Source of the DNA: Desulfobulbaceae bacterium
GTDB lineage: Bacteria; Desulfobacterota; Desulfobulbia; Desulfobulbales; SURF-16
Assembly: GCA_020444175.1 (NCBI GenBank)
Contig: JAHLLM010000027.1
Span: 3,910 to 67,909, forward strand
Reading direction: 5' to 3'
DNA: 64,000 bases
Shown: in pieces, positions 1 to 64,000 of the stretch
How positions within the stretch are numbered: the stretch's first letter is position 1
Layout: the number at the start of each line of letters is the position of its first letter
Position numbers and translations under genes: made by a program
Notes under the pieces: model-generated
What the model was told of the DNA's origin: nothing
The model's database searches: none
What the model saw: the letters and a program-made list of their open reading frames with translations, nothing else

Positions 1-140
1 AACTCAGCCTGCAAAGTGAACTCTTTTACTTTGGCAGGCCTATGTTTCAGACAGTTTACAGTCCTCATTTTCAGATTAAACTTGAAGGAACCACCTTACA
101 AGTAATCAGAGTCGCGCCCTGAAAACTTGTAATTCTTTAG

Positions 141-298
141 CAGGCTGTTGAAAAATGTAGCGAACGTAGCGGAGACAAGGATTTATGCCCTTCAGGGTGA
201 AAATGAGGCGAAAAAGCACAGTTTACATGGAGTAAATGAGCATTTTGAGCCGAATTTTGACGCAGTATCAGCAAGTGCAGTAGTTTTTCAACAGCCTG
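141..298. mobile_element. MITE-like element, family A copy 1 (158 bp)
   Basis: 15-bp terminal inverted repeats CAGGCTGTTGAAAAA ... TTTTTCAACAGCCTG. Flanked by a direct TTAG duplication (137..140 and 299..302). Near-identical second copy at 30020..30201. Confidence 0.8.
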
Positions 299-322
299 TT
301 AGAATCAAGATGGCGCACGATT

Positions 323-1516
323 CTAATGTTTAAGCGCCTCATCCTCCTCAAATTTATAGACCTGAATCTGGTTTCTGCCGGCCTCTTTTGAACGGTATAA
401 AGCTGCGTCTGCAGCTTCCGAAACTTTACAGGTTAACTTATACAATGAATTGTCATTTTTCGGATCGCAATAAACCGCTCCCTTATGGAGCAGCTCTGTC
501 GGGACATCCTTCCATTTATAATCTAATTCACAAATGCCGACACTGATTGTCACATGAAAAACTTCCTGATGGCTCTCTCCCTTACTATCTCTTCTATGAA
601 ATTCCTGGGATGAAATCTCTTTCCATATATTCTGGGCCTTTTGAAAGGCATTTTTTTCCGTGCTCCCGACTAAAAACAAGGCAAACTCATCGCCACCTAA
701 TCGGATTGGAGAATCAATTCCCGCCCTGCAGTTTTTCTGGATAATTTCAGCAATTCTTTGAAGCACAACATCGCCGGTGAAGTGGCCATAACTATCATTA
801 ATTGTTTTAAAATTATCAATGTCCATAATAAGGAGAGAAAAAGCAACACTCCCTTCTTTATCCAGGAAAGTTTGCACAACCTTAGGGAGTTCCTGATCAT
901 AAAAACGCCGGTTAAATATTCCGGTAAGATTATCAATCAAAGCATGCGACTCCAGAACCAGCATACTGTTAATTGACTCTCGAATTTCTTGCTGTGTCTT
1001 TTCCGCTTCCTCAGATATCCTGTTAAAACCTTTTTCTACAATTTTTAAAATTTCCTTCCTGCCTTTGGCAGAAGTAATGGCTTGCACCATTTTAACTTTT
1101 ACGGAGTCAACCATTCCATGACCATTGGATACATTGACAATTCTGTAAAGCCGATCAAGATTTTTACCGATAGCGGCTAGTAACTCCGAGGTAAATTCCC
1201 TCTCTTCGCGAACAACCTGCAGACTTTTTGATTTCCGCAAATTATCAACTTCTCTCATAAAATCCAAACCGAGATGCTCTATCTTTTCAGTGTTCTCAAG
1301 GGTGCTGACAAGTTTGAGGTACTCGACAAAAGATTCCTTTATGGAAATTTTCTGTCTCGTCTCAAAACACTTTTCATTGTTCAAATTCTTAACAAAATGA
1401 GAGAGAGCAATCCAGAGGGAGTCATGGGGCAACCCCATATCTTTAATACGGGCGCAAATAGGGTTACAGGCAATATCTTTTGAACCTATGAGTACAGAAT
1501 TTTTTTTAGTTGACAT
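323..1516 (-). CDS. diguanylate cyclase (GGDEF domain) with an uncharacterised N-terminal domain
   Basis: C-terminal half carries DIDNFKTINDSYGH and RLGGDEFALF, the GGDEF active-site motif. 397-aa ORF. Confidence 0.85.
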   Translation of the reverse strand: MSTKKNSVLIGSKDIACNPICARIKDMGLPHDSLWIALSHFVKNLNNEKCFETRQKISIKESFVEYLKLVSTLENTEKIEHLGLDFMREVDNLRKSKSLQVVREEREFTSELLAAIGKNLDRLYRIVNVSNGHGMVDSVKVKMVQAITSAKGRKEILKIVEKGFNRISEEAEKTQQEIRESINSMLVLESHALIDNLTGIFNRRFYDQELPKVVQTFLDKEGSVAFSLLIMDIDNFKTINDSYGHFTGDVVLQRIAEIIQKNCRAGIDSPIRLGGDEFALFLVGSTEKNAFQKAQNIWKEISSQEFHRRDSKGESHQEVFHVTISVGICELDYKWKDVPTELLHKGAVYCDPKNDNSLYKLTCKVSEAADAALYRSKEAGRNQIQVYKFEEDEALKH

Positions 1517-1592
1517 GTGTAGAAATAAAATTGCCTTTCAGAAATTCTTAGTATCTGCTCAAACGCGTTTTGAGCAATTATTTGTGATTATT

Positions 1593-3245
1593 TTACAGCC
1601 CTGCTTTTTTGAAAGCTGCAGAAACTATCTCCTGGGCTTCCTCCTGTATCAGTTTGAGATGTGCTTTTCCGTTAAAACTCTCTGTATAAATCTTATAAAT
1701 ATCTTCAGTTCCTGATGGTCTGGCCGCAAACCAACCGTTTTCAGTAACCACTTTCAAGCCGCCAATTGCAGCATCATTTCCTGCAGCATGGGTATGCTTG
1801 GCAATCACGCTCTCTCCAGCAAGTTTTTCAGCCTCAACATCATCTGCTGAAAGATTAGCCAGGACATGTTTCTGCTCAGGAGTTGCAGGTGCCTCCATTC
1901 TCTCATACACAGGTGAGCCGAATTCCTGTTCAAGTTCATTATAAAGTTCTCCAGGATCCTTTCCTGTAACAGCTATAATTTCAGCAGCAAGGAGTGCCAT
2001 AACAATTCCGTCTTTATCAGTTGTCCAGACAGTGCCGTCTTTACGAAGAAAAGAAGCACCGGCACTTTCCTCACCTCCGAATCCGTATTTTCCGGTCAAA
2101 AGCCCCTGAACGAACCATTTAAATCCGACAGGCACTTCCTTCAGCGTTCTGTTCATTCCCTTGGTAACCCTGTCAATCATCGAGCTTGACACCACAGTTT
2201 TTCCGACTGCACAGCCAGCACTCCAACCTGGGCGATGTGTATAGAGATATTTAATAGCCACAGCCAGATAATGATTCGGATTAAGCAGACCATATTTACG
2301 CGTGACAATACCGTGGCGATCATAATCAGGATCATTACTCACGGCAATATCAAAACGATCCTTCAAAGCGATAAGCGATGCCATGGCATATGGAGAGGAA
2401 CAATCCATACGAATCTTGCCGTCTTTATCCAGTGTCATAAAAGAAAAGGTCGGATCAATCTTGTTATTTACTACTTCGATATCCAGCCCATATGTTTCCG
2501 CAATCACAGGCCAGTATGCTATTCCCGAACCACCAAGAGGGTCCACTCCGATCTTGACGCCAGCTTTACGTATTGCCTTGACATCAATGATATTCTCCAG
2601 ATCATCCACGTATGGCTTTACGAAATCATGCATAACGGCCATGTCAGAAGCAAACGCTTCGTCAATCGGGATAGAGGAGATGCCACGCAAACCGTCTGCA
2701 AGCATCTCATTAGCCCTCTTTTCAATAACTTTTGTGGCATCACTGTCGGCGGGTCCTCCATGGGGAGGATTATACTTGAACCCACCATCTTCAGGCGGAT
2801 TATGGGAAGGCGTTATTACAACCCCGTCAGCAGGTTTGTCCGGATTTTTTTTATTCCAGCATAATATGGCATGAGATATAGCTGGAGTAGGCGTGTACCC
2901 CCTTCCCTTCTGATACCGAACCTCGCAGCCATTGGCGACTAAAACCTGTAATGCTGTGGCAAAGGCAGGCTCAGAAAGGGCATGAGTATCCATGCCTACA
3001 AAAATTGGACCTGTTATACCTTTTGCACTTCGATATTCGACAATCGCTTGTGAAATTGCCAGGATATGGTCTTCGCAAAAACTCTCTTTCAATGAACTTC
3101 CACGATGCCCGGAAGTGCCGAAACTGACTTTTTGTTCTTCATGGGATACGTCAGGAGTATTCTGAAAATAGGCAGCAATCAACCGAGGAATGTTACATAA
3201 ATTTTTCTGTTTTGCAGGTTTACCTGCCTGGGGGTGAAGGCCCAT
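1593..3245 (-). CDS. pgm: phosphoglucomutase, alpha-D-glucose phosphate-specific
   Basis: Motifs [20 protein letters not shown] and GGEESAG. N-terminus [13 protein letters not shown] parallels E. coli Pgm MAIHNRAGQPAQQ. ATG at 3245 is preceded by GGAG; the ORF track start at 3260 is an upstream TTG. Confidence 0.93.
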
Positions 3246-3390
3246 ACTTAATCTCCTCAAATAACAAAAAATAATGACTAAAGTGATTTTTTCCAGGATG
3301 TTACAACTGGTTTTTTTGTACAGTTAAATGCTTCAAAACAAAAAAGAACAATTCAGTTATTCGCCAAATTGCCTAACCAACTACAGCAGG

Positions 3391-3686
3391 ATAAAATATC
3401 AAAATGTTCAGATAAGTCCCTTAACAGCAGAGGCAACTTGTTTATTTCAAAGATTTTTTGTATCTATTCAGCGAGGGCTCAAAATGGGCCTCAACTCCAG
3501 GCCGTAACTATTCAGATGTGCCTTAGATTTGGACAAGCAGGCCTGCGAGGCAGGTAAGCGAGCTTGCGAGACTCCGATAGCCCGTCTATGTGAGCAGGCC
3601 TGATCGTTCAAAGATGAGGTGCAGATGAATAGTTACGATTTTTTTTTGAATTTCTTGCCACAAATAACACGAAAATAACTCCCAAG
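3391..3686. repeat. family E repeat, copy 1, interrupted by the family B MITE
   Basis: Both flanks (ATAAAATATCAAAAT..TAAGTCCCTTAACAGCAGAGGCAA and GAATTTCTTGCCACAAATAACACGAAAATAACTCC) are collinear with the uninterrupted copy at 30212..30340. Confidence 0.65.
3460..3636. mobile_element. MITE-like element, family B copy 1 (177 bp)
   Basis: Termini GTATCTATTCAGC / GTAACTATTCATC (reverse complement), 11 of 13 matched. Perfect 8-bp target-site duplication GATTTTTT (3452..3459 and 3637..3644). Long internal imperfect hairpin. Second copy at 49731..49883. Confidence 0.8.
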
Positions 3687-3920
3687 CGCCTAAAAAATTC
3701 TATACTTTCATAGCCGTTCAGGTCAAACGATTTTTACCATCAAAACCTTTTAACTTTTTGTCACCATTAAATAAAATCGATATTGAAATTTCTAATCCGT
3801 TGCCTGGCAACATTTTTTTGCCAAGTTCAAATCTATAGTTTATCATACGTTAAAATTTCAACTGATAATCCTCTATCCAACTAGAATGGAAGAGAATCTA
3901 TAACTTTCGAGGTATACCAC

Positions 3921-5549
3921 ATGACAATGAACCTGAAAAAACTTGCCGGATATTCTTCTATTAACGGTCCGGTAGTGACAATCATCATGGATGGGATGGG
4001 AATCGGCCCTCATGACGATAGTGATGGAGTATACGTAAGCAACACCCCGGTTCTGGATAGTCTTTTCAAGGAACCTCTCTTCACCAGGCTGAAAGCGCAT
4101 GGAACTGCAGTGGGTATGCCGACAGACGGAGACATGGGTAATTCAGAAGTTGGCCATAACGCCCTTGGATCAGGTAGAATCTTTTCGCAAGGGGCGAAAC
4201 TTGTCAGTGAAGCAATTGAATCCGGCGAAATTTTCAAAGGCAAATCCTGGATTGAAATATCTTCACGACTGAAAAACAGTGGCACATTACATTTAATCGG
4301 TATGATTTCTGACGGCAATGTCCATAGTCATATTGATCATTTATATTCACTCATTGAGGGTGCGGCCAATGAAGGTATTAAGCGACTTCGCGTTCACGGA
4401 CTTCTTGACGGGCGCGACGTAGGTTCTAAAAGCGCTCTGGACTATTTTGATCCTCTGGAAAAAAAACTGGCTGAGCATTGCAGCGCAGGAAGAGATTACC
4501 GTATCGCATCCGGCGGCGGAAGAATGGTCACAACCATGGATCGCTATGAAGCAGACTGGAACATCGTTGAAAACGGATGGAAGGCACATGTTCTTGGAGA
4601 AGGTAGAGGTTTTTCCTCAGCCACAGAGGCAATTAGAACATATTATGATGAAGATCCGGATATCACCGACCAATATATGGAAAGCTTTGTTATCGTTGAA
4701 AATGGCGCTCCGGTGGGAACCATTGAAGACGGAGATGCTGTTGTTTTATTCAATTTCAGAGGAGACAGAGCTATAGAGATATCCAGAGCTTTTGACGAAA
4801 CAGAATTCGCATATTTTGACCGAAAACGTTTCCCGCATGTATTCTTTGCGGGAATTATGCAGTATGACGGAGATGCCTCCATCCCTAAAAATTATCTTGT
4901 CGAACCTCCGGCAATTGATAAAACTCTGGGAGAATATCTCTGCGGAACAGATATTCCCTCCTTTGCTATTTCAGAGACACAGAAATACGGACATGTTACG
5001 TATTTCTGGAACGGCAACAACTCCGGGTATATAGATGAAAAACTGGAAAAATACGTTGAAATACCCTCCGACAAAGTTACCTTTGACAAACGTCCATGGA
5101 TGAAAGCTGCCGATATAACAGATCTTGTCATAGAAGCTGTTCAAAGCAAAAAGTACAAATTCATTCGTTTAAATTATGCCAACGGAGACATGGTCGGTCA
5201 CACCGGGATTCCCGCTTCCATAAGAATTGCCGTGGAGACAGTGGATATGTGCCTTGGCAGGCTGTTAAAAGTTCTGGAAAAGGCTGGAGGGATTGCAATA
5301 ATAACTGCCGACCACGGTAATGCAGACTGCATGTGGACAGAAAAAAAAGGAATTCGGTCTCCCATGGTTGCCCATACAAAAAACCCAGTACCTTTTATTA
5401 TTAAAGATTACTCCGGCCACAACAATTTCAATCTTGCCCAGCATGATAACCCGGGCCTGAGTAATGTTGCAGCGACCATCTGCAATCTTCTCGGATTTGA
5501 AAAACCGGAAGAATATGACGCATCACTGGTCAAAATAAGTAAGGGATAA
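3921..5549 (+). CDS. gpmI: 2,3-bisphosphoglycerate-independent phosphoglycerate mutase
   Basis: GNSEVGHNALGSGR (phosphoserine region), DGNVHSH and ITADHGNAD metal-binding motifs. Long-form iPGM length of 542 aa. Confidence 0.93.
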   Translation: MTMNLKKLAGYSSINGPVVTIIMDGMGIGPHDDSDGVYVSNTPVLDSLFKEPLFTRLKAHGTAVGMPTDGDMGNSEVGHNALGSGRIFSQGAKLVSEAIESGEIFKGKSWIEISSRLKNSGTLHLIGMISDGNVHSHIDHLYSLIEGAANEGIKRLRVHGLLDGRDVGSKSALDYFDPLEKKLAEHCSAGRDYRIASGGGRMVTTMDRYEADWNIVENGWKAHVLGEGRGFSSATEAIRTYYDEDPDITDQYMESFVIVENGAPVGTIEDGDAVVLFNFRGDRAIEISRAFDETEFAYFDRKRFPHVFFAGIMQYDGDASIPKNYLVEPPAIDKTLGEYLCGTDIPSFAISETQKYGHVTYFWNGNNSGYIDEKLEKYVEIPSDKVTFDKRPWMKAADITDLVIEAVQSKKYKFIRLNYANGDMVGHTGIPASIRIAVETVDMCLGRLLKVLEKAGGIAIITADHGNADCMWTEKKGIRSPMVAHTKNPVPFIIKDYSGHNNFNLAQHDNPGLSNVAATICNLLGFEKPEEYDASLVKISKG

Positions 5550-5597
5550 TTTTCTCAAAAAGGAGTTGGCTTAAACAGAAGATTGATTTCCAATCGT

Positions 5598-6422
5598 TCA
5601 TTTTTTTGAAACTTCATCCACAAAACCATAAACGGTCGGCAAAACAATGTGTACAGGAAAAATGCTTTCATTTCCCCTCTTTTGGGCATGTTGAATTACC
5701 TTTTTTATTTTAGAAATACCTGCGGAAAATTCACCATCAGTAAGAAGTGAAAGCTGAGAAGTTCCATTTTTGTGGAGAATCGGATCACGAAAGACGTCTT
5801 TACCGGAAAAATCATAGTCAAGACCGGCACGGAAACTTCGTTGACACCGGCAAAAATTATTTTCTTCCATCAGTCTCAGAATTTTTTCCGTCGAAGGGTA
5901 ACGCAGTTGATCTCTTAAAACTGTATCATTGAAGTAATCATAAACATACCACCTGTCTCTCCTTAAATGTGGATCCATGCCAATAACAGCGAGCACTCCA
6001 CCTGTCCGAAGAACGCGATGAGCTTCTTTAATGAACTTTTCCACAGAAGAAAAATGCTGAACAGCATGAATGGAATAAACAAAATCAAAAAAATTTGAAC
6101 AAAAGGGCAACTCGCAGGCATTCCCTAAGACAAGAGAATATAATCCTTGTTTTTTTCTCGCCTGAGCAAGCATACTAGATGAAAAATCAATACCATATAG
6201 TTTTGGACAAAATTTTCCTAACAGGTGTAACCAGTGCCCTGTTCCGCATCCAACTTCAAGGACATTTTGACCAATCGTTTGACTTTGCAGAAAATGAAGA
6301 ATCTCAAGAATGCCGTGTGGGCCTAATTTGTAGCGTTGTTCATATGTTGCGGCAGCATCGATATATGAAACACGCTGCACAGGCTGAATTGATAAACCTG
6401 TACAATTGGGGTTCTTTTTCAA
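5598..6422 (-). CDS. class I SAM-dependent methyltransferase
   Basis: Motif I VLEVGCGTGHW and post-I LYGIDFS. Stop of the upstream PilZ gene is 4 bp away, suggesting an operon. Confidence 0.8.
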   Translation of the reverse strand: MKKNPNCTGLSIQPVQRVSYIDAAATYEQRYKLGPHGILEILHFLQSQTIGQNVLEVGCGTGHWLHLLGKFCPKLYGIDFSSSMLAQARKKQGLYSLVLGNACELPFCSNFFDFVYSIHAVQHFSSVEKFIKEAHRVLRTGGVLAVIGMDPHLRRDRWYVYDYFNDTVLRDQLRYPSTEKILRLMEENNFCRCQRSFRAGLDYDFSGKDVFRDPILHKNGTSQLSLLTDGEFSAGISKIKKVIQHAQKRGNESIFPVHIVLPTVYGFVDEVSKK

Positions 6423-6426
6423 CTTA

Positions 6427-6843
6427 TCAGAACTTTTTATGTGATACCTGACGGTTTTCTATGAAAGATTTAAGATGGTGATAATTCTCGGGAGAAAGGT
6501 CTTTAAATTGCAGACAGTGTCGCCTCATAATAATATCGTCTGATGAGTACTGCACCTCCTGACGAATAACAACATCATCAACTAAAATAAAGGGTATGTC
6601 TTCCAACAAGAACCCATCATCTGTCAAAAGATCGACTTTCTCTGCCCCGAGAGGAACAGTAGTCAAGGAAAAATAGCTAAAAGCAAGTCCGGACATGCTG
6701 ATATCTATAATGTGGCCTATTTTATTGGCCGGGTGATGGAGAAAGGCGAATGTCCCTTCTCGCATGACAAATCTTTTCTCATTCCTCCTTTCTTGTAATT
6801 CATACTGAGTGATCATTGAAGTATACCCTCCAGTGAAATTCAT
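6427..6843 (-). CDS. stand-alone PilZ-domain protein (putative c-di-GMP receptor)
   Basis: RRNEKR (RxxxR) followed by DISMSGLAF (DxSxxG). Paralog of 10760..11170. Confidence 0.8.
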   Translation of the reverse strand: MNFTGGYTSMITQYELQERRNEKRFVMREGTFAFLHHPANKIGHIIDISMSGLAFSYFSLTTVPLGAEKVDLLTDDGFLLEDIPFILVDDVVIRQEVQYSSDDIIMRRHCLQFKDLSPENYHHLKSFIENRQVSHKKF

Positions 6844-6988
6844 CTTACCTTAATAACAATATATTAAGGTTTTAAACAACAACAAGCAAGGATACATTTT
6901 GAGGAAAACAACTCATTTTTTAGAAATATCTTACAAAAGAAATAGATAGGTAGCAAAAAAAGAATAACATTTATTTTGGGAAACATAA

Positions 6989-7262
6989 GTAAGCGCCAAT
7001 TAAACCTCACTGACAATATCCGGCAAAAGTAAATCTGTTGAGGTCAGGTTGGTGGGCAGCAAACCTCTTAAATTGATTGCAGGTGTTATTGGTAGCGCAG
7101 ATAATAACTGTAGGGTTCAATATTATTGGCCTTGGCTGTCTCAATCTAGCTGAACAGCAAGGCGGCCTATCCGCGGAGGTGCCACAACCAGTTCTCCCCG
7201 GCCCAGAACGAAGGGACGAATTGTATTCTCCGCCACATTGTTGTCTATTCCGGCATAGTCTA
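6989..7262 (-). pseudogene. IS66-family transposase C-terminal remnant with its terminal repeat
   Basis: The minus strand translates across at least 2 frames to IDNNVAENTIRPFVLGR / NWLW / IETAKANNIEPYSY / LLPTNL. This matches the IS66 TnpC C-terminal signature (DNNxAExxIRP..GRKNWLF..LIETAKxNG..PxxY..ELLPWNW). The outer end at 6989 starts GTAAGCGCC, and IS66 terminal repeats typically start GTAA. Confidence 0.7.
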
Positions 7263-7266
7263 TTTT

Positions 7267-8361
7267 TTACAGAACGAAAGATGAGATAAAATGAGCAAGT
7301 TTGTTACTATGAATAAGAAACGAAAAAGCGAAAAAGAGAAGGATTCCGCCCAATAAAAAGGTAATAGGTCCGGAAATAAGAGAGTATGACCAGAAATCCT
7401 TCTTATACCTTTGTGACAATTTCATTTCCGCACAAGTACTGACCTGAAGCGGATGAGCACTTTCATCGATGAAAACCATTTTTGTTTTCTTTAAAAGCTC
7501 TGTCTGGCAAAATGTTTCGAAATAGGCAGCAAGAACCTCGACTAATTCGTCAGTATATTTCTTTTTTCCTCCCTTAAAATAAAAGGCGTGCAGTTCCTTG
7601 ATCAACATAAAAACACTAAAGTTTCGTTTTTTTATTGGAGCCCCATACTTGTCTAAAAATTTACCCCAATATTTTAAGCGTCTCATCATTATTGCCGCAA
7701 TTTTGCTAAGTATTGAGGAGCCAACAGCCCCTTTTTGAAACTGTATGCCAGAGTGAGCATAGCCCAACACATACACTTGGTCTCTCGGTTGAATTATCCA
7801 TTCTTTAAATCGAACTTTGCCACCGTTATTCTGCACGAGAAATACATTTTTTTTCGAAAATTCTTTTCTAGTCTGCCCAAATTCCACAAAAAAGGAATCG
7901 AGGCTTTTAGGGTAATTAGATAGATTTGCTCGGTCCAATTCAAGTTCCGCAGGACGCTCATTAAAGGAAAAAACTCCATTTTCCAAAGGAAGAACCAGTG
8001 CATAAGCATCGCTGTCGTCTTTTAGAAAAAAATGATCATCTGATATACATAGACCGTGCTTCCGCCATGTAGGCTGACTTTCACTATGCTTTTTATTTAA
8101 AACAAGTTTTTCAATCGACAGCATCCAAAATGCACATTCCTGGCCACTGATCGGTGCACATCGAAGCTCATTATCCACGTGAACCTGACCTTTCAGTTCC
8201 ACCAGAGACCCTACTGCTCCAGTGGCTATTTTTGAGGTGGCTATATCAAGTATTTTTCGTGAGAAATAAAGCTTTTTAAAAGCATCTCCAATGAATCCAA
8301 AAGCAACAAATACCAGGAGACATCCCCACATGAACAAGTAAAAGGATATTGGCAGCACCAA
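7267..8361 (-). CDS. hypothetical membrane protein, possibly GIDE-like, partnered with LemA
   Basis: N-terminal and C-terminal hydrophobic segments, 364 aa, GTG start. No motif I can assign with certainty; the GIDE-like call rests only on architecture and LemA adjacency. Confidence 0.5.
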   Translation of the reverse strand: MVLPISFYLFMWGCLLVFVAFGFIGDAFKKLYFSRKILDIATSKIATGAVGSLVELKGQVHVDNELRCAPISGQECAFWMLSIEKLVLNKKHSESQPTWRKHGLCISDDHFFLKDDSDAYALVLPLENGVFSFNERPAELELDRANLSNYPKSLDSFFVEFGQTRKEFSKKNVFLVQNNGGKVRFKEWIIQPRDQVYVLGYAHSGIQFQKGAVGSSILSKIAAIMMRRLKYWGKFLDKYGAPIKKRNFSVFMLIKELHAFYFKGGKKKYTDELVEVLAAYFETFCQTELLKKTKMVFIDESAHPLQVSTCAEMKLSQRYKKDFWSYSLISGPITFLLGGILLFFAFSFLIHSNKLAHFISSFVL

Positions 8362-8480
8362 TAAAAAGCTGACTATGTTTATGATAGAATCAGTGATATT
8401 AAATGCCTTCCAGCAAATATAAGTATTGGTGAAAAAATCAAGGTTAAAAAAGATGCTATAGAAAGAACATGGACACTTGT

Positions 8481-9053
8481 TTAGTTTTCCGGCAGCTTGA
8501 TATTAATATCAACATCGATCATGTCTTCATCGGCAACAGCAAACATCTGCTCCTGTTTGAGCCTCATAAGACTTGCAAGAATGGCATCCGGCAGAGACTG
8601 GATTCGGATATTGTAATTATTCACAGAGTCGTTGTAAAATTCTCTCCTATCAGCAAGGCTTTCCTCAAGGTGTGATATCCGCTCCTGAAGTGTCTGAAAA
8701 GTCTCATTTGTCTTGAGGTTCGGGTAGTTCTCTGCCAGGGCAAAAATACCTTTAAGAGCTGCGCTTATTTCCCCACTTGCTTGAGCTTTTTCCATTACAC
8801 TGTTGCCCGCAAAATATTTCTCACGTGCTCTCATAACCTTGGTTAGAATACCCTGTTCAAACTCTGCATAACTCTGACAAACAGATATTACTTTTGGAAG
8901 TTCATCATGTCTTTGTTTCAGGATAACGTCGATATTTGCCCAGGCTTTTTTTATGTTCTCGCGAACAGCAATAAGTCCATTGTAGATGGTAAATAAGTAT
9001 CCAATAAAAACAATAAACAAAAAGGCTGATAAGCCTATAATTATAAAGTTCAT
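8481..9053 (-). CDS. lemA: LemA family protein
   Basis: N-terminal TM segment followed by the typical LemA body (RENIKKAWANIDV.., FYNDSVNNYNIRIQSLPDAILA). ATG at 9053 is preceded by GGGGGA; the ORF track start at 9083 is probably too early. Confidence 0.85.
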   Translation of the reverse strand: MNFIIIGLSAFLFIVFIGYLFTIYNGLIAVRENIKKAWANIDVILKQRHDELPKVISVCQSYAEFEQGILTKVMRAREKYFAGNSVMEKAQASGEISAALKGIFALAENYPNLKTNETFQTLQERISHLEESLADRREFYNDSVNNYNIRIQSLPDAILASLMRLKQEQMFAVADEDMIDVDINIKLPEN

Positions 9054-9499
9054 ATTCCCCCTGACTGGGTACAGATTTTCCATCAGAAAATATAATGAAA
9101 ATTTTCTGTCTGAAATACATTACGATTCATGTAGAAAAGATTTTCATGCAATACCTACATGGTAGGCATAATGAAGAAAAAAGTTCAAATGCTAATTTGA
9201 ACTGCAATCGAATAGCACACAGCTCTAAAATGCAAAATGAGCCCTAGGGTTGGGTTATTATGTGTTGAAACTGATTTTTTGATGGCGATTTCAAATTTAA
9301 TCTTTATTGAGCATTTTGTGAGCACAGCAGACTGATTCCCCAAAAGACACGGACTTTTTATTGGACTTGAGAGAGCATGAAAACTTCGAATACAAAAAAA
9401 TGACAAGTCATCCATGGGGCCTGGGGCTCCACCCAGAAGCCGAAGGCATAGCCCCCGAAGTCATTGTTAGAGACTTTTGTCCGGCAGATCCACCAAGGC

Positions 9500-9535
9500 A
9501 AAAAAAAAGGATTTAACCCATAATGAGTTAAATCC
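9500..9535 (-). terminator. rho-independent terminator after tRNA-Asp
   Basis: 9-bp stem GGATTTAAC / GTTAAATCC followed on the minus strand by a run of 9 U. Confidence 0.65.
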
Positions 9536-9552
9536 TTTGATTGTTTTCTTAA

Positions 9553-9630
9553 TGGCGGGAGCGACGAGACTCGAACTCGCGACCTCCTGCGTGACAGGCA
9601 GGCGTTCTAACCAAACTGAACTACGCCCCC
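9553..9630 (-). tRNA. tRNA-Asp (GTC)
   Basis: Reverse complement GGGGGCGTAGTTCAGTTTGGTTAGAACGCCTGCCTGTCACGCAGGAGGTCGCGAGTTCGAGTCTCGTCGCTCCCGCCA. Cloverleaf folds, anticodon loop CTGTCAC, CCA encoded. Confidence 0.95.
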
Positions 9631-9655
9631 GCTCAGGGCTTGCTTCTATCATTTA

Positions 9656-9731
9656 TGGTGGGCGGTACAGGGATCGAACCTGTGACCCTCGGCTTGTAAG
9701 GCCGATGCTCTCCCAGCTGAGCTAACCGCCC
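9656..9731 (-). tRNA. tRNA-Val (TAC)
   Basis: Reverse complement GGGCGGTTAGCTCAGCTGGGAGAGCATCGGCCTTACAAGCCGAGGGTCACAGGTTCGATCCCTGTACCGCCCACCA. Anticodon loop CTTACAA. Confidence 0.95.
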
Positions 9732-9747
9732 GTTCAAATGATGGGTC

Positions 9748-9776
9748 TATTTAACAATATCCCCTTCTATAGTCAA
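9748..9776 (-). promoter_or_regulatory. candidate sigma70 promoter for the tRNA-Val/tRNA-Asp unit
   Basis: Minus strand reads TTGACT, a 17-nt spacer, then TAAATA. It ends 16 nt upstream of the tRNA-Val 5' end. Confidence 0.45.
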
Positions 9777-9920
9777 TAAAAAAATTACCTAAAACACATT
9801 AATTTCGCAGAATATTTTTGGTTAATAATACGTATAAAACTATCGTGGAAAACATTTTCAAAAAATGGCCAAAATGCAGCAAAGGAAGGCGCTTTCTAGA
9901 ACAGGAAAATTTGCTCCTTG

Positions 9921-10190
9921 TCATCTGGAAAAAGGATCTTTAATATTATTAATCAGCTTGTAAAGATGAAAGTATGTTGGACACATACAAATCTGCCCAA
10001 AGCCAAATGCAGACCTGTAAGGACAGGATGGAAAAGGCTCAGCACTTTTTAAAAAAACAAGAGGTTCCCCATTAACTCTGTCAATTTCGCATCCATCAGG
10101 ACCGTTACCTTTCCCAGACTTCAAACAAGAAAAATTATGAGTACAATGGTGCGTCTTAAAGAGAATTGGTGAAGGTACTGTATATACCAT
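9921..10190 (-). CDS. hypothetical small Cys/His-rich protein
   Basis: 89-aa ORF with 7 Cys and several His. No recognisable family. It lies alone in an AT-rich intergenic region. Confidence 0.3.
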   Translation of the reverse strand: MVYTVPSPILFKTHHCTHNFSCLKSGKGNGPDGCEIDRVNGEPLVFLKSAEPFPSCPYRSAFGFGQICMCPTYFHLYKLINNIKDPFSR

Positions 10191-10611
10191 AAAAGCACTT
10201 TATCGTTATTTGATTTAATTTAATAATATTAACCAGATATCATATATGCATATGACATTGAACACGACAAAAATATCAACTTTTTTCTCTGTTTCCTAGA
10301 AATGGATGCTACTGACGCCACTTTTTAAAAAACAGGCAACCCACTGAGAACAATAAGAAATTTGAAAACAGCCCCAAAAGGGTTATTTCCCCCGTCCCCT
10401 CTTTTCCCTATGGCAAAATCCCCAATCACAAAAATAGGAATTCCACATACCTGACATTCTACACACGAAAATTCAACACATAACTTGTCGTTAATAAAGG
10501 ATTTTTCATTTTATCAAACTATTATTCCAATTCGGGCCAATACTTGCAGTAAAGAAACAACAAGTGATTATTGCAATTGAGAAAAACACTAATTTAAAAA
10601 AAACACATTTG

Positions 10612-10710
10612 ACGGTTTCGTAAAAACCCCCTCAACCGCCGCCGACAAGTATGTAACTTGTTGATATTTCGTTGGCGGATGGTCAGCTTGAGAGCTTTTT
10701 GCGAGACCAT
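10612..10710 (+). mobile_element. MITE-like element, family C copy 1 (99 bp)
   Basis: Terminal inverted repeats ACGGTTTCGTAAAAAC / ATGGTCTCGCAAAAAG (reverse complement). Perfect 8-bp target-site duplication CACATTTG (10604..10611 and 10711..10718). Homologous copy at 51317..51416. Confidence 0.7.
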
Positions 10711-10759
10711 CACATTTGTGTGATTTTATTTCTATAAACAAATTCGAGAAAGAGTTGTC

Positions 10760-11170
10760 ATGATGGAAACAAATATGGATGCCAAAGAATCAATAAAGCA
10801 AGACCGCAGAAAAGAAAAAAGGTATTTGATGCGCGGAGATACCTTTGCTTTTTTGCGCCCACCTGTAAACAAAATAGGACAACTGATTGACATCAGTATG
10901 ACCGGTCTGGCTTTTAGCTATTTCTCTACAAACGGGGCTTCCTATGAATCAAACGGACTTGATCTCCTTGGGGATGAAGGAATTTATCTTGAAGACATTC
11001 CCTATAGGACTGTAAGTGATTTTATTCTACCGAACGAACAGCCATTCAGTCAAATCACAATGCGGCGACGTTGTATAGAGTTTGGAGAATTGACAGATGA
11101 GCACATCGACAACCTGCGGGCTCTTATAGTAAAATATGGTCTGAAAGAAACAAAAGAGCTAACAAACTAA
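10760..11170 (+). CDS. stand-alone PilZ-domain protein (putative c-di-GMP receptor)
   Basis: RRKEKR (RxxxR) and DISMTGLAF (DxSxxG). Clearly paralogous to 6427..6843 over the N-terminal 60 aa. Confidence 0.8.
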   Translation: MMETNMDAKESIKQDRRKEKRYLMRGDTFAFLRPPVNKIGQLIDISMTGLAFSYFSTNGASYESNGLDLLGDEGIYLEDIPYRTVSDFILPNEQPFSQITMRRRCIEFGELTDEHIDNLRALIVKYGLKETKELTN

Positions 11171-11214
11171 CAATTCGAGGGATATCTCCATACAGATAAT
11201 ACATAGAATAATAT

Positions 11215-11349
11215 GATTACCACTCATCTTCAGCCTTTTTATACGTCATTCCCGCCTTCGCGGGAATGACTTTTGTGTAGACAGTATTTTTTGAATTATT
11301 AATGCATTACAGTACCTGCTGCAAGACTGGCTGAGTTTCAGTGGTAATC
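11215..11349. mobile_element. MITE-like element, family D copy 1, carrying a terminator-like hairpin
   Basis: Terminal inverted repeats GATTACCACTCATCTTCAGCC / GATTACCACTGAAACTCAGCC (reverse complement). 12-bp direct repeat ACATAGAATAAT at 11201..11212 and 11350..11361. Internal perfect 11-bp stem GTCATTCCCGC-CTTC-GCGGGAATGAC (11245..11270) followed by TTTT. Confidence 0.65.
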
Positions 11350-11363
11350 ACATAGAATAATGG

Positions 11364-13778
11364 TTAATGTGCAGAAACATTGGTTTCTGTTTCAACCTGC
11401 GCGAGTTCCGGACAGAATGAATCTGTCACGTCCTCCTTGAAAACACTCTCACCATCTTTTACAGCAAGAGCCCTTTCAAGCACGTCATCCATATGTTCGA
11501 CAAGTTCAATGTCTATTCTTCGCAGGACCTTTGCAGGAATTTCCTTTAGATTCCTTTCATTTTCCCGAGGAATCAAAACATTTTTTATATTGCCCCTCTT
11601 GGCAGCCAGAAGTTTCTCGGTTAAGCCTCCAATCGGAAGAACACGTCCCCGCAAAGTTATTTCACCTGTCATGGCAATATCTTTACGAACCGGAATTCTT
11701 AACAGGGCGGACACCATGGATAATGCCATTGTAATACCTGCCGAAGGTCCATCTTTCGGGATTGCTCCCTCAGGTACATGAACATGGATATCCAGTTTCT
11801 GATAAAAATCGGAAGCAAGGCCAAGACGACTTGCTCGTGTACGGACATAACTGAGAGCTGCCTGGGCAGACTCCTGCATAACATCGCCAAGCTTACCTGT
11901 GATAGTCAGCTTTCCATTGCCCGGCATCAAGACAGTTTCTATCTGCAGCAACTCACCGCCCACCTCTGTCCAGGCAAGTCCGGTGGACAGACCGACCTCA
12001 TCTTTTTCTTCTGCCTGACCATATCGATACCTGGGAACTCCAAGATATTTGGCAATGGATGATTCCGAAACTCTGTACTGTTTGTTTTTCTTTTTCTTCA
12101 AACGGTCACGGGCAATCTTTCGGCAAATACTTGCGATACTTCTCTCAAGATTCCGAACTCCGGCCTCCCGAGTATATCGTCTGACAATTTCACGAATCGA
12201 TCCCTCGTTAAAAGAAATGTCTTTCCCTGCAAAACCATTGTCCTTCAATTGCTTGGGAACAAGATAGCCTTTGGCAATCTGTAACTTGTCCTCTTCCGTA
12301 TAGCCATCAAGCTTTATAATCTCCATTCTATCCTGCAAAGGAGCGGGTATAGAATGGAGATTATTGGCAGTGGTTATAAAAAAGATATCGGACAGGTCGT
12401 AATCAAGATCAAGATAGTGATCGTTAAAACTGTTATTCTGTTCAGGATCAAGAACTTCAAGGAGAGCCGAAGAGGGATCGCCTCTGAAATCCATACTCAT
12501 TTTATCTATTTCATCAAGACAGAAAACAGGGTTGTTCACCTTTGCCTTCTGGAGCGAATTAATGATTTTGCCTGGTAAGGCACCGATATACGTGCGTCTG
12601 TGTCCACGAATTTCAGCCTCATCGCGAACACCGCCAAGGGAAAGGCGGACAAATTTTCGTCCCATGGCCCTGGCCACGGATTTACTTAAAGAAGTTTTTC
12701 CAACCCCTGGAGGACCGACAAGGCACAATATCGGACCCTTGATTTTTTTTACCTGAACCTGAACCGCCAGATATTCAAGTATCCGTTCCTTGGGTTTGGC
12801 GAGACCGTAATGGTCCTCGTTCAGTATCTTTTCTGCTTTGTTGATCTCAATCTTAGCCCTCGTCTTTTCCTGCCAAGGGAGACTGAGAATGGTATCGATG
12901 TAATTGCGAACCACGGTCGCTTCCGCAGACATCGGAGGCATCATCTTCAGCTTTTTAAGTTCCTGTTGCGCCTTTTCACGGGCAGCTTTCGGCATTTTTT
13001 TCTTGGCAATGTGCTGCTCTAACTCCTCCATCTCAGAACTGCTGTCATCCTTGCCGCCGCCAATCTCCTTTTGGATGATACGCATCTGCTCTGCCAGATA
13101 GTAATCCTTCTGGGTTTTTTCCATTTTTTTCTTCACCTGGGACCTGATATTCTGTTCCAGGGAAGCAATCTCACTCTCTTTATGAATGAGGTTTAATACA
13201 AGTTCCATTCGCTCAAGAAGGGGAATGGTACTTAATATGTTTTGTTTTTCCTCAGTGCTGACTGGCAGGTGACCAGCAAGAAAATCAATAAATTTTGCAG
13301 AATTTTCTATTTTCGCAAGTGACTTGATTACCTCATTGGGAATCTTCTTGTTGTGCTTTGTGAACTGCTTGAAAGAAGCGAGTATTTCCCTAATATAGGC
13401 TACAGTCAGGTTATCGGAAAGAATCGTTTCAGGATATTCCTCGACCTCAACCGTGAAATAGTCATGCCCTCCCAGAAAGGAGTCGATTTTGGCGCGCTGT
13501 TTCCCTTCAACCAAGGCTTTGATCGTTCCATCAGGAAGACGTAAAAGCTGGAGGACAGATGCAACAGTGCCTATTTCATGTACACCATCCTCATCAGGAT
13601 CATCGACTGAAGCATCCTTCTGGGTAGTCAAGAAAATGCTGGAACGATTGGACATTGCCTCTTCAAGGGCTTTGATTGATTTCATTCGCCCGACAACAAG
13701 AGGAGCTACCATATAAGGGAACAAAACAATATCCCTCAACGGCATCATGGGATAAATTTTGGTTGCGGAATCAGACAT
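11364..13778 (-). CDS. lon: ATP-dependent Lon protease
   Basis: N-terminal LON domain, Walker [10 protein letters not shown], proteolytic Ser motif [10 protein letters not shown]. 804 aa. Confidence 0.97.
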
Positions 13779-13829
13779 ATTTAAAATAGAAAAAAATTAT
13801 ATATTAATTTGAAATTAATCGTACTTCTA

Positions 13830-15089
13830 TCAGGCACTCTTTTTTGTTTCATTTTCATAGAGTACAACAGGGTAATCACCATTCAGGATGACCTGTTCGC
13901 TGATAACACATTCTTTCACATTTGACTCGGAAGGAAGCTCATACATAATCTCCAGCATGGCCTTTTCCATAACTGAGCGTAACCCGCGGGCTCCTGATTT
14001 ACGTTTCAAAGCCTCTTGGGCAATTGCAGTCAGAGCCCCTTCTGTAAATCGCAGCCGCACATCTTCAAACTCAAAAAGTTTTTCATACTGTTTGGTTAAA
14101 GCATTTTTGGGCTCTTTCAGAATCCTGACAAGATCCTCTTCTTCAAGCTCTTCCATGGTGGCTATAACCGGAAGTCGACCGACAAGCTCCGGAATCAAAC
14201 CAAACTGCAGCAGATCTTCAGGCTGGACACCAGCGATTATCTCACCCATTTTCTTCTTGGGATCACCAACGACCTGAGCCCCAAATCCCATTGATTTGGT
14301 TCCTGTTCTCCGTTTTACAACCTTTTCCAGGCCAACAAAGGCACCACCGCAAATAAACAGAATGTTCGATGTGTCTATGCGGACATAATCCTGCTGGGGA
14401 TGCTTTCTACCGCCCTTCGGAGGTATGCTGGCAACAGTTCCTTCAATAATTTTAAGAAGGGCCTGCTGTACTCCTTCGCCGGAAACATCCCTGGTTATCG
14501 AGGCGCTGTCGGACTTTCTGGCAATCTTGTCTATTTCATCAATATAGACAATACCTCGACTGGCGCGCTCAAGATCATGGTCAGCAGCCTGGAGAAGGTT
14601 CACCAGAATATTCTCCACATCCTCACCGACATAGCCGGCCTCAGTAAGCGTAGTGGCATCCGCAATAGCAAAAGGGACATTCAGGACCTTTGCCAGGGTC
14701 TGGGCAAGAAGAGTTTTGCCGCTTCCGGTCGGACCAATAAGAATAATGTTGCTCTTTTGCAGTTCAACATCGTTGTCTTTAATGTTGAATTGCGACTCCA
14801 CGCGCTTATAATGATTATGTACGGCGACAGATAAAATACGTTTGGCCAGATCCTGTCCGATGACGTATTGATCAATATGCCCTTTAATCTCACGCGGTTT
14901 GAGAACAACTCCACCCGTCTGATCATCAAGTTCCTGCAAACGGTCTTCACTGACAATCTCATTACAGAGATCAATACACTCGTCGCAGATATATACATTG
15001 GGACCAGCAATGAGTTTTTTTACCTCGTCCTGGCTTTTTCCACAAAAGGAACAGATTACATCGATTTCGTTATTATGGTCTTCAGCCAT
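13830..15089 (-). CDS. clpX: ATP-dependent Clp protease ATP-binding subunit ClpX
   Basis: N-terminal zinc finger CSFCGK..CDEC, Walker [12 protein letters not shown]. 419 aa. Confidence 0.97.
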
Positions 15090-15092
15090 GCA

Positions 15093-15698
15093 TCAGTCCT
15101 CCTCGTCAAGTGAAGGTTCCCGCTTGACTAGAACTTTATCAATAAGCCCGTATTCCTTGGCTTCTTCAGCACTAAGGAAATAATCTCTTTCCGTATCAGC
15201 CCTAATTCTTTCAATAGGCTGGCCAGTATGCTCAGCAAGAAGATTGTTCAGATCTTCCCGCATTCGTAAAATTTCACGGGCATGAATATCTATATCACTT
15301 GCCTGTCCCTGATAGCCGCCCATCGGCTGATGTATCAATATCCTTGAATTAGGCAGAGCATATCGTTTTCCAGGTGTCCCTGCTGAGAGCAGAAAAGCGC
15401 CCATACTTGCAGCCTGCCCCATACAAAGTGTGGCAATATCACATTTAATATAGCGCATTGTATCATAAATGGCCAGACCTGCGGTAACAACACCGCCGGG
15501 AGAATTGATATAAAAAGTAATATCTTTATCAGGATCTTCCGCTTCAAGAAAAAGAAGCTGAGCGATAATGACATTCGCTATATCATCACTGACAGCAGTA
15601 CCAAGAAAAATGATCCTTTCTTTTAAGAGCCTTGAGTAGATATCATATGCACGCTCACCACGGGGACTTTGCTCAACTACCATTGGAATCAAACTCAT
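15093..15698 (-). CDS. clpP: ATP-dependent Clp protease proteolytic subunit
   Basis: [11 protein letters not shown] (catalytic Ser) and IHQP (His). 201 aa. Overlaps the tig stop by 4 bp. Confidence 0.97.
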
Positions 15699-17026
15699 TC
15701 GGTGTCACCTGACTTTGAAGCTTCCTCTTTGTTAGAATCAGCAGCTACTTCTTTAACAACAGCGTTTTCTCGCAGAAATTCGACAATTTTCTCACTGAGC
15801 AGTTCATTCATAAACGGCAGCAGATCATTGCGACTTTGGAAAAACTTTTTCACTTCATCAACAGGCATGCCATATTGCTGGGAAATACGCTCAAAGGCCT
15901 GACGGAGATCATCATCGGAAATTTTGATCTCTTCAACTTCAGCAATTTTCTTCAGGATAAAATCTCCACGAATCCTTTTTTCAGCACCGTCCTGATAATC
16001 ATTGATCAATTTTTCCTGACTCAACCCTGCGGACTCCAGTGTCAATCCCTGTTTTTGAAGCTGTTCTTCAAGCTGTTTGATCTGTTCCGCAACTTCCTGG
16101 GCTATCAGCTTCTTGGGAACTTCGAAATCATGCTTCTCAAGGATCTTCATCATCACTTGATCCGTCAAGTCACCAATGCGGGCTTCGGTTTTCTGTTTTT
16201 CTATTTTTTTGCTGAGATGCTCTCTCAAGGCAGCCAAATCTTCGAATTCTTCACCAACATCTTTGGCAAAATCATCGTCTATTTCAGGGAGAACCCTTTC
16301 TTTAATTTCCTTAACCTTAATTTTAAATTCAACGTTTTTGCCTGCCATAACTGGATTTGGAAAATCTGCGGGGAACGCAACTTCCTTGCTGCCCTCATCG
16401 CCTTTTTTCAAACCGATACACGCCTGTTCAAACTCAATTCCATTTCTTCCGGAACCAATTTCAACGGAATAATTTTCACCTTTGACCTGTTTTATCGGCT
16501 CCCCACCATCATATCCCTGAAAATCAACAACAACGAGATCATTGAGTTCAACGGCCCTGTCATCAACATTCCGCAGAGGGGCGATTTCCTTTCGCATGGA
16601 TTCAATTTCAGTATCAATAGCATCATCCGTCACAACTATTTCCGGCAGCTCAACTTCAATACCTTTATATTCACCAAGCTCAAAAACTGGTTTAACATCA
16701 ATTTCCGCTTCATAAATAAAAGTTCCATCATCAGCAAAAGTATGACTTTTTATATCAGGATGAACTACAGGCTCACATTTTGTCTGCTCAAGGGCATCGA
16801 AATATGTATCCTGAACCAACTTTTCACCCACTTCCATTTTCACCCGCTCACCATAACTCTTTTCAAGAACTTTACGGGGTACCTTTCCTTTCCTGAATCC
16901 TTTGAGAGAAACATCAGATTTTAATTTCTTGAAAGCATTCTCAATTTTTTTGGAAACAACATCTTCGGGAATAACTATTTTTAAAGTTTTAGTAAGTGTG
17001 CTTACATCTTCAACGCTAACCTGCAT
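15695..17026 (-). CDS. tig: trigger factor
   Basis: N-terminal GFRKGKVP ribosome-binding motif and a central FKBP-type region. Canonical tig-clpP-clpX-lon order. Confidence 0.96.
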
Positions 17027-17341
17027 ATGATACCGTCCTTAAAAGTCTAAAGTGTGAATGATATGTCGAATATTGATTGACAAGATAAAATGGCGTTAAA
17101 CAACGCATAATTATACATAAATCTCACAGCCGTTTGGAGATGCGTTCATAAAAAAAGCTGGGCATTCTCCAGATGCGGCTTCCGGGCCGTCACTCCAGAG
17201 CGGGGTTGCTTATGGACCAACTATGGTAATTTAAGTGTGATGCGACACGAAACCCAAGTCTGTAATTCATCATACTTGCTAAGAGAATAAAAAGGCAAAG
17301 GGAAAGTAAGCCCTTTGCCTTAACATATGACCCCTGTAAAC

Positions 17342-17426
<85 letters not shown>

Positions 17427-17435
17427 ATTTCATGA

Positions 17436-17464
17436 AAAATAAACAACTTTATCTCGACAGTCAA
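17436..17464 (-). promoter_or_regulatory. candidate sigma70 promoter for tRNA-Leu
   Basis: Minus strand reads TTGACT, a 17-nt spacer, then TATTTT. It ends 9 nt upstream of the tRNA 5' end. Same -35 hexamer and spacing as the tRNA-Val promoter candidate. Confidence 0.4.
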
Positions 17465-17648
17465 GTCCAGCTCTCCCTTAATCTTACTTATTTTTTTACA
17501 AAACTGAATTAAACCTTTTTGTATTTTTACTTTTCGAACTCATTTACGCTTTGCACTTTGAATCTTTTAGAGGTAAGTTATTTTGCTTTTACCTCAATTA
17601 CGGTTGAAATAGAATTTGTTTTTCTCTCTTTATGTAAAGGATTGAACA

Positions 17649-18746
17649 ATGTCCTCGATACAGAATTCTGATTACCCCTTGTCATTTCAGGCTGACGGAC
17701 ATGCTACTCTTATTGGCAGCATCCCTTTGTTCAGTCATGACGAAGCCCTGGAGCTTATTTTTAAATACACACCCAATATTCCCCTTTGGCCGCAACTCCC
17801 AGGCAACCGACTTGAAGGAATGCTCACTCAGTTTAATGAAGGACTACCTTGTCTCGAATCTGACGGGTCAAAAACTTTCTTTAATACGGTGTCCGACAAT
17901 TTTGAAAGTGATCAGCTTTCTTTTTTTGAAGAATATCTCGAAGTTGCTGAAAACGTGGACCTCTTGCAGGATTCCCGTTTCAAGGTCACCCGCGGTTATG
18001 CAGAAGGACTTTACAAGCTGGCCGACAGTGCAGCCGACAACAAAGATATTATAGCCTTAAAGGGACAGATCACAGGTCCTTTCACCTTACTGACAGGCAT
18101 TCCGGACCAGGACAACAGGGCAGGATATTACAATCCGTTAATCCGCGAAATGATTACCAAAGGACTTGCAGTAAAGGCAGCCTGGCAGGTTTCTTTTTTA
18201 AGAAAACTTGGCAAACCGGTCATTATTTTTATTGATGAACCAGCCCTTGCCGGACTCGGCTCTTCATCGTTTATCAGCATCTCCAAAGAAGATATTGCCC
18301 AGGACCAGAACGAGATGATAGAGGCAATTCACAATGCCGGCGGTCTTGCAGGGATCCATGTCTGCGCCAATACGGACTGGCCCCTTCTTCTTTCTTTGGA
18401 TTTTGACATCCTGAACTTTGACGCATATGGCTTTTTCGACCGTTTAATTTCATGCAAAGATGATGTATACAACTTTCTTGAACGAGGCAAAATAATAGCA
18501 TGGGGCATTGTTCCCACCTCGGAGCAGGAACATATTGAACGCGAAACCTCTGAATCCCTCGTCTCCCGCTGGGAAGATCAGGCAGGACAGCTTGTTAATG
18601 AAGAGTGGGATCTGCCGGACATATTAAAACAAAGTTTGATTACACCCAGTTGCGGTACAGGATCACTTACACCTCAGTTGGCAGAAAATGTACTGCAAAT
18701 GACTCAGGAGGTTTCCGCGACCTTGCGAAAAAAATATCTCAGTTAA
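17649..18746 (+). CDS. MetE catalytic-domain-like (CIMS / URO-D-like family) putative Zn-dependent methyltransferase
   Basis: IFIDEPALAGLG resembles MetE IQIDEPAL. HVCAN resembles the HMC zinc ligands, and ITPSCGTG resembles MetE PDCG. Only 365 aa, so it is single-domain. Confidence 0.5.
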   Translation: MSSIQNSDYPLSFQADGHATLIGSIPLFSHDEALELIFKYTPNIPLWPQLPGNRLEGMLTQFNEGLPCLESDGSKTFFNTVSDNFESDQLSFFEEYLEVAENVDLLQDSRFKVTRGYAEGLYKLADSAADNKDIIALKGQITGPFTLLTGIPDQDNRAGYYNPLIREMITKGLAVKAAWQVSFLRKLGKPVIIFIDEPALAGLGSSSFISISKEDIAQDQNEMIEAIHNAGGLAGIHVCANTDWPLLLSLDFDILNFDAYGFFDRLISCKDDVYNFLERGKIIAWGIVPTSEQEHIERETSESLVSRWEDQAGQLVNEEWDLPDILKQSLITPSCGTGSLTPQLAENVLQMTQEVSATLRKKYLS

Positions 18747-18920
18747 CCAATTCTTCGTTGCATGCTTCAAACGATCAAATCAAATTTCGGAAATTTAACA
18801 ACGCAACAATAGATTAATACTTTCAACTTTCATTCACCCTCCACTGAACAAATGTTGTGGAAGAAAAAAAGAAAACATTTACTTCAATTTGTACGTAAGT
18901 AATGTTGTGAAATAGCCTTT

Positions 18921-20414
18921 TTGGATAAAATTATGACAGAAGAACTGAACCAGGTATTAAAACAAAGAAGACAAAAAGCAAAAGAACTTGCAGAAATGCA
19001 GGTCGAGCTTTATTCAAATAATTTCAAACCAACGCATCATGTGACAGATGTGCTGCCTAAAGACACAGACATCGATACTCCTCTTCAGGAAGGATCAATG
19101 TCTCTTGCCGGGCGAATAATTGCCATTCGCAAATTTGGTAAGGCTGCCTTCCTGCAAATTCAGGATGAAACAGGACGTATGCAGGTTTATATTAAAAAAG
19201 ATGTGGTGGGACCTGAGACATTCCTTGTTTTCAAAAAACTCGACATAGGCGACATTGCCGGCTTTACCGGCACTCTCTTCCGTACCAAAACCAATGAACC
19301 GACTTTGCAGGTAACTTCATTTCAGCCTATTGCAAAGTCTCTCCGCCCTCTTCCCGAAAAATTTCACGGTCTTACAGATGTTGAAATTCGTTATCGCCAG
19401 CGCTATGTGGATTTGATCGTCAATCCTGAGGTTCGGGAAACCTTCAGGAAAAGAGTGGAAATCATCAGGCTGGTTCGAGACTTTCTCGTGAATCGGGGCT
19501 TTATGGAAGTTGAAACGCCTATGATGCAGCCCATTGCAGGCGGGGCCACGGCAAAACCTTTCAAAACCCACCATAACGCCTTGAACATGGACCTGTATCT
19601 GCGTATTGCTCCTGAGCTTTACCTGAAAAGGCTTCTGGTCGGAGGTTTTGAGAAAGTTTTTGAAATTAATCGAAATTTCAGAAATGAAGGTCTCTCAACA
19701 CGGCATAACCCCGAATTTACCATGCTGGAGTTTTATCAATCCTATGCAACATATCATGACCTGATGGACCTGACGGAAGAGATGATATCATGGATAGCCG
19801 CTGAAGTATGTGGAACCATGCAGGTCAAGTATCAAGGGGCAGAAATCGATCTTTCTCCTCCCTGGAAAAGGATCACAATGGACGAAGCACTGGTGGAAAT
19901 TGGTGGTGTCGAGGAATCCATTCTGCAGGATTCTGAAAAAGTTATCCAACTGGCGAAAGATAAAGGTATTGAACTTGAATCAACTGCCGGGCCGGGAAAG
20001 GCCAAAACAGAACTATTTGAACTGCTGGTTGAGGAAAAACTGATTGACCCGACTTTTATTACAGAATATCCGACAGAAATTTCCCCTCTTGCCCGAAGAA
20101 ATTCTGAAAATCCAGAGGTGACTGACCGTTTTGAACTTTTTATAACCGGTCGGGAAATGGCCAACGCCTTCAGCGAATTAAATGACCCTATTGATCAACT
20201 GCAACGCCTTGAAAAACAGATTGATGAACGCGGTGATGATGAGGAAATTTTTCCGGAACTTGACCGTGATTTTGTCAGGGCACTTGAATACGGAATGCCT
20301 TCGGCAGCAGGAGAAGGAATCGGCATAGATCGCCTTGTCATGCTTCTTACCGACGCTCCATCAATAAGGGACGTCATCCTCTTCCCCCACCTGAGGCCGG
20401 AAAAAACAGTTTAA
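18921..20414 (+). CDS. lysS: lysine--tRNA ligase, class II
   Basis: OB-fold N-terminal domain and class II motifs (FRNEG, GEGIGIDRLVMLLT). The ORF track start at 18921 is TTG; the first ATG at 18933 is an alternative start. Confidence 0.96.
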   Translation: MDKIMTEELNQVLKQRRQKAKELAEMQVELYSNNFKPTHHVTDVLPKDTDIDTPLQEGSMSLAGRIIAIRKFGKAAFLQIQDETGRMQVYIKKDVVGPETFLVFKKLDIGDIAGFTGTLFRTKTNEPTLQVTSFQPIAKSLRPLPEKFHGLTDVEIRYRQRYVDLIVNPEVRETFRKRVEIIRLVRDFLVNRGFMEVETPMMQPIAGGATAKPFKTHHNALNMDLYLRIAPELYLKRLLVGGFEKVFEINRNFRNEGLSTRHNPEFTMLEFYQSYATYHDLMDLTEEMISWIAAEVCGTMQVKYQGAEIDLSPPWKRITMDEALVEIGGVEESILQDSEKVIQLAKDKGIELESTAGPGKAKTELFELLVEEKLIDPTFITEYPTEISPLARRNSENPEVTDRFELFITGREMANAFSELNDPIDQLQRLEKQIDERGDDEEIFPELDRDFVRALEYGMPSAAGEGIGIDRLVMLLTDAPSIRDVILFPHLRPEKTV

Positions 20415-20417
20415 ATT

Positions 20418-20545
20418 AGTTTGATTGGTTTGTTTGTTTTATTGGTTAGTTGGTTTGGTTGTTTGAGGATTGTTTGAACCGGCAAACCAATAGAACCACT
20501 AGAACCAATCAAACCAATCAAACCAATCAAACCAATCAAACCAAA
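20418..20545. repeat. dyad-symmetric array of 9-bp repeats (AACCAATCA and its complement)
   Basis: Right arm 20485..20545 has six and a half tandem 9-mers, four of them perfect AACCAATCA (20503..20538). Left arm 20418..20467 is the degenerate complement (TGATTGGTT ...). It fills the whole lysS-lolC spacer and ends 2 nt before the lolC ATG. Confidence 0.85.
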
Positions 20546-20547
20546 TT

Positions 20548-21780
20548 ATGAACTTTGAACCTTTTATCTGCTTTCGATATTTAAAAGCAAAACGAAAACA
20601 CGGTTTTATTTCACTTATTACGGTTATCTCCGTAGCCGGGGTTGCGGTGGGAGTTATGGCTCTGATTGTTGTTTTGGCTGTTATGGCCGGTTTCACATCA
20701 GAGCTGCGTAATAAGATCCTTGGGGTTAATTCCGACATCGTTGTCCAGAAACTCGGCGATACGATCAATAATTACCCGGAACTTATTGAAACTCTGCAAA
20801 AAAATAATGATGTTATCTCTGTCACCCCGTATATATACTCGCAGACAATGATCACATCCGGGGAAAACGGAACAGGCATCGTTGTTCGGGGTATTGATCC
20901 GGAAAGCGTAGCCGGTGTCCTTTCCCTTTCCAAACAGATGATTCGCGGTGAAATATCAAATATTGATCAACACAAGGAGGTTGCCGGTAAACCACCGGGT
21001 ATTATAATCGGCAAGCATCTGGCGCGTCAGCTCAGAACAGGCATGGGAGAGCGGGTCAGACTGCTCTCACCATCAGGTCCACTCACTCCCATGGGAGTCA
21101 TTCCGAAAATTAAAACCTGCGAAGTTGTAGGAATTTTTGATACAGGCATGTATGAATACGACTCCTCACTTGCCTATGTTTCGCTATCCACTGCCCAGAA
21201 ATTTCTTGGCATTACTGATGCCGTGCATGGTCTTGAACTTAAAATCACTGATATTTATCAAGCCCACGCAATTGCTAAAAAAATAGAGCAAAAACTGGGC
21301 CCGGGATTTGTGGCAAAAGACTGGATGTTGATGAATCAAAACCTTTTTTCAGCACTCAAGCTTGAAAAAACAGCCATGTTTATCATTCTGACACTTATTG
21401 TTCTTGTTGCCGCTTTTAATATTGTCAGCACACTTATAATGGTAGTCATGGAAAAAACAAAAGATATCGCCATTTTAAAATCCATGGGAGCCACCTCAGT
21501 CAATATCATGCGTATTTTTATTTATGAAGGGCTTATCATAGGACTTACAGGCACGGGTATGGGTGTGGCCGGGGGACTCGGACTCTGTGAAATACTGAGT
21601 CGCTATCAGTTTATCAAACTGCCAAGTGATGTTTATCCTATGTCTACCCTGCCGGTAAAAATTCTCCCGTTTGACGTGACTTTCATTGCTGTTTCCGCTG
21701 TAGTAATAACCTTCCTTGCCACCCTCTATCCTTCATGGCAGGCATCCCATATTGAACCGGCTGAAGCGTTACGCTATTAA
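20548..21780 (+). CDS. lolC: lipoprotein-releasing system permease, LolC/LolE family
   Basis: MacB/FtsX-type topology and N-terminal FICFRYLKAKRK typical of LolC/E. Followed by lolD. Confidence 0.88.
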   Translation: MNFEPFICFRYLKAKRKHGFISLITVISVAGVAVGVMALIVVLAVMAGFTSELRNKILGVNSDIVVQKLGDTINNYPELIETLQKNNDVISVTPYIYSQTMITSGENGTGIVVRGIDPESVAGVLSLSKQMIRGEISNIDQHKEVAGKPPGIIIGKHLARQLRTGMGERVRLLSPSGPLTPMGVIPKIKTCEVVGIFDTGMYEYDSSLAYVSLSTAQKFLGITDAVHGLELKITDIYQAHAIAKKIEQKLGPGFVAKDWMLMNQNLFSALKLEKTAMFIILTLIVLVAAFNIVSTLIMVVMEKTKDIAILKSMGATSVNIMRIFIYEGLIIGLTGTGMGVAGGLGLCEILSRYQFIKLPSDVYPMSTLPVKILPFDVTFIAVSAVVITFLATLYPSWQASHIEPAEALRY

Positions 21781-21785
21781 ATGAA

Positions 21786-22475
21786 ATGGAATCAGAAATA
21801 AACTTTTCAGCAAAAAACCTGACAAAAATCTATGGGCAGGGAAATCAAAAAATTGAAGTTTTCCGCGATCTCGACCTGGAACTTCACGAGGGCGAGATGG
21901 TGGCCATTACAGGCGCATCAGGAACAGGAAAATCAACCCTTCTTTATCTCCTCGGAACCCTTGACAGACCTGACACCGGCACACTCTTTTATCAGAATGA
22001 GAATATTTTTGAACGTGATGATAGATGGCTTGCCGCCTTTCGTAACAAATCCATAGGTTTTGTTTTTCAATTTCATCACTTACTGCCTGAATTTTCCGCC
22101 CTGGAAAATACTGTGATGCCAGGTCTCATTGCCGGCAAAAATAAAAAGGAAATTTTCTCTCAGGGTCACGAATTGCTTGAAAAAGTCGGTTTGTCACATC
22201 GCACGGAGCATCGTGTTGGAGAATTATCGGGCGGCGAACAGCAAAGAGTTGCTCTGGCCCGGGCAATCATCATGAAACCCGCCCTTCTCCTGGCCGATGA
22301 ACCCACAGGCAATCTTGACCCTCACACAGGAGAAAAGGTTTTCGATCTGATCGCTCAAATGAACAAGGACTTTGGACTCACCACTGTTATGGTGACGCAT
22401 AATTATGACCTTGCCCGCAGGATGGATCGTTGTTTAACCCTGCAAGACGGAAAACTTTACAAAAATCATTTGTAA
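21786..22475 (+). CDS. lolD: lipoprotein-releasing system ATP-binding protein
   Basis: Walker [12 protein letters not shown], signature [14 protein letters not shown], Walker [13 protein letters not shown]. Confidence 0.9.
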
Positions 22476-22642
22476 TGGCAACCGCTGGGGGAAAGCTTTT
22501 TTAGCATCTTCCCTGTATCAGGTGACGTTTTAATTTATTTTTTTTGTTGCCAACAATGTTAAATTTTTAGTAAATTTGCTATGTTATGCTTTTAACTTAT
22601 CGGATTTCACAAAACTTCACACCTACTATTTAAAAATATATT

Positions 22643-25330
22643 ATGCATATTTCCCGCCCCGTCCAATGCCTTCAGACCTTATTTATTCTCTTTTTTTTCT
22701 TAATATGTTCACTAGTTAGCACTTCGATTTCTTTTTCGGCAGAACAGAAAATTCAAGGCAACACCCTCTTTCTTCCATTTAAGATCAATGCAGCTACTGA
22801 TTTAAAGAAACTCACAGAAACGGCTGACCGAGATCTTGATTCAATTATCTCTGTGAGGAAACAATCTTTCTTAGATCGAGAAACGGCAACATCACTCCTT
22901 GATTATTCAGGCAGTTGGCCCCCGTCTTTACAGGAAATAAAAAAAATCTCCTCCGGTAATAACATTGAATACATTGTTACAGGAAGCATCACACAACTCG
23001 GTTCACGACTGAGTTTAGATGCCCTTGCTTATGATATTACCGGTGAGGCTTCTCCACAACACTATTACGCAGAATCCGAAGGGATGGAAAATCTCCCCTT
23101 TGCCACCCAGGGTATCATTGAAGATATTCTTGCCTTTACCGGCCGCACATACCGTATTGCGGAAATATCCATCAACGGCAATACCCGAATCGACTCAGGA
23201 GCAATACTTCGTCATATCCAAAACAGAGCCGGTGATTATTATGACCTGACTCAACTTCGTGAGGACCTGAAAAGCATCTTCAAAATGGGATACTTTAATG
23301 ACGTCCGGATTTCCGTTGAAAATACAGACAAAGGGAAAAAAGTCATTTTCACCGTTATTGAAAAAGAGGTGATAGGCAGTGTTACCATTACAGGTGAGCA
23401 AGAGATTGAAGCAGACGATATCAAGGAAGTTATAACCGTTGCCCCTAACACCATTATCAATCCCCAGGAAATCAGGGCTTCTGCGGAGAATATTCGTAAG
23501 CTCTATAAGGAAAAAGGGTTTTATGACACCGAGGTTACTTCTAATCTCACCTATCCTCAAGATGACCGGGTGAACATTCGTTTTGATATACGCGAAGGCA
23601 AAAAAATATTCATTAAAGAAATCTATATTGACGGCAACTCTACCTTTTCAGACAAAGAGATCAGAAAAATACTGTCAACATCCAGCAAAAACTGGCTCTC
23701 CTGGTTTACTGAAGCCGGTCTTCTGAAGCGTGATATCCTGCAACAGGATGCTTCACGCATCGGAGCTTTTTATCAAAACCACGGTTTTATTGATGCGAAA
23801 GTCAGTGAACCGCAGGTTGAACAATCAGGAGAATGGCTCTACGTCACATTCAAGATCGCTGAAGGTTCCCGCTACAAAGTCGGTTTTATTGATATTCAGG
23901 GGGACCTTATTGATTCAAAAATTCTCTTTCAGAACATGATCAAGATAGGAGCTGAAAAGTATTTCAATCGTCAGGTCCTGCGCGAGGATATTCTGAAAAT
24001 CACTGAATATTACGCATCACATGGCTACGCATTTGCCGAAGTTAATCCACAGGTCTCCAAAAATAGTGAAGACAAACGAGTTGACCTGAACATCAATATT
24101 TCAAAAGGCGACCTTGTTCATATCAACCGCATTATAATCAAGGGGAATACCAGAACACGCGATAAGATCATACGGCGTGCATTGGCTGTTGATGAGCAGA
24201 GTCTCTATGATGCAATCGCCTTAAAGCGAAGCACGGAAAGACTGCAGCGTCTTGATTTTTTTGAAGATATCAACATAACCCCAGAACCTGCAGCAAACGA
24301 AGACAACCTTATGAATGTCATCGTCGAGCTTAAGGAAAAATCAACAGGAACCTTCAGCATCGGAGCCGGTTTCAGTTCGGTGGACGGCCTGATGGTCATG
24401 GCAGATGTAACCCAGCATAATTTCCTTGGTCGCGGACAATCTTTATCTTTGCAGGCAAATCTCGGCGGATCGAATACCCGCTACAACATTAATTTCACCG
24501 AACCTCATCTAAACGACTCCAATCTTTCATTTGGTTTTGACATCTATTCCTGGAGCAGGGATTACGATGACTATGACAAGGATTCAACAGGTGTTGCCCT
24601 GCGCCTAGGCTACCCGTTATGGGAAAAATGGCGAATTTACGGCACATGGGGGTATGATGATTCAGAACTGAGCGAAGTCAGCGACAATGCTTCCCAGGCA
24701 ATTAAAGATTCCATGGATATTAATGTAACCCACTCCCTTACTCTCGGCTTGGCACGTGATACGAAAAACCGACGATATAATCCAAGTAAAGGGTCACGCA
24801 ACTCCTTCACCATAAAAAAAGCGGGTGGAATTCTTGGGGGTGATAGTGCTTTCACCAAGTATGAGGCAACAACGAGCTGGTATTTCCCTTACAGATGGGA
24901 CACGGTTTTTCATATCAAAGGGGCAGCAGGCTATGTTGTTGAAGATGAAGAAGACAGACTCCCTGTTTATGAAAAATTTTATCTTGGCGGGTTAAACACC
25001 ATGCGGGGTTTTGAAAATGGCGATATCAGCCCGGTTGATCCATTAACCAATGAAAAGATCGGTGGGGAAAACATGGCCTATGCCAACCTCGAATACATCT
25101 TCCCCCTGGTCAAGGATATGGGCCTCACAGGTGTGGTTTTCTATGATACCGGTTTTGTTCATGAAAAGGCTGATGATTGGGACTGGCAGGAACTCAGAAA
25201 AAGCGCCGGTTTTGGTTTCCGCTGGCTCTCCCCCATGGGACCCTTACGACTTGAATGGGGAATGAACATTGATCCCAAAGATGGTGAAGACTCAAGCCTC
25301 TGGGATTTCAGCATTGGAGGGCAGTTTTAA
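22643..25330 (+). CDS. bamA: outer membrane protein assembly factor BamA
   Basis: Signal peptide, repeated POTRA-like modules (I..I.GN.....I), C-terminal Omp85 barrel ending in F. 895 aa, with an extra N-terminal segment of about 140 aa. Confidence 0.93.
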   Translation: MHISRPVQCLQTLFILFFFLICSLVSTSISFSAEQKIQGNTLFLPFKINAATDLKKLTETADRDLDSIISVRKQSFLDRETATSLLDYSGSWPPSLQEIKKISSGNNIEYIVTGSITQLGSRLSLDALAYDITGEASPQHYYAESEGMENLPFATQGIIEDILAFTGRTYRIAEISINGNTRIDSGAILRHIQNRAGDYYDLTQLREDLKSIFKMGYFNDVRISVENTDKGKKVIFTVIEKEVIGSVTITGEQEIEADDIKEVITVAPNTIINPQEIRASAENIRKLYKEKGFYDTEVTSNLTYPQDDRVNIRFDIREGKKIFIKEIYIDGNSTFSDKEIRKILSTSSKNWLSWFTEAGLLKRDILQQDASRIGAFYQNHGFIDAKVSEPQVEQSGEWLYVTFKIAEGSRYKVGFIDIQGDLIDSKILFQNMIKIGAEKYFNRQVLREDILKITEYYASHGYAFAEVNPQVSKNSEDKRVDLNINISKGDLVHINRIIIKGNTRTRDKIIRRALAVDEQSLYDAIALKRSTERLQRLDFFEDINITPEPAANEDNLMNVIVELKEKSTGTFSIGAGFSSVDGLMVMADVTQHNFLGRGQSLSLQANLGGSNTRYNINFTEPHLNDSNLSFGFDIYSWSRDYDDYDKDSTGVALRLGYPLWEKWRIYGTWGYDDSELSEVSDNASQAIKDSMDINVTHSLTLGLARDTKNRRYNPSKGSRNSFTIKKAGGILGGDSAFTKYEATTSWYFPYRWDTVFHIKGAAGYVVEDEEDRLPVYEKFYLGGLNTMRGFENGDISPVDPLTNEKIGGENMAYANLEYIFPLVKDMGLTGVVFYDTGFVHEKADDWDWQELRKSAGFGFRWLSPMGPLRLEWGMNIDPKDGEDSSLWDFSIGGQF

Positions 25331-25366
25331 GATTCCCGTGTTGTCGGTTTAAACAAAAAATCCTAT

Positions 25367-25399
25367 GCCATGGCAGCAATGACTGCCATGGCTTTTTTT
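25367..25399 (+). terminator. rho-independent terminator after bamA
   Basis: 10-bp stem GCCATGGCAG / CTGCCATGGC followed by TTTTTTT. It ends 5 nt before the mfd ATG. Confidence 0.75.
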
Positions 25400-25404
25400 A
25401 TACC

Positions 25405-28400
25405 ATGCAAAAAATACTCTCTCTCCTTTCCGAAAAAAAGACTGCCCCCATTAGCGTTTCAGGTCTGCACACCTCGGCTATTGCTCTGCTTGCAGCACGT
25501 GCGGTTGAAAAAACAGGGCGCCCAGCCCTTTGCATTGCCCCTTCTGAATCGCTTATTGCATCCATGGAACAGGATCTTAAACTGTTCAGCCCTCTTCCGG
25601 TTATCACCTATCCGGGCTATGAAATTCCTCCCTACACACCTCTTTCACCAGACAACGCAACGACATCAGCGCGCTTATCAGCATTGTACAGAGTGTTGTC
25701 GAGTCATGGAAATTTTATCGTACTCGCCTCAAGCGAAGCTCTTCTGCGTCGAATTCTCCCCCTTGAAACCATGGATCAAAATGCAGAACTTGTCATTAAG
25801 GGAGAAGAAACAGATCAGCAGGAGCTTGCCGCAAGCCTTGTAAGGAATGGATACGAACAGGTTTCTCTTGTTCAAAATAGTGGTGAATTTACCTTGAGAG
25901 GGGGGATCGTTGACATCTATCCACCTGGTTTTTCCTCAGAAGAGGCAAATCAGATAGAGGCTCCAATCCGTCTCGATTTTTTTGGTGATACTGTTGAATC
26001 AATCCGTTACTTCGATCCAATAAGCCAGCGCTCCATACAGGATGTGGATGAAGCCATATTTCTACCTGTCAGAGATACCCTGTTTCCGGAAGCCGATTCA
26101 GCAGAACTTAAAAACCTTATCAAAAATTTTGATACTGAATCACGGGAGAGAAACTGGGACAGAAAACAGGCATATCTGATTCGTGAGAAAATTATCAGCC
26201 GCACTGACTTTCCAGGAATTGAATTCTTTCTCCCTCTTTTTTACCCCAAACTGTCGGCTCCAACCGATATTCTGCCTGAAAACACCCTTGTTTTTTCTTT
26301 TGACAGCATTGAGTCGTGTCGATCCACGAATTTGATTTGGGAGAGGATTAATCAAAATTACGATGAAATAAACAGCAAAAATCACCCTGCTCTTCCTCCA
26401 GACTCCCTCTTTTTGACCGAGAAAGAGCTTGGTGCAGCATTAAATTCATTCAGCCATGTTTGTTTTTATGATTTTCTCCCTGCGGGTCTGGATACTATTC
26501 AATCATTTGAAATCAGTTCGACAAACCACCTTCTTTTAAAACAGCAACTCGAGCTTTCCAGAAAGAAAGAAGGTTTTGTCTCCCCTCTTGCCCGCAAGAT
26601 GAAAGAGTGGCAGCTCAATAATGAAAAAGTTGCTCTGACATGCCGATCGGAAAAACATGCCAGGCATATTGCGGAAATGCTGTCAGCCTATGAATTTGAC
26701 CCGATTGTCACTCACAGCCCCCTGCTTCCCCATGAAATCGAGCCTTCGCAGCTTTTATTGGTTACCTCGCCACTCAGTGCCGGGTTTGATCTGACAGGGG
26801 AAAATCTCCACATTCTCTCCGAAAGTGAACTTTTCGGAGAGAAAAGAATAGGCCCCAGAAAAAAGAAAAAACAGTCAGCCCAGGGAGAACCTGTCCGTTT
26901 TGAAGAACTCCGCCCCAATGATTACGTGGTTCACACTGATCATGGCATAGGACTTTTTGTTGGCATCATCAACATGGTTTTAAACGATGTGGCAAATGAT
27001 TTCCTGCAGATATCCTATGAAGGCAATGATAAGCTGTATGTTCCCGTGGATCGTTTAAATACCATCAGCAAGTATCAGGGTGTATCGGACAAAGAGCCCA
27101 AAATTAATAAATTAGGGGGCAAGCTCTGGATAAATACAAAGAAAAAGGTTACGGAAGCGGTTTGGAAAGTTGCCCAGGAACTCCTTGATATTTATGCCAA
27201 AAGAGAGCTTGCCGTTGGACACGGTTTTTCTGCTCCAGACGCCCTGTACAACGAGCTGGAAGAAACCTTTCCTTTTGACGAAACGTCTGGACAGCAGAAG
27301 GCTATAAACGATGTCATAGGCGACCTCACTCGAAAACAAACTATGGATCGTCTTGTCTGCGGTGATGTTGGTTATGGAAAAACCGAGGTTGCAATCCGGG
27401 CAGCATTTAAAGTAATCGAAGACGGCTATCAGGTGGCCCTGCTCGTTCCGACCACAGTGCTGGCCGAGCAACATGCAGAATCTTTTCGTGAACGTTTTGC
27501 CGGCTTTCCAGTGCAAGTGGAATGCCTTAATCGTTTCCGCAGTCCCAAGCACCAGAAGAGAGTCATCAAGGATCTGTCAGATGGTCGAGTGGATATTGTC
27601 ATAGGGACGCATCGAATCTTATCTAAAGATATTATCTTTCAAAAGCTGGGCCTGCTCATTGTAGATGAAGAACACAGATTTGGCGTTACCCATAAGGAAA
27701 GAATCAAAAAACTGAAAAGTAATGTCGATGTCCTGACTCTGACTGCAACCCCAATTCCCCGCACTTTGCAGCTTTCCCTGCTTGGCATCCGCGATCTCTC
27801 AGTTATCAGCTCTCCTCCCAGTCAGAGAAGGTCGGTTAAGACCTTTGTCGCAAAATATGATGATCTGGTTATTAAGGAGGCAATTACCAAGGAACTGCAA
27901 CGCAAAGGTCAGGTGTATCTTGTTCATAACAGAGTAAATTCAATACACGGGGTGGCCCGTGATGTTCAAAAACTTGTACCCAACGCCAGAATTGCTGTTG
28001 CCCATGGTCAAATGCCGGGAAAACAACTGGAAGACATCATGGTCAAATTTATCCAGCACGAAATTGATGTCCTGGTCTGTACGACCATTATTGAATCCGG
28101 ACTTGATATCCCCAATGCAAATACCATTATCATCACCAGGGCTGATCGTTTCGGCCTGGCGGAAATATATCAGCTCCGGGGTCGGGTTGGACGCAGCAGC
28201 GCCCAGGCATATGCTTACCTGCTTGTTCCTTCCCTGGATGGCTTATCCAAGGATGCACGCCAAAGATTACGAGCTTTGATGGACTATAATGAACTTGGCG
28301 GCGGTTTTAAACTGGCCATGAGTGATCTGCAAATCAGAGGAGGGGGAAGCATACTCGGCAAAACGCAAAGCGGCAATATCGCCGCAGTTGGCTATGATCT

Positions 28401-28917
28401 GTATCTTGATCTTCTCCAGAAAACAGTTGAAGACCTCAAAAGACGTGGAATCGATGGTGAATCAGCCGAACTGGAACATGATTTTGAGCCGGAAATCAAC
28501 CTTGGAATTTCAGCTTATATTCCGGATCACTATATCGCGGACAGTGATCAACGATATATTGCCTATCGTAAAATAACAAGCATTCAGGACGAAATTTCGC
28601 TTGAAGACCTGAAAGACGAATTAAGCGACAGGTACGGAAAGATCCCGGATGAAACACTGAACTTATTGCGCATAATTAATCTGAAATTTGCCTTGCGAGA
28701 ACTTCGAATTACAAAGCTCGAAAAAGGAATTAAGGCTCTGGTTTTCACCTTTTTGCCAAACACACCTGTCACACCTGACAAAATACTGAATCTTGTCAAT
28801 AAGGCTAAAAAGAAAAATAGATTTACCCCTGAGGGAAAACTCATTGTTTCCATTAAAGAAGAATGCCCTGACAGTCTTTTTAAAGAGGCCAAAAAAGTAT
28901 TGCAGGTGCTGAGATAG
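25405..28917 (+). CDS. mfd: transcription-repair coupling factor
   Basis: Walker A GDVGYGKTEVA, DEEHRFG, RGRVGRS. 1170 aa, with a UvrB-homology N-terminus. Confidence 0.96.
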   Translation: MQKILSLLSEKKTAPISVSGLHTSAIALLAARAVEKTGRPALCIAPSESLIASMEQDLKLFSPLPVITYPGYEIPPYTPLSPDNATTSARLSALYRVLSSHGNFIVLASSEALLRRILPLETMDQNAELVIKGEETDQQELAASLVRNGYEQVSLVQNSGEFTLRGGIVDIYPPGFSSEEANQIEAPIRLDFFGDTVESIRYFDPISQRSIQDVDEAIFLPVRDTLFPEADSAELKNLIKNFDTESRERNWDRKQAYLIREKIISRTDFPGIEFFLPLFYPKLSAPTDILPENTLVFSFDSIESCRSTNLIWERINQNYDEINSKNHPALPPDSLFLTEKELGAALNSFSHVCFYDFLPAGLDTIQSFEISSTNHLLLKQQLELSRKKEGFVSPLARKMKEWQLNNEKVALTCRSEKHARHIAEMLSAYEFDPIVTHSPLLPHEIEPSQLLLVTSPLSAGFDLTGENLHILSESELFGEKRIGPRKKKKQSAQGEPVRFEELRPNDYVVHTDHGIGLFVGIINMVLNDVANDFLQISYEGNDKLYVPVDRLNTISKYQGVSDKEPKINKLGGKLWINTKKKVTEAVWKVAQELLDIYAKRELAVGHGFSAPDALYNELEETFPFDETSGQQKAINDVIGDLTRKQTMDRLVCGDVGYGKTEVAIRAAFKVIEDGYQVALLVPTTVLAEQHAESFRERFAGFPVQVECLNRFRSPKHQKRVIKDLSDGRVDIVIGTHRILSKDIIFQKLGLLIVDEEHRFGVTHKERIKKLKSNVDVLTLTATPIPRTLQLSLLGIRDLSVISSPPSQRRSVKTFVAKYDDLVIKEAITKELQRKGQVYLVHNRVNSIHGVARDVQKLVPNARIAVAHGQMPGKQLEDIMVKFIQHEIDVLVCTTIIESGLDIPNANTIIITRADRFGLAEIYQLRGRVGRSSAQAYAYLLVPSLDGLSKDARQRLRALMDYNELGGGFKLAMSDLQIRGGGSILGKTQSGNIAAVGYDLYLDLLQKTVEDLKRRGIDGESAELEHDFEPEINLGISAYIPDHYIADSDQRYIAYRKITSIQDEISLEDLKDELSDRYGKIPDETLNLLRIINLKFALRELRITKLEKGIKALVFTFLPNTPVTPDKILNLVNKAKKKNRFTPEGKLIVSIKEECPDSLFKEAKKVLQVLR

Positions 28918-28998
28918 TCGCGTAATAATGGTGTAACTATTTAGCGACAGTACCGGACCTTACCAGGTCTGCAATTTTAAACAAAAGATGGTTTTTTT

Positions 28999-29991
28999 AT
29001 GTCAAGACCCATTGCTACTTTCATAACATTTCTTTGCCTTCTCACTTTACTTTCAGCACACGCAAGCGGTGGAGTTGAACCATTACTGGTAGACCGCTGT
29101 GTTGCTGTGGTTAACGATGATATTATCACCCTCTCCGAGCTCAATGAGGAAGCCGCTCCAACGATAAAAAAAATAATGGAGCTCGCCCCTCCGGAACAGG
29201 TCGATTCAGCCATTGAAAAAGCACGCAAAGATATCCTTTCTGAAATGATAGACAGAAAACTTATCTTTCAGCGAGCAGCCAAACGCGGTATCGAGGTTTC
29301 AGAGGCGGATATCGATTCAGCCATTGAAAGGATTCTGGAACAAAACAACCTGACTGTTGAGCAATTCAGGGCTCAACTTGACCGGATGGGATCGAGTGAG
29401 GAGAAATACAGAGAAACTCTGCACAGCCAGATCATCCGTTCAAAATTGATAGGATATGAAATTCGTTCAAAAGTTGTCATAACCGATGAACAGATTGAAG
29501 ACTATTATAATAACAGCAGTAAAAACACAACGAGTTCACCAGGGTTTCATATTTTACAGTTTGGCAATGCCTGGGGTGAAAATGGACGTTCTTCAAGCAA
29601 AGACGATGCTGAAAAACGGGCTCACCAGCTTAGAGATATGATCGCTGCCGGAGAAAATTTCAAAGAGCTTGCCAAAACATATTCCGATTTGCCATCAGCT
29701 GAAGACGGTGGAGATATCGGCACATTCCAAAAAGATGAATTAGCTCCATATATGTGGAATGCAATTAAAGACCTCCGCCCGGGTGATGTCAGTGATGTCA
29801 TTGAAACTCCTTCAGGTTTTCAATTTTTTAAACTTATATCCAGCAGCCAGGACGGGATTATCTCCCAGGCTCCGCTTGAAACCATAAAAGAGGAAATCAG
29901 GGCGACTCTTTATGAGGAAGAATTAAAGAAAAAATTTGATAATTGGGTAAAACTCTTAAGGGATAATTCCTATGTCGAGGAACTTCTTTGA
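28999..29991 (+). CDS. periplasmic chaperone / peptidyl-prolyl isomerase, SurA-like (single parvulin domain)
   Basis: Signal peptide, SurA N-terminal-like helical region, PpiC-type domain (GGDIGTF..., ETPSGFQFFKL). Confidence 0.8.
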   Translation: MSRPIATFITFLCLLTLLSAHASGGVEPLLVDRCVAVVNDDIITLSELNEEAAPTIKKIMELAPPEQVDSAIEKARKDILSEMIDRKLIFQRAAKRGIEVSEADIDSAIERILEQNNLTVEQFRAQLDRMGSSEEKYRETLHSQIIRSKLIGYEIRSKVVITDEQIEDYYNNSSKNTTSSPGFHILQFGNAWGENGRSSSKDDAEKRAHQLRDMIAAGENFKELAKTYSDLPSAEDGGDIGTFQKDELAPYMWNAIKDLRPGDVSDVIETPSGFQFFKLISSSQDGIISQAPLETIKEEIRATLYEEELKKKFDNWVKLLRDNSYVEELL

Positions 29992-30019
29992 TTCCGTGCT
30001 CATTGACCTAACCCACTAA

Positions 30020-30201
30020 CAGGCTGTTGAAAAATGTAACGAGCGTAGCGGAGACAAGGATTTATGCCCTTCAGGGTGAAAATGAGGCGAAAAAGCACAG
30101 TTTACATGGAGTAAATGAGCATTTTGAGCCGAATTTTGACGCAGTATCAGCAGATAGCGAACAAAGTGAGACTTCGAGCGCAGTAGTTTTTCAACAGCCT
30201 G
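30020..30201. mobile_element. MITE-like element, family A copy 2 (182 bp)
   Basis: Same 15-bp terminal inverted repeats as copy 1. Direct CTAA duplication (30016..30019 and 30202..30205). Carries a 24-nt internal insertion relative to copy 1. Confidence 0.8.
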
Positions 30202-30211
30202 CTAAAGTGGA

Positions 30212-30340
30212 ATAAAATATCAAAATTTATCAGGACTCTTTTCAGTACCCCCTTGAGGGGTATAAGTCCCTTACCAGCAGAGGCAAATTTTTTATTTTTT
30301 TGAATTTCTTTCCACAAATGACACGAAAATAACTCCTAAG
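30212..30340. repeat. family E repeat, copy 2 (uninterrupted; the empty site for the family B insertion)
   Basis: Collinear with both flanks of 3391..3686. It carries a private 27-nt insertion (GACTCTTTTCAGTACCCCCTTGAGGGGT). Confidence 0.65.
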
Positions 30341-30370
30341 GGTCTAATAACCCAAATTTAAAAGGGCTGG

Positions 30371-31483
30371 GTGCATATGACACAGGATTCAAAACTAAAT
30401 AGATCCAAAAACCATGATCAGTCTGATACTGCTGACACAGGCCCGTCCCTCGGTAATTTCCTGCAACGCGAACGCCTAAAAAAGCAATTTACACTGGAAG
30501 AGGTTGCCGAAAAAACCTGTATCCATATTACTACCTTAAAAGCCATTGAAAATAACGACCGTGCCAAAATGCCGGCAGAGGTTTTTGCCCGCGGCTTTAT
30601 AAAACTTTATGCAGATTTCCTTGGACTCGACAAACAGGATGTCCTTGAACGTTATGACAGAGAAAGAGGAAATATCGATGAAGACGGAACTCACTCAAAT
30701 GATCTTTTATCGAGTGAGAAGATGGCTGAATCTACTTCATATCTGGGCAAATTTTTTCTTCTCTTCATCCTGCTTGCCCTCATTGGCCTTGGTTATTATT
30801 TTTACCAATCCTCCCAGGAGCCTGCAAATACCACTTCGTTTTCCTTTGGACCAGAGACAGACATAAAGACCGAGGAGCTCAACGAAGAAATCGATGTTTC
30901 TGAGTTAACAACAAATCCTGTTCCACATGAGGTTGAAATAGAATCAACGCCTATGGTTGAGGAACAAAATTTTACTGAAGAAGCAATGCTTGAAGATGCA
31001 GATCCCCCATTAGTTGAAGAGGGACTTCCGGCTGTTCAAGAAGAAGATCCCGCCTCCACTCTTATTGAAGAACCGCAAATCCCATCTACAATATCAAATC
31101 AGGCTGCTGATGAAAAAATAAAGACTGAAGCTGAAGAAGAAATTCGCGATTTAAGAAATGTAACTGACAATCCAGTAGAAAACGTTTCTCTTGCTCCGGC
31201 AATGACCCAGGATCAGGAAGCACAAAAAAAAATACATCTTCGTATTCTTTTTACAGAAAGGACCTGGATTCAAATTTCAGTTGATAACAATCCCCCAAAA
31301 GATTTTCTCTTCGACCCGGAGGAGGAAAGGAGCTGGCAAGCGTCTGAAAAGCTCAAACTATTCCTTGGCAATTCAGGTGGTGCACGTCTGTTTGTTGATG
31401 ATGAGGAAATACCGATTACTGGTGTTTCAGGTTCTCCACTTCGCATCACAATCCCGGACGACCTGGCAAAATATGGAATGTAA
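30371..31483 (+). CDS. rodZ: RodZ-like cytoskeleton protein (HTH + TM + DUF4115)
   Basis: N-terminal XRE-type HTH (LGNFLQRERLKKQFTLEEVAEKT), a single TM, an acidic linker, and a C-terminal DUF4115-like end (GGARLFVDDEEIPITG). GTG at 30371; ATG at 30377 is an alternative start. Confidence 0.8.
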   Translation: MHMTQDSKLNRSKNHDQSDTADTGPSLGNFLQRERLKKQFTLEEVAEKTCIHITTLKAIENNDRAKMPAEVFARGFIKLYADFLGLDKQDVLERYDRERGNIDEDGTHSNDLLSSEKMAESTSYLGKFFLLFILLALIGLGYYFYQSSQEPANTTSFSFGPETDIKTEELNEEIDVSELTTNPVPHEVEIESTPMVEEQNFTEEAMLEDADPPLVEEGLPAVQEEDPASTLIEEPQIPSTISNQAADEKIKTEAEEEIRDLRNVTDNPVENVSLAPAMTQDQEAQKKIHLRILFTERTWIQISVDNNPPKDFLFDPEEERSWQASEKLKLFLGNSGGARLFVDDEEIPITGVSGSPLRITIPDDLAKYGM

Positions 31484-31515
31484 GTAGGAGGAGTTAAGGA
31501 AATTAGAGAAGTAAA

Positions 31516-32268
31516 ATGTCCTCACTGCAGACAAAAGCCATTGTTCTGAAAGTAATCGACTATGGTGAATCTGACAAAATCATCACTTTTTACACAGAAA
31601 GTCATGGGAAACTGAAAGCAATTGCCAAAGGAGCCAAACGCAGTAAAAAGCGTTTCATGAATAAACTGGAATTCTTTTCACTTCTTGATATCACTGTTGC
31701 TGTTGGTCGCCGCTCCTCATTGCATCGCATCGATCAGGCTACCCTGCTTGATCCCTTCCTGCCTTTACGAGAATACTATCAGCGTTATACCGGGGCTATG
31801 GTCGTTTGTGAGCTCATAGATCAGTGGACCCGCGAAAATGATAGTGATGAGAAATTATTCCAACTTCTTTGCAAGGTCCTTGCCTCTCTTTCTCTCTCAA
31901 AAGATATCGCAGACACTGTCATTTTCTTTACCATCAAGATGCTCGACCTTCTCGGCCTGTCCCTTCAGCTCGAATACTGCACGACCTGCGGTGAAATAAA
32001 TACCCATCTCCGGTCATACCGTTTCAATCCGGTCCACAGCGGTATTGTCTGCAGCCGATGCACCCAAGAGAATGAGAGGGAGCCCCTGGCGCTATCAATG
32101 CCCACACTTAAGATCTTACAAATGGCTCAGTCACTCCCCTGGAGTAAACTTGGACGATTAAAAATATCACGTCAATCACGCCAGGAAACCGCGAGAGCAC
32201 TCCGTCTTTATTGCCGGTTTCATTTGCAAAGAGATATTCATTCCTGGCAACATTTTGATTTTGGGTAA
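31516..32268 (+). CDS. recO: DNA repair protein RecO
   Basis: N-terminal OB region (KAIVLKVIDYGESDKIITFYT) and Cys4 zinc motif CTTCG...CSRC. Confidence 0.9.
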   Translation: MSSLQTKAIVLKVIDYGESDKIITFYTESHGKLKAIAKGAKRSKKRFMNKLEFFSLLDITVAVGRRSSLHRIDQATLLDPFLPLREYYQRYTGAMVVCELIDQWTRENDSDEKLFQLLCKVLASLSLSKDIADTVIFFTIKMLDLLGLSLQLEYCTTCGEINTHLRSYRFNPVHSGIVCSRCTQENEREPLALSMPTLKILQMAQSLPWSKLGRLKISRQSRQETARALRLYCRFHLQRDIHSWQHFDFG

Positions 32269-32291
32269 GTCAGACGAGCAACAAATACACC

Positions 32292-32391
32292 TTTACTGAA
32301 AGTGAGTACCCCTCGTTCCCACGGTCCACCGTGGGAATGCATATCAAAATTAACATACAGCTATAACCTTGGCGGAAAATGAGTGGTAATC
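32292..32391. mobile_element. MITE-like element, family D copy 2 (inverted relative to copy 1, degenerate far end)
   Basis: Right end GGCGGAAAATGAGTGGTAATC matches the reverse complement of the copy 1 left end (GGCTGAAGATGAGTGGTAATC). Internal hairpin TTCCCACGG-TCCA-CCGTGGGAA is analogous to the one in copy 1. Confidence 0.5.
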
Positions 32392-32392
32392 A

Positions 32393-32440
32393 CAAAAAAA
32401 ATGCGTTTCCATTCACAAGGATCGGAAACGCATTTTTTTG
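32393..32440. terminator. bidirectional rho-independent terminator between recO and the SSF transporter
   Basis: A-run, 10-bp stem ATGCGTTTCC / GGAAACGCAT, then a T-run. Confidence 0.75.
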
Positions 32441-32486
32441 GTATTTACTTCTTGAATGACTCGCCATTCAAGAGGTGTCTACAGCA

Positions 32487-34235
32487 TTAGTTGGGAACGC
32501 GAATATCTTCAACCATCTGCTGGATGTGCTCGGGAGGCTCTTCAGTAATATTGGAAATAATCAAGGCAACAATAAAGTTCAGAGCTGCGCCAACAGCACC
32601 AAAGGAACCTGGAGAAATACCTAACAGCCAGTTTTCCGGATTGTCCGGCAGCATGGCTGTTGATTTGATGAAAAACCATCCTTTAAACCAGAAGATGTAA
32701 ATCAGGGTTGAGCCAAGACCGGCAAGCATACCGCAAACAGCACCGGTACGGTTAACACGCTTGGAAAAAATACCCATCATCAGAGCCGGAAACAGAGAAG
32801 ATGCGGCAAGTCCGAAAGCCAAGGCAACAACCTGTGCCGCAAATCCAGGAGGATTCAGGCCAAGATAACCGGCAACCAGAATAGCTCCGGCCATGGCAAA
32901 ACGACTTGCAGCCAGTTCTGCCTTGTCCGACATATCCGGCATAAAAACGGATTTCAGGAGATCGTGGGAAATAGAAGAGGCAATAGCAAGCAGAAGTCCA
33001 GCTGCAGTGGAAAGGGCAGCAGCAATACCACCGGCTGCGACAAGTGCTATTACCCAGTTCGGCAGTTTAGCGATTTCAGGGTTAGCAAGAACCATGATAT
33101 CACGGTCAACTTTTACCATCTCATTGCCTTTCCAGCCAAAGGACTCAGCTTTGGCGTCAAAACCATTGCCGGCACCATAGTACTGGATTTTACCGTCACC
33201 ATTTTTGTCTTCAAATTTGAGAAGTCCTGTTTTCTCCCAGTTGTCGAACCAGCTCGGCCGATCCTCATATTTAAGGTTGCCGTCAGGAGCACCAATCTCT
33301 CCGGTCTGAATCGTTTTCATCAGGTTAAGACGTGCCATGGCACCAACGGCAGGTGCGGTTGTGTAAAGAAGGGCAATAAAAACAAGTGCCCAACCAGCTG
33401 AAAAGCGAGCGTCTTTTACCCTTGGGACAGTAAAGAAACGGGTAATAACATGGGGCAGACCTGCCGTCCCTATCATGAGAGACAGGGTCAGCAGAACCAT
33501 GTTAATGGTTGATCCCTTCTGGAGCGTGTAGGCGCCGAAACCAAGCTCAAGACAAATCTGGTCCAGTTTATCAAGCAGATAGGTTCCATCAGACATTGTT
33601 CCACCAAGGCCAAGCTGGGGAATGGGATTTCCGGTTAACTGCAGTGAAATAAAAATTGCTGGAACGGTGTAGGCAAAAATCAAAACAACGTATTGGGCAA
33701 TCTGGGTGTAGGTAACGCCCTTCATGCCGCCGAGTACGGCATACACGAATACGATTGCCATACCGGCAAGCAACCCATACTCAAAAGGCACTTCAAGAAA
33801 ACGGGAAAATGCCACGCCAATACCTTTCATCTGACCGATAACATAGGTAAGCGATGCGGTAATAAGGCATAAAACTGCCACAAGACGTGCTGTATTTGAA
33901 TAGTACCGATCACCAATAAAAGCAGGTACAGTAAATTTTCCATGCTTACGCAGATATGGTGCGAGCAACATGGCAAGCAGACAGTAACCACCGGTCCAGC
34001 CCATAAGGTAAACAGAGGCGTCATACCCTTTAAATGCAATAAGACCGGCCATGGAGATAAAAGATGCGGCACTCATCCAGTCTGCACCGGTTGCCATACC
34101 GTTCAAGACAGGATGGACACCTTTACCGGCAACATAAAACTCACCGGTACTGCTGGCACGCGACTTAATGGCGATGCCTATGTAGAGAGCAAAAGTTGCC
34201 CCCACAACAAGATATGTCATTAATTGAAGATCCAT
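32487..34235 (-). CDS. sodium:solute symporter family, cation/acetate symporter (ActP-like) large subunit
   Basis: Multi-TM, 582 aa. ActP-type conserved blocks (GMATGADWMSAASFISMAG, GGMKGVTYTQIAQY). Preceded by a DUF4212 small subunit. Confidence 0.85.
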   Translation of the reverse strand: MDLQLMTYLVVGATFALYIGIAIKSRASSTGEFYVAGKGVHPVLNGMATGADWMSAASFISMAGLIAFKGYDASVYLMGWTGGYCLLAMLLAPYLRKHGKFTVPAFIGDRYYSNTARLVAVLCLITASLTYVIGQMKGIGVAFSRFLEVPFEYGLLAGMAIVFVYAVLGGMKGVTYTQIAQYVVLIFAYTVPAIFISLQLTGNPIPQLGLGGTMSDGTYLLDKLDQICLELGFGAYTLQKGSTINMVLLTLSLMIGTAGLPHVITRFFTVPRVKDARFSAGWALVFIALLYTTAPAVGAMARLNLMKTIQTGEIGAPDGNLKYEDRPSWFDNWEKTGLLKFEDKNGDGKIQYYGAGNGFDAKAESFGWKGNEMVKVDRDIMVLANPEIAKLPNWVIALVAAGGIAAALSTAAGLLLAIASSISHDLLKSVFMPDMSDKAELAASRFAMAGAILVAGYLGLNPPGFAAQVVALAFGLAASSLFPALMMGIFSKRVNRTGAVCGMLAGLGSTLIYIFWFKGWFFIKSTAMLPDNPENWLLGISPGSFGAVGAALNFIVALIISNITEEPPEHIQQMVEDIRVPN

Positions 34236-34247
34236 TATTTACACCTC

Positions 34248-34508
34248 TTATTTTTCATCTACATTAAATTTACGGTCGAGCTTATTCATGCGAATAGCAT
34301 AGAAAAAGATCAGGCCAACAAAGGTGTAAATTGAACCTTGCTGAGCAAACCAAAAACCTAGCTTGTAGCCGCCAAGTCTTATACCATTCAGTGCGTCGGC
34401 AAACAAAATGCCGCACCCGTAAGAGACAAACAACCAGACAACAAGACAACCAATAACAAGACGGATGTTTGCCTTCCAGTACTCTGCTGCTGAGGTATTA
34501 TCCCCCAT
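34248..34508 (-). CDS. DUF4212 small membrane subunit of the solute:sodium symporter
   Basis: 86 aa, two TM segments, GFWFAQQGSIY motif. Located 12 bp upstream of the SSF gene. Confidence 0.8.
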   Translation of the reverse strand: MGDNTSAAEYWKANIRLVIGCLVVWLFVSYGCGILFADALNGIRLGGYKLGFWFAQQGSIYTFVGLIFFYAIRMNKLDRKFNVDEK

Positions 34509-34786
34509 TTTTCCACCCTCCTACAAAAGAGTTGATGTTAACTCCCATAGCTCTGAAAAAAATTCATGCTTCTGGGATTACAAAGTTGTTAATTGCCGGA
34601 CATAATGTTTCCGGCCATGACCTAAACTACTTCAACCTCCCCCACGATGCGGGGGATTAGATACTCGCTAACAGGTTGACGGTTTCCCCAAAAAACGTTC
34701 ACCCACCTCCGACACGTGATACAGTGTCTCTATCCTGGACGGAGATCATGTTTGTTCTTTTAACGAGTATATCTATTTCAGGCAGG

Positions 34787-36553
34787 TTACCGTGCTCCAG
34801 CACCTCGAGGATAGCGGATGATTTCCACCATTTCCTGAACCTCTGGAGGCGGAGGAGCGGTGAGCCTGGAAACACTCACAGTTACAAAAAGATTTATGAG
34901 CATTCCGACAGTACCAATCCCTTCAGCTGATATGCCGAGAAGCCAGGCTGTACCACCAAAAAATTTGATGTTGACAATGTAAAAGATTGTAAACAGGATA
35001 CCCGCAGTCATTCCGCAAATAGCTCCTTCCCTGTTTGTTCGTTTTGAAAAAATACCAAGAACAAGCACAGGGAAAAAAGATGACGCAGCAAGTCCAAATG
35101 CAAAAGCCACGACCTGGGCTACAAAACCGGGCGGGTTAATACCAAAGTATCCGGCAATGCAAACAGCGACGCCGATCATTATTCTGCCAAGCAACAGTCT
35201 CTGCTTTTCTGAGGCATTCCGGTTGATAAGTCGGTAATACAGGTCATGGGATATTGACGAAGAAATCACAAGCAGAAGGCCTGAGGCCGTCGACAGGGCG
35301 GCAGCAAGTCCTCCGGCGGCAACGAGAGCGATCACCCAGTTTGGCAGTTGGGCAATTTCAGGATTGGCAAGCACCATGATATCACGATCAATGTAAAGCT
35401 CATTTTCTGTATCAGAAAGGGTATTGGCGACAATGAGCTGCCCATACGAACCTGTTTCGCCGGTAAACTCGGGTTTTCCTGAAAACGCATTACCGGGACG
35501 GTAATTGATAAATCCATTATGGTTTTTGTCAACCCAGGCAATGAGGCCGGTTTTTTCCCAGTTTTTAAACCAGGAAGGGGCCTGGTTGTATGGAACATTA
35601 CTGATTGTATTAATCATGTTGTAGCGCGAAAATGAAGCGATTGCCGGTGCTGTAGTGTAGAGAAAGGCAATAAACAGCAGAGCATATCCGGCAGAAAGAC
35701 GTGCACCGCGAACATTCGGAACCGTGTAGAAACGTACGATAACATGGGGAAGACCTGCAGTGCCGACCATAAGAGCCATTGTAATACAGAACACATCAAG
35801 CATTGATTTCCCACCCTCGGGATAGGCTTTTGTGTACTCTGCAAATCCGAGATCAATGTTCAGCTGATTTAAAATATCCAGAAGATATTTTCCGCTGTCC
35901 GCTCCTTCGGCAATCGCACCGCCGAATCCGAGCTGAGGAACTGGTGTACCGGTAATTTTCAAAGAAATAGCAACAGCAGGAACAAGGTATGCGATTATGA
36001 GGACAGTATACTGAGCAACCTGCGTGTAGGTAATACCCTTCATCCCACCCAGAGCAGCGTAGAGGAAAACAAGTGCCATGCCGATCAGAACACCGGTGTT
36101 GACGTCAACTTCAAGAAAACGGGAAAAAACAATGCCGACCCCCCGCATTTGTCCTGCAACATAGGTAAACGAAACAAAAATGGCGCAAACCAGGGCTATA
36201 AACCTGGCTGTATTGGAATAATAGCGGTCGCCGACAAAATCCGGCACCGTAAATTTACCGAATTTACGCAGATAAGGGGCCAGCAGCAGAGCCAGAAGCA
36301 CATAGCCTCCTGTCCAGCCGAGAAGATAAATTGAACCAGTATATCCCATGAAAGAAATAAGACCGGCCATGGAAATAAATGATGCGGCACTCATCCAGTC
36401 TGCTGCAGTAGCCATGCCATTGGCCAAAGGACCAACTCCGCCCCCCGCAACATAGAATCCCTTGGTTGTTTTAACCATGGAGATCCAGGCAATGCTGATA
36501 TACAGGGTAAATGTCACCCCGACCATTATGTAGGTCCAGTCCAGAATAGACAT
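34787..36553 (-). CDS. sodium:solute symporter family, ActP-like large subunit (paralog 2)
   Basis: Collinear with 32487..34235 (GMATAADWMSAASFISMAG, GGMKGITYTQVAQY). 588 aa. Confidence 0.85.
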   Translation of the reverse strand: MSILDWTYIMVGVTFTLYISIAWISMVKTTKGFYVAGGGVGPLANGMATAADWMSAASFISMAGLISFMGYTGSIYLLGWTGGYVLLALLLAPYLRKFGKFTVPDFVGDRYYSNTARFIALVCAIFVSFTYVAGQMRGVGIVFSRFLEVDVNTGVLIGMALVFLYAALGGMKGITYTQVAQYTVLIIAYLVPAVAISLKITGTPVPQLGFGGAIAEGADSGKYLLDILNQLNIDLGFAEYTKAYPEGGKSMLDVFCITMALMVGTAGLPHVIVRFYTVPNVRGARLSAGYALLFIAFLYTTAPAIASFSRYNMINTISNVPYNQAPSWFKNWEKTGLIAWVDKNHNGFINYRPGNAFSGKPEFTGETGSYGQLIVANTLSDTENELYIDRDIMVLANPEIAQLPNWVIALVAAGGLAAALSTASGLLLVISSSISHDLYYRLINRNASEKQRLLLGRIMIGVAVCIAGYFGINPPGFVAQVVAFAFGLAASSFFPVLVLGIFSKRTNREGAICGMTAGILFTIFYIVNIKFFGGTAWLLGISAEGIGTVGMLINLFVTVSVSRLTAPPPPEVQEMVEIIRYPRGAGAR

Positions 36554-36580
36554 TATTTCTATTATCGTATTTCGTGCCTG

Positions 36581-36835
36581 TTAATCATTTACGTCATATT
36601 CCTTGTCAAGCCTTTCCATCAGGAAGAAATAGATGAAAATCAACACGACAAAGACATAAATTGCTCCCTGCTGAGCAAACCAGAAACCAAGAGGGAAGCC
36701 GCCAATTTTTATACGGTTCAACTGTTCAACAAAAAGAATGCTGCACCCATAGGATACGATTGCCCAGACAATGAGCAACCAGATCATGATTGTCAGGTTC
36801 TTTTTCCAATACTGCGAAAGATCTTTTTTTGACAT
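36581..36835 (-). CDS. DUF4212 small membrane subunit (paralog 2)
   Basis: GFWFAQQGAIY motif. MSKKDLSQYWKKN aligns with the start of the paralog, so the ORF track start at 36859 is probably too early. Confidence 0.78.
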   Translation of the reverse strand: MSKKDLSQYWKKNLTIMIWLLIVWAIVSYGCSILFVEQLNRIKIGGFPLGFWFAQQGAIYVFVVLIFIYFFLMERLDKEYDVND

Positions 36836-37177
36836 TTTCTTCACCAGATAGATGGCCAATCTTTTTCAGTCATGGACAAGATAATCATGCATGTTTACAG
36901 GCCCGGAAGGGAAAAAAAGCGTGTTTACATTATGGAAATATTTTGTTCACCTATCGGTATGCTGTAGGAACATCATGAATGTTCAGTTGTATCTAGGGGT
37001 TGTTACGCTAAAGCGCAATAGGTATAGATACCTAGGTATAGTTTCCCAGACAAAAGGTGAAATACAAATAATTTTGTGAGTATTACTACTTAGGTGGTTT
37101 TTCGGAGGTATTTCTACAGGAAAAAATTTTTTATTTTTTTTAAGAAGAAGTTATTTTTTTCAAAGAAAAAAAGATAA

Positions 37178-37939
37178 CTACACGGTTCTGTTCCAACTCT
37201 GTCCTGCTTTAAAAAAGTCCTTCAAGGTAACCAGACCGTTTTTTTGCAATGTTTTCACAAGAAAAAGAAAAAGATAGGCGGTCTGCAGGGCGTCCTGTAA
37301 TGCATCATGGGCCGGAAACAATGGCAGGTCATATTCCTTGCACAGATCGGTCAGATTATAAGATACCTGGAGATTAAGTTGATCGTGATACCTGCCCCAT
37401 ACTTTTTCTCTATAGATTTGTGCTAACCGCAGGGTGTCAAGGCAGGGAGTTTTGATTGTTGATCCAAAATGGATTTTGGCTGCATTATTGATAAATCGTG
37501 TATCCAGATCGATGTAGTGTCCCACAAGAAACGAAGAACCGCAAAAATCAAGCAACCCAGGCAGAACATCCTGTATAGGCGGTGCAGTGTATAGCTCCTG
37601 GGGAGTGATTTGATGAATTAAAGTTGCGTCAGTGACATTTATTTTTCCTGGCCTAACCAGGGTGTAAAAAGTATGTCCTGCCATAATCTGTAAATTTTTA
37701 ACCAGTACAGCACCAACTGAAACGATCTCATCTTTTTGTTTGTTCATTCCAGTAAGTTCTGTATCAAGGACCACATAATCATATTCTTCGATGGGCATGT
37801 TCTGATCAATGGATTTAAAATAGGTGTGGTTTCGGACAAAAGCAGGATGAGTCGGTGGCTTATTTTTAAAAAACCGTAACAGATTAAGCACCTGTGCACC
37901 CCATGAAGATTTCGGTCTGCCCTTCTGCCTTATGTCCAC
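37178..37939 (-). CDS. DEDDh 3'-5' exonuclease (DnaQ / Pol III epsilon-like)
   Basis: ExoI VVLDTELTG, ExoII VGHYIDLDTRF, ExoIII HDALQDAL. Starts 17 bp after the oleD stop. Confidence 0.8.
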   Translation of the reverse strand: MDIRQKGRPKSSWGAQVLNLLRFFKNKPPTHPAFVRNHTYFKSIDQNMPIEEYDYVVLDTELTGMNKQKDEIVSVGAVLVKNLQIMAGHTFYTLVRPGKINVTDATLIHQITPQELYTAPPIQDVLPGLLDFCGSSFLVGHYIDLDTRFINNAAKIHFGSTIKTPCLDTLRLAQIYREKVWGRYHDQLNLQVSYNLTDLCKEYDLPLFPAHDALQDALQTAYLFLFLVKTLQKNGLVTLKDFFKAGQSWNRTV

Positions 37940-37956
37940 TTTTCATGCCCAAAGAC

Positions 37957-38970
37957 TCACACAAATCCATTCTCCTTCAACCAGAGAACCATCCTCTCCA
38001 TACCTTCTGCTGTTGAAACCTGAGGCACGTAACCAAAATCCACCCTGGCTTTGTCTATTGAAAACCAGTGGGATTTTGCCAGCTGTTCTGCCAGGAATCT
38101 CGTCATGGGTGGTTCATTCTGATTCCTGGTAAGCAAATAAAATTTTTCAATAAGTGCACCAAGTACATACGCCTTTTGAAATCCAACCCGTTTCGAAACA
38201 AGAGGAAGCCTGAGTCGGGAAAAAAGATCATTAATCCAGTTCCAGAGATTAACCGGTTCACCCTGGGAAATAAAATAGGCCTGCCCTGCAGCACTTGCGG
38301 TTTTTTCCAAATTTTCCGCAGCAAGCAGATGAGCCATGGCTACATTATCAATATATGAAATATCGACAATGTTTTCAGCTGTGCCGACGATTTTTAATTG
38401 TCTTTTTTTGCCACGCTCAACCAATCGGGGAATAAGGTTGGTGTCTCCTGGTCCCCAGACAAGATGGGGCCTCAAGGCCGTTGTAAGGAGACCTTCTGAA
38501 TTTGCCGAGAGGATCTTTTTTTCTGCTATAACCTTGGTTTTAGCATAATGACAGAGAAAATTCTCTGCATAGGGAACAGATTCATCCACTCCTTCAAGAT
38601 CATGATTCCTGAAAACAACACTCGGAGTGCTTGTGTACACCAGATTCCGGATCCCATTGTCCCGGCATGCCTGAAGAACATTTTCCGATCCTTGAACATT
38701 GATTGAATAGTAATCCTTGAAACTGCCCCAGATACCTGCCTTGGCTGCCACATGGAAAACAGCATCATGCTCCCGGAATGCTGACGACAAAAAATCAGCG
38801 TTCCGTATATCCCCGCAGATAACCGTTGCACCCATCCTGATCACATCAGGATAGGTATTGCGCCCAATTACCGTTGTCTCAATTCCACGGGCAAGCAGGA
38901 GTTTCACTATGGCCTTACCGACAAAACCTCCCCCCCCTGTGACGACTACTTTTTTCATTCTGCCAACCAA
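37957..38970 (-). CDS. oleD: OleD-like NAD(P)H-dependent 2-alkyl-3-ketoalkanoate reductase (3-beta-HSD / extended SDR family)
   Basis: VTGGGGFVGKAI Rossmann motif and YAKTK catalytic YxxxK. Last gene of the oleBCD-type run. Confidence 0.72.
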   Translation of the reverse strand: MVGRMKKVVVTGGGGFVGKAIVKLLLARGIETTVIGRNTYPDVIRMGATVICGDIRNADFLSSAFREHDAVFHVAAKAGIWGSFKDYYSINVQGSENVLQACRDNGIRNLVYTSTPSVVFRNHDLEGVDESVPYAENFLCHYAKTKVIAEKKILSANSEGLLTTALRPHLVWGPGDTNLIPRLVERGKKRQLKIVGTAENIVDISYIDNVAMAHLLAAENLEKTASAAGQAYFISQGEPVNLWNWINDLFSRLRLPLVSKRVGFQKAYVLGALIEKFYLLTRNQNEPPMTRFLAEQLAKSHWFSIDKARVDFGYVPQVSTAEGMERMVLWLKENGFV

Positions 38971-39086
38971 CCTAACGTCAAAGTCACCCTAAAAATGTTA
39001 TTTACCACAAAATTCACGAAAAACATGAAGGAGTAATTCGTCTTTTCTTTTTATGTTTCGTGTTGAGAGGAAAAATCACATCCAAA

Positions 39087-40763
39087 TCAATAAATTCCCT
39101 GTTGTTCGGTAGCCCACACAGCAAGCTTTTCCCTGAAAATTTTAGCATTATGGCGTATATCTACAGGAAACGAAGGATGTATGAGAAACTTGGTAATTTT
39201 TTTTGTCAAAGGATTTGCCTGGGCAAGTTCTGCCAGTTCTTTAAAAAAGATTTTCTCATCTTCAATAGAATCATACGGTTCTACTATGAGAACTGGCTCC
39301 TGCCGGCCTGCCGGACCAACGCCTACCAGTGCGGACCTGAAAACTTTTGGATGCTCATTAAATATTGCCTCACAGCATATGGTATAGAGTATCTCCTGCT
39401 CGGTTATAACACGATGGGCCTTTCTACCGCAAAACCACAATCGTCCCTGTTCATCAAAGTATCCCATATCGCCCATTCGGTGCCAGAATTTCTCACCGTC
39501 ACCTATTTTGGCGAGCCGATTCTCCGTTTCATTATTATCATAGGCCCGTGTGACCACATCACCTGTAACAATAATCTCCCCTATTTCATTTGCACCAAGA
39601 AAAAAAGCATCCCCTATGTGCTGCACAGGCCCTTCGACTGACTTTATTATTTTTATGATTATTCCGGGAAGAGGTCTTCCCACACAAGTTCCGGCCCCTT
39701 TACGGGTCAGATCCCATGTTTCCGATACGACTTCACTGCCTGTTATAGAGGCTATAGGAAGAGATTCAGTTGCGCCATAGGGAGTAAACACTTCACCGTC
39801 CGGGGCCATGATTTTTTTAACGCGTTCAATAAGCTCGCCTGAAACCGGCGCACCGGCCATGAGAACTTTGTTTACCCCCAACCTGATATTTTCTTTCAGA
39901 CAATAGCGGCTGACAACATTCCAGATGGCCGGTGACCCAAAGGAATAAGTGACGTGATGAGCCTGTATCGAGGCTATAAATTTCTCCGGATCAACTTGGG
40001 CGGGCCGAGTGGGATCCATGTCAGGGATGACTGCACAGGCCCCTAACGCGGTTGAAAAAAGAGCAAAAAGAGGAAAGGCCGGCTGATCTCGATCATAGGC
40101 CGTTATTCGGTAATAATTTCGAATATGCTGCAGTTGAGCATAAAAAATTCCGTGAGTGTACTGTACTCCCTTTGGAGGCCCCGTGCTTCCCGTAGTGAAT
40201 ATTACTGCAGCCAGTTCATCTCTGCCGGAATTCACCATTGAAAAATCATCGTCAGCGCGAGCGGCAAGTCGTTTAATGGATCGCACAAAAGGCAAAGATA
40301 CAGAGCTGACGCAAAACGATAACTTGATACTCTTAAAAGGCTTTCTGAAAATATTTCTAAAAACATAGGCTTTTGGGATGCCGATAAACACCTGGGGTTT
40401 GACTGAGGCAATACAGCGCAGGAGATTTTTGTACCCCATGCCCGGATCGATGAGAATTACCACGGCACCCATCTGAAAAAGAGCAAAAGTAAGACTGACA
40501 AAATCAAGAGACGGTCTCACCATCAGAATGACCCGGTCGCCCTGCCGAACTCCCCCGGCAACCAAGGCGTTGGCATACCGTCTTGATTTTTCGGATAACT
40601 CCCCAAATGACCACTGCTCCCCCCCTTTCTTCGAAGGGGCAATTAAAGCAACGCGATCAGGAAAATGAGCTGCGGCAGATGCCAATGTTTTTGCTATATT
40701 GTAGGAAGTAGCCAATGGACTGTAAGAAAGTTTTGTTGGTAATGCGCCCGCCCCTGAATGCAA
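39087..40763 (-). CDS. oleC: OleC-like beta-lactone synthetase (AMP-dependent synthetase/ligase family)
   Basis: AMP-binding motifs FTTGSTGPPKGV, YGATE and GDMGYFDEQGRLWFCGRK. Sits between the OleB-like and OleD-like genes. Confidence 0.75.
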   Translation of the reverse strand: MHSGAGALPTKLSYSPLATSYNIAKTLASAAAHFPDRVALIAPSKKGGEQWSFGELSEKSRRYANALVAGGVRQGDRVILMVRPSLDFVSLTFALFQMGAVVILIDPGMGYKNLLRCIASVKPQVFIGIPKAYVFRNIFRKPFKSIKLSFCVSSVSLPFVRSIKRLAARADDDFSMVNSGRDELAAVIFTTGSTGPPKGVQYTHGIFYAQLQHIRNYYRITAYDRDQPAFPLFALFSTALGACAVIPDMDPTRPAQVDPEKFIASIQAHHVTYSFGSPAIWNVVSRYCLKENIRLGVNKVLMAGAPVSGELIERVKKIMAPDGEVFTPYGATESLPIASITGSEVVSETWDLTRKGAGTCVGRPLPGIIIKIIKSVEGPVQHIGDAFFLGANEIGEIIVTGDVVTRAYDNNETENRLAKIGDGEKFWHRMGDMGYFDEQGRLWFCGRKAHRVITEQEILYTICCEAIFNEHPKVFRSALVGVGPAGRQEPVLIVEPYDSIEDEKIFFKELAELAQANPLTKKITKFLIHPSFPVDIRHNAKIFREKLAVWATEQQGIY

Positions 40764-40908
40764 TAGAACAAACAGGAGAGAACCACATATATTTAAAATT
40801 CGAAATACAAAGCACGAAATACGAAAAAATTTTGCAATCGTGAATGATCAAAAAATAAAAAATTCCGTTGGTTCGCGACAAAAAAACGAAGCAAACAAGG
40901 AGAAAAAA

Positions 40909-41787
40909 CTAATCCGCTCCATTTTTGGCCAAAAAATTCTCAACAAGCGGGCCGATACTGTCAAAGGCGTCCTCAAGCACATAATGACCAGCATTTTTAA
41001 AGTAGTGGCATTCTGCCTGCGGAAACCTCTTCTGCCACTCCTTATAAAATGCATCATGAAAACAAAAATCCTTCCCGCCCCAGGAAATGAGCATTGGTGT
41101 CTTGGTAAACAATCGTAAACCTTTGTCGATCTCATCGATAGTCCGCCAGGAAGCATCTTTCTCTGTTAAAGGGATATCCTGCACAAATCGCAAGGTGGCA
41201 ATTCTATTTTTCCATGAATTATAGGGAAACAGGTAGCCACGGGCAATTTCTTTTGTCATTTTCCTGGTCACAGCCATATGCACGGCAGCACCGGCAAAGG
41301 CATTCAATCCCTGAATCAAAAGAGGTCCGAGAAAAGGAGTCCTGCATATTTTTATACGCCAGGGAATGCTAGTGGAGTGAAAAGCTGCGGTATTCAGGAT
41401 AACAAGGGATTGAATGGCAACCGGATTCCGTACGGCGTACCCCATACCGATCGCTCCACCCCAGTCATGGACGACGAGAGAACATCTACCTATCTGCAGG
41501 TGATCAAGAAGGCTTTGCAGGTTATCAATATGGTCTTTAAGCCGGTAGGGATACCCTTGAGGTTTGTCAGAAAGACCGCAACCAAGATGATCCGGAACTA
41601 TGACTCGATAGGAACGTTTAAGGAGATTTGCCAGGTTTCGGTAATAAAATGACCAGGATGGATTCCCATGAAGCATTACAACGACAGGGCCCTTGCCAAC
41701 ATCAATATAGGACATTTTGCCATCAGGCAACTGATAAGAAGAGGGAGTAAAAGGATACTCCGAAAGATAATCAGAACTTTCAGTCAT
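40909..41787 (-). CDS. oleB: OleB-like beta-lactone decarboxylase (alpha/beta hydrolase, haloalkane-dehalogenase-like)
   Basis: HGNPSWSFYYRN and the nucleophile-Asp motif VVHDWGG. ATG at 41787 (MTESSD) is preferred over the upstream TTG at 41814. Confidence 0.75.
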   Translation of the reverse strand: MTESSDYLSEYPFTPSSYQLPDGKMSYIDVGKGPVVVMLHGNPSWSFYYRNLANLLKRSYRVIVPDHLGCGLSDKPQGYPYRLKDHIDNLQSLLDHLQIGRCSLVVHDWGGAIGMGYAVRNPVAIQSLVILNTAAFHSTSIPWRIKICRTPFLGPLLIQGLNAFAGAAVHMAVTRKMTKEIARGYLFPYNSWKNRIATLRFVQDIPLTEKDASWRTIDEIDKGLRLFTKTPMLISWGGKDFCFHDAFYKEWQKRFPQAECHYFKNAGHYVLEDAFDSIGPLVENFLAKNGAD

Positions 41788-41858
41788 CCTGTTTAAACCC
41801 TTATTTCGGAACAACAGCTAAAAAGCGTGCATGTTGCAAGTTGGATTGCTGCTTCACG

Positions 41859-42473
41859 TTATGATTTGCCACCAAGGAGCTTATCATGATCCACAACGAT
41901 GGAGTTGTCACTGCTTTCTGCTAATGGACGCGAGGCAGGAAAGGCATTTTCTTTAATTAATTGCTGCAGGTATCCCAAATGCTCCTGAACCATTTTTTCC
42001 GTTTTTTTGCGTTCAGCTATTTCCTTTTCCAGCTGCTCATTCAGGATTGCCAGTTCCTCGGTCTGTTTTTTCAGACTATCACGATGATGTTTCAGATCAA
42101 GGTGCGTCTTGACTCGCGATTTGACGATCCCCATACTAAAGGGCTTTTTTATGTAATCAACTGCACCTAATTTCAGACCTTTTTCTTCCTCTTCGTCATC
42201 GGTAAGTGCAGTAACAAACATCACCGGGATATCACTGGTCTTTTTATCGGATTTCAGTTTTTCACAGACCTCATAGCCATTCATTTCAGGCATCATGATG
42301 TCCAATAAAATCAGATCGGGCTGAGGATCAGAAGCAGCAATTTTAATCCCTTCCTGGCCATTATCTGCAAAAACAACGTCATAATCCTCTTTTAACACCT
42401 CTACAAGAATTCGTATATTTGCTGGAATATCATCAACAAATAAAATTCTACTTTTATTCTGAGGCGCTGACAT
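41859..42473 (-). CDS. response regulator, receiver domain plus C-terminal coiled coil, no recognisable output domain
   Basis: ILFVDD, LILLDIMMPEMNGYEV (phospho-acceptor Asp region), VMFVTAL and KP. The C-terminus is heptad-rich (LKKQTEELAILNEQLEKEIAERKK). Confidence 0.85.
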   Translation of the reverse strand: MSAPQNKSRILFVDDIPANIRILVEVLKEDYDVVFADNGQEGIKIAASDPQPDLILLDIMMPEMNGYEVCEKLKSDKKTSDIPVMFVTALTDDEEEEKGLKLGAVDYIKKPFSMGIVKSRVKTHLDLKHHRDSLKKQTEELAILNEQLEKEIAERKKTEKMVQEHLGYLQQLIKENAFPASRPLAESSDNSIVVDHDKLLGGKS

Positions 42474-42693
42474 GGTGGCTCCTTTTGTAAGAAGTGAGAG
42501 AATTTCTTATTAGAAGTTATAGAATATAAAGAAGTTATAGAATTTAAACAAATATTAAATGAACCATATCTGTATAATTTTTACAAGCTGCCGCAATATT
42601 CCTTGCATTACCAAATATCAAAAAAAGAAATAAAAAACCATGCTTTCCGTTCTATATTCTCTAACTTCTTTAACTCCTCCATTAACTCCTGCA

Positions 42694-43728
42694 TTACCAT
42701 TCCACCCCCAGCATCAGACAGTTTATACCACTGCCGATACCAAGCAAGGCCGCTTTCTCTCCAGACTTAAAAATTCGCCGTTCGAGCCCGATTGCCATGG
42801 TAAGAGGAGCAGATACAGAGCCGACATTACCCCAAAAAGGTAAAGTTGCAAAATTTTTTCCCTCATCAAGTTGTAAAGTTTCAAAAAGTAGGCGGGCATG
42901 AGCCCGACCAACCTGATGACAGAAAAAATGGTCAATATCTTTTTGGTGCCAGGCAAGTTCATCCTGAAAATCACGCCATGTCAGAGCTGCAGTTTCAACA
43001 CCTCTCTTCAGCAGTTCCTCGGAATCTGTTGCCATTAAAATACCTTTGGAAGTGTCCTGAGCCCCCTGACAAAGATTGTTGTAACCTGTATTGGTTCTGA
43101 CAGCTCCGCCTTTCAGGCAGTGGCCTGTATCATGTTCTTTTTTACTTCCCATGACCATGGCAACTGCGCCTGAACCGATTGTAAAAGAGGCAAAACTCGA
43201 TTTAACGGATTTCCTGGTCAATGATTCGTCGCTGAGCAGGTGCTGAATAGTAGACTCAACAAGACTCTCAGCGGTCTCACCGGCCACGACCAGCCCTTTT
43301 TTCAACTGACCCAGTTCAATCATGTTTGCCAGCATGACCATACCGTTTAAAAAACCGAGACAGGCATTGGAAAGATCAAATATCTGGCACTTTTCCGGCA
43401 ACCCCAAATGTCGATGCACAAAAGATGCAGTAGCCGGCTCCATCATATCTCGGGAAACAGAAGTAAATATCAGGCAGCCTATCTCATCAGGAGAAACACC
43501 GGCTGCCTCAAGGGCTTTTTTACCGGCACGGGCGGCGCCTTCACTTGGTTTCGTGCCGTCCAGCCAAAAACGGCGGGCATGAATACCGCTCATTAATTCA
43601 AGTCTCCCCTCGGGGAGCTTTAAGCGTTCATAAACAGGGGCAAGACGCTCTTCGAGTTCTGCAGAAGTAAGCACATGGGGCGGAGCTTCGTAGGCCGGAG
43701 GATAGAGGCAGACTTGGGAATAAAGCAT
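42694..43728 (-). CDS. oleA: OleA-like thiolase (FabH-like head-to-head Claisen condensing enzyme)
   Basis: Thiolase fold with active-site Cys in FDLSNACLGFLNG, SRDMMEPATA, and late H/N motifs (FFCHQVG, WGNVGSVS). 344 aa. Co-linear with oleB, oleC and oleD. Confidence 0.72.
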   Translation of the reverse strand: MLYSQVCLYPPAYEAPPHVLTSAELEERLAPVYERLKLPEGRLELMSGIHARRFWLDGTKPSEGAARAGKKALEAAGVSPDEIGCLIFTSVSRDMMEPATASFVHRHLGLPEKCQIFDLSNACLGFLNGMVMLANMIELGQLKKGLVVAGETAESLVESTIQHLLSDESLTRKSVKSSFASFTIGSGAVAMVMGSKKEHDTGHCLKGGAVRTNTGYNNLCQGAQDTSKGILMATDSEELLKRGVETAALTWRDFQDELAWHQKDIDHFFCHQVGRAHARLLFETLQLDEGKNFATLPFWGNVGSVSAPLTMAIGLERRIFKSGEKAALLGIGSGINCLMLGVEW

Positions 43729-43734
43729 CTTCGA

Positions 43735-44538
43735 TCAACCAACCACTTTGCTGACAATATCTGCGTCAAAATAATTAATCCCCATACCGGCATCAACCAC
43801 AAGACATTGCGCAGTCATACCTGAAGAGCGAGGAGAAAGCAGGAACGCGGCAACTGAAGCGGCTTCCGCAGTTTTCAACGCCGCCTTGCGAAGTGTAGCG
43901 GTTTCCGCATAAAGATAGCTGTCCACATAACCTGGAATTCCAGCCGAAGCTGACGTTTTAAGAAGTCCGGGGCAGACTGCATTAAAACGAATTTGTGAAA
44001 AATCGGAAAAGCTTTTGGCAAGGAAACAAAGTGATGACTCAAGAGCGGCTTTCACCGGAGCCATGTACCCGTAATTTTCAGCCGCCATCCTTGTGGTGGA
44101 AATGGAGATTGTCACAACAGACGCCTGTGAGGAGAAAATATTTCTAAAATGATTGCATATTGAAATCAGTGAAAAGCAGGAAATGTCAATCGCCTCCAGA
44201 AAATCTCTTTTAACCGTCTCGTGAAACGGCTTCAACCCTTCAGAATAATTTGCAAAAGCAATAGAATGAACAAGCCCGTCAATTTTTCTGCCGTCAAGAT
44301 ACGATTCAATCTCCTTGCTCACCTTGATGATATTTTCTTCTTGTTCTACATCACAGACAAAAACCTGGGATTCAGGAAAGAGTTTTTCCGCATTTTTACG
44401 ACGCTCCTCACTCCTGACCACATGGATAACTTCAGCCTCTTCAGATTTAAGAACTTGAGCAATGGCGCAGGCAACAGATTTCTTGTTCGCCAGCCCAAAG
44501 ACAACAAATATTTTTTTTTCAATATCAAGGAAACTCAT
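43735..44538 (-). CDS. enoyl-ACP reductase, FabI-like SDR
   Basis: [14 protein letters not shown] (FabI-type N-terminus) and [13 protein letters not shown] (Y-x6-K, compare E. coli NYNVMGLAKASLE). The stop is 6 bp before the oleA start. Confidence 0.78.
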
Positions 44539-44674
44539 AGAAAATTAGGTTTATTTAGTCTGTTGATGACAGAATAATTTTCAAAAATTGTTGCATTGAC
44601 CACTAAAAACAACCGGGCCTAGTCACGAAAAAAAATCAATTGATCAAAAGGATAGTGAAAATGAATTCAGCCTC

Positions 44675-44702
44675 CAGTCCTCAGTCCTCAGTCCTTAGTC
44701 CT
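44675..44702. repeat. heptanucleotide microsatellite (CAGTCCT x3 plus TAGTCCT)
   Basis: Four tandem 7-mers. The FabZ-like stop codon (44695..44697) lies inside the array. Confidence 0.9.
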
Positions 44703-45144
44703 GTTTTAAGGCGCAGGCAAAGCCGACTTTAACAGCAGTTTTATTTCTGACAAGAACCTGACCACTCAGAAACCAGGCTGGACCCACCTGCTCTTTTAGT
44801 CTGACCTTCAAGGTTATCGTATCGCCTGGTCTTACCTCGCGTTTGAATTTTGCTCCTGTTATACGGGTTAAAACAGGAACTCCGGTTATTGCCGCATCAT
44901 CATTTTTATTTTCTTTGCGAATCAGCTCGGAGATAAGAAGAGACCCAGCCTGGAATACAGCTTCACAGAGGATAACTCCCGGCATTATGGGATAATGGGG
45001 GTAATGGCCTTTAAATAGTTCAAGATCTTCTGAAATGGATTTCTGGGCAATAATAGTGTCATTCTCCAGTTGGATAACCTCATCAACCCAAAGAAAGGGA
45101 GGGCGGTGGGGGATTCTTTCTAAAATAAATTCTTTAGAGTCCAC
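44695..45144 (-). CDS. 3-hydroxyacyl-ACP dehydratase, FabZ/FabA-like hotdog fold
   Basis: GHYPHYPIMPGVILCEAVFQ matches the FabZ HFP..PVMPGVL..EA active-site block. 149 aa. Overlaps the FabG-like stop by 11 bp. Confidence 0.82.
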   Translation of the reverse strand: MDSKEFILERIPHRPPFLWVDEVIQLENDTIIAQKSISEDLELFKGHYPHYPIMPGVILCEAVFQAGSLLISELIRKENKNDDAAITGVPVLTRITGAKFKREVRPGDTITLKVRLKEQVGPAWFLSGQVLVRNKTAVKVGFACALKQD

Positions 45145-45874
45145 CGTTCACCTCCAGAACCGACCCGGTTATATAAGCAGCATGTGATCCGGCAAGAAAC
45201 AGAACCGCATCAGCTACCTCCTCAGGAGTCCCAAAACGCCGCATGGGAACCATTTTTTTATATTCTTTAACCTGCTCCTTGGTTAAATCGTTAATCAGTT
45301 CAGTGGCGATAAATCCGGGAGATACGCAGTTAACAGTAATTTTCCGTTTGGCGGTTTCTTTGGAAAGCGACTTCATCATTCCAACCTGCCCTGCCTTGGA
45401 GGCTGCATAATTGGCCTGCCCGGCAAAACCGAGATGAGCCATGGGAGAGGTAATGAAAATAATACGCCCATATTTCTGTTTTACCATGAGCTGAACGGCA
45501 AATTTGGACATAGTATAGGAACCGGTAAGATTAATATCTATAACCCTGTTCCAATCTTCTTGAGGCATCATGGCCAGTACGCCGTCACGTCTTATTCCGG
45601 CGTTGTTTACCAGGATATCGATGGTTTCGTGCTCCTCTTCAATTTCCTGATACAATTTTTCCACAGCCTCATAGTCACTCACATCACATTGGTGGAGCTG
45701 CAATCGTTCACCATGTTGATCCACATCCTTTCTGAACTGCTCCGCGGCATCACGATTGCCACCATAAATACCAATGACAAAAGCACCCTGATCAAGAAAG
45801 GCTGAAGCAATAGCCCTGCCCAGACCACGAGTAGCTCCGGTAACGATAACTTTTTGGTTGGTAAAATCAGACAT
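45134..45874 (-). CDS. 3-oxoacyl-ACP reductase, FabG-like SDR
   Basis: VTGATRGLGRAI, NNAG and YAASKAG (YxxxK). ATG at 45874 (MSDFTNQ) is preferred over the upstream GTG at 45904. Confidence 0.85.
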   Translation of the reverse strand: MSDFTNQKVIVTGATRGLGRAIASAFLDQGAFVIGIYGGNRDAAEQFRKDVDQHGERLQLHQCDVSDYEAVEKLYQEIEEEHETIDILVNNAGIRRDGVLAMMPQEDWNRVIDINLTGSYTMSKFAVQLMVKQKYGRIIFITSPMAHLGFAGQANYAASKAGQVGMMKSLSKETAKRKITVNCVSPGFIATELINDLTKEQVKEYKKMVPMRRFGTPEEVADAVLFLAGSHAAYITGSVLEVNGGL

Positions 45875-46139
45875 AGTAATTCTGTCACTGAATCCACGGA
45901 ACACACGGAAATTTTATTGTATCATTCTTTTTACCGTAGCTTGTGGATATGTAAAATTTATCAGCTGACCAACGTGCATCTCCCTTGCAGGGAGATACTT
46001 TAGAAGTTGTGCTTCGATTGATTTAGAAATATTCTATAACTTCAGTAACTTCTCTTTATTCTTTTAACGTCTTTAACTCCTCGAAATCCTCGTCTTTCTG
46101 CATTCTTCAGTGAATTCCAGAGGGTACGCAGCTGAAAAT

Positions 46140-47549
46140 TCAACTCCGCAAATACGCATCAGCATCGTTGGCAACAATAACACCATAGTTTATGGCCCCA
46201 AGCCAGCCGGACATAATAATGCCTACCGATCCTACATGAAAAAGCCCTGGGACAACTTTAAAAATATTCCTTGAAATATCGAGCCCAGGAAATTTTGTAC
46301 CAAAAGAGGTCCCTTTGGTATGCAATGTATACCTGTTGAATGTTTTGGGTGTTGCGGCTTCCAGCCAATCACATTTTTGACGGATATCCGGAATATACCG
46401 TTCAAGATCATTCAGAGAACGTTCAATCATATCCTGCTTTGCCTTCTCGTAGTCTTCATCGGATAACCCGGCCCAATCATCGTAATTACTGTTCATTGAG
46501 GCTACCACTGTATAGTCGGGGTGATCCGGACGTGTTTCAGGATAATAGACAGAGAAAGTCCTGCTCTTTGTATTGAAATCTCGCATCTCAGCGGCATCGA
46601 AACTCTCGGCAGTGGAAGTAAAAAGTAAGTCACCGACCTCGGGGAAAGATTCTCCCTGCCTTATGCCCATATAGACCTGACAGCTTGAATTATTAATCTG
46701 AACTTTGTCAAACTCTCCAAGAAAATCATCAGGAAACACTTCCCGTCCGGCAAGATTATCAACTGTATTTGTTATTCCACTGTTTGAAATAACGCATGGT
46801 GCGGAGATAACCCTCTCCCCCACCGCAACGCCCTTAACCTTCCCTTTTTCGATGATGACATGGTCAACTTTGGCCTTGGTGCTGATGGTCACACCGTTAG
46901 CCAACAGCTCATCACTCATCATACCTATCAACTTATCGGTTCCGCCCCTGAATGTAAAGACACCCTTATTCATAAAATTTGAAAAAACAATGCCATACGT
47001 GATGGCCGGATCATCAAGGGTGGAGCCATTGGCGTATGAAATAGGCTCCATGAGGAGACGATGCACATCCGTGCGCCCGGGAAAAAACTTTTCAAAAAGC
47101 TCCCTCGTGGTCATGGATTGATCGTCATAAAAATTCATTTTACGAACCGTTGTAAAAAAATCATCTATAACGGCTGAAGGTATTCCAAATTTGGAATTGA
47201 GAATCTGTGTAAAATCGACTTTATCAAAGGTTGTTTTCAGGGAAAACTGGGGATTGTCGAAAACAATATTTTTAAGCTGGACAATTGAGTTTTTTATGGA
47301 CTCATTCCAATATTTTCGGCAGGTCTTGACCATTCCGTATGGGAAACCATGCAGGGAAACATCAAAGGTGTGGCCTTTGCGCTTAAACCATGTTGCCAGT
47401 CCACCAAGCCTATGATGATGTTCAAGGAGCAAAACACGGTGACCGGCGCGAGCTAATCGATTTGAAACAGTTAGCCCGCCAAGGCCTGAACCTATAACGA
47501 TAACATCGTAGCTGGAGTCGATTTTGTCTATTGGAGTATAGCTATTCAT
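46140..47549 (-). CDS. FAD-dependent oxidoreductase, phytoene desaturase (CrtI) / RetSat-like family, copy 1
   Basis: N-terminal dinucleotide fold DVIVIGSGLGGLTVSNRLARAGHRVLLLEHHHRLGG. 469 aa, typical CrtI-family length. Confidence 0.75.
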   Translation of the reverse strand: MNSYTPIDKIDSSYDVIVIGSGLGGLTVSNRLARAGHRVLLLEHHHRLGGLATWFKRKGHTFDVSLHGFPYGMVKTCRKYWNESIKNSIVQLKNIVFDNPQFSLKTTFDKVDFTQILNSKFGIPSAVIDDFFTTVRKMNFYDDQSMTTRELFEKFFPGRTDVHRLLMEPISYANGSTLDDPAITYGIVFSNFMNKGVFTFRGGTDKLIGMMSDELLANGVTISTKAKVDHVIIEKGKVKGVAVGERVISAPCVISNSGITNTVDNLAGREVFPDDFLGEFDKVQINNSSCQVYMGIRQGESFPEVGDLLFTSTAESFDAAEMRDFNTKSRTFSVYYPETRPDHPDYTVVASMNSNYDDWAGLSDEDYEKAKQDMIERSLNDLERYIPDIRQKCDWLEAATPKTFNRYTLHTKGTSFGTKFPGLDISRNIFKVVPGLFHVGSVGIIMSGWLGAINYGVIVANDADAYLRS

Positions 47550-47593
47550 ATTTTATATTGAAGTTACAAATATAATTTATATATCAAGTAGTT

Positions 47594-47938
47594 AGAGAAG
47601 TTAGAGGAGTTAGAGAAAAAAGAAATCTTAATCTTAATTGGAAGAAATTGCTTTTGCGTATCCATTCAGTTATTTGTAGGTTGGGTTAATTTCCAATAAC
47701 CTCTGTTCTTGTTGGGTTATAGGTCTTTCAACTTTTTTACTTATTGCTTGCTACCGAAAACCCAACAATTCTGGTAGCATGAAACGAATTTAACCCAACC
47801 TACAATGGAATAACTCATGCGCCTTTTGCCATACAATCAAATCCTCAAATGATTTTGCCGGTGCAGTCACGTAACCAAATTCTCTCCATTCTTTAACTTC
47901 TCTTACTTCTTTTACCTCTTTTCCTTCTCTAACTTCTG
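47594..47938. repeat. nested inverted-repeat region between the two CrtI-like genes
   Basis: Outer arms AGAGAAGTTAGAGGAGTTAGAG (47594..) versus CTCTAACTTCT (about 47928..47938). Inner perfect 15-bp arms TGTAGGTTGGGTTAA (47676..) / TTAACCCAACCTACA (about 47790..). Innermost arms TTGTTGGGTT / AACCCAACAA and GCTACC / GGTAGC. Confidence 0.8.
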
Positions 47939-49315
47939 CCCCATCAATACATGCTGATTCACCATGCTGACACCGCTCAACATGGAACCGACTATTCCGA
48001 GAAATCCCTGGTCAGTACCAGCAATGAATAGGTTTTTAAAAGGAGTTTTTCCATCCTTGATCTTGAAAGAGCTACCGTAAACCGCTCCCTCTGCCTTACC
48101 TGTAAATTTTTCGATGGTAACAGGAGTAAAGCTGTCCTCATATACAATGTTTTGTCGATAATTCCCAATGATTTTACTGGTAATATCCTTTGATTTCTCT
48201 CCCCAATCCTGTTTCATCAGCTTATATTCAGCGGGAGAGGCATTTTTCCAGAGTTCATAATTTGCTGAATTGGTGACACGAACTTGAAAATGTTCCCCAG
48301 GTGGCAGCCCCTGGAAATTTTCAGGAAAGCAGATAACCCCCCAATCCGGGTCAACCGGTTCCTTTGGCCGACAATAATGCAAGGAATTTTTTTCAGAATA
48401 AAAAATGATAGTATGATCGGAAAGTATTTTTCCCCTTTCATGGTGAGGAAGAAGGTAAATGGATTCAACAAAACTCATTTTTCCTGAAAATTTGTCTTTC
48501 TCATGGGGCAGGGCAACCAGGTCCCAGGTTCCAGGAGCCCCTATGGTTGAAATAATATTTTCACAACCAATTGTTTCACCTGTTGAGAGGGTAACGCCGG
48601 TTATGACCTGGTCCTTTTTTTCAACTGATACAACCTGACTTTTATAACGTATTTCTCCCCCAAATGATTTGAATTTATCTACCAGCAAATCCAGAAATTC
48701 CTTCATGGTGCCATGGGGACGAAAAAAACCTTCCTTAAAAATTGACCTGAACATGATAACGAACTGACCAAAATCCATATCATGTTCGTCACTGTTCCCG
48801 TATACCATGAGTGGCAAAAGCAACATGTCTATGAGGAGTGGATCACGTAGATACTCTGCGATTTTTTTCCTTGTTGAAATCCAGGGACCAGGAGAAAATG
48901 CGTCAAAGTCATTGATAACTTGCTGTAACTTATCAAATCCATCAATTTCGGAAGGGAAAGAAGAAGCGATTTCTTCCCGCAGCAAATTAAAATCATTTGA
49001 AAAACAAAGGCTATGATCAGGAAAATGGATCAGGGAAGATCGTTGTTCATGGGTTTCAAACTTTTTTCGCGAAAGCTTTATCTGGCGGAAAAGACGATTG
49101 AGAGGCGCATGTTTGTCCGTTGGATCCGCAAAGTTGGTCATGGCGTGAAGACCTGTCTCAAACAAAAAGCCTTTGCGAAAATAATAGGAATTCAACCCAC
49201 CGGGAATTACATGCTTTTCAAGAATGAGGACAGAACCGCCGAAACGGGCAAAACGAATACCGGCGGCAAGCCCGGACAGGCCGCCGCCGATGATGATTAA
49301 AGAATATTCAGACAA
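47912..49315 (-). CDS. FAD-dependent oxidoreductase, phytoene desaturase (CrtI) / RetSat-like family, copy 2
   Basis: LIIIGGGLSGLAAGIRFARFGGSVLILEKHVIPGG. 467 aa. TTG start 6 bp after the ACP stop. Confidence 0.72.
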   Translation of the reverse strand: MSEYSLIIIGGGLSGLAAGIRFARFGGSVLILEKHVIPGGLNSYYFRKGFLFETGLHAMTNFADPTDKHAPLNRLFRQIKLSRKKFETHEQRSSLIHFPDHSLCFSNDFNLLREEIASSFPSEIDGFDKLQQVINDFDAFSPGPWISTRKKIAEYLRDPLLIDMLLLPLMVYGNSDEHDMDFGQFVIMFRSIFKEGFFRPHGTMKEFLDLLVDKFKSFGGEIRYKSQVVSVEKKDQVITGVTLSTGETIGCENIISTIGAPGTWDLVALPHEKDKFSGKMSFVESIYLLPHHERGKILSDHTIIFYSEKNSLHYCRPKEPVDPDWGVICFPENFQGLPPGEHFQVRVTNSANYELWKNASPAEYKLMKQDWGEKSKDITSKIIGNYRQNIVYEDSFTPVTIEKFTGKAEGAVYGSSFKIKDGKTPFKNLFIAGTDQGFLGIVGSMLSGVSMVNQHVLMGQKLEKEKR

Positions 49316-49321
49316 ACCAAA

Positions 49322-49573
49322 TTATATGTCTTTGAGTTTTGGTTCCAGATAATTAACGCAGCTTGTCAATGTGGCCAATTCAGGATAATCGGCCTCGGGG
49401 ATCTGCAGTTTATACCTTTTGCGAAGCTCCATAACTATATCGAGAAAATCCATGGAATCAAGATCAAGCTGGTCCCGAAGAGGTTGATCGGCATTGAGGT
49501 CATCCATTTCTGCATCTTCGTCAATATCTTCAATAATTTCTATAATAACGTCTTTTATGTCATCGCGTGTCAT
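49322..49573 (-). CDS. acyl carrier protein (dedicated, non-AcpP)
   Basis: Phosphopantetheine attachment motif QLDLDSMDFLDIVMEL. 83 aa and acidic. Confidence 0.85.
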   Translation of the reverse strand: MTRDDIKDVIIEIIEDIDEDAEMDDLNADQPLRDQLDLDSMDFLDIVMELRKRYKLQIPEADYPELATLTSCVNYLEPKLKDI

Positions 49574-49730
49574 GCTTTGCCTCGGTATATACTGACAGAA
49601 ATAAGAACATAGAACTAAGCGGCCAGAAGATGAACTCCTCCGGTTCTTTGTTAATTCTTATTATGTTTCCTGTCTTCTTATTTCTTAATTCTTAATTAAT
49701 TGACATTCAATATAAAATTCAAACTTTTCT

Positions 49731-49883
49731 GTATCTATTCAGCAAGGGCTCGAAATGGGCCTCAACTCCAGGCCGTAACTATTCAGATGTGCCTTAGATT
49801 TGGACAAACAGGCCTGCGAGGCTATAGCCCGTCTATGTGAGCAGGCCTGATCGTTCAAAGATGAGGTGCAGCTGAATGGTTAC
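49731..49883. mobile_element. MITE-like element, family B copy 2 (153 bp)
   Basis: Termini GTATCTATTCAGC / GTAACCATTCAGC (reverse complement). Perfect 8-bp target-site duplication ACTTTTCT (49723..49730 and 49884..49891). Its last 4 nt provide the third base of the final Val codon and the stop codon of the KAS gene. Confidence 0.85.
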
Positions 49884-51121
49884 ACTTTTCTTACTATTAC
49901 AACGGAATTAATACCCACCATGCCGAAGGAGTTATTCAAGATTGTTGTCACATTGTCAAGCTGTTTTGGTTTGTGACTGACAATATTAGGCAACGTGCAG
50001 TCTGGATCAAGGTTGTCCAGATTTATCGTCGGATGAACCAATCCATCGTCAAAGGCGGGAAGATTCCCTGCCAGTTCCAGAACACCGGCCGCGCCCATGG
50101 CATGGCCAATGTGACTTTTAGTGTTGTTTATATAGGTTGCATTACAGTCGTCAAACACTTCCTTTACAGCCCGACATTCCTCAACATCGCCCTGCCTGGT
50201 CCCGGTGGCATGGGTATTGATAATATCGATTTCTTCAGGAGCAAGATTTGCCCTTTTCAAAGCCAGGCGCATACATTCAGCCTGCCTGGGGCCATAGGGA
50301 AGGACAAAATCCCGGGCATCAGAATTCATGGCATAACCAGCGATTTCACCATAAATTCTTGCACCACGCTGGAGTGCCTTATCGAGCCTTTCCAATACAT
50401 AGACAGCCCCACCTTCGGAGATAACAATGCCGTTTCTGTCTCGATCAAATGGCCTTGATGCCATTTTGGGATCACTGTGCTCGGCGAGAGCACCCTGGGC
50501 CTTGAAACTTGCAAAAATCCCAAAAGAGTCGGTGCACTCGGAAATTCCACCACAGAGGGCCAGGTCAATCTCACCTAGTCGCAACATCTGCACCCCTTGA
50601 ATAAGAGCAGCATTTCCAGCAGCACATGCAGCCCCAACAGAATAGTGAGGCCCTGTAATACCCAGATTCATGGTAATCTCACCGGCAGGATTATTTAAAA
50701 CAGTCCGGGGATTATGATGGTGAGTCCAGTAATCGACGTTATAGTCGAACTGACTGATATTGTAGACTTCGTTTTCCGTCTCTACCGTTCCATGCTCGGT
50801 CAAACCAATATAGACGCCAGTCTGATTTTTGTCATATTCTGAAAAATCAATTCCTGCATCGATAAGGGCTTCATTGGCACAATAAACTCCGATACAGCCA
50901 GCCCGTGTACCCCGTTTATTCTCTTTTTTCTTACGATATCTTGTTTCGTCAAATGTACAGATGCCGGCAGGGGCACTGCCAAAATATCTGAGATCAATTG
51001 TGGTAATTTCACTGATCCCGGCAAGAAGTTTTTTTCGAAACTCGAATAAATTACTTGCATTGGGAGCGGCAAGACCAACACCGGTAATGACGATTCGTTG
51101 ATTTTCTGGTAAATTTTGCAT
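49880..51121 (-). CDS. beta-ketoacyl-ACP synthase, KAS I/II (FabF/FabB-like)
   Basis: Cys-His-His triad motifs VGAACAAGNAA, NTHATGT and KSHIGHAMGAAG. 413 aa. Confidence 0.88.
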   Translation of the reverse strand: MQNLPENQRIVITGVGLAAPNASNLFEFRKKLLAGISEITTIDLRYFGSAPAGICTFDETRYRKKKENKRGTRAGCIGVYCANEALIDAGIDFSEYDKNQTGVYIGLTEHGTVETENEVYNISQFDYNVDYWTHHHNPRTVLNNPAGEITMNLGITGPHYSVGAACAAGNAALIQGVQMLRLGEIDLALCGGISECTDSFGIFASFKAQGALAEHSDPKMASRPFDRDRNGIVISEGGAVYVLERLDKALQRGARIYGEIAGYAMNSDARDFVLPYGPRQAECMRLALKRANLAPEEIDIINTHATGTRQGDVEECRAVKEVFDDCNATYINNTKSHIGHAMGAAGVLELAGNLPAFDDGLVHPTINLDNLDPDCTLPNIVSHKPKQLDNVTTILNNSFGMVGINSVVIVRKV

Positions 51122-51278
51122 AATAAATGGATAATCCTAAAAATAAGAACTTTTTAAGATAGCTTATTTTTTATTATCTGTCGACCCATAAAATACAAAG
51201 CAGAAAGACTTGCTGATATGCGTCTGCCAAACTGATCTGTATTGACATTAAAATTTAAAAATTTTACGTAACAGTGAA

Positions 51279-51315
51279 GCAACAATGCGAAATCTTGATG
51301 AATTCGCATTGTTGC
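51279..51315. promoter_or_regulatory. perfect 13-bp palindrome upstream of the lipid operon (candidate operator or hairpin)
   Basis: GCAACAATGCGAA-N11-TTCGCATTGTTGC, about 160 nt upstream of the KAS start codon. Confidence 0.4.
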
Positions 51316-51316
51316 A

Positions 51317-51416
51317 CTTTAGAGTGAAAAAGTCCTGAAACTGCCCATCCAGCAACGCAACGTCAACAGGTTGCATACGTGTCGGCGGCGGTTGAGTGAT
51401 TTTTTTACAAAACCAT
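51317..51416 (-). mobile_element. MITE-like element, family C copy 2 (degenerate)
   Basis: The reverse complement aligns over about 100 nt with 10612..10710 (ATGGTTTTGTAAAAAAATCACTCAACCGCCGCCGACACGTATG...). One terminal repeat has decayed and no target-site duplication is retained. Confidence 0.55.
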
Positions 51417-51569
51417 CAAATCTTAAAATTAAAAGCCAAAAACACATATCCTGTTGACAGTATTCTGGTTCATGGCCCAAGGCGATCACCGCGGTTAACT
51501 CACCAGCTGATACAGCTGTCAATCAGACAATAAACAAATTCTCACTCTGTAAAAAAATAAGGGATAATA

Positions 51570-52055
51570 ATGGCCGATATAATAGAAAAAGAAATTGAAG
51601 GGCTCCTGATTAACGGACAAAACAAAAAGGAAATTTGGAGAAAATATAAAAACCACGAAGAGCAACATAAGGCGCTCTTTTATTTGAACAATCTTTCAAA
51701 TCCGACTGATCGAAAAAAATTTCTTTTATTGAATTTAATCCTTGTGATCTTCCTTACCTTTATTACTGCAAAAAAACTGCTTACCGCACTTTCATTCGGC
51801 TCTGTGGATCTCTATCTTTTTCTCGGGCTGGTTGTTCCCACCATCAATATTTACGTATTACGTGAAATCCTCAAATTTCACAAGACAGGCTATAAATTTC
51901 TCTTCATCCTGTCAATTCTTTCTCTTGTGCAGCCGGAAAATCATCATATCCAGGAACTTTTCATCCTGACAGTAATGATTGTTCTCTCGGGTTTTCTCCA
52001 CCAGAAAATGTTCCCGGCAAAAGACGCGATCAATGCCAACGGGAAGTCGGCGTAG
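51570..52055 (+). CDS. hypothetical membrane protein
   Basis: 161-aa ORF with about 4 hydrophobic segments. No recognisable motif. Confidence 0.45.
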   Translation: MADIIEKEIEGLLINGQNKKEIWRKYKNHEEQHKALFYLNNLSNPTDRKKFLLLNLILVIFLTFITAKKLLTALSFGSVDLYLFLGLVVPTINIYVLREILKFHKTGYKFLFILSILSLVQPENHHIQELFILTVMIVLSGFLHQKMFPAKDAINANGKSA

Positions 52056-52075
52056 TCTATCCGCAACAATTCAGC

Positions 52076-53992
52076 TTATGACGCCTTGCCGGCAATAACC
52101 CTCAATGCAACCGGTTCTTCACTTTTTACAACAGAATCACTGAGATGCAATCCCTGATATTCGGGCACAACTTCTCTCAGATGCTTGATAAGCAGTTTCA
52201 CATCCCGACTGGTGGCAGCCTTATTTAAATCGTCCAGAACATGGGTCAGCCAATCCCAGTCACATTTCCGCGTGCTGGCCAACTGCAGCTTGGGATGGGT
52301 CGTTCCCTGCAGATTCTCATTTTCGTGGAAAATCTCCTCAAAGAGTTTCTCCCCGGGGCGCAGCCCGGTGTACACAACTTTAATATCTACATCAGGCACA
52401 AAACCGGACAGACGGATCATCTCTTCTGCCAGATCCTTTATAAGCACCGGCTCTCCCATGTCCAGCACAAAAATCCCCCCCCCCTGCTCCTTGCCCATTG
52501 AGCCGGCTTGCAAAATAAGGCTGACTGCCTCGGGAATGGTCATAAAATAACGCTTTATTTCACGATGGGTAACAGTGACCGGCCCCCCTGCCTTAATCTG
52601 TTTTTCAAAAAGCGGAACAACAGACCCGGCGGACCCCAGCACATTACCGAAACGCGTTGTTATAAAATTTGTTTCTGAGCGGGAATTGAGATTCTGACAA
52701 TATATTTCGGCAATACGTTTTGTTGTTCCCATGACATTTGTCGGATTAACAGCCTTATCCGTTGAAACCAGAACAAAACGATCTACGTGATAGCGGTCAG
52801 CGGCATCGGCAACAACCTGGGTGCCCTGGACATTATTCTGCACACCTTCGGCAGGGTTCAACTCCAGCATGGGCACATGCTTATATGCTGCAGCATGAAA
52901 GACAACCTCAGGAGCAAACTTTTTGAAAACCCAGTCAACCCGTTCACTGTTTTTCACATCGCCAAGAACGGTAACAACCTTGGCATCGGGAAATGAGCTG
53001 CGTATTTCCGTATCAATTTCATAAAGATTAAATTCTCCATGATCAAAGATAACGAGTTGAGATGGTTCCAATTCGGCAACCTGCCGGCACAGTTCCGAAC
53101 CGATTGATCCCCCTCCACCGGTGATAAGCACGGATTTTCCCTTTAAAAAACCGGCAATGCCGTGGTGATCAATTTCAACCGCCTCCCGACCAAGCAAATC
53201 TTTTAAGGTAAGTGGTCGGAGTTGCGCTGCTTCAACCTGATTTCCTGACAATTCATGAATCGAAGGCAGCGTTTTGCATTTTACGCCCGATTTAACGCAT
53301 TGAGCAATCACCCTTTTCACCGTCTCCCGTGAAGCAGAAGGGATAGCAAGCAAAACGAGATCAATTTCAAGCAGCCTGACTATATCGGGAATATCACCCA
53401 GTGATCCATAGACACGAACCCCGAGAATATCACGGTTATGTTTCTTCCTGTCATCATCAACCAGGGCAAGGGGGAGATACTCCTGCCGGTGTATCAAATC
53501 CCGAAGCAGCAGTTCACCGGCATGTCCGGCACCGGCAATAAGAGTTCGAACCCCTTCTTTTTTCCGCAGCCTTAAGGCATGATCCTTAAACCAGCGATAA
53601 CACAAACGGGGATATGATAACCCGACTACAAGGAGAAGCGGGGCAAGCAGCAAGACTGAACGGGGTACCCCTTCCATACGAAAAAAAACCATGCCGGCCA
53701 AAGTGACGGTTAAAGAACCTAAAGTGACGGATTTAACAATGCGAATCAAATCAGGAAGAGAAGCAAATCGCCAGATCCCCCTATATAATCCAAAAAACCA
53801 GAACATGGCCCCATACACAGGTAAAGAGAGACAGGTAAGCTTTATAAAGCCGATAAAGAAAGGAGGTGGTATTTCCTGCAGATTATAGCGGAGCCAATAA
53901 GCGGTAAGTAAACCTAGTGGAACCCAGAATAAATCGTGAGCAAAGGCAGCCCATCTGTTAAAAAGTATTCTTCTTAAATAGTGTTTTAACAA
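52076..53992 (-). CDS. membrane-anchored nucleotide-sugar 4,6-dehydratase, CapD/WbpM/PglF family
   Basis: 4 N-terminal TM segments, two Rossmann regions (IAGAGHAG; ITGGGGSIGSEL). 638 aa. Confidence 0.88.
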   Translation of the reverse strand: MLKHYLRRILFNRWAAFAHDLFWVPLGLLTAYWLRYNLQEIPPPFFIGFIKLTCLSLPVYGAMFWFFGLYRGIWRFASLPDLIRIVKSVTLGSLTVTLAGMVFFRMEGVPRSVLLLAPLLLVVGLSYPRLCYRWFKDHALRLRKKEGVRTLIAGAGHAGELLLRDLIHRQEYLPLALVDDDRKKHNRDILGVRVYGSLGDIPDIVRLLEIDLVLLAIPSASRETVKRVIAQCVKSGVKCKTLPSIHELSGNQVEAAQLRPLTLKDLLGREAVEIDHHGIAGFLKGKSVLITGGGGSIGSELCRQVAELEPSQLVIFDHGEFNLYEIDTEIRSSFPDAKVVTVLGDVKNSERVDWVFKKFAPEVVFHAAAYKHVPMLELNPAEGVQNNVQGTQVVADAADRYHVDRFVLVSTDKAVNPTNVMGTTKRIAEIYCQNLNSRSETNFITTRFGNVLGSAGSVVPLFEKQIKAGGPVTVTHREIKRYFMTIPEAVSLILQAGSMGKEQGGGIFVLDMGEPVLIKDLAEEMIRLSGFVPDVDIKVVYTGLRPGEKLFEEIFHENENLQGTTHPKLQLASTRKCDWDWLTHVLDDLNKAATSRDVKLLIKHLREVVPEYQGLHLSDSVVKSEEPVALRVIAGKAS

Positions 53993-54191
53993 TGAAAATC
54001 CCTTTAAATACAGAATTTGCTAAACTCTCATTTATGCCCCTTGAGATTTATAAATCCTGCAAGTTTCTCTTAGCCTGTAACACCTACAAGTTTCAGATGT
54101 ATCGAAGTTATATTACCTATCAGCGTCCTTGAGGGATAAAAACCATCAAAATTTATAGATTGCATGGCAATATTTATTTAACTTATACACG

Positions 54192-55205
54192 TTATCTGTC
54201 AGGATTTCCATCAGCTCTCACTTTCAACCATAATATAATGAGGGTGAGATATGCACTTAGCGCAAACCAATAGCCATATTCCGGCAACAATGAAGCCCCA
54301 ACAGCCAACGGGAACAACAATAATAAATTAATACAAACAACTCCCAGGGTAACTTTCAAATGAGAGCCATATTTTCGCGATAAAACCTGATACGCATGAC
54401 TTCGATGGGCTTCGTAAAACCGCTCGCCTTTCCAAATTCTATACGCAAGTGTCATAGTTGCATCAACAAAAAAAACCCCAAGGAGTATCATCCAACTCCA
54501 AAAAATGATAACTCCACGTGAGGCGGTATAAAAAGCAAAAATGGCCAAAACATAACCAAGAAAACCACTGCCGCCGTCACCCATAAAGATCATGGCAGGC
54601 GGCCAGTTCCAGATGAGAAATCCGAAACATGCACCGGACAAAGCCATAAGAAGAACAACTTCACCGCCTCCGCCCTTCAAATAAATAATTAATGCCGCTC
54701 CACCAGCTACAAAAATGGCCTCTGAGGATGCGATACCGTCAATCCCGTCCATAAAATTAAAAAGATTCAACATCCAGACGGCTAAAATCATTCCTGCACT
54801 TTTCCAGATCAGTTCCGGCAGCACGAAATTATCGAAAAAATTTAAGGAAAAATCCCCCAGCAAGGTAAATGCCCAGGATGCAGCTGCAAAATGAATCAAA
54901 AGTCTCCATCTGGCCTTCACCGGTTTATGGTCATCCCAGAATCCGACAAGAGCCACAATCAGCCCTCCAACAAAAAGTGCCAGAAAAAAATGCTGTTCAA
55001 CCTGATTCAAAAAGCACGCTGCGGCGAAAAAACCGAGAAAAACAATAACAATGGCGGCTCCACCTCCACGAGGAGTGGGCACAACATGAGAACTTCTCTG
55101 GTTAGGGAAATCCAGCATGTTTTTCCGTAAAGCGTATGAACGAATCATTGCCGTAAACATTAACGAAAACGTCAATGTTCCTATAAAAATCAAAAGCGGA
55201 TACAT
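54192..55205 (-). CDS. undecaprenyl-phosphate HexNAc-1-phosphate transferase (GT4 / MraY-WecA-WbpL family)
   Basis: Polytopic, NLFNFMDGIDGIAS motif. ATG at 55205 (MYPLLIF) is preferred; the ORF track start at 55259 would overlap the upstream gene. Confidence 0.85.
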   Translation of the reverse strand: MYPLLIFIGTLTFSLMFTAMIRSYALRKNMLDFPNQRSSHVVPTPRGGGAAIVIVFLGFFAAACFLNQVEQHFFLALFVGGLIVALVGFWDDHKPVKARWRLLIHFAAASWAFTLLGDFSLNFFDNFVLPELIWKSAGMILAVWMLNLFNFMDGIDGIASSEAIFVAGGAALIIYLKGGGGEVVLLMALSGACFGFLIWNWPPAMIFMGDGGSGFLGYVLAIFAFYTASRGVIIFWSWMILLGVFFVDATMTLAYRIWKGERFYEAHRSHAYQVLSRKYGSHLKVTLGVVCINLLLLFPLAVGASLLPEYGYWFALSAYLTLIILWLKVRADGNPDR

Positions 55206-55224
55206 TTTTTGCTTATAACGTCCT

Positions 55225-56145
55225 TCACAAAATTTTAGGGGCCTTAGGCTTCCAGCCAAGTACTTCTTCTGTCATACACGTATCTACCTGAAGAGAATCA
55301 CAGAGCCTGTTCATAAAGTCCTTTTTGTTGCATAAACAAGCTGCGATACGAAGAAGGCTGACAGGAAAGGGAAACAGGCGTACTTTAACCCCCGCACCAA
55401 GGGCAAGAAAACGAATAATGTCCGCTGTAGTAATTGGGTGACCATCAGACACAAGAAACACTTGGCCAGGAGCTCTTGGATGATCCAGACAAACAGCAAT
55501 TAGGTCACATAAATTCTCAATGCTGACTAAATCTCGTTTATTTTTTATTGAACCAAGAGGAAGCGGAATTCCTTTTTTAATTATCTCCAGTAACCTGCGG
55601 ATATTCCCTTTAGCTCCTTTCCCGTAGATTAATGGAGGTCTGATGACAACAATTTCAATTTTTTTCCCCGAGCCAATTTCAAGAAGACCCTTTTCCGCCG
55701 CGAGCTTCGATTCAGCGTAAGCTCCTTCAGGAGAAGGAAAATCACAAGCAGAAAAAGGAACGGATGTGGTCTTTTCACCGTTAACCTTAATTGTGCTGAG
55801 AAAAACAAACCGTTTCACCCCAGCTTCTGCAGCTTGCCGAGCAAGTTTTAGGGGAGCATCTACATTAATGGACTTGTAAATTTCAGTCAGGTGCTCACCC
55901 TTTTCATTCAGCTGGTGAACACGTCCCGCAAGGTGAACTACGGAGTCGCAGCCGGGCAAAACATCTTCTATTTCACTTCCATCTTCAATAGAAAAATTAA
56001 TGCATTTAATCCATGACGGCAGAGATGCATGCCGGCAACTCCTACTCGTACCCAGAATGTCCCTTCCCTGCTTATGGAGATAGCGTGCCAGGTGACGTCC
56101 GACAAATCCGCTGACACCAGTAATTAAAATTCTCTTATTTTGCAT
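55225..56145 (-). CDS. NAD-dependent nucleotide-sugar epimerase/dehydratase
   Basis: ILITGVSGFVGRHL and YAESK (YxxxK). Position matches the epimerase-WbpL-WbpM arrangement of O-antigen clusters. Confidence 0.85.
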   Translation of the reverse strand: MQNKRILITGVSGFVGRHLARYLHKQGRDILGTSRSCRHASLPSWIKCINFSIEDGSEIEDVLPGCDSVVHLAGRVHQLNEKGEHLTEIYKSINVDAPLKLARQAAEAGVKRFVFLSTIKVNGEKTTSVPFSACDFPSPEGAYAESKLAAEKGLLEIGSGKKIEIVVIRPPLIYGKGAKGNIRRLLEIIKKGIPLPLGSIKNKRDLVSIENLCDLIAVCLDHPRAPGQVFLVSDGHPITTADIIRFLALGAGVKVRLFPFPVSLLRIAACLCNKKDFMNRLCDSLQVDTCMTEEVLGWKPKAPKIL

Positions 56146-56164
56146 AGCTTCAAATAAGTTTAAG

Positions 56165-57283
56165 TTAGCTTAAAACAGAACGGTACACATCGTTATACTC
56201 TTTTCCCATCCGTGGAGCAGAAAACATCTTCTCAAATCTCCTTCTGGATTCTTGCCCCATCTTCTGGGTCAATTCATCATCTGCCGCCAGATCTTGCATG
56301 GCTCTCCGAAGTGCCTTGCTGTCTTTAGGAGGAATGACAATTCCTGTCACACCGTCTTTATTCACATAGCTTGTTCCTGTACCAATATCCGTCGATATCA
56401 ACGGACGTCCTGCCATGGCACCTTCAAGAAGGGTAACGCCAAAAGCTTCTGTTCTTAGATGGGAAGGAAAAACCACGGCTTTGCAAAGTTTCAGCAAAGC
56501 CATCTTGTCCTCATCAACAAGAAACCCGCAAAAAACAATATTTTTTAACCCACGCTCCTTTACTTTTTTCAATAAATCCGACTCCATAGGACCTTTTCCT
56601 ACAATTACAATCGTGCCCGTAAATCCAACAGCAGCTTCAAGAAGAACATCCAACCCTTTGTAGTATCTGAGAACCCCGATAAAAAGAAAAAAACCGTCAC
56701 CAACCTTATGCTGCCAATACCGAATTCGATCCAGACTTACTGAAGGGTAGCCTTCTTCACCGATACATATGGGGATAACTTCTGACTTTTGTTTATAAGG
56801 AGACAAATCCCTGCTTGATTCAAGGTAATTTGGTGAAGTTGCTATTATTTTTTTCATTGAACCGAGGAATTTATCCATTAAAGGCTTATAAAACCACTTC
56901 ATTTTTTTTTGTCGGAGGATATCGCTGTGATAGGTGACAATTGAAGGTTTTGCCTGGGCAAAACAAAGGTGAAGCATATCCGCAAAAGGCCAGGGGAAAT
57001 GATAGTGCAGTATATCAAATTCCTTTATCATTTGAGGAAAGTGCCTGAAAAGAGATAAACTCAAGGGAGAAGATGCAATATCGAGGGAAATGGGGTACTG
57101 CATAACGCGAGCTTCCTGTCGTTCAATAACTCTCAAACCGTTGCGACTTAAGGAAACGACGGTATTCTCAATATTATAGTCATGGGTCTGCCTGCAAATC
57201 TGTTCTATAACCCTTTCTAGTCCACCGAAAGTGTCAGGAAAGTAGGTCTTGTATATGTGGCATACTTTTATTATATCAGACAT
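56165..57283 (-). CDS. glycosyltransferase family 1 (GT-B)
   Basis: C-terminal EX7E-type block PSHLRTEAFGVTLLEGAMAGRPLIS. Confidence 0.85.
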   Translation of the reverse strand: MSDIIKVCHIYKTYFPDTFGGLERVIEQICRQTHDYNIENTVVSLSRNGLRVIERQEARVMQYPISLDIASSPLSLSLFRHFPQMIKEFDILHYHFPWPFADMLHLCFAQAKPSIVTYHSDILRQKKMKWFYKPLMDKFLGSMKKIIATSPNYLESSRDLSPYKQKSEVIPICIGEEGYPSVSLDRIRYWQHKVGDGFFLFIGVLRYYKGLDVLLEAAVGFTGTIVIVGKGPMESDLLKKVKERGLKNIVFCGFLVDEDKMALLKLCKAVVFPSHLRTEAFGVTLLEGAMAGRPLISTDIGTGTSYVNKDGVTGIVIPPKDSKALRRAMQDLAADDELTQKMGQESRRRFEKMFSAPRMGKEYNDVYRSVLS

Positions 57284-57507
57284 GTTCCATGGTTATTCAT
57301 TTTCAAAAAAGGGTAAAACCAGAAGAAGTTGTTCAAAAATCTACAATGCTTCCCGTCTGCGCTCAAAAAGTCAACAACCTACATTGGCTCCATCGGGAGT
57401 TAATTGGTTTTGCTCACTTAAGGCCGACAAACATTACAGTTTGGGTGTCACATATACCACACAGAACGTTTTTTTCATGCAAATATAATATATTGTAATT
57501 GCCTCAC

Positions 57508-58650
57508 ATGAAAATTCTGATCAACTCCATACCAATGACCGGTCTTCTTACCGGTATAGCACGCTATTTAATAAATCTTTATGCGGAAATGATCAGCATT
57601 GATAACGTTGAAGCCTGTTTTTTCAATGGCAGAGAATTTACCTCTTCCCTACCTCACCTTGGAGATTCACCAAAAAGACAAAAGCATACCTCTTTTCTTC
57701 GCAAACTCCCTCCCCCTCTCCTCTTTCTGCTCCGTACCTGTCGATTGATGCACTATGAACACTCGCTTTGCAAAGGCATCACTCCCGCAAATTTCGATCT
57801 CTACCATGAAACGGAACTTGTCCCAGCAAAACAAGAGGCCATTCCTGCCGTATTTTCCGTATATGACCTTTCGCTGCAAAGATTCAAGGAAATGCATCCC
57901 AGTGACCGAGTCTGGTTTTTCAATTATTTTTTTAAAAGCAGACGAAGATACATGCGCCACATCCTAACCATTTCCGATTTCATACGTCAGGAAATCATTG
58001 AAGAATTCAAGGTATCTCCGGAAATGGTCACCTCAGTGCCACTGGCCCCGGCCCCTTTTTTTAAAATTCTGCAGGAACAAGAGGTTGCCCAGGTACTCAA
58101 ACGGCTCAGACTGCCGGTCGAGTACCTTTTTTTTGCAGGCACTCTGGAACCTCGTAAAAATATAGATCTTCTAATCGAGGCTCTCCATATTGCCAAACCG
58201 CATATACCACTCGTCCTGACAGGCTGGCATGGTTGGGGCGAAAAAGCCTGGCAGGATAAAATAAAAAAAACAGGGATCGATAAACGTATTTATGTTACAG
58301 GTCATATTTCGGATAATGATCTTGCTGCCCTTTATAATGGTGCTACGGCTCTTATTTATCCCAGTCTTTATGAAGGATTTGGTCTGCCCATTATTGAGGC
58401 AATGTCTTGCGGATGTCCGGTGATATGCTCTCATTCCTCCAGCATGCCTGAAGTAGCAGGCAATGCAGCCCTTTTAATTGATCCCCACGATAGAGAGAAT
58501 TTGGCCGACGCTATTGAAACCATTGTCTTTGACAGCGAAAAACGTAAAAAACTGAAACAGCTTGGCCTTGCCAGGGCAAAGGAATTTAATTGGCAGAAAA
58601 CCGCTCAGCAGACCCTAGAGGTTTTCAAAAGGGTCAGCGATGAATCGTAA
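57508..58650 (+). CDS. glycosyltransferase family 1 (GT-B)
   Basis: PSLYEGFGLPIIEAMSCGCPVI block. ATG at 57508 (MKILINS) is preferred over the TTG at 57499. Confidence 0.85.
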   Translation: MKILINSIPMTGLLTGIARYLINLYAEMISIDNVEACFFNGREFTSSLPHLGDSPKRQKHTSFLRKLPPPLLFLLRTCRLMHYEHSLCKGITPANFDLYHETELVPAKQEAIPAVFSVYDLSLQRFKEMHPSDRVWFFNYFFKSRRRYMRHILTISDFIRQEIIEEFKVSPEMVTSVPLAPAPFFKILQEQEVAQVLKRLRLPVEYLFFAGTLEPRKNIDLLIEALHIAKPHIPLVLTGWHGWGEKAWQDKIKKTGIDKRIYVTGHISDNDLAALYNGATALIYPSLYEGFGLPIIEAMSCGCPVICSHSSSMPEVAGNAALLIDPHDRENLADAIETIVFDSEKRKKLKQLGLARAKEFNWQKTAQQTLEVFKRVSDES

Positions 58651-58682
58651 ATCCATTTTTTTATATATTATAACGTAATTAC

Positions 58683-58712
58683 TTGACAATTCACTAAACG
58701 TGATCATTTATA
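58683..58712 (+). promoter_or_regulatory. candidate sigma70 promoter for the type I secretion operon
   Basis: TTGACA, an 18-nt spacer, then TTTATA, about 95 nt upstream of the TolC-like start. Confidence 0.35.
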
Positions 58713-58808
58713 TATGTGGACTAAGGTATGTATGTAAGGAATTTTATCGTCTCTTCCTCTCAGTACACTCTGTAACATCCTCTGTAAAAAATTCATTTTT
58801 TATAAACT

Positions 58809-60170
58809 ATGAAAACTTCTATTTCTGTAATATCTCATTTTGCGTTGGCTCTACTTACTTTCGTTTGCCTATACCCGCTAAAAGCAGCGTGTTCAGAAGA
58901 AACAGTCAATCTGGTCCGGGGCCCATTTACACTTGAGCAATGCTTTCAGATTGCTTTGCAACAGAGTCCTGCACTTCGTGCTGCCGATTTTGAGGTAAAA
59001 ATGTCAGAAGATGATGTGAAAATCTCCCATGGCCAATTATTGCCAACTGTCTCTACATCATTTCGTTTCGATGATTTACGAAGTGCGGGATCGGACGGCC
59101 CGTCGGATTCAGACTACGTTGAAAGCAGAAACAGAACTTTTCGGCTGATGGCAACCCAGCCCCTTTTTGCCGGATTTTCAATTTTTAACAAATTTCAAAA
59201 GGCAAAAATTTACCAAGAGATAGCCGTAATCAAAAAAAAATTTCTTACAGCATCTCATCTGCTGGATATTGAGACATTGTTCCTGGAGTTGCTTAAGGCC
59301 AAAGAGAATGTGAGGAGTTACCGAGAGGCGGTCACCAGATTGGAGGAAGATTTGAAGGCGGCGCAAGCTCGCTACAAGATGCGGCTTATTCCACATGTGG
59401 ACCTTTTATCAACAGAGGCTGAACTGGCTGACACGAAACAGATACTGAGCCAAGCAGAAAACGACACGAATGTAATGCGTATTCAGCTCAATGTTCTTCT
59501 TGGCTTGCCTCCCAGTGACGATGTTGAATATATCGGAGATCTTGCTGATTTTGCGGTAGATTCTTCAGTCAAACTTGCTGAATGTACAAAGACGGCATTA
59601 AATAACCGGTCGGAACTTGTCCTGCTTGAAAAACAACTTGGAATTGCACAGAAGGATAAAAAAATCGCACAGTACCAATTCGCCCCTCATGTTGATCTCA
59701 GTGCAAGTTACAATGAGTTTAAAAAAGATTACAAGTTTGACATCGACTCGCAAAGCCCGGACCAAAAAAATGACTACTGGATAGTTGGGGTAACTGCCAG
59801 TTGGGACCTATTTAAAGGTGGCAGCAGATATCACCAGTTAAACAGAACAATGCATGAAATTTCCCGTTTAAAAGAAGAAATCAGAAACCAGCAGAATCAA
59901 ATATTTGCGGAAGTTAAAGGATATTTTTTAGATCTCCAAGAAGCCGAAGGGCGTCTAGGAGTCACACAACATGCAATTAAAGTTGCCAGAGAACATTACA
60001 ATAGGGCTCACAAAAGATATATGAGTTCACTTGGCACCCAACTGGAAGTATTGAAAGCCCACGATCAGCTTACCAAAGCGGAAGTAAATGTCAATCAGTC
60101 TATGAATGACTACCGTATTGCCATGGCACAGCTTAAATTCGCCACAGGCAGCTGGAATATTAAAAATTAA
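58809..60170 (+). CDS. TolC-family outer membrane efflux protein
   Basis: Signal peptide, two internal OEP repeats. 453 aa. Followed by ABC and HlyD genes. Confidence 0.88.
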   Translation: MKTSISVISHFALALLTFVCLYPLKAACSEETVNLVRGPFTLEQCFQIALQQSPALRAADFEVKMSEDDVKISHGQLLPTVSTSFRFDDLRSAGSDGPSDSDYVESRNRTFRLMATQPLFAGFSIFNKFQKAKIYQEIAVIKKKFLTASHLLDIETLFLELLKAKENVRSYREAVTRLEEDLKAAQARYKMRLIPHVDLLSTEAELADTKQILSQAENDTNVMRIQLNVLLGLPPSDDVEYIGDLADFAVDSSVKLAECTKTALNNRSELVLLEKQLGIAQKDKKIAQYQFAPHVDLSASYNEFKKDYKFDIDSQSPDQKNDYWIVGVTASWDLFKGGSRYHQLNRTMHEISRLKEEIRNQQNQIFAEVKGYFLDLQEAEGRLGVTQHAIKVAREHYNRAHKRYMSSLGTQLEVLKAHDQLTKAEVNVNQSMNDYRIAMAQLKFATGSWNIKN

Positions 60171-60185
60171 CTTTACGACGAAAAG

Positions 60186-61895
60186 ATGAAAAAATTTCTC
60201 CTTCAATGGAAAAAATACTTCGCTTTTGCAGCCCTGTTCAGCATGTTTATCAACCTGCTGCATCTAACATTTCCTATTTATATGCTGTCAATATACGACA
60301 GGGTTTTAACCAGTTACAGCATGCCTACTTTGATGACAATTACGGCAGGAGCACTTTTTGCTTACTTGACCTTTGCCTTCCTTGACTTTCTGCGCAGTCG
60401 TCTTCTTGTCAGGGCGGGTATTAAAATTGATGAAAGCTTAAGCGACATTGTGCTTCAAGAAATGTTGAAAGATGCCTCTCGCCTTATGAAAGCAGGCACC
60501 GGCAGCGGATTGAGAGACGTTAACACCTTGAGAAACTACTTTGCAGGGGCATCTATTTTTTCACTGTTCGATTTACCATGGGCTCCGGCTTATCTTCTCA
60601 TTATTTATATTATGAGCCCGGTATTGGGAGCAGTTGCTACAGCAGGTGCCGTGGCTATCATAATTTTGGGTATTTCCCAGGAAAAACTGACCAAAAAAGG
60701 TCTGGATGCCGCCAATATTAAAAATAATGAGAGCCAACGCTTCATTGCCTCAACCCTGAGAAACGCCGAGGTAACACGCAGCATGGGGATGCTTTCCGGT
60801 ATAAAGGAAAAATGGGAGCAGACAAACAGGCAAGTGGTGGCTCTACAGACCAAAGCAAGCCATAATGCCGGAATTATCCAATCAGCCACTAAAACCCTGC
60901 GCATGTGTATGCAGGTTTTTATCTATGGAATCGGAGCCTATCTTGTGCTTAAAAATGAATCAACTCCGGGTATAATGATCGCCGCTTCAATCATTATGGG
61001 CCGGGCTCTAGCACCTGTAGAACAAGTCATGTCTACCTGGAAAAGCACAATTGAAGCAAGAGGGTCTTACAGACGCCTTGATGAGCTCTTACAACGCGCA
61101 GATCAAACAGAATATATGGAGCTTCCTCCTCCCAAAGGCAACCTCTCTGTTGAGAATGTTCTTCTGGTACTTGGAGCTTCGACTCGGGCACTTAATGGCG
61201 TAACATTTTCTCTCAATGCAGGTGAATCCATGGGGTTAATAGGTCCAAGTGCTGCAGGCAAAACAACCCTTTGTCGCGTCCTGCTCGGTATCTGGCCGGC
61301 AATGCACGGCTCCGTCAGGCTGGACGGAGCGGACATTTTTCAGTGGGAAAAAGAACTTCTGGGCCCCTATATCGGATATCTTCCCCAGGATGTTGAGCTC
61401 TTTTACGGCACAGTCAGTGAAAATATCGCCAGAATGGGGACGGTTGATCCGGATAAGGTTGTTGAGGCAGCCCAAAATGCAGGAGTTCACGAGATGATCC
61501 TGCGTCTGCCCAAAGGCTATGATACAGAAATCGGCGAAATGGGACAAATGCTGTCCGGAGGTCAGCGTCAACGTATTGGTCTGGCCCGTGCCATATACGG
61601 TATGCCTCGGTTTGTTATACTGGATGAGCCCAATTCCAATCTGGATGATATTGGAGAAAAAGGACTCCTGCAAGCTCTTAAAATACTGAAAGAAAATGGC
61701 TCAACAGTCATAATGGTTACCCACAAAATTCCTATGTTGGCCAACATGGATAAAATCCTGATGTTAAAAGACGGTGCGGTTGCCATGTTCGGCAAGAGAG
61801 ACGACGTATTTAAGGCCCTTGCCGCCCAACAGCAAGCATCAAAACCGCCTCAACCCAAAAAGATTGCGCAGACCCAGACAGTATCAGTGGTATAA
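60186..61895 (+). CDS. type I secretion system permease/ATPase (PrtD/HasD type, no C39 peptidase domain)
   Basis: N-terminal LTFPIYMLSIYDRVL typical of T1SS ABC proteins. Walker A GPSAAGKTTL, signature LSGGQRQRIGLARA, Walker B FVILDEPNSNLD. Confidence 0.9.
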   Translation: MKKFLLQWKKYFAFAALFSMFINLLHLTFPIYMLSIYDRVLTSYSMPTLMTITAGALFAYLTFAFLDFLRSRLLVRAGIKIDESLSDIVLQEMLKDASRLMKAGTGSGLRDVNTLRNYFAGASIFSLFDLPWAPAYLLIIYIMSPVLGAVATAGAVAIIILGISQEKLTKKGLDAANIKNNESQRFIASTLRNAEVTRSMGMLSGIKEKWEQTNRQVVALQTKASHNAGIIQSATKTLRMCMQVFIYGIGAYLVLKNESTPGIMIAASIIMGRALAPVEQVMSTWKSTIEARGSYRRLDELLQRADQTEYMELPPPKGNLSVENVLLVLGASTRALNGVTFSLNAGESMGLIGPSAAGKTTLCRVLLGIWPAMHGSVRLDGADIFQWEKELLGPYIGYLPQDVELFYGTVSENIARMGTVDPDKVVEAAQNAGVHEMILRLPKGYDTEIGEMGQMLSGGQRQRIGLARAIYGMPRFVILDEPNSNLDDIGEKGLLQALKILKENGSTVIMVTHKIPMLANMDKILMLKDGAVAMFGKRDDVFKALAAQQQASKPPQPKKIAQTQTVSVV

Positions 61896-62025
61896 GAGGC
61901 GGCTAATAATTAATAATTGGTAATTAAACAATTATAACAGCGTGGCAATTATAGATATTTATTCAACCCGCTGTTATTTAATGACTTCTTAATTATCAAT
62001 TGGTTTTAAACTATTTGGTATCATA

Positions 62026-63510
62026 ATGGATAAAGACCTAAAAAATAATACGGACAGTCCGGAAGAAAACGACAAACAGCTTACTACTGTTGAGAGCGGC
62101 AACGAAAATGTTCCCGCGGAGAAAAAGAATGAAACGCAAGTCTCTGCTTCTGCCGAGAAACAAGAAATTTCTTTGCCGGAAGAAGATGAAGTCATAGACG
62201 TACGAACTTTTCCGAGCCTGACCTCAGACCCTAAACCGATTATTGCTGCTGGTTTACTGGTTATAGCCCTTTTCTTCGGGGGCCTGGGTGTATGGGCTGC
62301 ATTTTTTCCGTTCAGCGGAGCCATCATTGCACCCGGCATTACTAAAGTTTCCACAGAACGCCAGACCATTCAGCATCTTGAAGGCGGGATTGTAGACAAA
62401 ATATATGTACGGGATGGGGACCACGTAAAACCGGGTGATATCCTTATCTCCTTAAAGAACAGTATGGTCGATTCATCCGTTACGCTGTTCCAGGGCCAAT
62501 TATGGGCAAAAATTGCTGAAAAAGCAAGGCTTGAAGCTGAAAAAAACAGCAAAGATTCCATTACCTGGCCGCAGGATCTGTTAAGCCGGCAGCACAATCC
62601 ATCAGTCAAAAAGTCAATGGATGATCAGCTTGATATTTTTCTCTCCAGAAAAGAAGATCTTCGTGGCAAAACACTCCTTTATAAATCTCAGATAGAACAG
62701 CTTAATAAAGAGATTGCTGGTCTTGAAGTAGATTTAAGGGCAAAAAAAGAAATTCTAGCCAATCTACAGGAAGAGTTTGCAGCTAAAGAAGAACTATACA
62801 AGGAAAGATATATAGACAAAGTACAGATACTCGAAATTCAGCGGCGTATTTCGGAAATCAAGGGTATATCAGCAAGAGTAGAGCAAGCCATTGCCGGCAA
62901 CAGAAACAAGATTGAAGAAATTAAACTACAGATAGCTGACCTAAAAAATACTTATAAAGAAAATGCTGTTACCAGCCTGGGAAAAACCGGGGACGAAATT
63001 TTTGCGCTTAAAGAACGGTTAAACCCTCTGCTTGACAGCCAACAACGAATGAACATCACGGCACCGGTAGGTGGCATTGTCATCAACCTCAACATCCATT
63101 CTGCGGACGGTGGTGTAGTCCCGCCAAGGGCTCCTATTCTTGACATTGTCCCGGAAAATGCCGAACTTGTCATTGAGGCGAAAATCAGGCTCAATGAAAT
63201 TACAAAGGTTCATAAAAATCAGGAAGTTATGGTCCAGCTCAGCGCTTTTAATAGGCGCAAAGTCCCGAATATACCAGGCAGGGTAATATACATCTCAGCT
63301 GATCAGACCTCAGAAAACACACCTCTGGGACAACAATCTTTTTATCAGGTTGAAGTTTCCGTTGATGAAGACGAATTAAAGAAAAATAATGCCTATCTGA
63401 GTCCGGGCATGCCGACGGTCTGTTTTATCACCACAGAAAAAAGAACAATTCTTGAATATCTCCTTGAGCCTATACTTCAAAATCTGGACAGATCACTCAA
63501 GGAAAGCTGA
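62026..63510 (+). CDS. HlyD-family type I secretion membrane fusion protein
   Basis: Single TM, then APGITKVSTERQTIQHLEGGIVDKIYVRDGDHVKPGDILISL, a long coiled coil, and C-terminal LSPGMP..V. Has an acidic N-terminal extension of about 60 aa. Confidence 0.9.
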   Translation: MDKDLKNNTDSPEENDKQLTTVESGNENVPAEKKNETQVSASAEKQEISLPEEDEVIDVRTFPSLTSDPKPIIAAGLLVIALFFGGLGVWAAFFPFSGAIIAPGITKVSTERQTIQHLEGGIVDKIYVRDGDHVKPGDILISLKNSMVDSSVTLFQGQLWAKIAEKARLEAEKNSKDSITWPQDLLSRQHNPSVKKSMDDQLDIFLSRKEDLRGKTLLYKSQIEQLNKEIAGLEVDLRAKKEILANLQEEFAAKEELYKERYIDKVQILEIQRRISEIKGISARVEQAIAGNRNKIEEIKLQIADLKNTYKENAVTSLGKTGDEIFALKERLNPLLDSQQRMNITAPVGGIVINLNIHSADGGVVPPRAPILDIVPENAELVIEAKIRLNEITKVHKNQEVMVQLSAFNRRKVPNIPGRVIYISADQTSENTPLGQQSFYQVEVSVDEDELKKNNAYLSPGMPTVCFITTEKRTILEYLLEPILQNLDRSLKES

Positions 63511-63538
63511 GAAAGACATTTGATAATGGATAATTAAG

Positions 63539-63767
63539 AATTCAACTTTCTGACTTGATGCAAATTACTGACATTGTGTTTTTTATCAACTCATCGCTCC
63601 ACCTTGTTGTTACCCAGAGAAATCAGGAGCCAGAACTCAGAATCCAGAATGGTTGATTTTCTATTTTTTTCTCCTGAATTCTGCATTTTTTTTTATCAAA
63701 ACCTGGCTAGAATACAAAAAATCCCTTTATATTAGAAGAGTGTAAATGCAAGTCAGAAAGTTGAATT
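63539..63767. repeat. long-range inverted repeat (19-bp perfect arms) downstream of the T1SS
   Basis: AATTCAACTTTCTGACTTG (63539..63557) versus CAAGTCAGAAAGTTGAATT (63749..63767), with further imperfect extension on both sides. About 190 bp are enclosed. Confidence 0.85.
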
Positions 63768-63830
63768 AAAAATTAGGAATTTAAGGATATTGCATATTTC
63801 AAAGAATTATTCGCATTGAAAGGAACATGC

Positions 63831-64000
63831 ATGTCGCTATCACAACAATTAATGATCAAAAAAACGCTGTCTCAGGCAAAGATTGCTATTCGTAACGGGG
63901 ACAGCGCCCTTGCACTTAAACTCTATAATTCTGTTTTAAAGCATAAACCCAATCACCCGATTGCAAGAAAAGGTATAAGCAAATTGCATAAAGCCTTGAC
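63831..64000 (+). CDS. TPR-repeat protein, N-terminal fragment (runs off the window)
   Basis: ATG at 63831 opens a frame to the window end: MSLSQQLMIKKTLSQAKIAIRNGDSALALKLYNSVLKHKPNHPIARKGISKLHKAL, a TPR-like helix pair. Not in the ORF track because it is truncated. Confidence 0.5.
   Translation, partial: MSLSQQLMIKKTLSQAKIAIRNGDSALALKLYNSVLKHKPNHPIARKGISKLHKAL

Follow-up and report, generated by a model that had tools for sequence, protein, structure and literature searches.

A conserved gene cluster that may couple private acyl-chain synthesis to olefin formation in an uncultured sulfate-reducer-like bacterium

The OleABCD pathway, described in Xanthomonas campestris, Shewanella oneidensis and Micrococcus luteus, is encoded by four genes in a canonical order, and ole clusters function without an adjoining fatty-acid/flavoprotein module (PMC7064751). 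In Geobacter bemidjiensis, pfa and ole genes lie in tandem (pfaDABC-oleABCD-pfaE) and C31:9 is made (PMC3098273, PMC4882568). Such pfa–ole clusters, also found in Photobacterium profundum, pair oleABCD with a neighbouring synthase that is devoted to acyl chains and has a carrier protein of its own, and special acyl-ACP is proposed to pass directly to OleA (PMC4882568, PMC3098273, PMC6463001). FASII clusters with phytoene-dehydrogenase-like genes were reported by Rattray et al. in 2009 from Kuenenia stuttgartiensis and Desulfotalea psychrophila and proposed as 'ladderane' clusters (PMC2649909); this is the work on anammox bacteria and a psychrophilic sulfate reducer to which a first-pass annotation of the present locus had referred. 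D. psychrophila carries the tandem phytoene-dehydrogenase-like genes DP2405/DP2406 in its FASII cluster and has no pfa-type PKS; it makes C31:8 and C31:9 (PMC2649909). Our literature search found no paper joining fatty-acid/flavoenzyme clusters of this kind to ole genes, no biochemistry on the combination and no description of ole clusters fused to an ACP-based acyl-chain module like the one analysed here.

We analysed a 64,000-nucleotide stretch of DNA (the window) from an uncultured sulfate-reducer-like bacterium, in which ole genes are joined to their own small fatty-acid-building set. Twelve ORFs, all on the minus strand and all at the positions given in the first-pass annotation, occupy 37957–51121. 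Their proposed identities held up, with NCBIfam and Pfam agreeing on the family of each product and catalytic motifs present in the translations. OleA, the head-to-head Claisen thiolase (42694–43728, 344 aa), scores 443.9 bits on NF006720 (cut-off 285) and matches X. campestris OleA structures over its full length (E 4e-71; the best FabH reaches 4e-20), confirming its placement with OleA rather than FabH; its SNAC123LG motif, E97, H271 and N301 align with C143, E117, H285 and N315 of the X. campestris enzyme. The OleB-type alpha/beta hydrolase (40909–41814) carries HGNPSWSF, HD117WGG and H277, scores 164 bits on NF002938 (cut-off 241), has haloalkane dehalogenases as its best PDB matches and follows OleA in all ole-linked loci. 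OleC, the AMP-dependent olefin beta-lactone synthetase (39087–40763), reaches 678 bits on NF006754 (cut-off 478) and 197 bits against a generic acyl-CoA ligase; the two equivalog models for olefin beta-lactone synthetases (cut-offs 850 and 900) give it 534 and 526 bits. OleD, the 2-alkyl-3-oxoalkanoate reductase (37957–38970), is a 3-beta-HSD-type SDR (Pfam 3Beta_HSD); the two OleD equivalog models (cut-off 580) score it at 406 and 396 bits, and the next-best family, HpnA, at 147 bits. NCBIfam scores, PDB matches and Pfam thus uphold the earlier assignment of the hydrolase, AMP-ligase and SDR. As in the described pathway, the four genes stand in canonical order and the catalytic residues of OleA are conserved; Ole-specific NCBIfam models are by far the best matches of OleC and OleD, with scores under the equivalog cut-offs. 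The window differs in carrying an orphan response regulator between oleA and oleB, and in the fusion of its ole cluster to a private ACP-based acyl-chain module.

That module opens with a divergent FabF-type beta-ketoacyl-ACP synthase (KAS; 49880–51121, 413 aa) that has both the N and C ketoacyl-synt domains of Pfam and the residues C166, H304 and H340. It scores 313.8 bits on TIGR03150 fabF, under the 493.75 cut-off, and 221 bits against Pseudomonas aeruginosa FabF, whose gating loop NSFGFGGTN corresponds to NSFGMVGIN here. The adjacent ACP (49322–49573, 83 aa), with D-S40-M as its phosphopantetheine site, does not qualify as an AcpP equivalog, as it scores 34.7 bits on TIGR00517 against a cut-off of 70.45; in relatives it always lies between KAS and the first flavoprotein gene. 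A FabG-like 3-oxoacyl-ACP reductase (45134–45904; S153, Y166, K170; 293.1 bits on TIGR01830, cut-off 297.75) and a FabZ-type 3-hydroxyacyl-ACP dehydratase (44695–45144; Pfam FabA domain; H47, E61; 109.1 bits on NF000582, cut-off 113) are followed by a divergent FabI-like enoyl-ACP reductase (43735–44538; Y155-x6-K162) with a best FabI equivalog score of 161 bits (cut-off 362) and 127 bits against Staphylococcus aureus FabI. The first-pass annotation had called this a complete elongation cycle. One full cycle is indeed encoded, but the 12-gene cluster contains no FabD, FabH, PPTase or plsX, FabG is missing from one group of related clusters and FabZ from locus L003; lacking FabD, FabH and PPTase, the module is not a self-sufficient fatty-acid synthase. 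With these absences and scores below the housekeeping cut-offs, the fatty-acid genes look like a specialised branch and not the cell's main fatty-acid synthase. The junctions earlier described as tight are exact for the three values given (ACP to first flavoprotein 6 bp, FabG/FabZ overlap 11 bp, FabI-like to OleA 6 bp), but four other gaps are wider than that description implied: KAS–ACP 306 bp, between the flavoprotein genes 362 bp, second flavoprotein to FabG 235 bp and OleA to response regulator 220 bp. Because homologue alignments begin further in, the annotated TTG/GTG starts of FabG, OleB, OleC and OleD are probably 4–19 codons too far upstream, with M11 the probable true start of the FabG-like protein.

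The two flavoproteins, CrtI-a (47912–49315, 467 aa) and CrtI-b (46140–47549, 469 aa), are about 23% identical to each other and score 50.9 and 51.6 bits, respectively, on Pfam Amino_oxidase (gathering score 19.8 for CrtI-a). AlphaFold 2 models (pLDDT 91.4 and 86.4) find 4rep as a best Foldseek match for both (TM 0.74 for CrtI-a, 0.76 for CrtI-b); CrtI-a also matches 4dgk, and is about 16% identical to these structures. CrtI-a forms a distinct subfamily, with 190 representatives at E ≤ 1e-30 among 1.84 billion, and CrtI-b is better conserved, its best 120 homologues being 75–87% identical compared with 58–77% for CrtI-a. Placement of both proteins in the CrtI family was correct at the level of fold and superfamily, but on the curated TIGR02734 crtI_fam model they reach 56.8 (CrtI-a) and 82.7 bits (CrtI-b) against a cut-off of 238. 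They share the FAD Rossmann motif and overall fold of the CrtI/CrtD/CrtISO carotenoid desaturases and isomerases, from which they differ in this low score and in sequence identity of about 16%, and the window holds no carotenoid genes near them.

Comparison with relatives shows how firmly the halves are joined. The cluster order recurs in loci L001, L002 and L004 at 65–89% identity and in L003 at 57–79%. It is found in MAGs of the Desulfobulbales as well as in two cultured isolates, Desulfolithobacter dissulfuricans and Desulfogranum mediterraneum. Both isolates carry it with alaS on one side and the ATP synthase operon on the other; polysaccharide genes adjoin it in the window but not there. 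As read from these genomes, the cluster is conserved and changes chromosomal site as a whole. At 34–57% identity, ole genes lie within the module or directly behind KAS-ACP-CrtI: L058 reads KAS-ACP-CrtIa-OleABCD-CrtIb-FabG-FabZ-FabI, L095 and L096 (GC 0.36, CrtIa 34% identical) have KAS-ACP-CrtIa-OleABCD converging on CrtIb-FabG-FabZ-FabI, and in L101 (KAS-ACP-CrtIa-OleABCD) oleA overlaps the flavoprotein gene by 16 bp. In 17 of the 28 metagenome loci with both flanks sequenced, an ole gene lies no more than 10 kb away. A search of relatives thus recovers the gene order, including interleaved ole genes in divergent loci, and supports an evolutionary coupling of the fatty-acid and ole halves, which the first-pass annotation had described as run together; because the order is kept in many independent loci, the coupling is, on gene order, far beyond chance. 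The two halves are not always linked: L100, L090 and part of L014–L021 carry the module but no ole genes, and a single flavoprotein homologue stands alone in L034, L094, L097 and L099. The closest association is that of ACP with CrtIa, and the KAS-ACP-CrtIa trio alone in L005 and L098 likewise points to ACP-bound substrates. In L090–L092 the module is accompanied by a PPTase, a malonyl transacylase and a PlsC-type acyltransferase, without ole genes, a context that suggests a maker of special acyl chains.

The reading we favour, with moderate confidence, is that the eleven enzyme genes and the regulator embedded among them act as a single biosynthetic unit whose product is a long-chain olefin, probably polyunsaturated. 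FabD and PPTase of the cell would charge the private ACP, on which the divergent KAS would lengthen the chain while the private FabG, FabZ and FabI-like enzymes run the reductive cycle, the carrier shielding intermediates from the housekeeping enoyl reductase. On these ACP-bound intermediates the two flavoproteins may introduce or preserve double bonds with no need of O2, most plausibly through a redox-neutral isomerisation like that of CrtISO or through quinone-linked dehydrogenation. OleA would then draw two acyl chains directly from ACP and condense them head to head, after which OleD would reduce the 3-oxo group, OleC close the beta-lactone and OleB decarboxylate it to a cis-olefin, with the regulator linking expression to a signal. 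We infer the flavoproteins' substrate and reaction type, as well as the product's degree of unsaturation. That a flavoprotein can install a cis double bond on acyl-ACP without O2 has a precedent in Helicobacter pylori FabX, a dehydrogenase/isomerase flavoenzyme that serves the oxygen-independent synthesis of unsaturated fatty acids; FabX is an FMN enzyme of unrelated fold, and homology is not implied. CrtI-type chemistry leads to conjugated double bonds. Those of Shewanella C31:9 are methylene-interrupted (PMC4882568), a mismatch that counts against the favoured reading. Also against it, the anammox homologues kuste3336 and kuste3607 gave no CrtI complementation, and anammox clusters expressed in Escherichia coli yielded no new fatty acids (PMC4790861).

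The module would thereby take the functional place of the Pfa megasynthase in Shewanella and Geobacter, and the conserved unit may be a route to polyunsaturated hydrocarbons that needs neither oxygen nor the known PUFA megasynthase. As noted in the first pass, no pfa megasynthase is present within the 64,000-nucleotide window. The window resembles the linked pfa–ole clusters in setting carrier-based acyl-chain synthesis beside oleABCD, with the same proposed hand-over of acyl-ACP to OleA. In place of the multidomain enzyme, however, it encodes separate type II proteins together with the two CrtI-fold flavoproteins; its dehydratase is of the His/Glu FabZ type, with no FabA-type dehydratase/isomerase domain. 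The clusters of Rattray et al., likened here by description of gene content, similarly group a FabF paralogue, ACP, FabZ, FabG and amine-oxidase/CrtI-like flavoproteins; the window lacks their radical SAM or B12 enzymes and the non-canonical FabF missing its active-site Cys, and ole genes fall outside that description. The transfer of acyl chains from ACP to CoA, which the first-pass annotation had left open, already has a largely sufficient published answer in direct use of acyl-ACP by OleA: Allemann et al. (2019) found OleA to work in a fadD-null host and concluded that acyl-ACP is the in vivo substrate (PMC6463001). Our survey of 89 loci found no recurrent thioesterase, ligase or acyltransferase.

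Other arrangements of the same genes were weighed against a single olefin pathway. The module might set only chain length, with the CrtI-fold enzymes desaturating, isomerising or saturating the condensed beta-lactone or final olefin. Their best structural matches, 4rep and 4dgk, are carotenoid desaturases, and the condensed product, a long-chain hydrocarbon whose central double bond is cis, bears a formal resemblance to 15-cis-phytoene, the substrate of CrtI. We nonetheless regard such late action as unlikely, given that CrtIa is tied to KAS-ACP and not to ole, separated from ACP by 6 bp in the window, that the trio lacks a nearby ole gene in L005 and L098, and that L090 has the full module and a PlsC-type acyltransferase but lacks ole genes. 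An equally doubtful proposal is that two independent lipid pathways lie side by side, the module making a special membrane fatty acid and ole using ordinary acyl chains, as neighbours through membrane adaptation and common regulation. Modules without ole (L100, L090–L092, part of L014–L021) and ole clusters that work without the module (PMC7064751) fit this arrangement, but the interleaved and overlapping layouts of L058, L095 and L101 would be hard to keep without a common product, and the whole block shifts between chromosomal sites.

It is highly improbable that these are simply the organism's housekeeping fab genes, upstream of ole by happenstance. All four elongation-cycle activities are present and FabG and FabZ fall just under their equivalog cut-offs; against this, KAS, ACP and the FabI-like protein fall far under theirs, fabD, fabH and plsX are absent from the cluster, which does contain two flavoprotein genes, relatives can do without FabG or FabZ and the KAS gene is split in the viable isolate D. 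dissulfuricans.

The orphan response regulator (41859–42473) has a Pfam Response_reg domain at residues 10–120 and no output domain in the Pfam search; by eye, its C-terminal tail resembles a coiled coil. L001 and L004 have it in the corresponding position, L003, L007 and L008 lack it, and receiver-domain proteins lie in or beside the cluster in seven loci.

Twelve successive ORFs on the minus strand, at 37957-51121, make up the cluster, and the ORF list places them exactly where the first-pass annotation had reported a co-directional run. [quoted passage not shown] The translations contain every motif quoted in that annotation, and the catalytic residues of the KS, ACP, KR, DH and ER functions are all in place. 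The four ole genes lie together, with the one regulator gene between oleA and oleB. The three tight junctions noted earlier are also right (6 bp, an 11-bp overlap and 6 bp); four wider gaps of 220-362 bp differ in length among relatives, and Rfam and tRNA scans of the large intergenic gaps found neither an Rfam family nor a tRNA. Across 36500-52500, predicted promoters (37, versus 29.6 +/- 4.9 in shuffled sequence) and terminators (16, versus 16.3 +/- 3.4) equal the shuffled level, so the scan is uninformative on operon structure.

OleA and FabH had been named as possible relatives of the thiolase. It aligns end to end with the crystal structures of Xanthomonas campestris OleA (E 4e-71, compared with 4e-20 for the best FabH), passes the NF006720 model (444 bits, cut-off 285) and retains the four catalytic residues of the X. 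campestris enzyme, with Cys143, Glu117, His285 and Asn315 corresponding to C123, E97, H271 and N301. It is thus an OleA rather than a FabH. OleC scores 534 and 526 bits on two olefin beta-lactone synthetase equivalogs (cut-offs 850 and 900), only 197 bits on generic ligase models, and passes NF006754 (678 bits versus 478); OleD scores 406 and 396 bits on two 2-alkyl-3-oxoalkanoate reductase equivalogs (cut-off 580), with the next family at 147. Because the Ole-specific models score far highest yet stay under their strict cut-offs, OleC and OleD appear to be divergent members of the Ole families. OleB carries a dehalogenase-type Asp/His pair (D117, H277), and its best matches are haloalkane dehalogenases. 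PDB sequence searches with OleB, OleC and OleD returned generic dehalogenase, ligase and SDR matches, with no Ole-pathway structures among them.

One alternative to a dedicated precursor module is that the fatty-acid genes are simply the housekeeping fab set. FabG (293 bits, cut-off 298) and FabZ (109, cut-off 113) fall just short of their equivalogs. KAS (314 bits against a fabF cut-off of 494) and ACP (35 against an AcpP cut-off of 70) lie far under theirs, as does the FabI-like protein (161 against 362); KAS matches Pseudomonas aeruginosa FabF at 221 bits and has NSFGMVGIN in place of the gating loop NSFGFGGTN. FabD, FabH and a phosphopantetheinyl transferase (PPTase) are absent from the cluster and from the rest of the window, which holds no further fab genes; a PPTase and a malonyl transacylase do occur in some distant relatives of the cluster. 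The low scores of KAS, ACP and the FabI-like protein together with these absences make a housekeeping set very unlikely. The earlier description of a complete elongation cycle holds for one full cycle; the loading and priming functions FabD, FabH and PPTase are missing. Sub-cut-off scores, a single cycle and the lack of these three functions point to a specialised branch that must borrow its loading functions.

An aryl-polyene or flexirubin-type cluster was also considered. Some dehydratase homologues match ApeI/ApeP-like Pfam models, and FabG scores 255 bits on FlxB, under the cut-off of 340; the presence of an enoyl reductase and ole genes and the absence of aryl-priming genes led us to reject this assignment. 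The absence of a pfa megasynthase is borne out by the window ORFs, which include no multidomain KS-AT-ACPn-KR, KS-CLF-DH or ER Pfa genes. Twenty flanking ORFs were scanned for families, and nine large ORFs (at least 150 aa) at 323-17026 were read by length and order only. The scanned flanks are ordinary, with lysS, lolCD-like genes, bamA, mfd, surA, rodZ and recO among them, and also hold two DUF4212-symporter pairs, polysaccharide genes and a type I secretion set; by length and order, the ORFs at 323-17026 resemble tig-clpP-clpX-lon, among others.

We noted that in the complete genome of the isolate Desulfolithobacter dissulfuricans (AP024233; locus L007) KAS is called as two ORFs of 265 and 151 aa (L007:2478-3727) and OleD as two of 246 and 87 aa (L007:13579-14615). 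These splits may be frameshifts, with the pathway decaying in this strain, or may come from sequencing errors; a real KAS split would mean that KAS is not an essential housekeeping enzyme.

The two flavoproteins share about 23% identity with one another, and their sequence likeness to known enzymes does not extend beyond the FAD motif at the N terminus and portions of the substrate domain. Neither reaches the cut-off of the CrtI family TIGR02734 (56.8 bits for 'a' and 82.7 for 'b', where 238.1 is required), and their best sub-threshold NCBIfam matches are carotenoid isomerase and CrtD, not CrtI proper. AlphaFold2 models them with high confidence (pLDDT 91.4 for 'a' and 86.4 for 'b'), and the top Foldseek match of both models is the carotenoid desaturase 4rep (TM 0.74 for 'a' and 0.76 for 'b'). 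CrtI itself (4dgk) ranks second for 'a' and 21st for 'b', and the archaeal proteins of unknown function 3ka7 and 3nrn are in the top four for both; these structural matches have 15-18% sequence identity. The predicted structures thus confirm an FAD-binding, amine-oxidase-type, CrtI-like fold, and the family scores do not confirm membership of the curated CrtI family. A carotenoid context is not apparent, as the Pfam prenyl-synthase and squalene/phytoene-synthase families were unmatched in the 20 scanned flanking ORFs. The subfamily of flavoprotein 'a' is small and has sharp limits (190 representatives at E<=1e-30 among 1.84 billion); its named members come from Desulfobulbales, Candidatus Auribacterota, Phycisphaerae, Victivallales, Lentisphaerae and Verrucomicrobiota (Pelagisphaera). 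Among the best 120 homologues of each, 'b' is better conserved than 'a' (75-87% versus 58-77% identity).

Comparative genomics bears out the proposed coupling of the fatty-acid/flavoprotein genes to the ole genes, in metagenome-assembled genomes (MAGs), isolates and metagenome loci. The full gene order recurs in three Desulfobulbaceae/Thermodesulfobacteriota MAG contigs at 65-89% identity, and in a fourth, at 57-79% identity, without FabZ and the regulator. Two cultured isolates, D. dissulfuricans (complete genome) and Desulfogranum mediterraneum, also carry the cluster, there flanked by alaS and the ATP synthase operon; this differs from the neighbourhood in the window, and the KAS-to-OleD block therefore moves as a unit. 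Querying metagenomes with the alignment of flavoprotein 'b' recovered 80 loci at 52-76% identity, 28 of which had at least 4.5 kb of upstream and 5 kb of downstream sequence. Within this subset, KAS-ACP-flavoprotein-a lies upstream of 'b' in 20 of 28 loci, and at least one ole gene is found within 10 kb in 17 of 28.

If the block instead encoded two independent pathways that merely have common regulation, the two halves should have little reason to be interleaved. In one metagenome locus (L058) the order is KAS-ACP-CrtIa-OleA-OleB-OleC-OleD-CrtIb-FabG-FabZ-FabI; in a pair of loci with a GC content of 0.36 (L095/L096), KAS-ACP-CrtIa-OleABCD converges with CrtIb-FabG-FabZ-FabI, and CrtIa is just 34% identical; and a compact KAS-ACP-CrtIa-OleABCD locus (L101) has a 16-bp overlap of oleA with the flavoprotein gene. 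These rearranged loci are the most telling sign of coupling, and with locus GC ranging over 0.36-0.66 the association spans distant lineages. The link is frequent, not obligatory: an Auribacterota contig (L100) has the seven-gene module without ole; three loci (L090-L092) have it beside a PPTase, a malonyl transacylase and a PlsC-type acyltransferase, again without ole; and in Desulfobulbales-like loci (L014-L021, L049) tol-pal genes separate the module from a convergent ole operon. The KAS-ACP-CrtIa trio stands on its own in two loci (L005 and L098), and some loci hold lone single flavoprotein homologues. The picture from these gene arrangements is of a putative modular synthase of special acyl chains, with KAS-ACP-flavoprotein-a as its tightest core and OleABCD as its commonest partner. 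In a further locus (L012, PVMK01126732.1), KAS and CrtIa are broken into several pieces that lie in different frames; the contig is probably of low quality, with many frameshifts, and is unfit for gene-content arguments.

How acyl-ACP would reach OleA had been left as an open question, with no thioesterase, acyl-CoA ligase or acyltransferase visible. That observation extends to all 89 related loci, in and beside which none of the three is recurrent; the recurrent accessory genes are receiver-domain regulators (7 loci), a DUF1232 protein (4 loci) and a possible PPTase (3 loci). The question itself has an answer in the literature. Co-expression of oleA with pfaABCDE yielded a 31:8 ketone in an Escherichia coli fadD mutant, and the authors concluded that the in vivo substrate of OleA is acyl-ACP from the carrier domains of the synthase (Allemann et al. 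2019, PMC6463001). A private ACP adjoining OleA fits this model of direct acyl-ACP use, which would make a transfer enzyme unnecessary. The DUF1232 protein (77-80 aa) lies between the FabI-like gene and OleA in four Desulfobulbales loci (L007:9737-9970, L008:9520-9762, L009 and L010) and is missing from the window, where these genes are 6 bp apart. Three clusters (L027, L061:9934-10779 and L083) encode a protein of some 281 aa whose sequence has, by eye, features of a 4'-phosphopantetheinyl transferase, and L090 has an annotated ACPS gene. As read from sequence, these PPTase-like genes would agree with a requirement, in some lineages, for a dedicated enzyme to activate the private ACP.

The previously mentioned precedent for such clusters in anammox bacteria and a psychrophilic sulfate reducer proved real and gives the idea partial precedent as a 2009 hypothesis. 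In Kuenenia and Desulfotalea psychrophila, Rattray et al. (2009, PMC2649909) identified FASII clusters that include phytoene-dehydrogenase-like genes, among them the tandem pair DP2405/DP2406 of the latter; they reported that pfa-type PKS genes are absent from both genomes and that C31:8 and C31:9 hydrocarbons make up 5% of D. psychrophila lipids, and proposed a FASII extended by an anaerobic desaturase, with the ole genes outside their analysis. DP2405/DP2406 and kuste3336/kuste3607 are likened to the window flavoproteins by published description, not alignment, and the best 120 matches of each protein search included no named Desulfotalea protein. In other anaerobes, for example Geobacter bemidjiensis, pfa-like genes stand in tandem with oleABCD and C31:9 is made; D. 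psychrophila is missing from the list of pfa carriers (Shulse and Allen 2011; Yoshida et al. 2016; PMC3098273, PMC4882568). Unlike these pfa-ole systems, the window ole pathway has, where Pfa would stand, a precursor module of type II enzymes that includes flavoproteins. Kuenenia flavoproteins fail to complement crtI, and E. coli given the anammox clusters makes no novel fatty acids (Javidpour et al. 2016, PMC4790861); the function of the anammox flavoprotein gene is still without experimental evidence (Dietl et al. 2023). Our literature searches found no paper on a fused ole and fatty-acid/flavoprotein cluster, and a brief earlier mention is possible.

Collectively, the best-supported reading is that the cluster block encodes one pathway. 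Chains would be built on the private ACP by the divergent KAS with the help of the private reductive enzymes, flavoproteins 'a' and 'b' would modify the ACP-bound intermediates, OleA would condense two chains straight off the ACP, and OleD, OleC and OleB would finish a long-chain cis-olefin by way of a beta-lactone. The flavoproteins might instead act late, on the condensed hydrocarbon; the adjacency of ACP and flavoprotein genes, the trios that stand on their own and the modules found without ole favour action on acyl-ACP. Two reactions on acyl-ACP can be envisaged: a redox-neutral isomerisation of the kind seen in the CrtISO branch, where the best sub-threshold matches lie, or a dehydrogenation linked to quinone. 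Methylene-interrupted products would be easier to reconcile with isomerisation than with classical CrtI chemistry. Polyunsaturation of the product is an indirect suggestion, drawn from the lipids of D. psychrophila and from the parallel with pfa-ole systems. We advance only tentatively, as possible and short of probable, the fuller proposal that the seven-gene module is a discrete type II, O2-independent synthase of polyunsaturated acyl chains, in which a flavin step replaces FabA-like domains and which feeds OleA or phospholipids.

For the making of C31:8/C31:9 chains by strict anaerobes that lack pfa, such as D. psychrophila, the cluster offers a concrete, widely conserved candidate. Because D. 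mediterraneum and D. dissulfuricans are cultured carriers, the polyunsaturation question is directly testable. If the proposal is true, the part played by FabA-like domains in Pfa megasynthases would fall to a flavin-dependent isomerisation or dehydrogenation of chains held on a private ACP. Alongside O2-dependent desaturases and Pfa synthases, this would constitute a third way of making polyunsaturated lipids. Direct feeding of OleA would then yield hydrocarbons of the C31:8/C31:9 type in Desulfobulbales and in bacteria of the PVC group, with phospholipids the destination in other lineages, and relatives of the enigmatic 'phytoene dehydrogenase' of anammox ladderane clusters would gain a function. 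Installing or shifting double bonds on acyl-ACP would be new enzymology for the CrtI superfamily, and the cluster offers a small discrete-enzyme toolkit for engineered olefins. Were the product an ordinary mono-olefin, the locus would reduce to ole genes plus a module dedicated to chain length, a new architecture of modest interest.

Receiver-domain signal-transduction proteins occur in or beside the cluster across separate lineages (window 41859-42473, L032, L036, L063, L068 and L085), a recurrence suggesting that expression is regulated, perhaps by temperature or stress. The window receiver is an orphan with a C-terminal tail that looks coiled-coil-like by eye; in L085, an ORF of 989 aa from this receiver-domain family lies between CrtIb and FabZ.

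Just downstream of the cluster on the minus strand is a tandem duplicate of a DUF4212 small protein with a sodium:solute symporter (32487-34508 and 34787-36859); the symporter at 34787-36553 is VC_2705-type (TIGR03648, 844 bits), and that at 32487-34235 is assigned to SSF by Pfam scan only. A co-directional DEDD-type 3'-5' exonuclease gene (37178-37939, minus strand) begins 17 bp past the OleD stop; relatives do not keep it beside the cluster, so it probably has no part in it. On the plus strand, a 365-aa ORF without a Pfam match lies between tRNA-Leu and lysS (17649-18746), and a 161-aa ORF without a Pfam or NCBIfam match (51570-52055) is divergent from the KAS gene; the latter occupies the same position in a related locus (L004), at 69% identity.

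Follow-up and report, generated by a model that had tools for sequence, protein, structure and literature searches.

Gene content of the locus

The window, a 64,000-nt stretch of an uncultured Desulfobulbaceae genome (GCA_020444175.1 JAHLLM010000027.1:3910-67909), carries a run of fatty-acid synthase genes and ole genes on its minus strand (Table 1). Two of the open reading frames, encoding flavoenzymes B and A, fill exactly positions 46140-49315, as the original prediction stated, and profile-search matches on both sides bear out their location between an acyl carrier protein (ACP) and the FabG, FabZ and FabI genes. Together with an upstream β-ketoacyl-ACP synthase (KAS), these genes form what is called here the cassette. 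The KAS, in whose translation the Cys-His-His motifs are legible, scores 313.8 bits on the NCBIfam fabF model, below the cut-off of 493.75, and is thus a divergent FabF. ACP and FabI stay under the cut-off in all NCBIfam ACP and FabI models, and FabZ stays below that of the NCBIfam FabZ model (109.1 bits; cut-off 113). FabG lies below the cut-off of TIGR01830 (293.1 against 297.75 bits) and above that of PRK12826.1-2 (262.6 against 222 bits). All cassette proteins are single-domain by Pfam; for this reason, and with a KAS score of 92.2 bits against the omega_3_PfaA cut-off of 1010.1, identification as a Pfa-type PUFA synthase was rejected.

Table 1. Features of the cassette and the adjoining ole genes, in positions of the window.
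Feature	Position	Strand	Remarks
Cassette KAS	49880..51121	-	FabF-like elongating beta-ketoacyl-ACP synthase, 413 aa; Pfam ketoacyl-synt N and C
Acyl carrier protein, dedicated	49322..49573	-	83 aa, DLDSMD serine motif; Pfam PP-binding
Flavoenzyme B	47912..49315	-	467 aa, CrtI fold; TTG start, 6 nt past ACP stop
Repeat-bearing insert between B and A	47550..47937		Outside the conserved cassette
Flavoenzyme A	46140..47549	-	469 aa, CrtI fold; ATG start
FabG-type 3-oxoacyl-ACP reductase	45134..45904	-	11-nt overlap with FabZ
FabZ-type 3-hydroxyacyl-ACP dehydratase	44695..45144	-	149 aa; Pfam FabA-like
FabI-type enoyl-ACP reductase	43735..44538	-	267 aa; Pfam adh_short_C2
OleA, head-to-head condensing thiolase	42694..43728	-	PRK09258 443.9 bits, above cut-off of 285
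Response-regulator receiver protein	41859..42473	-	Pfam Response_reg; between oleA and oleB
OleB, alpha/beta hydrolase, haloalkane-dehalogenase-like	40909..41814	-	Pfam Abhydrolase_1; PRK03592 164.3 bits, below cut-off of 241
OleC, olefin beta-lactone synthetase-like AMP ligase	39087..40763	-	PRK09274 678.4 bits, above cut-off of 478
OleD, 3-beta-HSD/epimerase-family reductase	37957..38970	-	Pfam 3Beta_HSD 192.5 bits; syntenic with oleABC in related loci

The cluster continues, beyond what the original prediction had noticed, into oleA, a response regulator, oleB, oleC and oleD. The adjacency of these genes to the cassette is established: oleA starts 6 nt past the FabI stop, and all four OleABCD genes are present in the same direction (42694 down to 37957). 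OleC reaches 534.5 and 525.7 bits on the OlefBLtnSyn models, below their species-specific equivalog cut-offs (850 and 900). Among the loci compared, the response regulator between oleA and oleB occurs in this genome only, being absent from L004, L005, L010, L032, L041 and L048.

Another feature previously overlooked is the insert between the B and A genes. It contains 9-nt tandem repeats in inverted arrays and an inner 20-nt inverted repeat, and it encodes roughly the last seven residues of flavoenzyme B. The B-A spacer measures 362 bp in the window, whereas its median over 72 other loci is 29 bp. An Rfam search of the insert gave no match. Arrays of the 9-nt repeat are also found in the gap between oleA and the response regulator.

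Fold and relationship of the two flavoenzymes

A classical FAD dinucleotide motif (GxGxxG...LE.....GG type) had been recognized in both proteins, and it is confirmed at both N-termini by the translations (VIGSGLGGL...LLEHHHRLGG in A, IIGGGLSGL...ILEKHVIPGG in B) and by Pfam, where both match Amino_oxidase and NAD_binding_8 (the latter with E-values of 2.4e-13 and 2.2e-9 for the pair). A and B are 23% identical over a full-length alignment (E 2e-18). Both copies are found in several phyla, so the duplication is ancient, which establishes the two enzymes as old paralogs rather than a recent duplication, as had been proposed. No other protein of the cassette is as conserved as flavoenzyme A, and at least 579 species genomes encode a relative of it.

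Structure prediction establishes a CrtI-superfamily fold for both enzymes. For the AF2 models (pLDDT 87.3 for A and 90.5 for B; pTM 0.89 for both), the best PDB matches in Foldseek are 4rep, 3ka7 and 4dgk (CrtI), with TM values to 4rep of 0.74 for A and 0.73 for B. The likeness to the CrtI/CrtISO/CrtD/RetSat proteins (TIGR02734 clan) comprises the N-terminal FAD motif, a C-terminal glycine-rich motif, the length and the three-domain fold; it would extend to long-chain hydrophobic substrates, in a family that spans desaturases, isomerases and saturases. However, A and B are only 13-18% identical to these proteins in structural alignments and miss all curated HMM cut-offs: 82.7 and 56.8 bits, respectively, on crtI_fam (NCBIfam TIGR02734; cut-off 238.1), 106.4 and 90.4 bits on the carotenoid isomerase model CrtISO/CrtH (TIGR02730; equivalog cut-off 586.9), and 32 and 25.6 bits for the pair on HpnE (cut-off 283). 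Since every curated CrtI, CrtISO and CrtD cut-off is missed, A and B constitute a subfamily of their own. For both, the top-scoring NCBIfam model is that of carotenoid isomerase, above crtI_fam yet far under its cut-off, a ranking that weakly hints at an isomerase type of enzyme.

Could A and B be ordinary isoprenoid desaturases, for carotenoids, squalene or hopanoids, that adjoin fatty-acid genes by chance? Their models have the CrtI fold, and homologs are publicly annotated as "phytoene dehydrogenase" or "phytoene desaturase family protein". Nevertheless, this explanation is highly improbable in view of the wide shortfall on crtI_fam, carot_isom and HpnE alike, and of a synteny with fatty-acid synthase genes that persists across phyla. 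Moreover, the window holds no prenyl-synthase or cyclase genes: no Pfam match to SQS/PSY, polyprenyl synthase or lycopene cyclase was obtained among its ORFs of at least 200 aa, in line with the original remark that carotenoid genes are missing. Even the anammox homologs Kuste3336 and Kuste3607 ("putative ladderane desaturases"), which are more CrtI-like, fail to substitute for CrtI when lycopene formation is assayed (PMC4790861). Unlike the CrtI/CrtISO/CrtD/RetSat proteins, A and B lack a carotenoid gene context and lie inside ACP-dependent fatty-acid synthase genes, to which they are fused in some lineages.

Conservation of the cassette and its association with ole genes

Fatty-acid synthase genes are neighbours in 82 related loci, where the conserved unit is the cassette KAS-ACP-B-A-FabG-FabZ(-FabI). 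Its synteny is established across phyla, the order KAS-ACP-B-A-FabG-FabZ being kept in about 90% of assessable loci, and hosts are found in the Desulfobulbales, Chloroflexota/Dehalococcoidia, Nitrospinota, Phycisphaerae/Planctomycetota and Muiribacteriota. Of 64 assessable loci, 60 have B immediately upstream of A; KAS is upstream of A in 48 of 54, and ACP, with 56-91% identity across phyla, is present in 56 of 62; FabG is present in 65 of 73 loci and FabZ in 63 of 68. Outside the Desulfobulbales, FabI belongs to the cassette in 22 of 24 loci; among Desulfobulbales-like loci it does so in 14 of 43. Unrelated housekeeping genes flank the cassette in Nitrospinaceae (L060) and Desulfocapsa (L023), which marks it as a discrete unit, while a Chloroflexota locus (L052) also encodes a phosphopantetheinyl transferase and a KAS III resembling OleA, making a complete stand-alone synthase. 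Nitrospinota and Bdellovibrionota, both among the hosts, are aerobes, so the initial restriction of the chemistry to anaerobes was overstated.

Natural A::FabZ fusions occur in two diverged lineages, P0244 (625 aa) and P0399 (644 aa), which share 45% identity and represent independent events. The P0399 locus reads KAS-ACP-B-x-A::FabZ-SDR-OleA-OleB, and the FabZ domain of P0244 is 38% identical to the FabZ of the window. The fusion of A to a cassette-type FabZ ties it physically to the dehydratase step. Together with the conserved gene order, these fusions support the part of the original prediction that placed A and B at the acyl-ACP level.

A dehydratase fusion would also be apt for the next enzyme of the normal cycle, the reductase. 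A and/or B could be RetSat-like saturases that remove one particular double bond, serving the accessory synthase as an alternative reductase of enoyl- or dienoyl-ACP. Several close homologs are named all-trans-retinol 13,14-reductase by JGI, the sole link to RetSat, and most Desulfobulbales-like cassettes lack FabI. Such a role is unlikely, however, as FabI is present in nearly all cassettes of other phyla and in the window, where a further reductase would be redundant, and a single reductase role poorly explains two conserved, divergent paralogs. Furthermore, a fully reducing synthase fails to account for the polyunsaturated hydrocarbons of Desulfotalea psychrophila (PMC2649909).

OleABCD directly follows the cassette in nine Desulfobulbaceae loci among those listed, and 21 of 40 Desulfobulbales-like loci have oleB, oleC or oleD no more than 10 kb away. 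The corresponding count is 0 of 17 for the assessable loci outside the Desulfobulbales. Action on the final olefin, which the original prediction allowed, is therefore not supported: the olefin is not the conserved substrate, and the conserved product may be a fatty acid of the membrane instead of a precursor for olefins. The same distribution speaks against post-assembly tailoring in general, in which A and B would act on a finished olefin, ketone or phospholipid acyl chain and not on ACP-bound intermediates. Enzymes of the CrtI family typically sit at the membrane periphery and use free lipids as substrates, and Rubinisphaera italica (L082), a Planctomycetota MAG (L073) and Candidatus Electronema (L008) carry copies of A with no cassette around them. 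Phospholipid-bound chains are also the substrate of UfaD (PMC7380195). Tailoring is nonetheless quite unlikely, with only 6 nt between the ACP stop codon and the B start, the A-B pair set between ACP and FabG/FabZ in about 90% of loci, and A fused to FabZ, an enzyme working only on ACP thioesters.

Proposed chemistry and comparison with known systems

With a probability of about 0.5, judged from sequence, A and B are paired FAD enzymes that would set double bonds without O2 on the ACP-bound chains of an accessory synthase, the product of which would pass to OleABCD. This synthase would be a self-contained type II system with KAS, its own ACP, B, A, FabG, FabZ and FabI. A and B, as an obligate pair, would work on ACP-bound intermediates during chain building, placing or introducing the double bonds of an unsaturated acyl chain. 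The cassette product is probably a methylene-interrupted polyunsaturated C16 chain, which in this genome may be handed straight to the adjoining OleABCD; two chains joined head to head would then give a C31 polyene comparable to those of D. psychrophila. We infer that both enzymes isomerize the trans-2-enoyl-ACP delivered by the cassette FabZ, one moving the bond from 2-trans to 3-cis and the other flipping it from 2-trans to 2-cis. The formation of 16:4(n-3) via two-carbon elongation would need both isomerizations, twice each, and the remaining cycles would be reduced by FabI. Such chemistry would be nearer to CrtISO than to CrtI. Chemical reasoning, the gene fusion and the sub-threshold HMM ranking all favour isomerization of the FabZ product over true desaturation. 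Flavin takes only activated or allylic hydrogens, and allylic dehydrogenation leads to conjugated, not skipped, double bonds.

Alternatively, A and B may be true CrtI-like desaturases (the Rattray 2009 model), dehydrogenating ACP-bound unsaturated chains and passing the electrons to a quinone or another acceptor rather than to O2, with the bonds added singly. This is possible though doubtful. The nearest solved folds are those of CrtI and the gamma-carotenoid desaturase 4rep, the same role was already proposed for DP2405, DP2406 and DP1860 (PMC2649909), and UfaD, with its phytoene dehydrogenase-like NAD/FAD-binding domain, does desaturate a fatty-acyl chain (PMC7380195). FabX, too, is a flavin acyl-ACP dehydrogenase/isomerase (PMC8626469), and the synteny and fusions are as compatible with desaturation as with isomerization. 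However, flavin desaturation beside an existing bond yields conjugated dienes, such as the 10t,12t product of UfaD, and not the skipped all-cis pattern of known C31:9; O2 has been proposed as a requirement of UfaD (PMC7380195); and the FabZ fusion indicates a 2-enoyl intermediate, whose double bond already exists. The lack of an electron-acceptor partner gene in the cassettes examined also counts against desaturation, although the general lack of electron donor or acceptor genes there is compatible with both models.

The core idea of double-bond placement by such a pair was already published in 2009. For the adjacent D. psychrophila genes DP2405/DP2406, two pfam01593 genes in a FASII-like cluster, Rattray et al. 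2009 put forward the same hypothesis, anaerobic double-bond introduction (PMC2649909); no biochemical test of it was found in the later literature. Given this proposal and the flavin fatty-acyl precedents UfaD (PMC7380195) and FabX (PMC8626469), the chemistry cannot be called undescribed, as the original prediction did. D. psychrophila makes C31:8 and C31:9, reported by mass only and not by double-bond position, and has no Pfa/PKS genes; its polyenes belong with the unsaturated fatty acids to a common 13C-depleted pool, apart from the saturated acids (PMC2649909), which fits a separate synthase. Like DP2405/DP2406, A and B are an adjacent pfam01593 flavoprotein pair in a FASII-like cluster of Desulfobulbales. 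The cassette is also carried by Desulforhopalus and Desulfopila (L045 and L029), which we take to be close relatives of Desulfotalea. This occurrence and the adjacency of the locus tags, rather than a sequence comparison, suggest that A and B are orthologous to DP2405/DP2406. The 2009 paper, written before OleABCD were discovered, supposed that C32 acids are decarboxylated (PMC2649909), whereas the window cassette is physically joined to oleABCD; FabI, reported outside the displayed D. psychrophila clusters, lies inside the cluster in the window. For the step that leads sulfate reducers to polyunsaturated C31 hydrocarbons without oxygen, which has long been sought, A and B are the best candidates.

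Among other systems, the anammox proteins Kuste3336/Kuste3607 are likewise CrtI-like flavoproteins in ACP/FabF/FabZ clusters of an anaerobe, with a proposed role in acyl-ACP desaturation, and papers of 2023 and 2026 still list them without known function. Their clusters hold radical SAM genes, unlike that of the window. In BLASTP comparisons of the first ~400 residues, they are 34% identical to each other (E 4e-53), 23-26% identical to A/B (E 1e-12 to 4e-22) and 23-26% identical to Pantoea CrtI; placement of A and B in their subfamily was rejected, as the identity to A/B is no higher than that to Pantoea CrtI. FabX of Helicobacter pylori, an FMN/[4Fe-4S] enzyme, is differently folded, and its product is a monounsaturated chain. 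It is a flavin dehydrogenase/isomerase that forms or shifts double bonds on acyl-ACP (PMC8626469), as proposed here for A and B. UfaD of Rhodobacter sphaeroides, kin to the phytoene dehydrogenases, also performs flavin double-bond chemistry on a fatty-acyl chain, but it acts on phospholipid chains to give a conjugated diene, found only in aerobically grown cells (PMC7380195). Unlike A and B, FabX and UfaD are neither paired nor part of a dedicated synthase cassette. The Pfa synthase with OleABCD, known from Shewanella and others, resembles the proposed pathway in that a dedicated synthase feeds OleA with an O2-independent polyunsaturated chain, which OleABCD converts to C31:9 (PMC6463001). Differently from the cassette, Pfa is a PKS-like multidomain megasynthase in which FabA-like dehydratase domains give rise to the double bonds, whereas the cassette is made up of separate type II proteins, among them a single FabZ and the two flavoenzymes.

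Two CrtI-fold flavoenzymes inside a fatty-acid synthase gene set

The original prediction of two CrtI-like reading frames with an FAD motif, lying between an ACP gene and FabG/FabZ/FabI genes, is confirmed; the encoding genes (flavoenzymes A and B) are both on the minus strand, and all genes from KAS through OleD are co-directional with them. The translated proteins each carry the FAD dinucleotide-binding motif at the N-terminus and match the Pfam families Amino_oxidase and NAD_binding_8. A and B align end to end with 23% identity across the whole length (E 2e-18) and are therefore true but old paralogs, as had been judged by eye. The AlphaFold2 models (pLDDT 87.3 for A and 90.5 for B, pTM 0.89 for each) have as their closest solved structures 4rep, a gamma-carotenoid desaturase (TM 0.73-0.74), 3ka7, a Methanosarcina oxidoreductase, and 4dgk, the Pantoea CrtI, which identifies the fold as CrtI-type. 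A sequence search of the PDB gave N-terminal Rossmann matches only and nothing informative past the fold family.

Features of the window from the KAS gene to OleD, in the direction of transcription
Feature	Position	Strand	Remarks
FabF-like KAS	49880-51121	-	
ACP	49322-49573	-	83 aa
Flavoenzyme B	47912-49315	-	467 aa; TTG start 6 nt past the stop of the ACP gene
Flavoenzyme A	46140-47549	-	469 aa
FabG	45134-45904	-	11-nt overlap with FabZ
FabZ	44695-45144	-	
FabI	43735-44538	-	
OleA	42694-43728	-	begins six nucleotides past FabI
Response regulator	41859-42473	-	204 aa; stand-alone receiver protein, coiled-coil-like tail
OleB	40909-41814	-	
OleC	39087-40763	-	
OleD	37957-38970	-	

Both proteins miss all curated NCBIfam thresholds widely: A and B score 106.4 and 90.4 bits with carot_isom (cut-off 586.9), 82.7 and 56.8 bits with crtI_fam (cut-off 238.1), and 32 and 25.6 bits with HpnE (cut-off 283). 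They have a CrtI fold, yet they lie outside every characterised CrtI, CrtISO or CrtD family. The orthogroup of A is compact, since an exhaustive comparison with 1.84 billion representative proteins yielded no more than 162 clusters at E <=1e-30, mostly fragments. Carotenoid genes had been noted as missing, and squalene/phytoene synthase, polyprenyl synthase and lycopene cyclase are indeed absent from the window ORFs of at least 200 aa; an isoprenoid role for A and B is highly improbable. In both, the CrtI fold has been taken into the service of a synthase that depends on ACP, with a putative function.

The response regulator between oleA and oleB occurs in this genome only among the loci mapped, oleA and oleB being adjacent in all related Desulfobulbaceae loci with a full ole set. 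It looks like a lineage-specific insertion and might regulate olefin synthesis. The ole genes and a gene for an RNase T-like exonuclease (37178-37939) are closely followed by two sodium:solute symporter genes in tandem (32487-36859; 582 and 588 aa); a small DUF4212 gene stands ahead of the second, an arrangement typical of acetate/monocarboxylate permease pairs. Directly upstream of the cassette is a polysaccharide or O-antigen-type gene set (52076-58650) with a CapD-like Polysacc_synt_2 dehydratase, a 355-aa multi-pass membrane protein, an epimerase and two group-1 glycosyltransferases; between this set and the KAS gene, a predicted membrane protein without Pfam match is encoded on the plus strand (51570-52055).

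The spacer between B and A measures 362 bp, where other genomes have a median of 29 bp. It contains inverted arrays of 9-nt tandem repeats (47550-47937 region), with three copies of AGTTAGAGA (47590-47617) and five of TTCTTTTAC (47889-47937), the latter extending into the 3' end of B and coding for the residues that B has in addition at its C-terminus. Farther inside is a 20-nt inverted repeat (47674-47693 / 47786-47805), which occurs nowhere else in the window. The spacer has the look of a small repeat element that was inserted. An ORF of 26 aa in this gap (47790-47870) has no Pfam match; it may resemble the N-terminus of a 23S-IVS four-helix-bundle protein. Other intergenic gaps (42512-42548, 42657-42679, 46030-46082 and 20419-20544) also hold arrays of tandem repeats of 9 nt (or 18-28 nt), often paired in opposite orientation. 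Those in the gap between oleA and the response regulator gene (AGAAGTTAT... and TTCTCTAAC) are akin to the B-A spacer arrays, and GTTTGATTGG... with AACCAATAG stands ahead of the gene at 20548. These arrays may belong to a genome-wide family of intergenic repeat elements. A promoter and terminator scan of 45.8-51.5 kb gave counts equal to chance, and between 37 and 52.5 kb Rfam gave zero matches with E values to 0.1, indicating no known RNA in the long intergenic gaps.

A conserved cassette and its lineage-specific link to ole genes

The closest homologs are found in metagenome-assembled genomes of Desulfobulbaceae/Desulfobulbales (75-87% identity for A, 58-77% for B), which places the source of the window among uncultured relatives of sulfate-reducing Desulfobulbales. 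In a scan with one genome per GTDB species, relatives of A were present in at least 579 genomes. The best 80 of these include Desulfobulbales (68-78% identity) as well as Dehalococcoidia/Chloroflexota, Nitrospinota, Phycisphaerae/Planctomycetota and Muiribacteriota (59-64%), and a further search added Bdellovibrionota (Halobacteriovorax, Bacteriovorax), Planctomycetaceae (Rubinisphaera) and Smithella. The cassette is also present in Desulforhopalus (L045) and Desulfopila (L029), which we take to be close relatives of Desulfotalea.

Twelve window proteins were mapped by tblastn onto the best 80 of the at least 579 loci, with counts limited to loci having enough flanking DNA. B lies directly upstream of A in 60/64 assessable loci, and A is accompanied by ACP in 56/62, KAS in 48/54, FabG in 65/73 and FabZ in 63/68; gene order is constant in the mapped loci. 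FabI belongs to the cassette in 22/24 loci of other phyla but in only 14/43 Desulfobulbales-like loci. The surroundings vary: a Nitrospinaceae genome has the seven cassette genes between unrelated housekeeping genes, and in Desulfocapsa six of them are followed by tol-pal genes. The cassette amounts to an accessory type II fatty-acid synthase that is complete in itself and has two additional flavoenzymes.

The pairing is not strict. One locus (L077) lacks the upstream B, ACP and KAS, and an orphan A without B, ACP, KAS, FabG or FabZ within 10 kb occurs in Rubinisphaera italica (L082 10001-11428), a Planctomycetota MAG (L073) and Candidatus Electronema sp. TJ (L008). In these organisms A either works by itself or has its partner genes at other places in the genome.

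Do ole genes always accompany the cassette, as in the window? This is ruled out by their distribution: 21/40 Desulfobulbales-like loci have oleB, oleC or oleD at most 10 kb away, against 0/17 loci of other phyla. An OleA-like KAS III (47-51% identity to window OleA) directly precedes the cassette KAS in Chloroflexota/Dehalococcoidia (L051, L052, L054, L055, L057, L066 and L068), with oleBCD not nearby; in one Chloroflexota locus (L052, 5773-14054) a 4'-phosphopantetheinyl transferase gene also follows FabI. A second KAS copy is found in L054 and L055, and L054 has a second OleA-like copy as well. The olefin pathway is not the conserved partner of the cassette; it would be one lineage-specific consumer. 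This argues against the olefin as substrate of A and B, a possibility raised at the outset, and a post-assembly role is improbable. Outside Desulfobulbales, where ole genes are not near, the cassette may make membrane unsaturated fatty acids.

Probable double-bond chemistry on ACP-bound chains

We estimate at about 0.65 the probability that A and B together place the double bonds while the intermediates of the accessory synthase are bound to ACP. Two fusion proteins, P0244 (625 aa) and P0399 (644 aa), consist of a full A-type flavoenzyme followed in frame by a FabA/FabZ-like domain, that of P0244 being 38% identical to window FabZ (E 8e-37). They share only 45% identity with each other, and such divergence makes a sequencing artefact unlikely. 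P0399 (L081 10001-11935) belongs to a KAS-ACP-B-(unknown)-A::FabZ-SDR-OleA-OleB cluster, with an OleD-like epimerase gene upstream in divergent orientation; its B protein is 43% identical to window B. The protein between B and A::FabZ (620 aa) has no Pfam match, and the proposal that L073 and L081 share a 620-aa protein beside A was rejected, the two not being homologous. The fusions link A in function with the dehydratase step of a cycle that depends on ACP.

Which chemistry would such a synthase require? In Shewanella, the C31:9 polyene results from OleABCD acting on the product of a dedicated polyunsaturated-chain synthase (PMC6463001). By our own mass balance, C31:9 would equal two 16:4 chains minus CO2 plus a new central double bond. 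If 16:4(n-3) were built by two-carbon steps, the trans-2-enoyl intermediate would be shifted to cis-3 at C6 and C12 and flipped to cis-2 at C8 and C14, with full reduction at the other stages. The cassette encodes a single FabZ and a single FabI besides the two divergent flavoenzymes, and no FabA-like isomerase. Redox-neutral double-bond isomerisation exists within this flavin superfamily, as in CrtISO and the FAD-dependent linoleate isomerase of Cutibacterium acnes. These precedents, together with the A::FabZ fusions, the absence of an electron-transfer partner in the cassettes examined and the slightly better fit of both proteins to the carotenoid-isomerase model (NCBIfam scores below cut-off), tentatively favor two enoyl-ACP isomerases over two desaturases, though this version is by itself somewhat less likely than not. 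True desaturases are rather unlikely, since flavin dehydrogenation beside an existing double bond gives conjugated products, as for UfaD (PMC7380195), and the missing electron-transfer partner also counts against them. However, FabX is a flavoenzyme able both to dehydrogenate and to isomerise acyl-ACP (PMC8626469), which provides a precedent for desaturation and keeps the preference for isomerases modest. That A and B act as saturases has little probability.

Relation to earlier work and known systems

The proposed action on acyl chains restates a published hypothesis: pfam01593 phytoene-dehydrogenase-like genes were described in FASII-like clusters of two bacteria, Desulfotalea psychrophila (DP1860, DP2405, DP2406) and the anammox organism Kuenenia (Kuste3336, Kuste3607), neither genome having Pfa/PKS genes (Rattray et al., 2009, PMC2649909). 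D. psychrophila produces C31:8 and C31:9 hydrocarbons, and its unsaturated fatty acids and polyenes draw on a common 13C-depleted pool distinct from that of saturated acids (PMC2649909), which fits a separate synthase. That study appeared before the Ole pathway was known and took the hydrocarbons to arise from C32 acids by decarboxylation (PMC2649909). Searches for literature on the DP2405/DP2406 tags, or on the cassette with ole genes, found nothing beyond it. The direction of the original prediction stands, although the idea is not new; action on the olefin and restriction to anaerobes find no support. A and B are likely orthologous to DP2405/DP2406, given the adjacent locus tags and the cassettes of Desulforhopalus and Desulfopila.

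Two routes to polyunsaturated acyl chains are known, O2-dependent di-iron desaturases and Pfa megasynthases. It is possible, though we consider it somewhat unlikely, that the cassette is a third independent route, a type II synthase with A and B as enoyl-ACP 2,3- and cis/trans-isomerases, horizontally spread over at least six phyla. Among the carriers are groups that abound in the sea and in sediments (Nitrospinota, Dehalococcoidia, Desulfobulbales, Planctomycetota, Bdellovibrionota). Nitrospinota and Bdellovibrionota are aerobic groups, so the system would be oxygen-independent rather than anaerobe-specific. If the third route is real, polyunsaturated fatty acids and polyene hydrocarbons are made far more widely, also anoxically, than lipid-biomarker interpretation assumes.

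How strict anaerobes without a Pfa synthase make C31:8/C31:9 polyenes has been a standing question since 2009, tied to unsolved ladderane biosynthesis. The locus makes it directly testable in a compact experiment, with seven small genes in fixed order, two clear candidates for the double-bond chemistry and culturable carriers (Desulforhopalus vacuolatus, Desulfopila, D. psychrophila). Should A and B prove to be enoyl-ACP isomerases or desaturases that work with flavin, the CrtI superfamily would gain a new activity and there would be a new modular, oxygen-free way to polyunsaturated chains, relevant to lipid biochemistry, to PUFA/polyene biomarkers of anoxic settings and to engineering in type II fatty-acid synthase hosts.

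New here are the physical joining of the cassette to oleABCD and its spread across phyla as a discrete unit. Also new are the A::FabZ fusion, a dedicated 4'-phosphopantetheinyl transferase in one lineage and the non-orthology of A and B to the anammox proteins. In a lycopene assay, neither Kuste3336 nor Kuste3607 took over the function of CrtI, and no other activity was found (Javidpour et al., 2016, PMC4790861); their role was still termed unknown in a 2023 paper and a 2026 review. The Kuste sequences of Table S6 of Javidpour et al. are 34% identical to each other and 23-26% identical to A and B, no better than to Pantoea CrtI, and orthology of A and B with these "desaturases" was therefore rejected. 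Differently from A and B, the anammox proteins represent a subfamily apart, and the results obtained with them are not simply transferable to the enzymes of the cassette.
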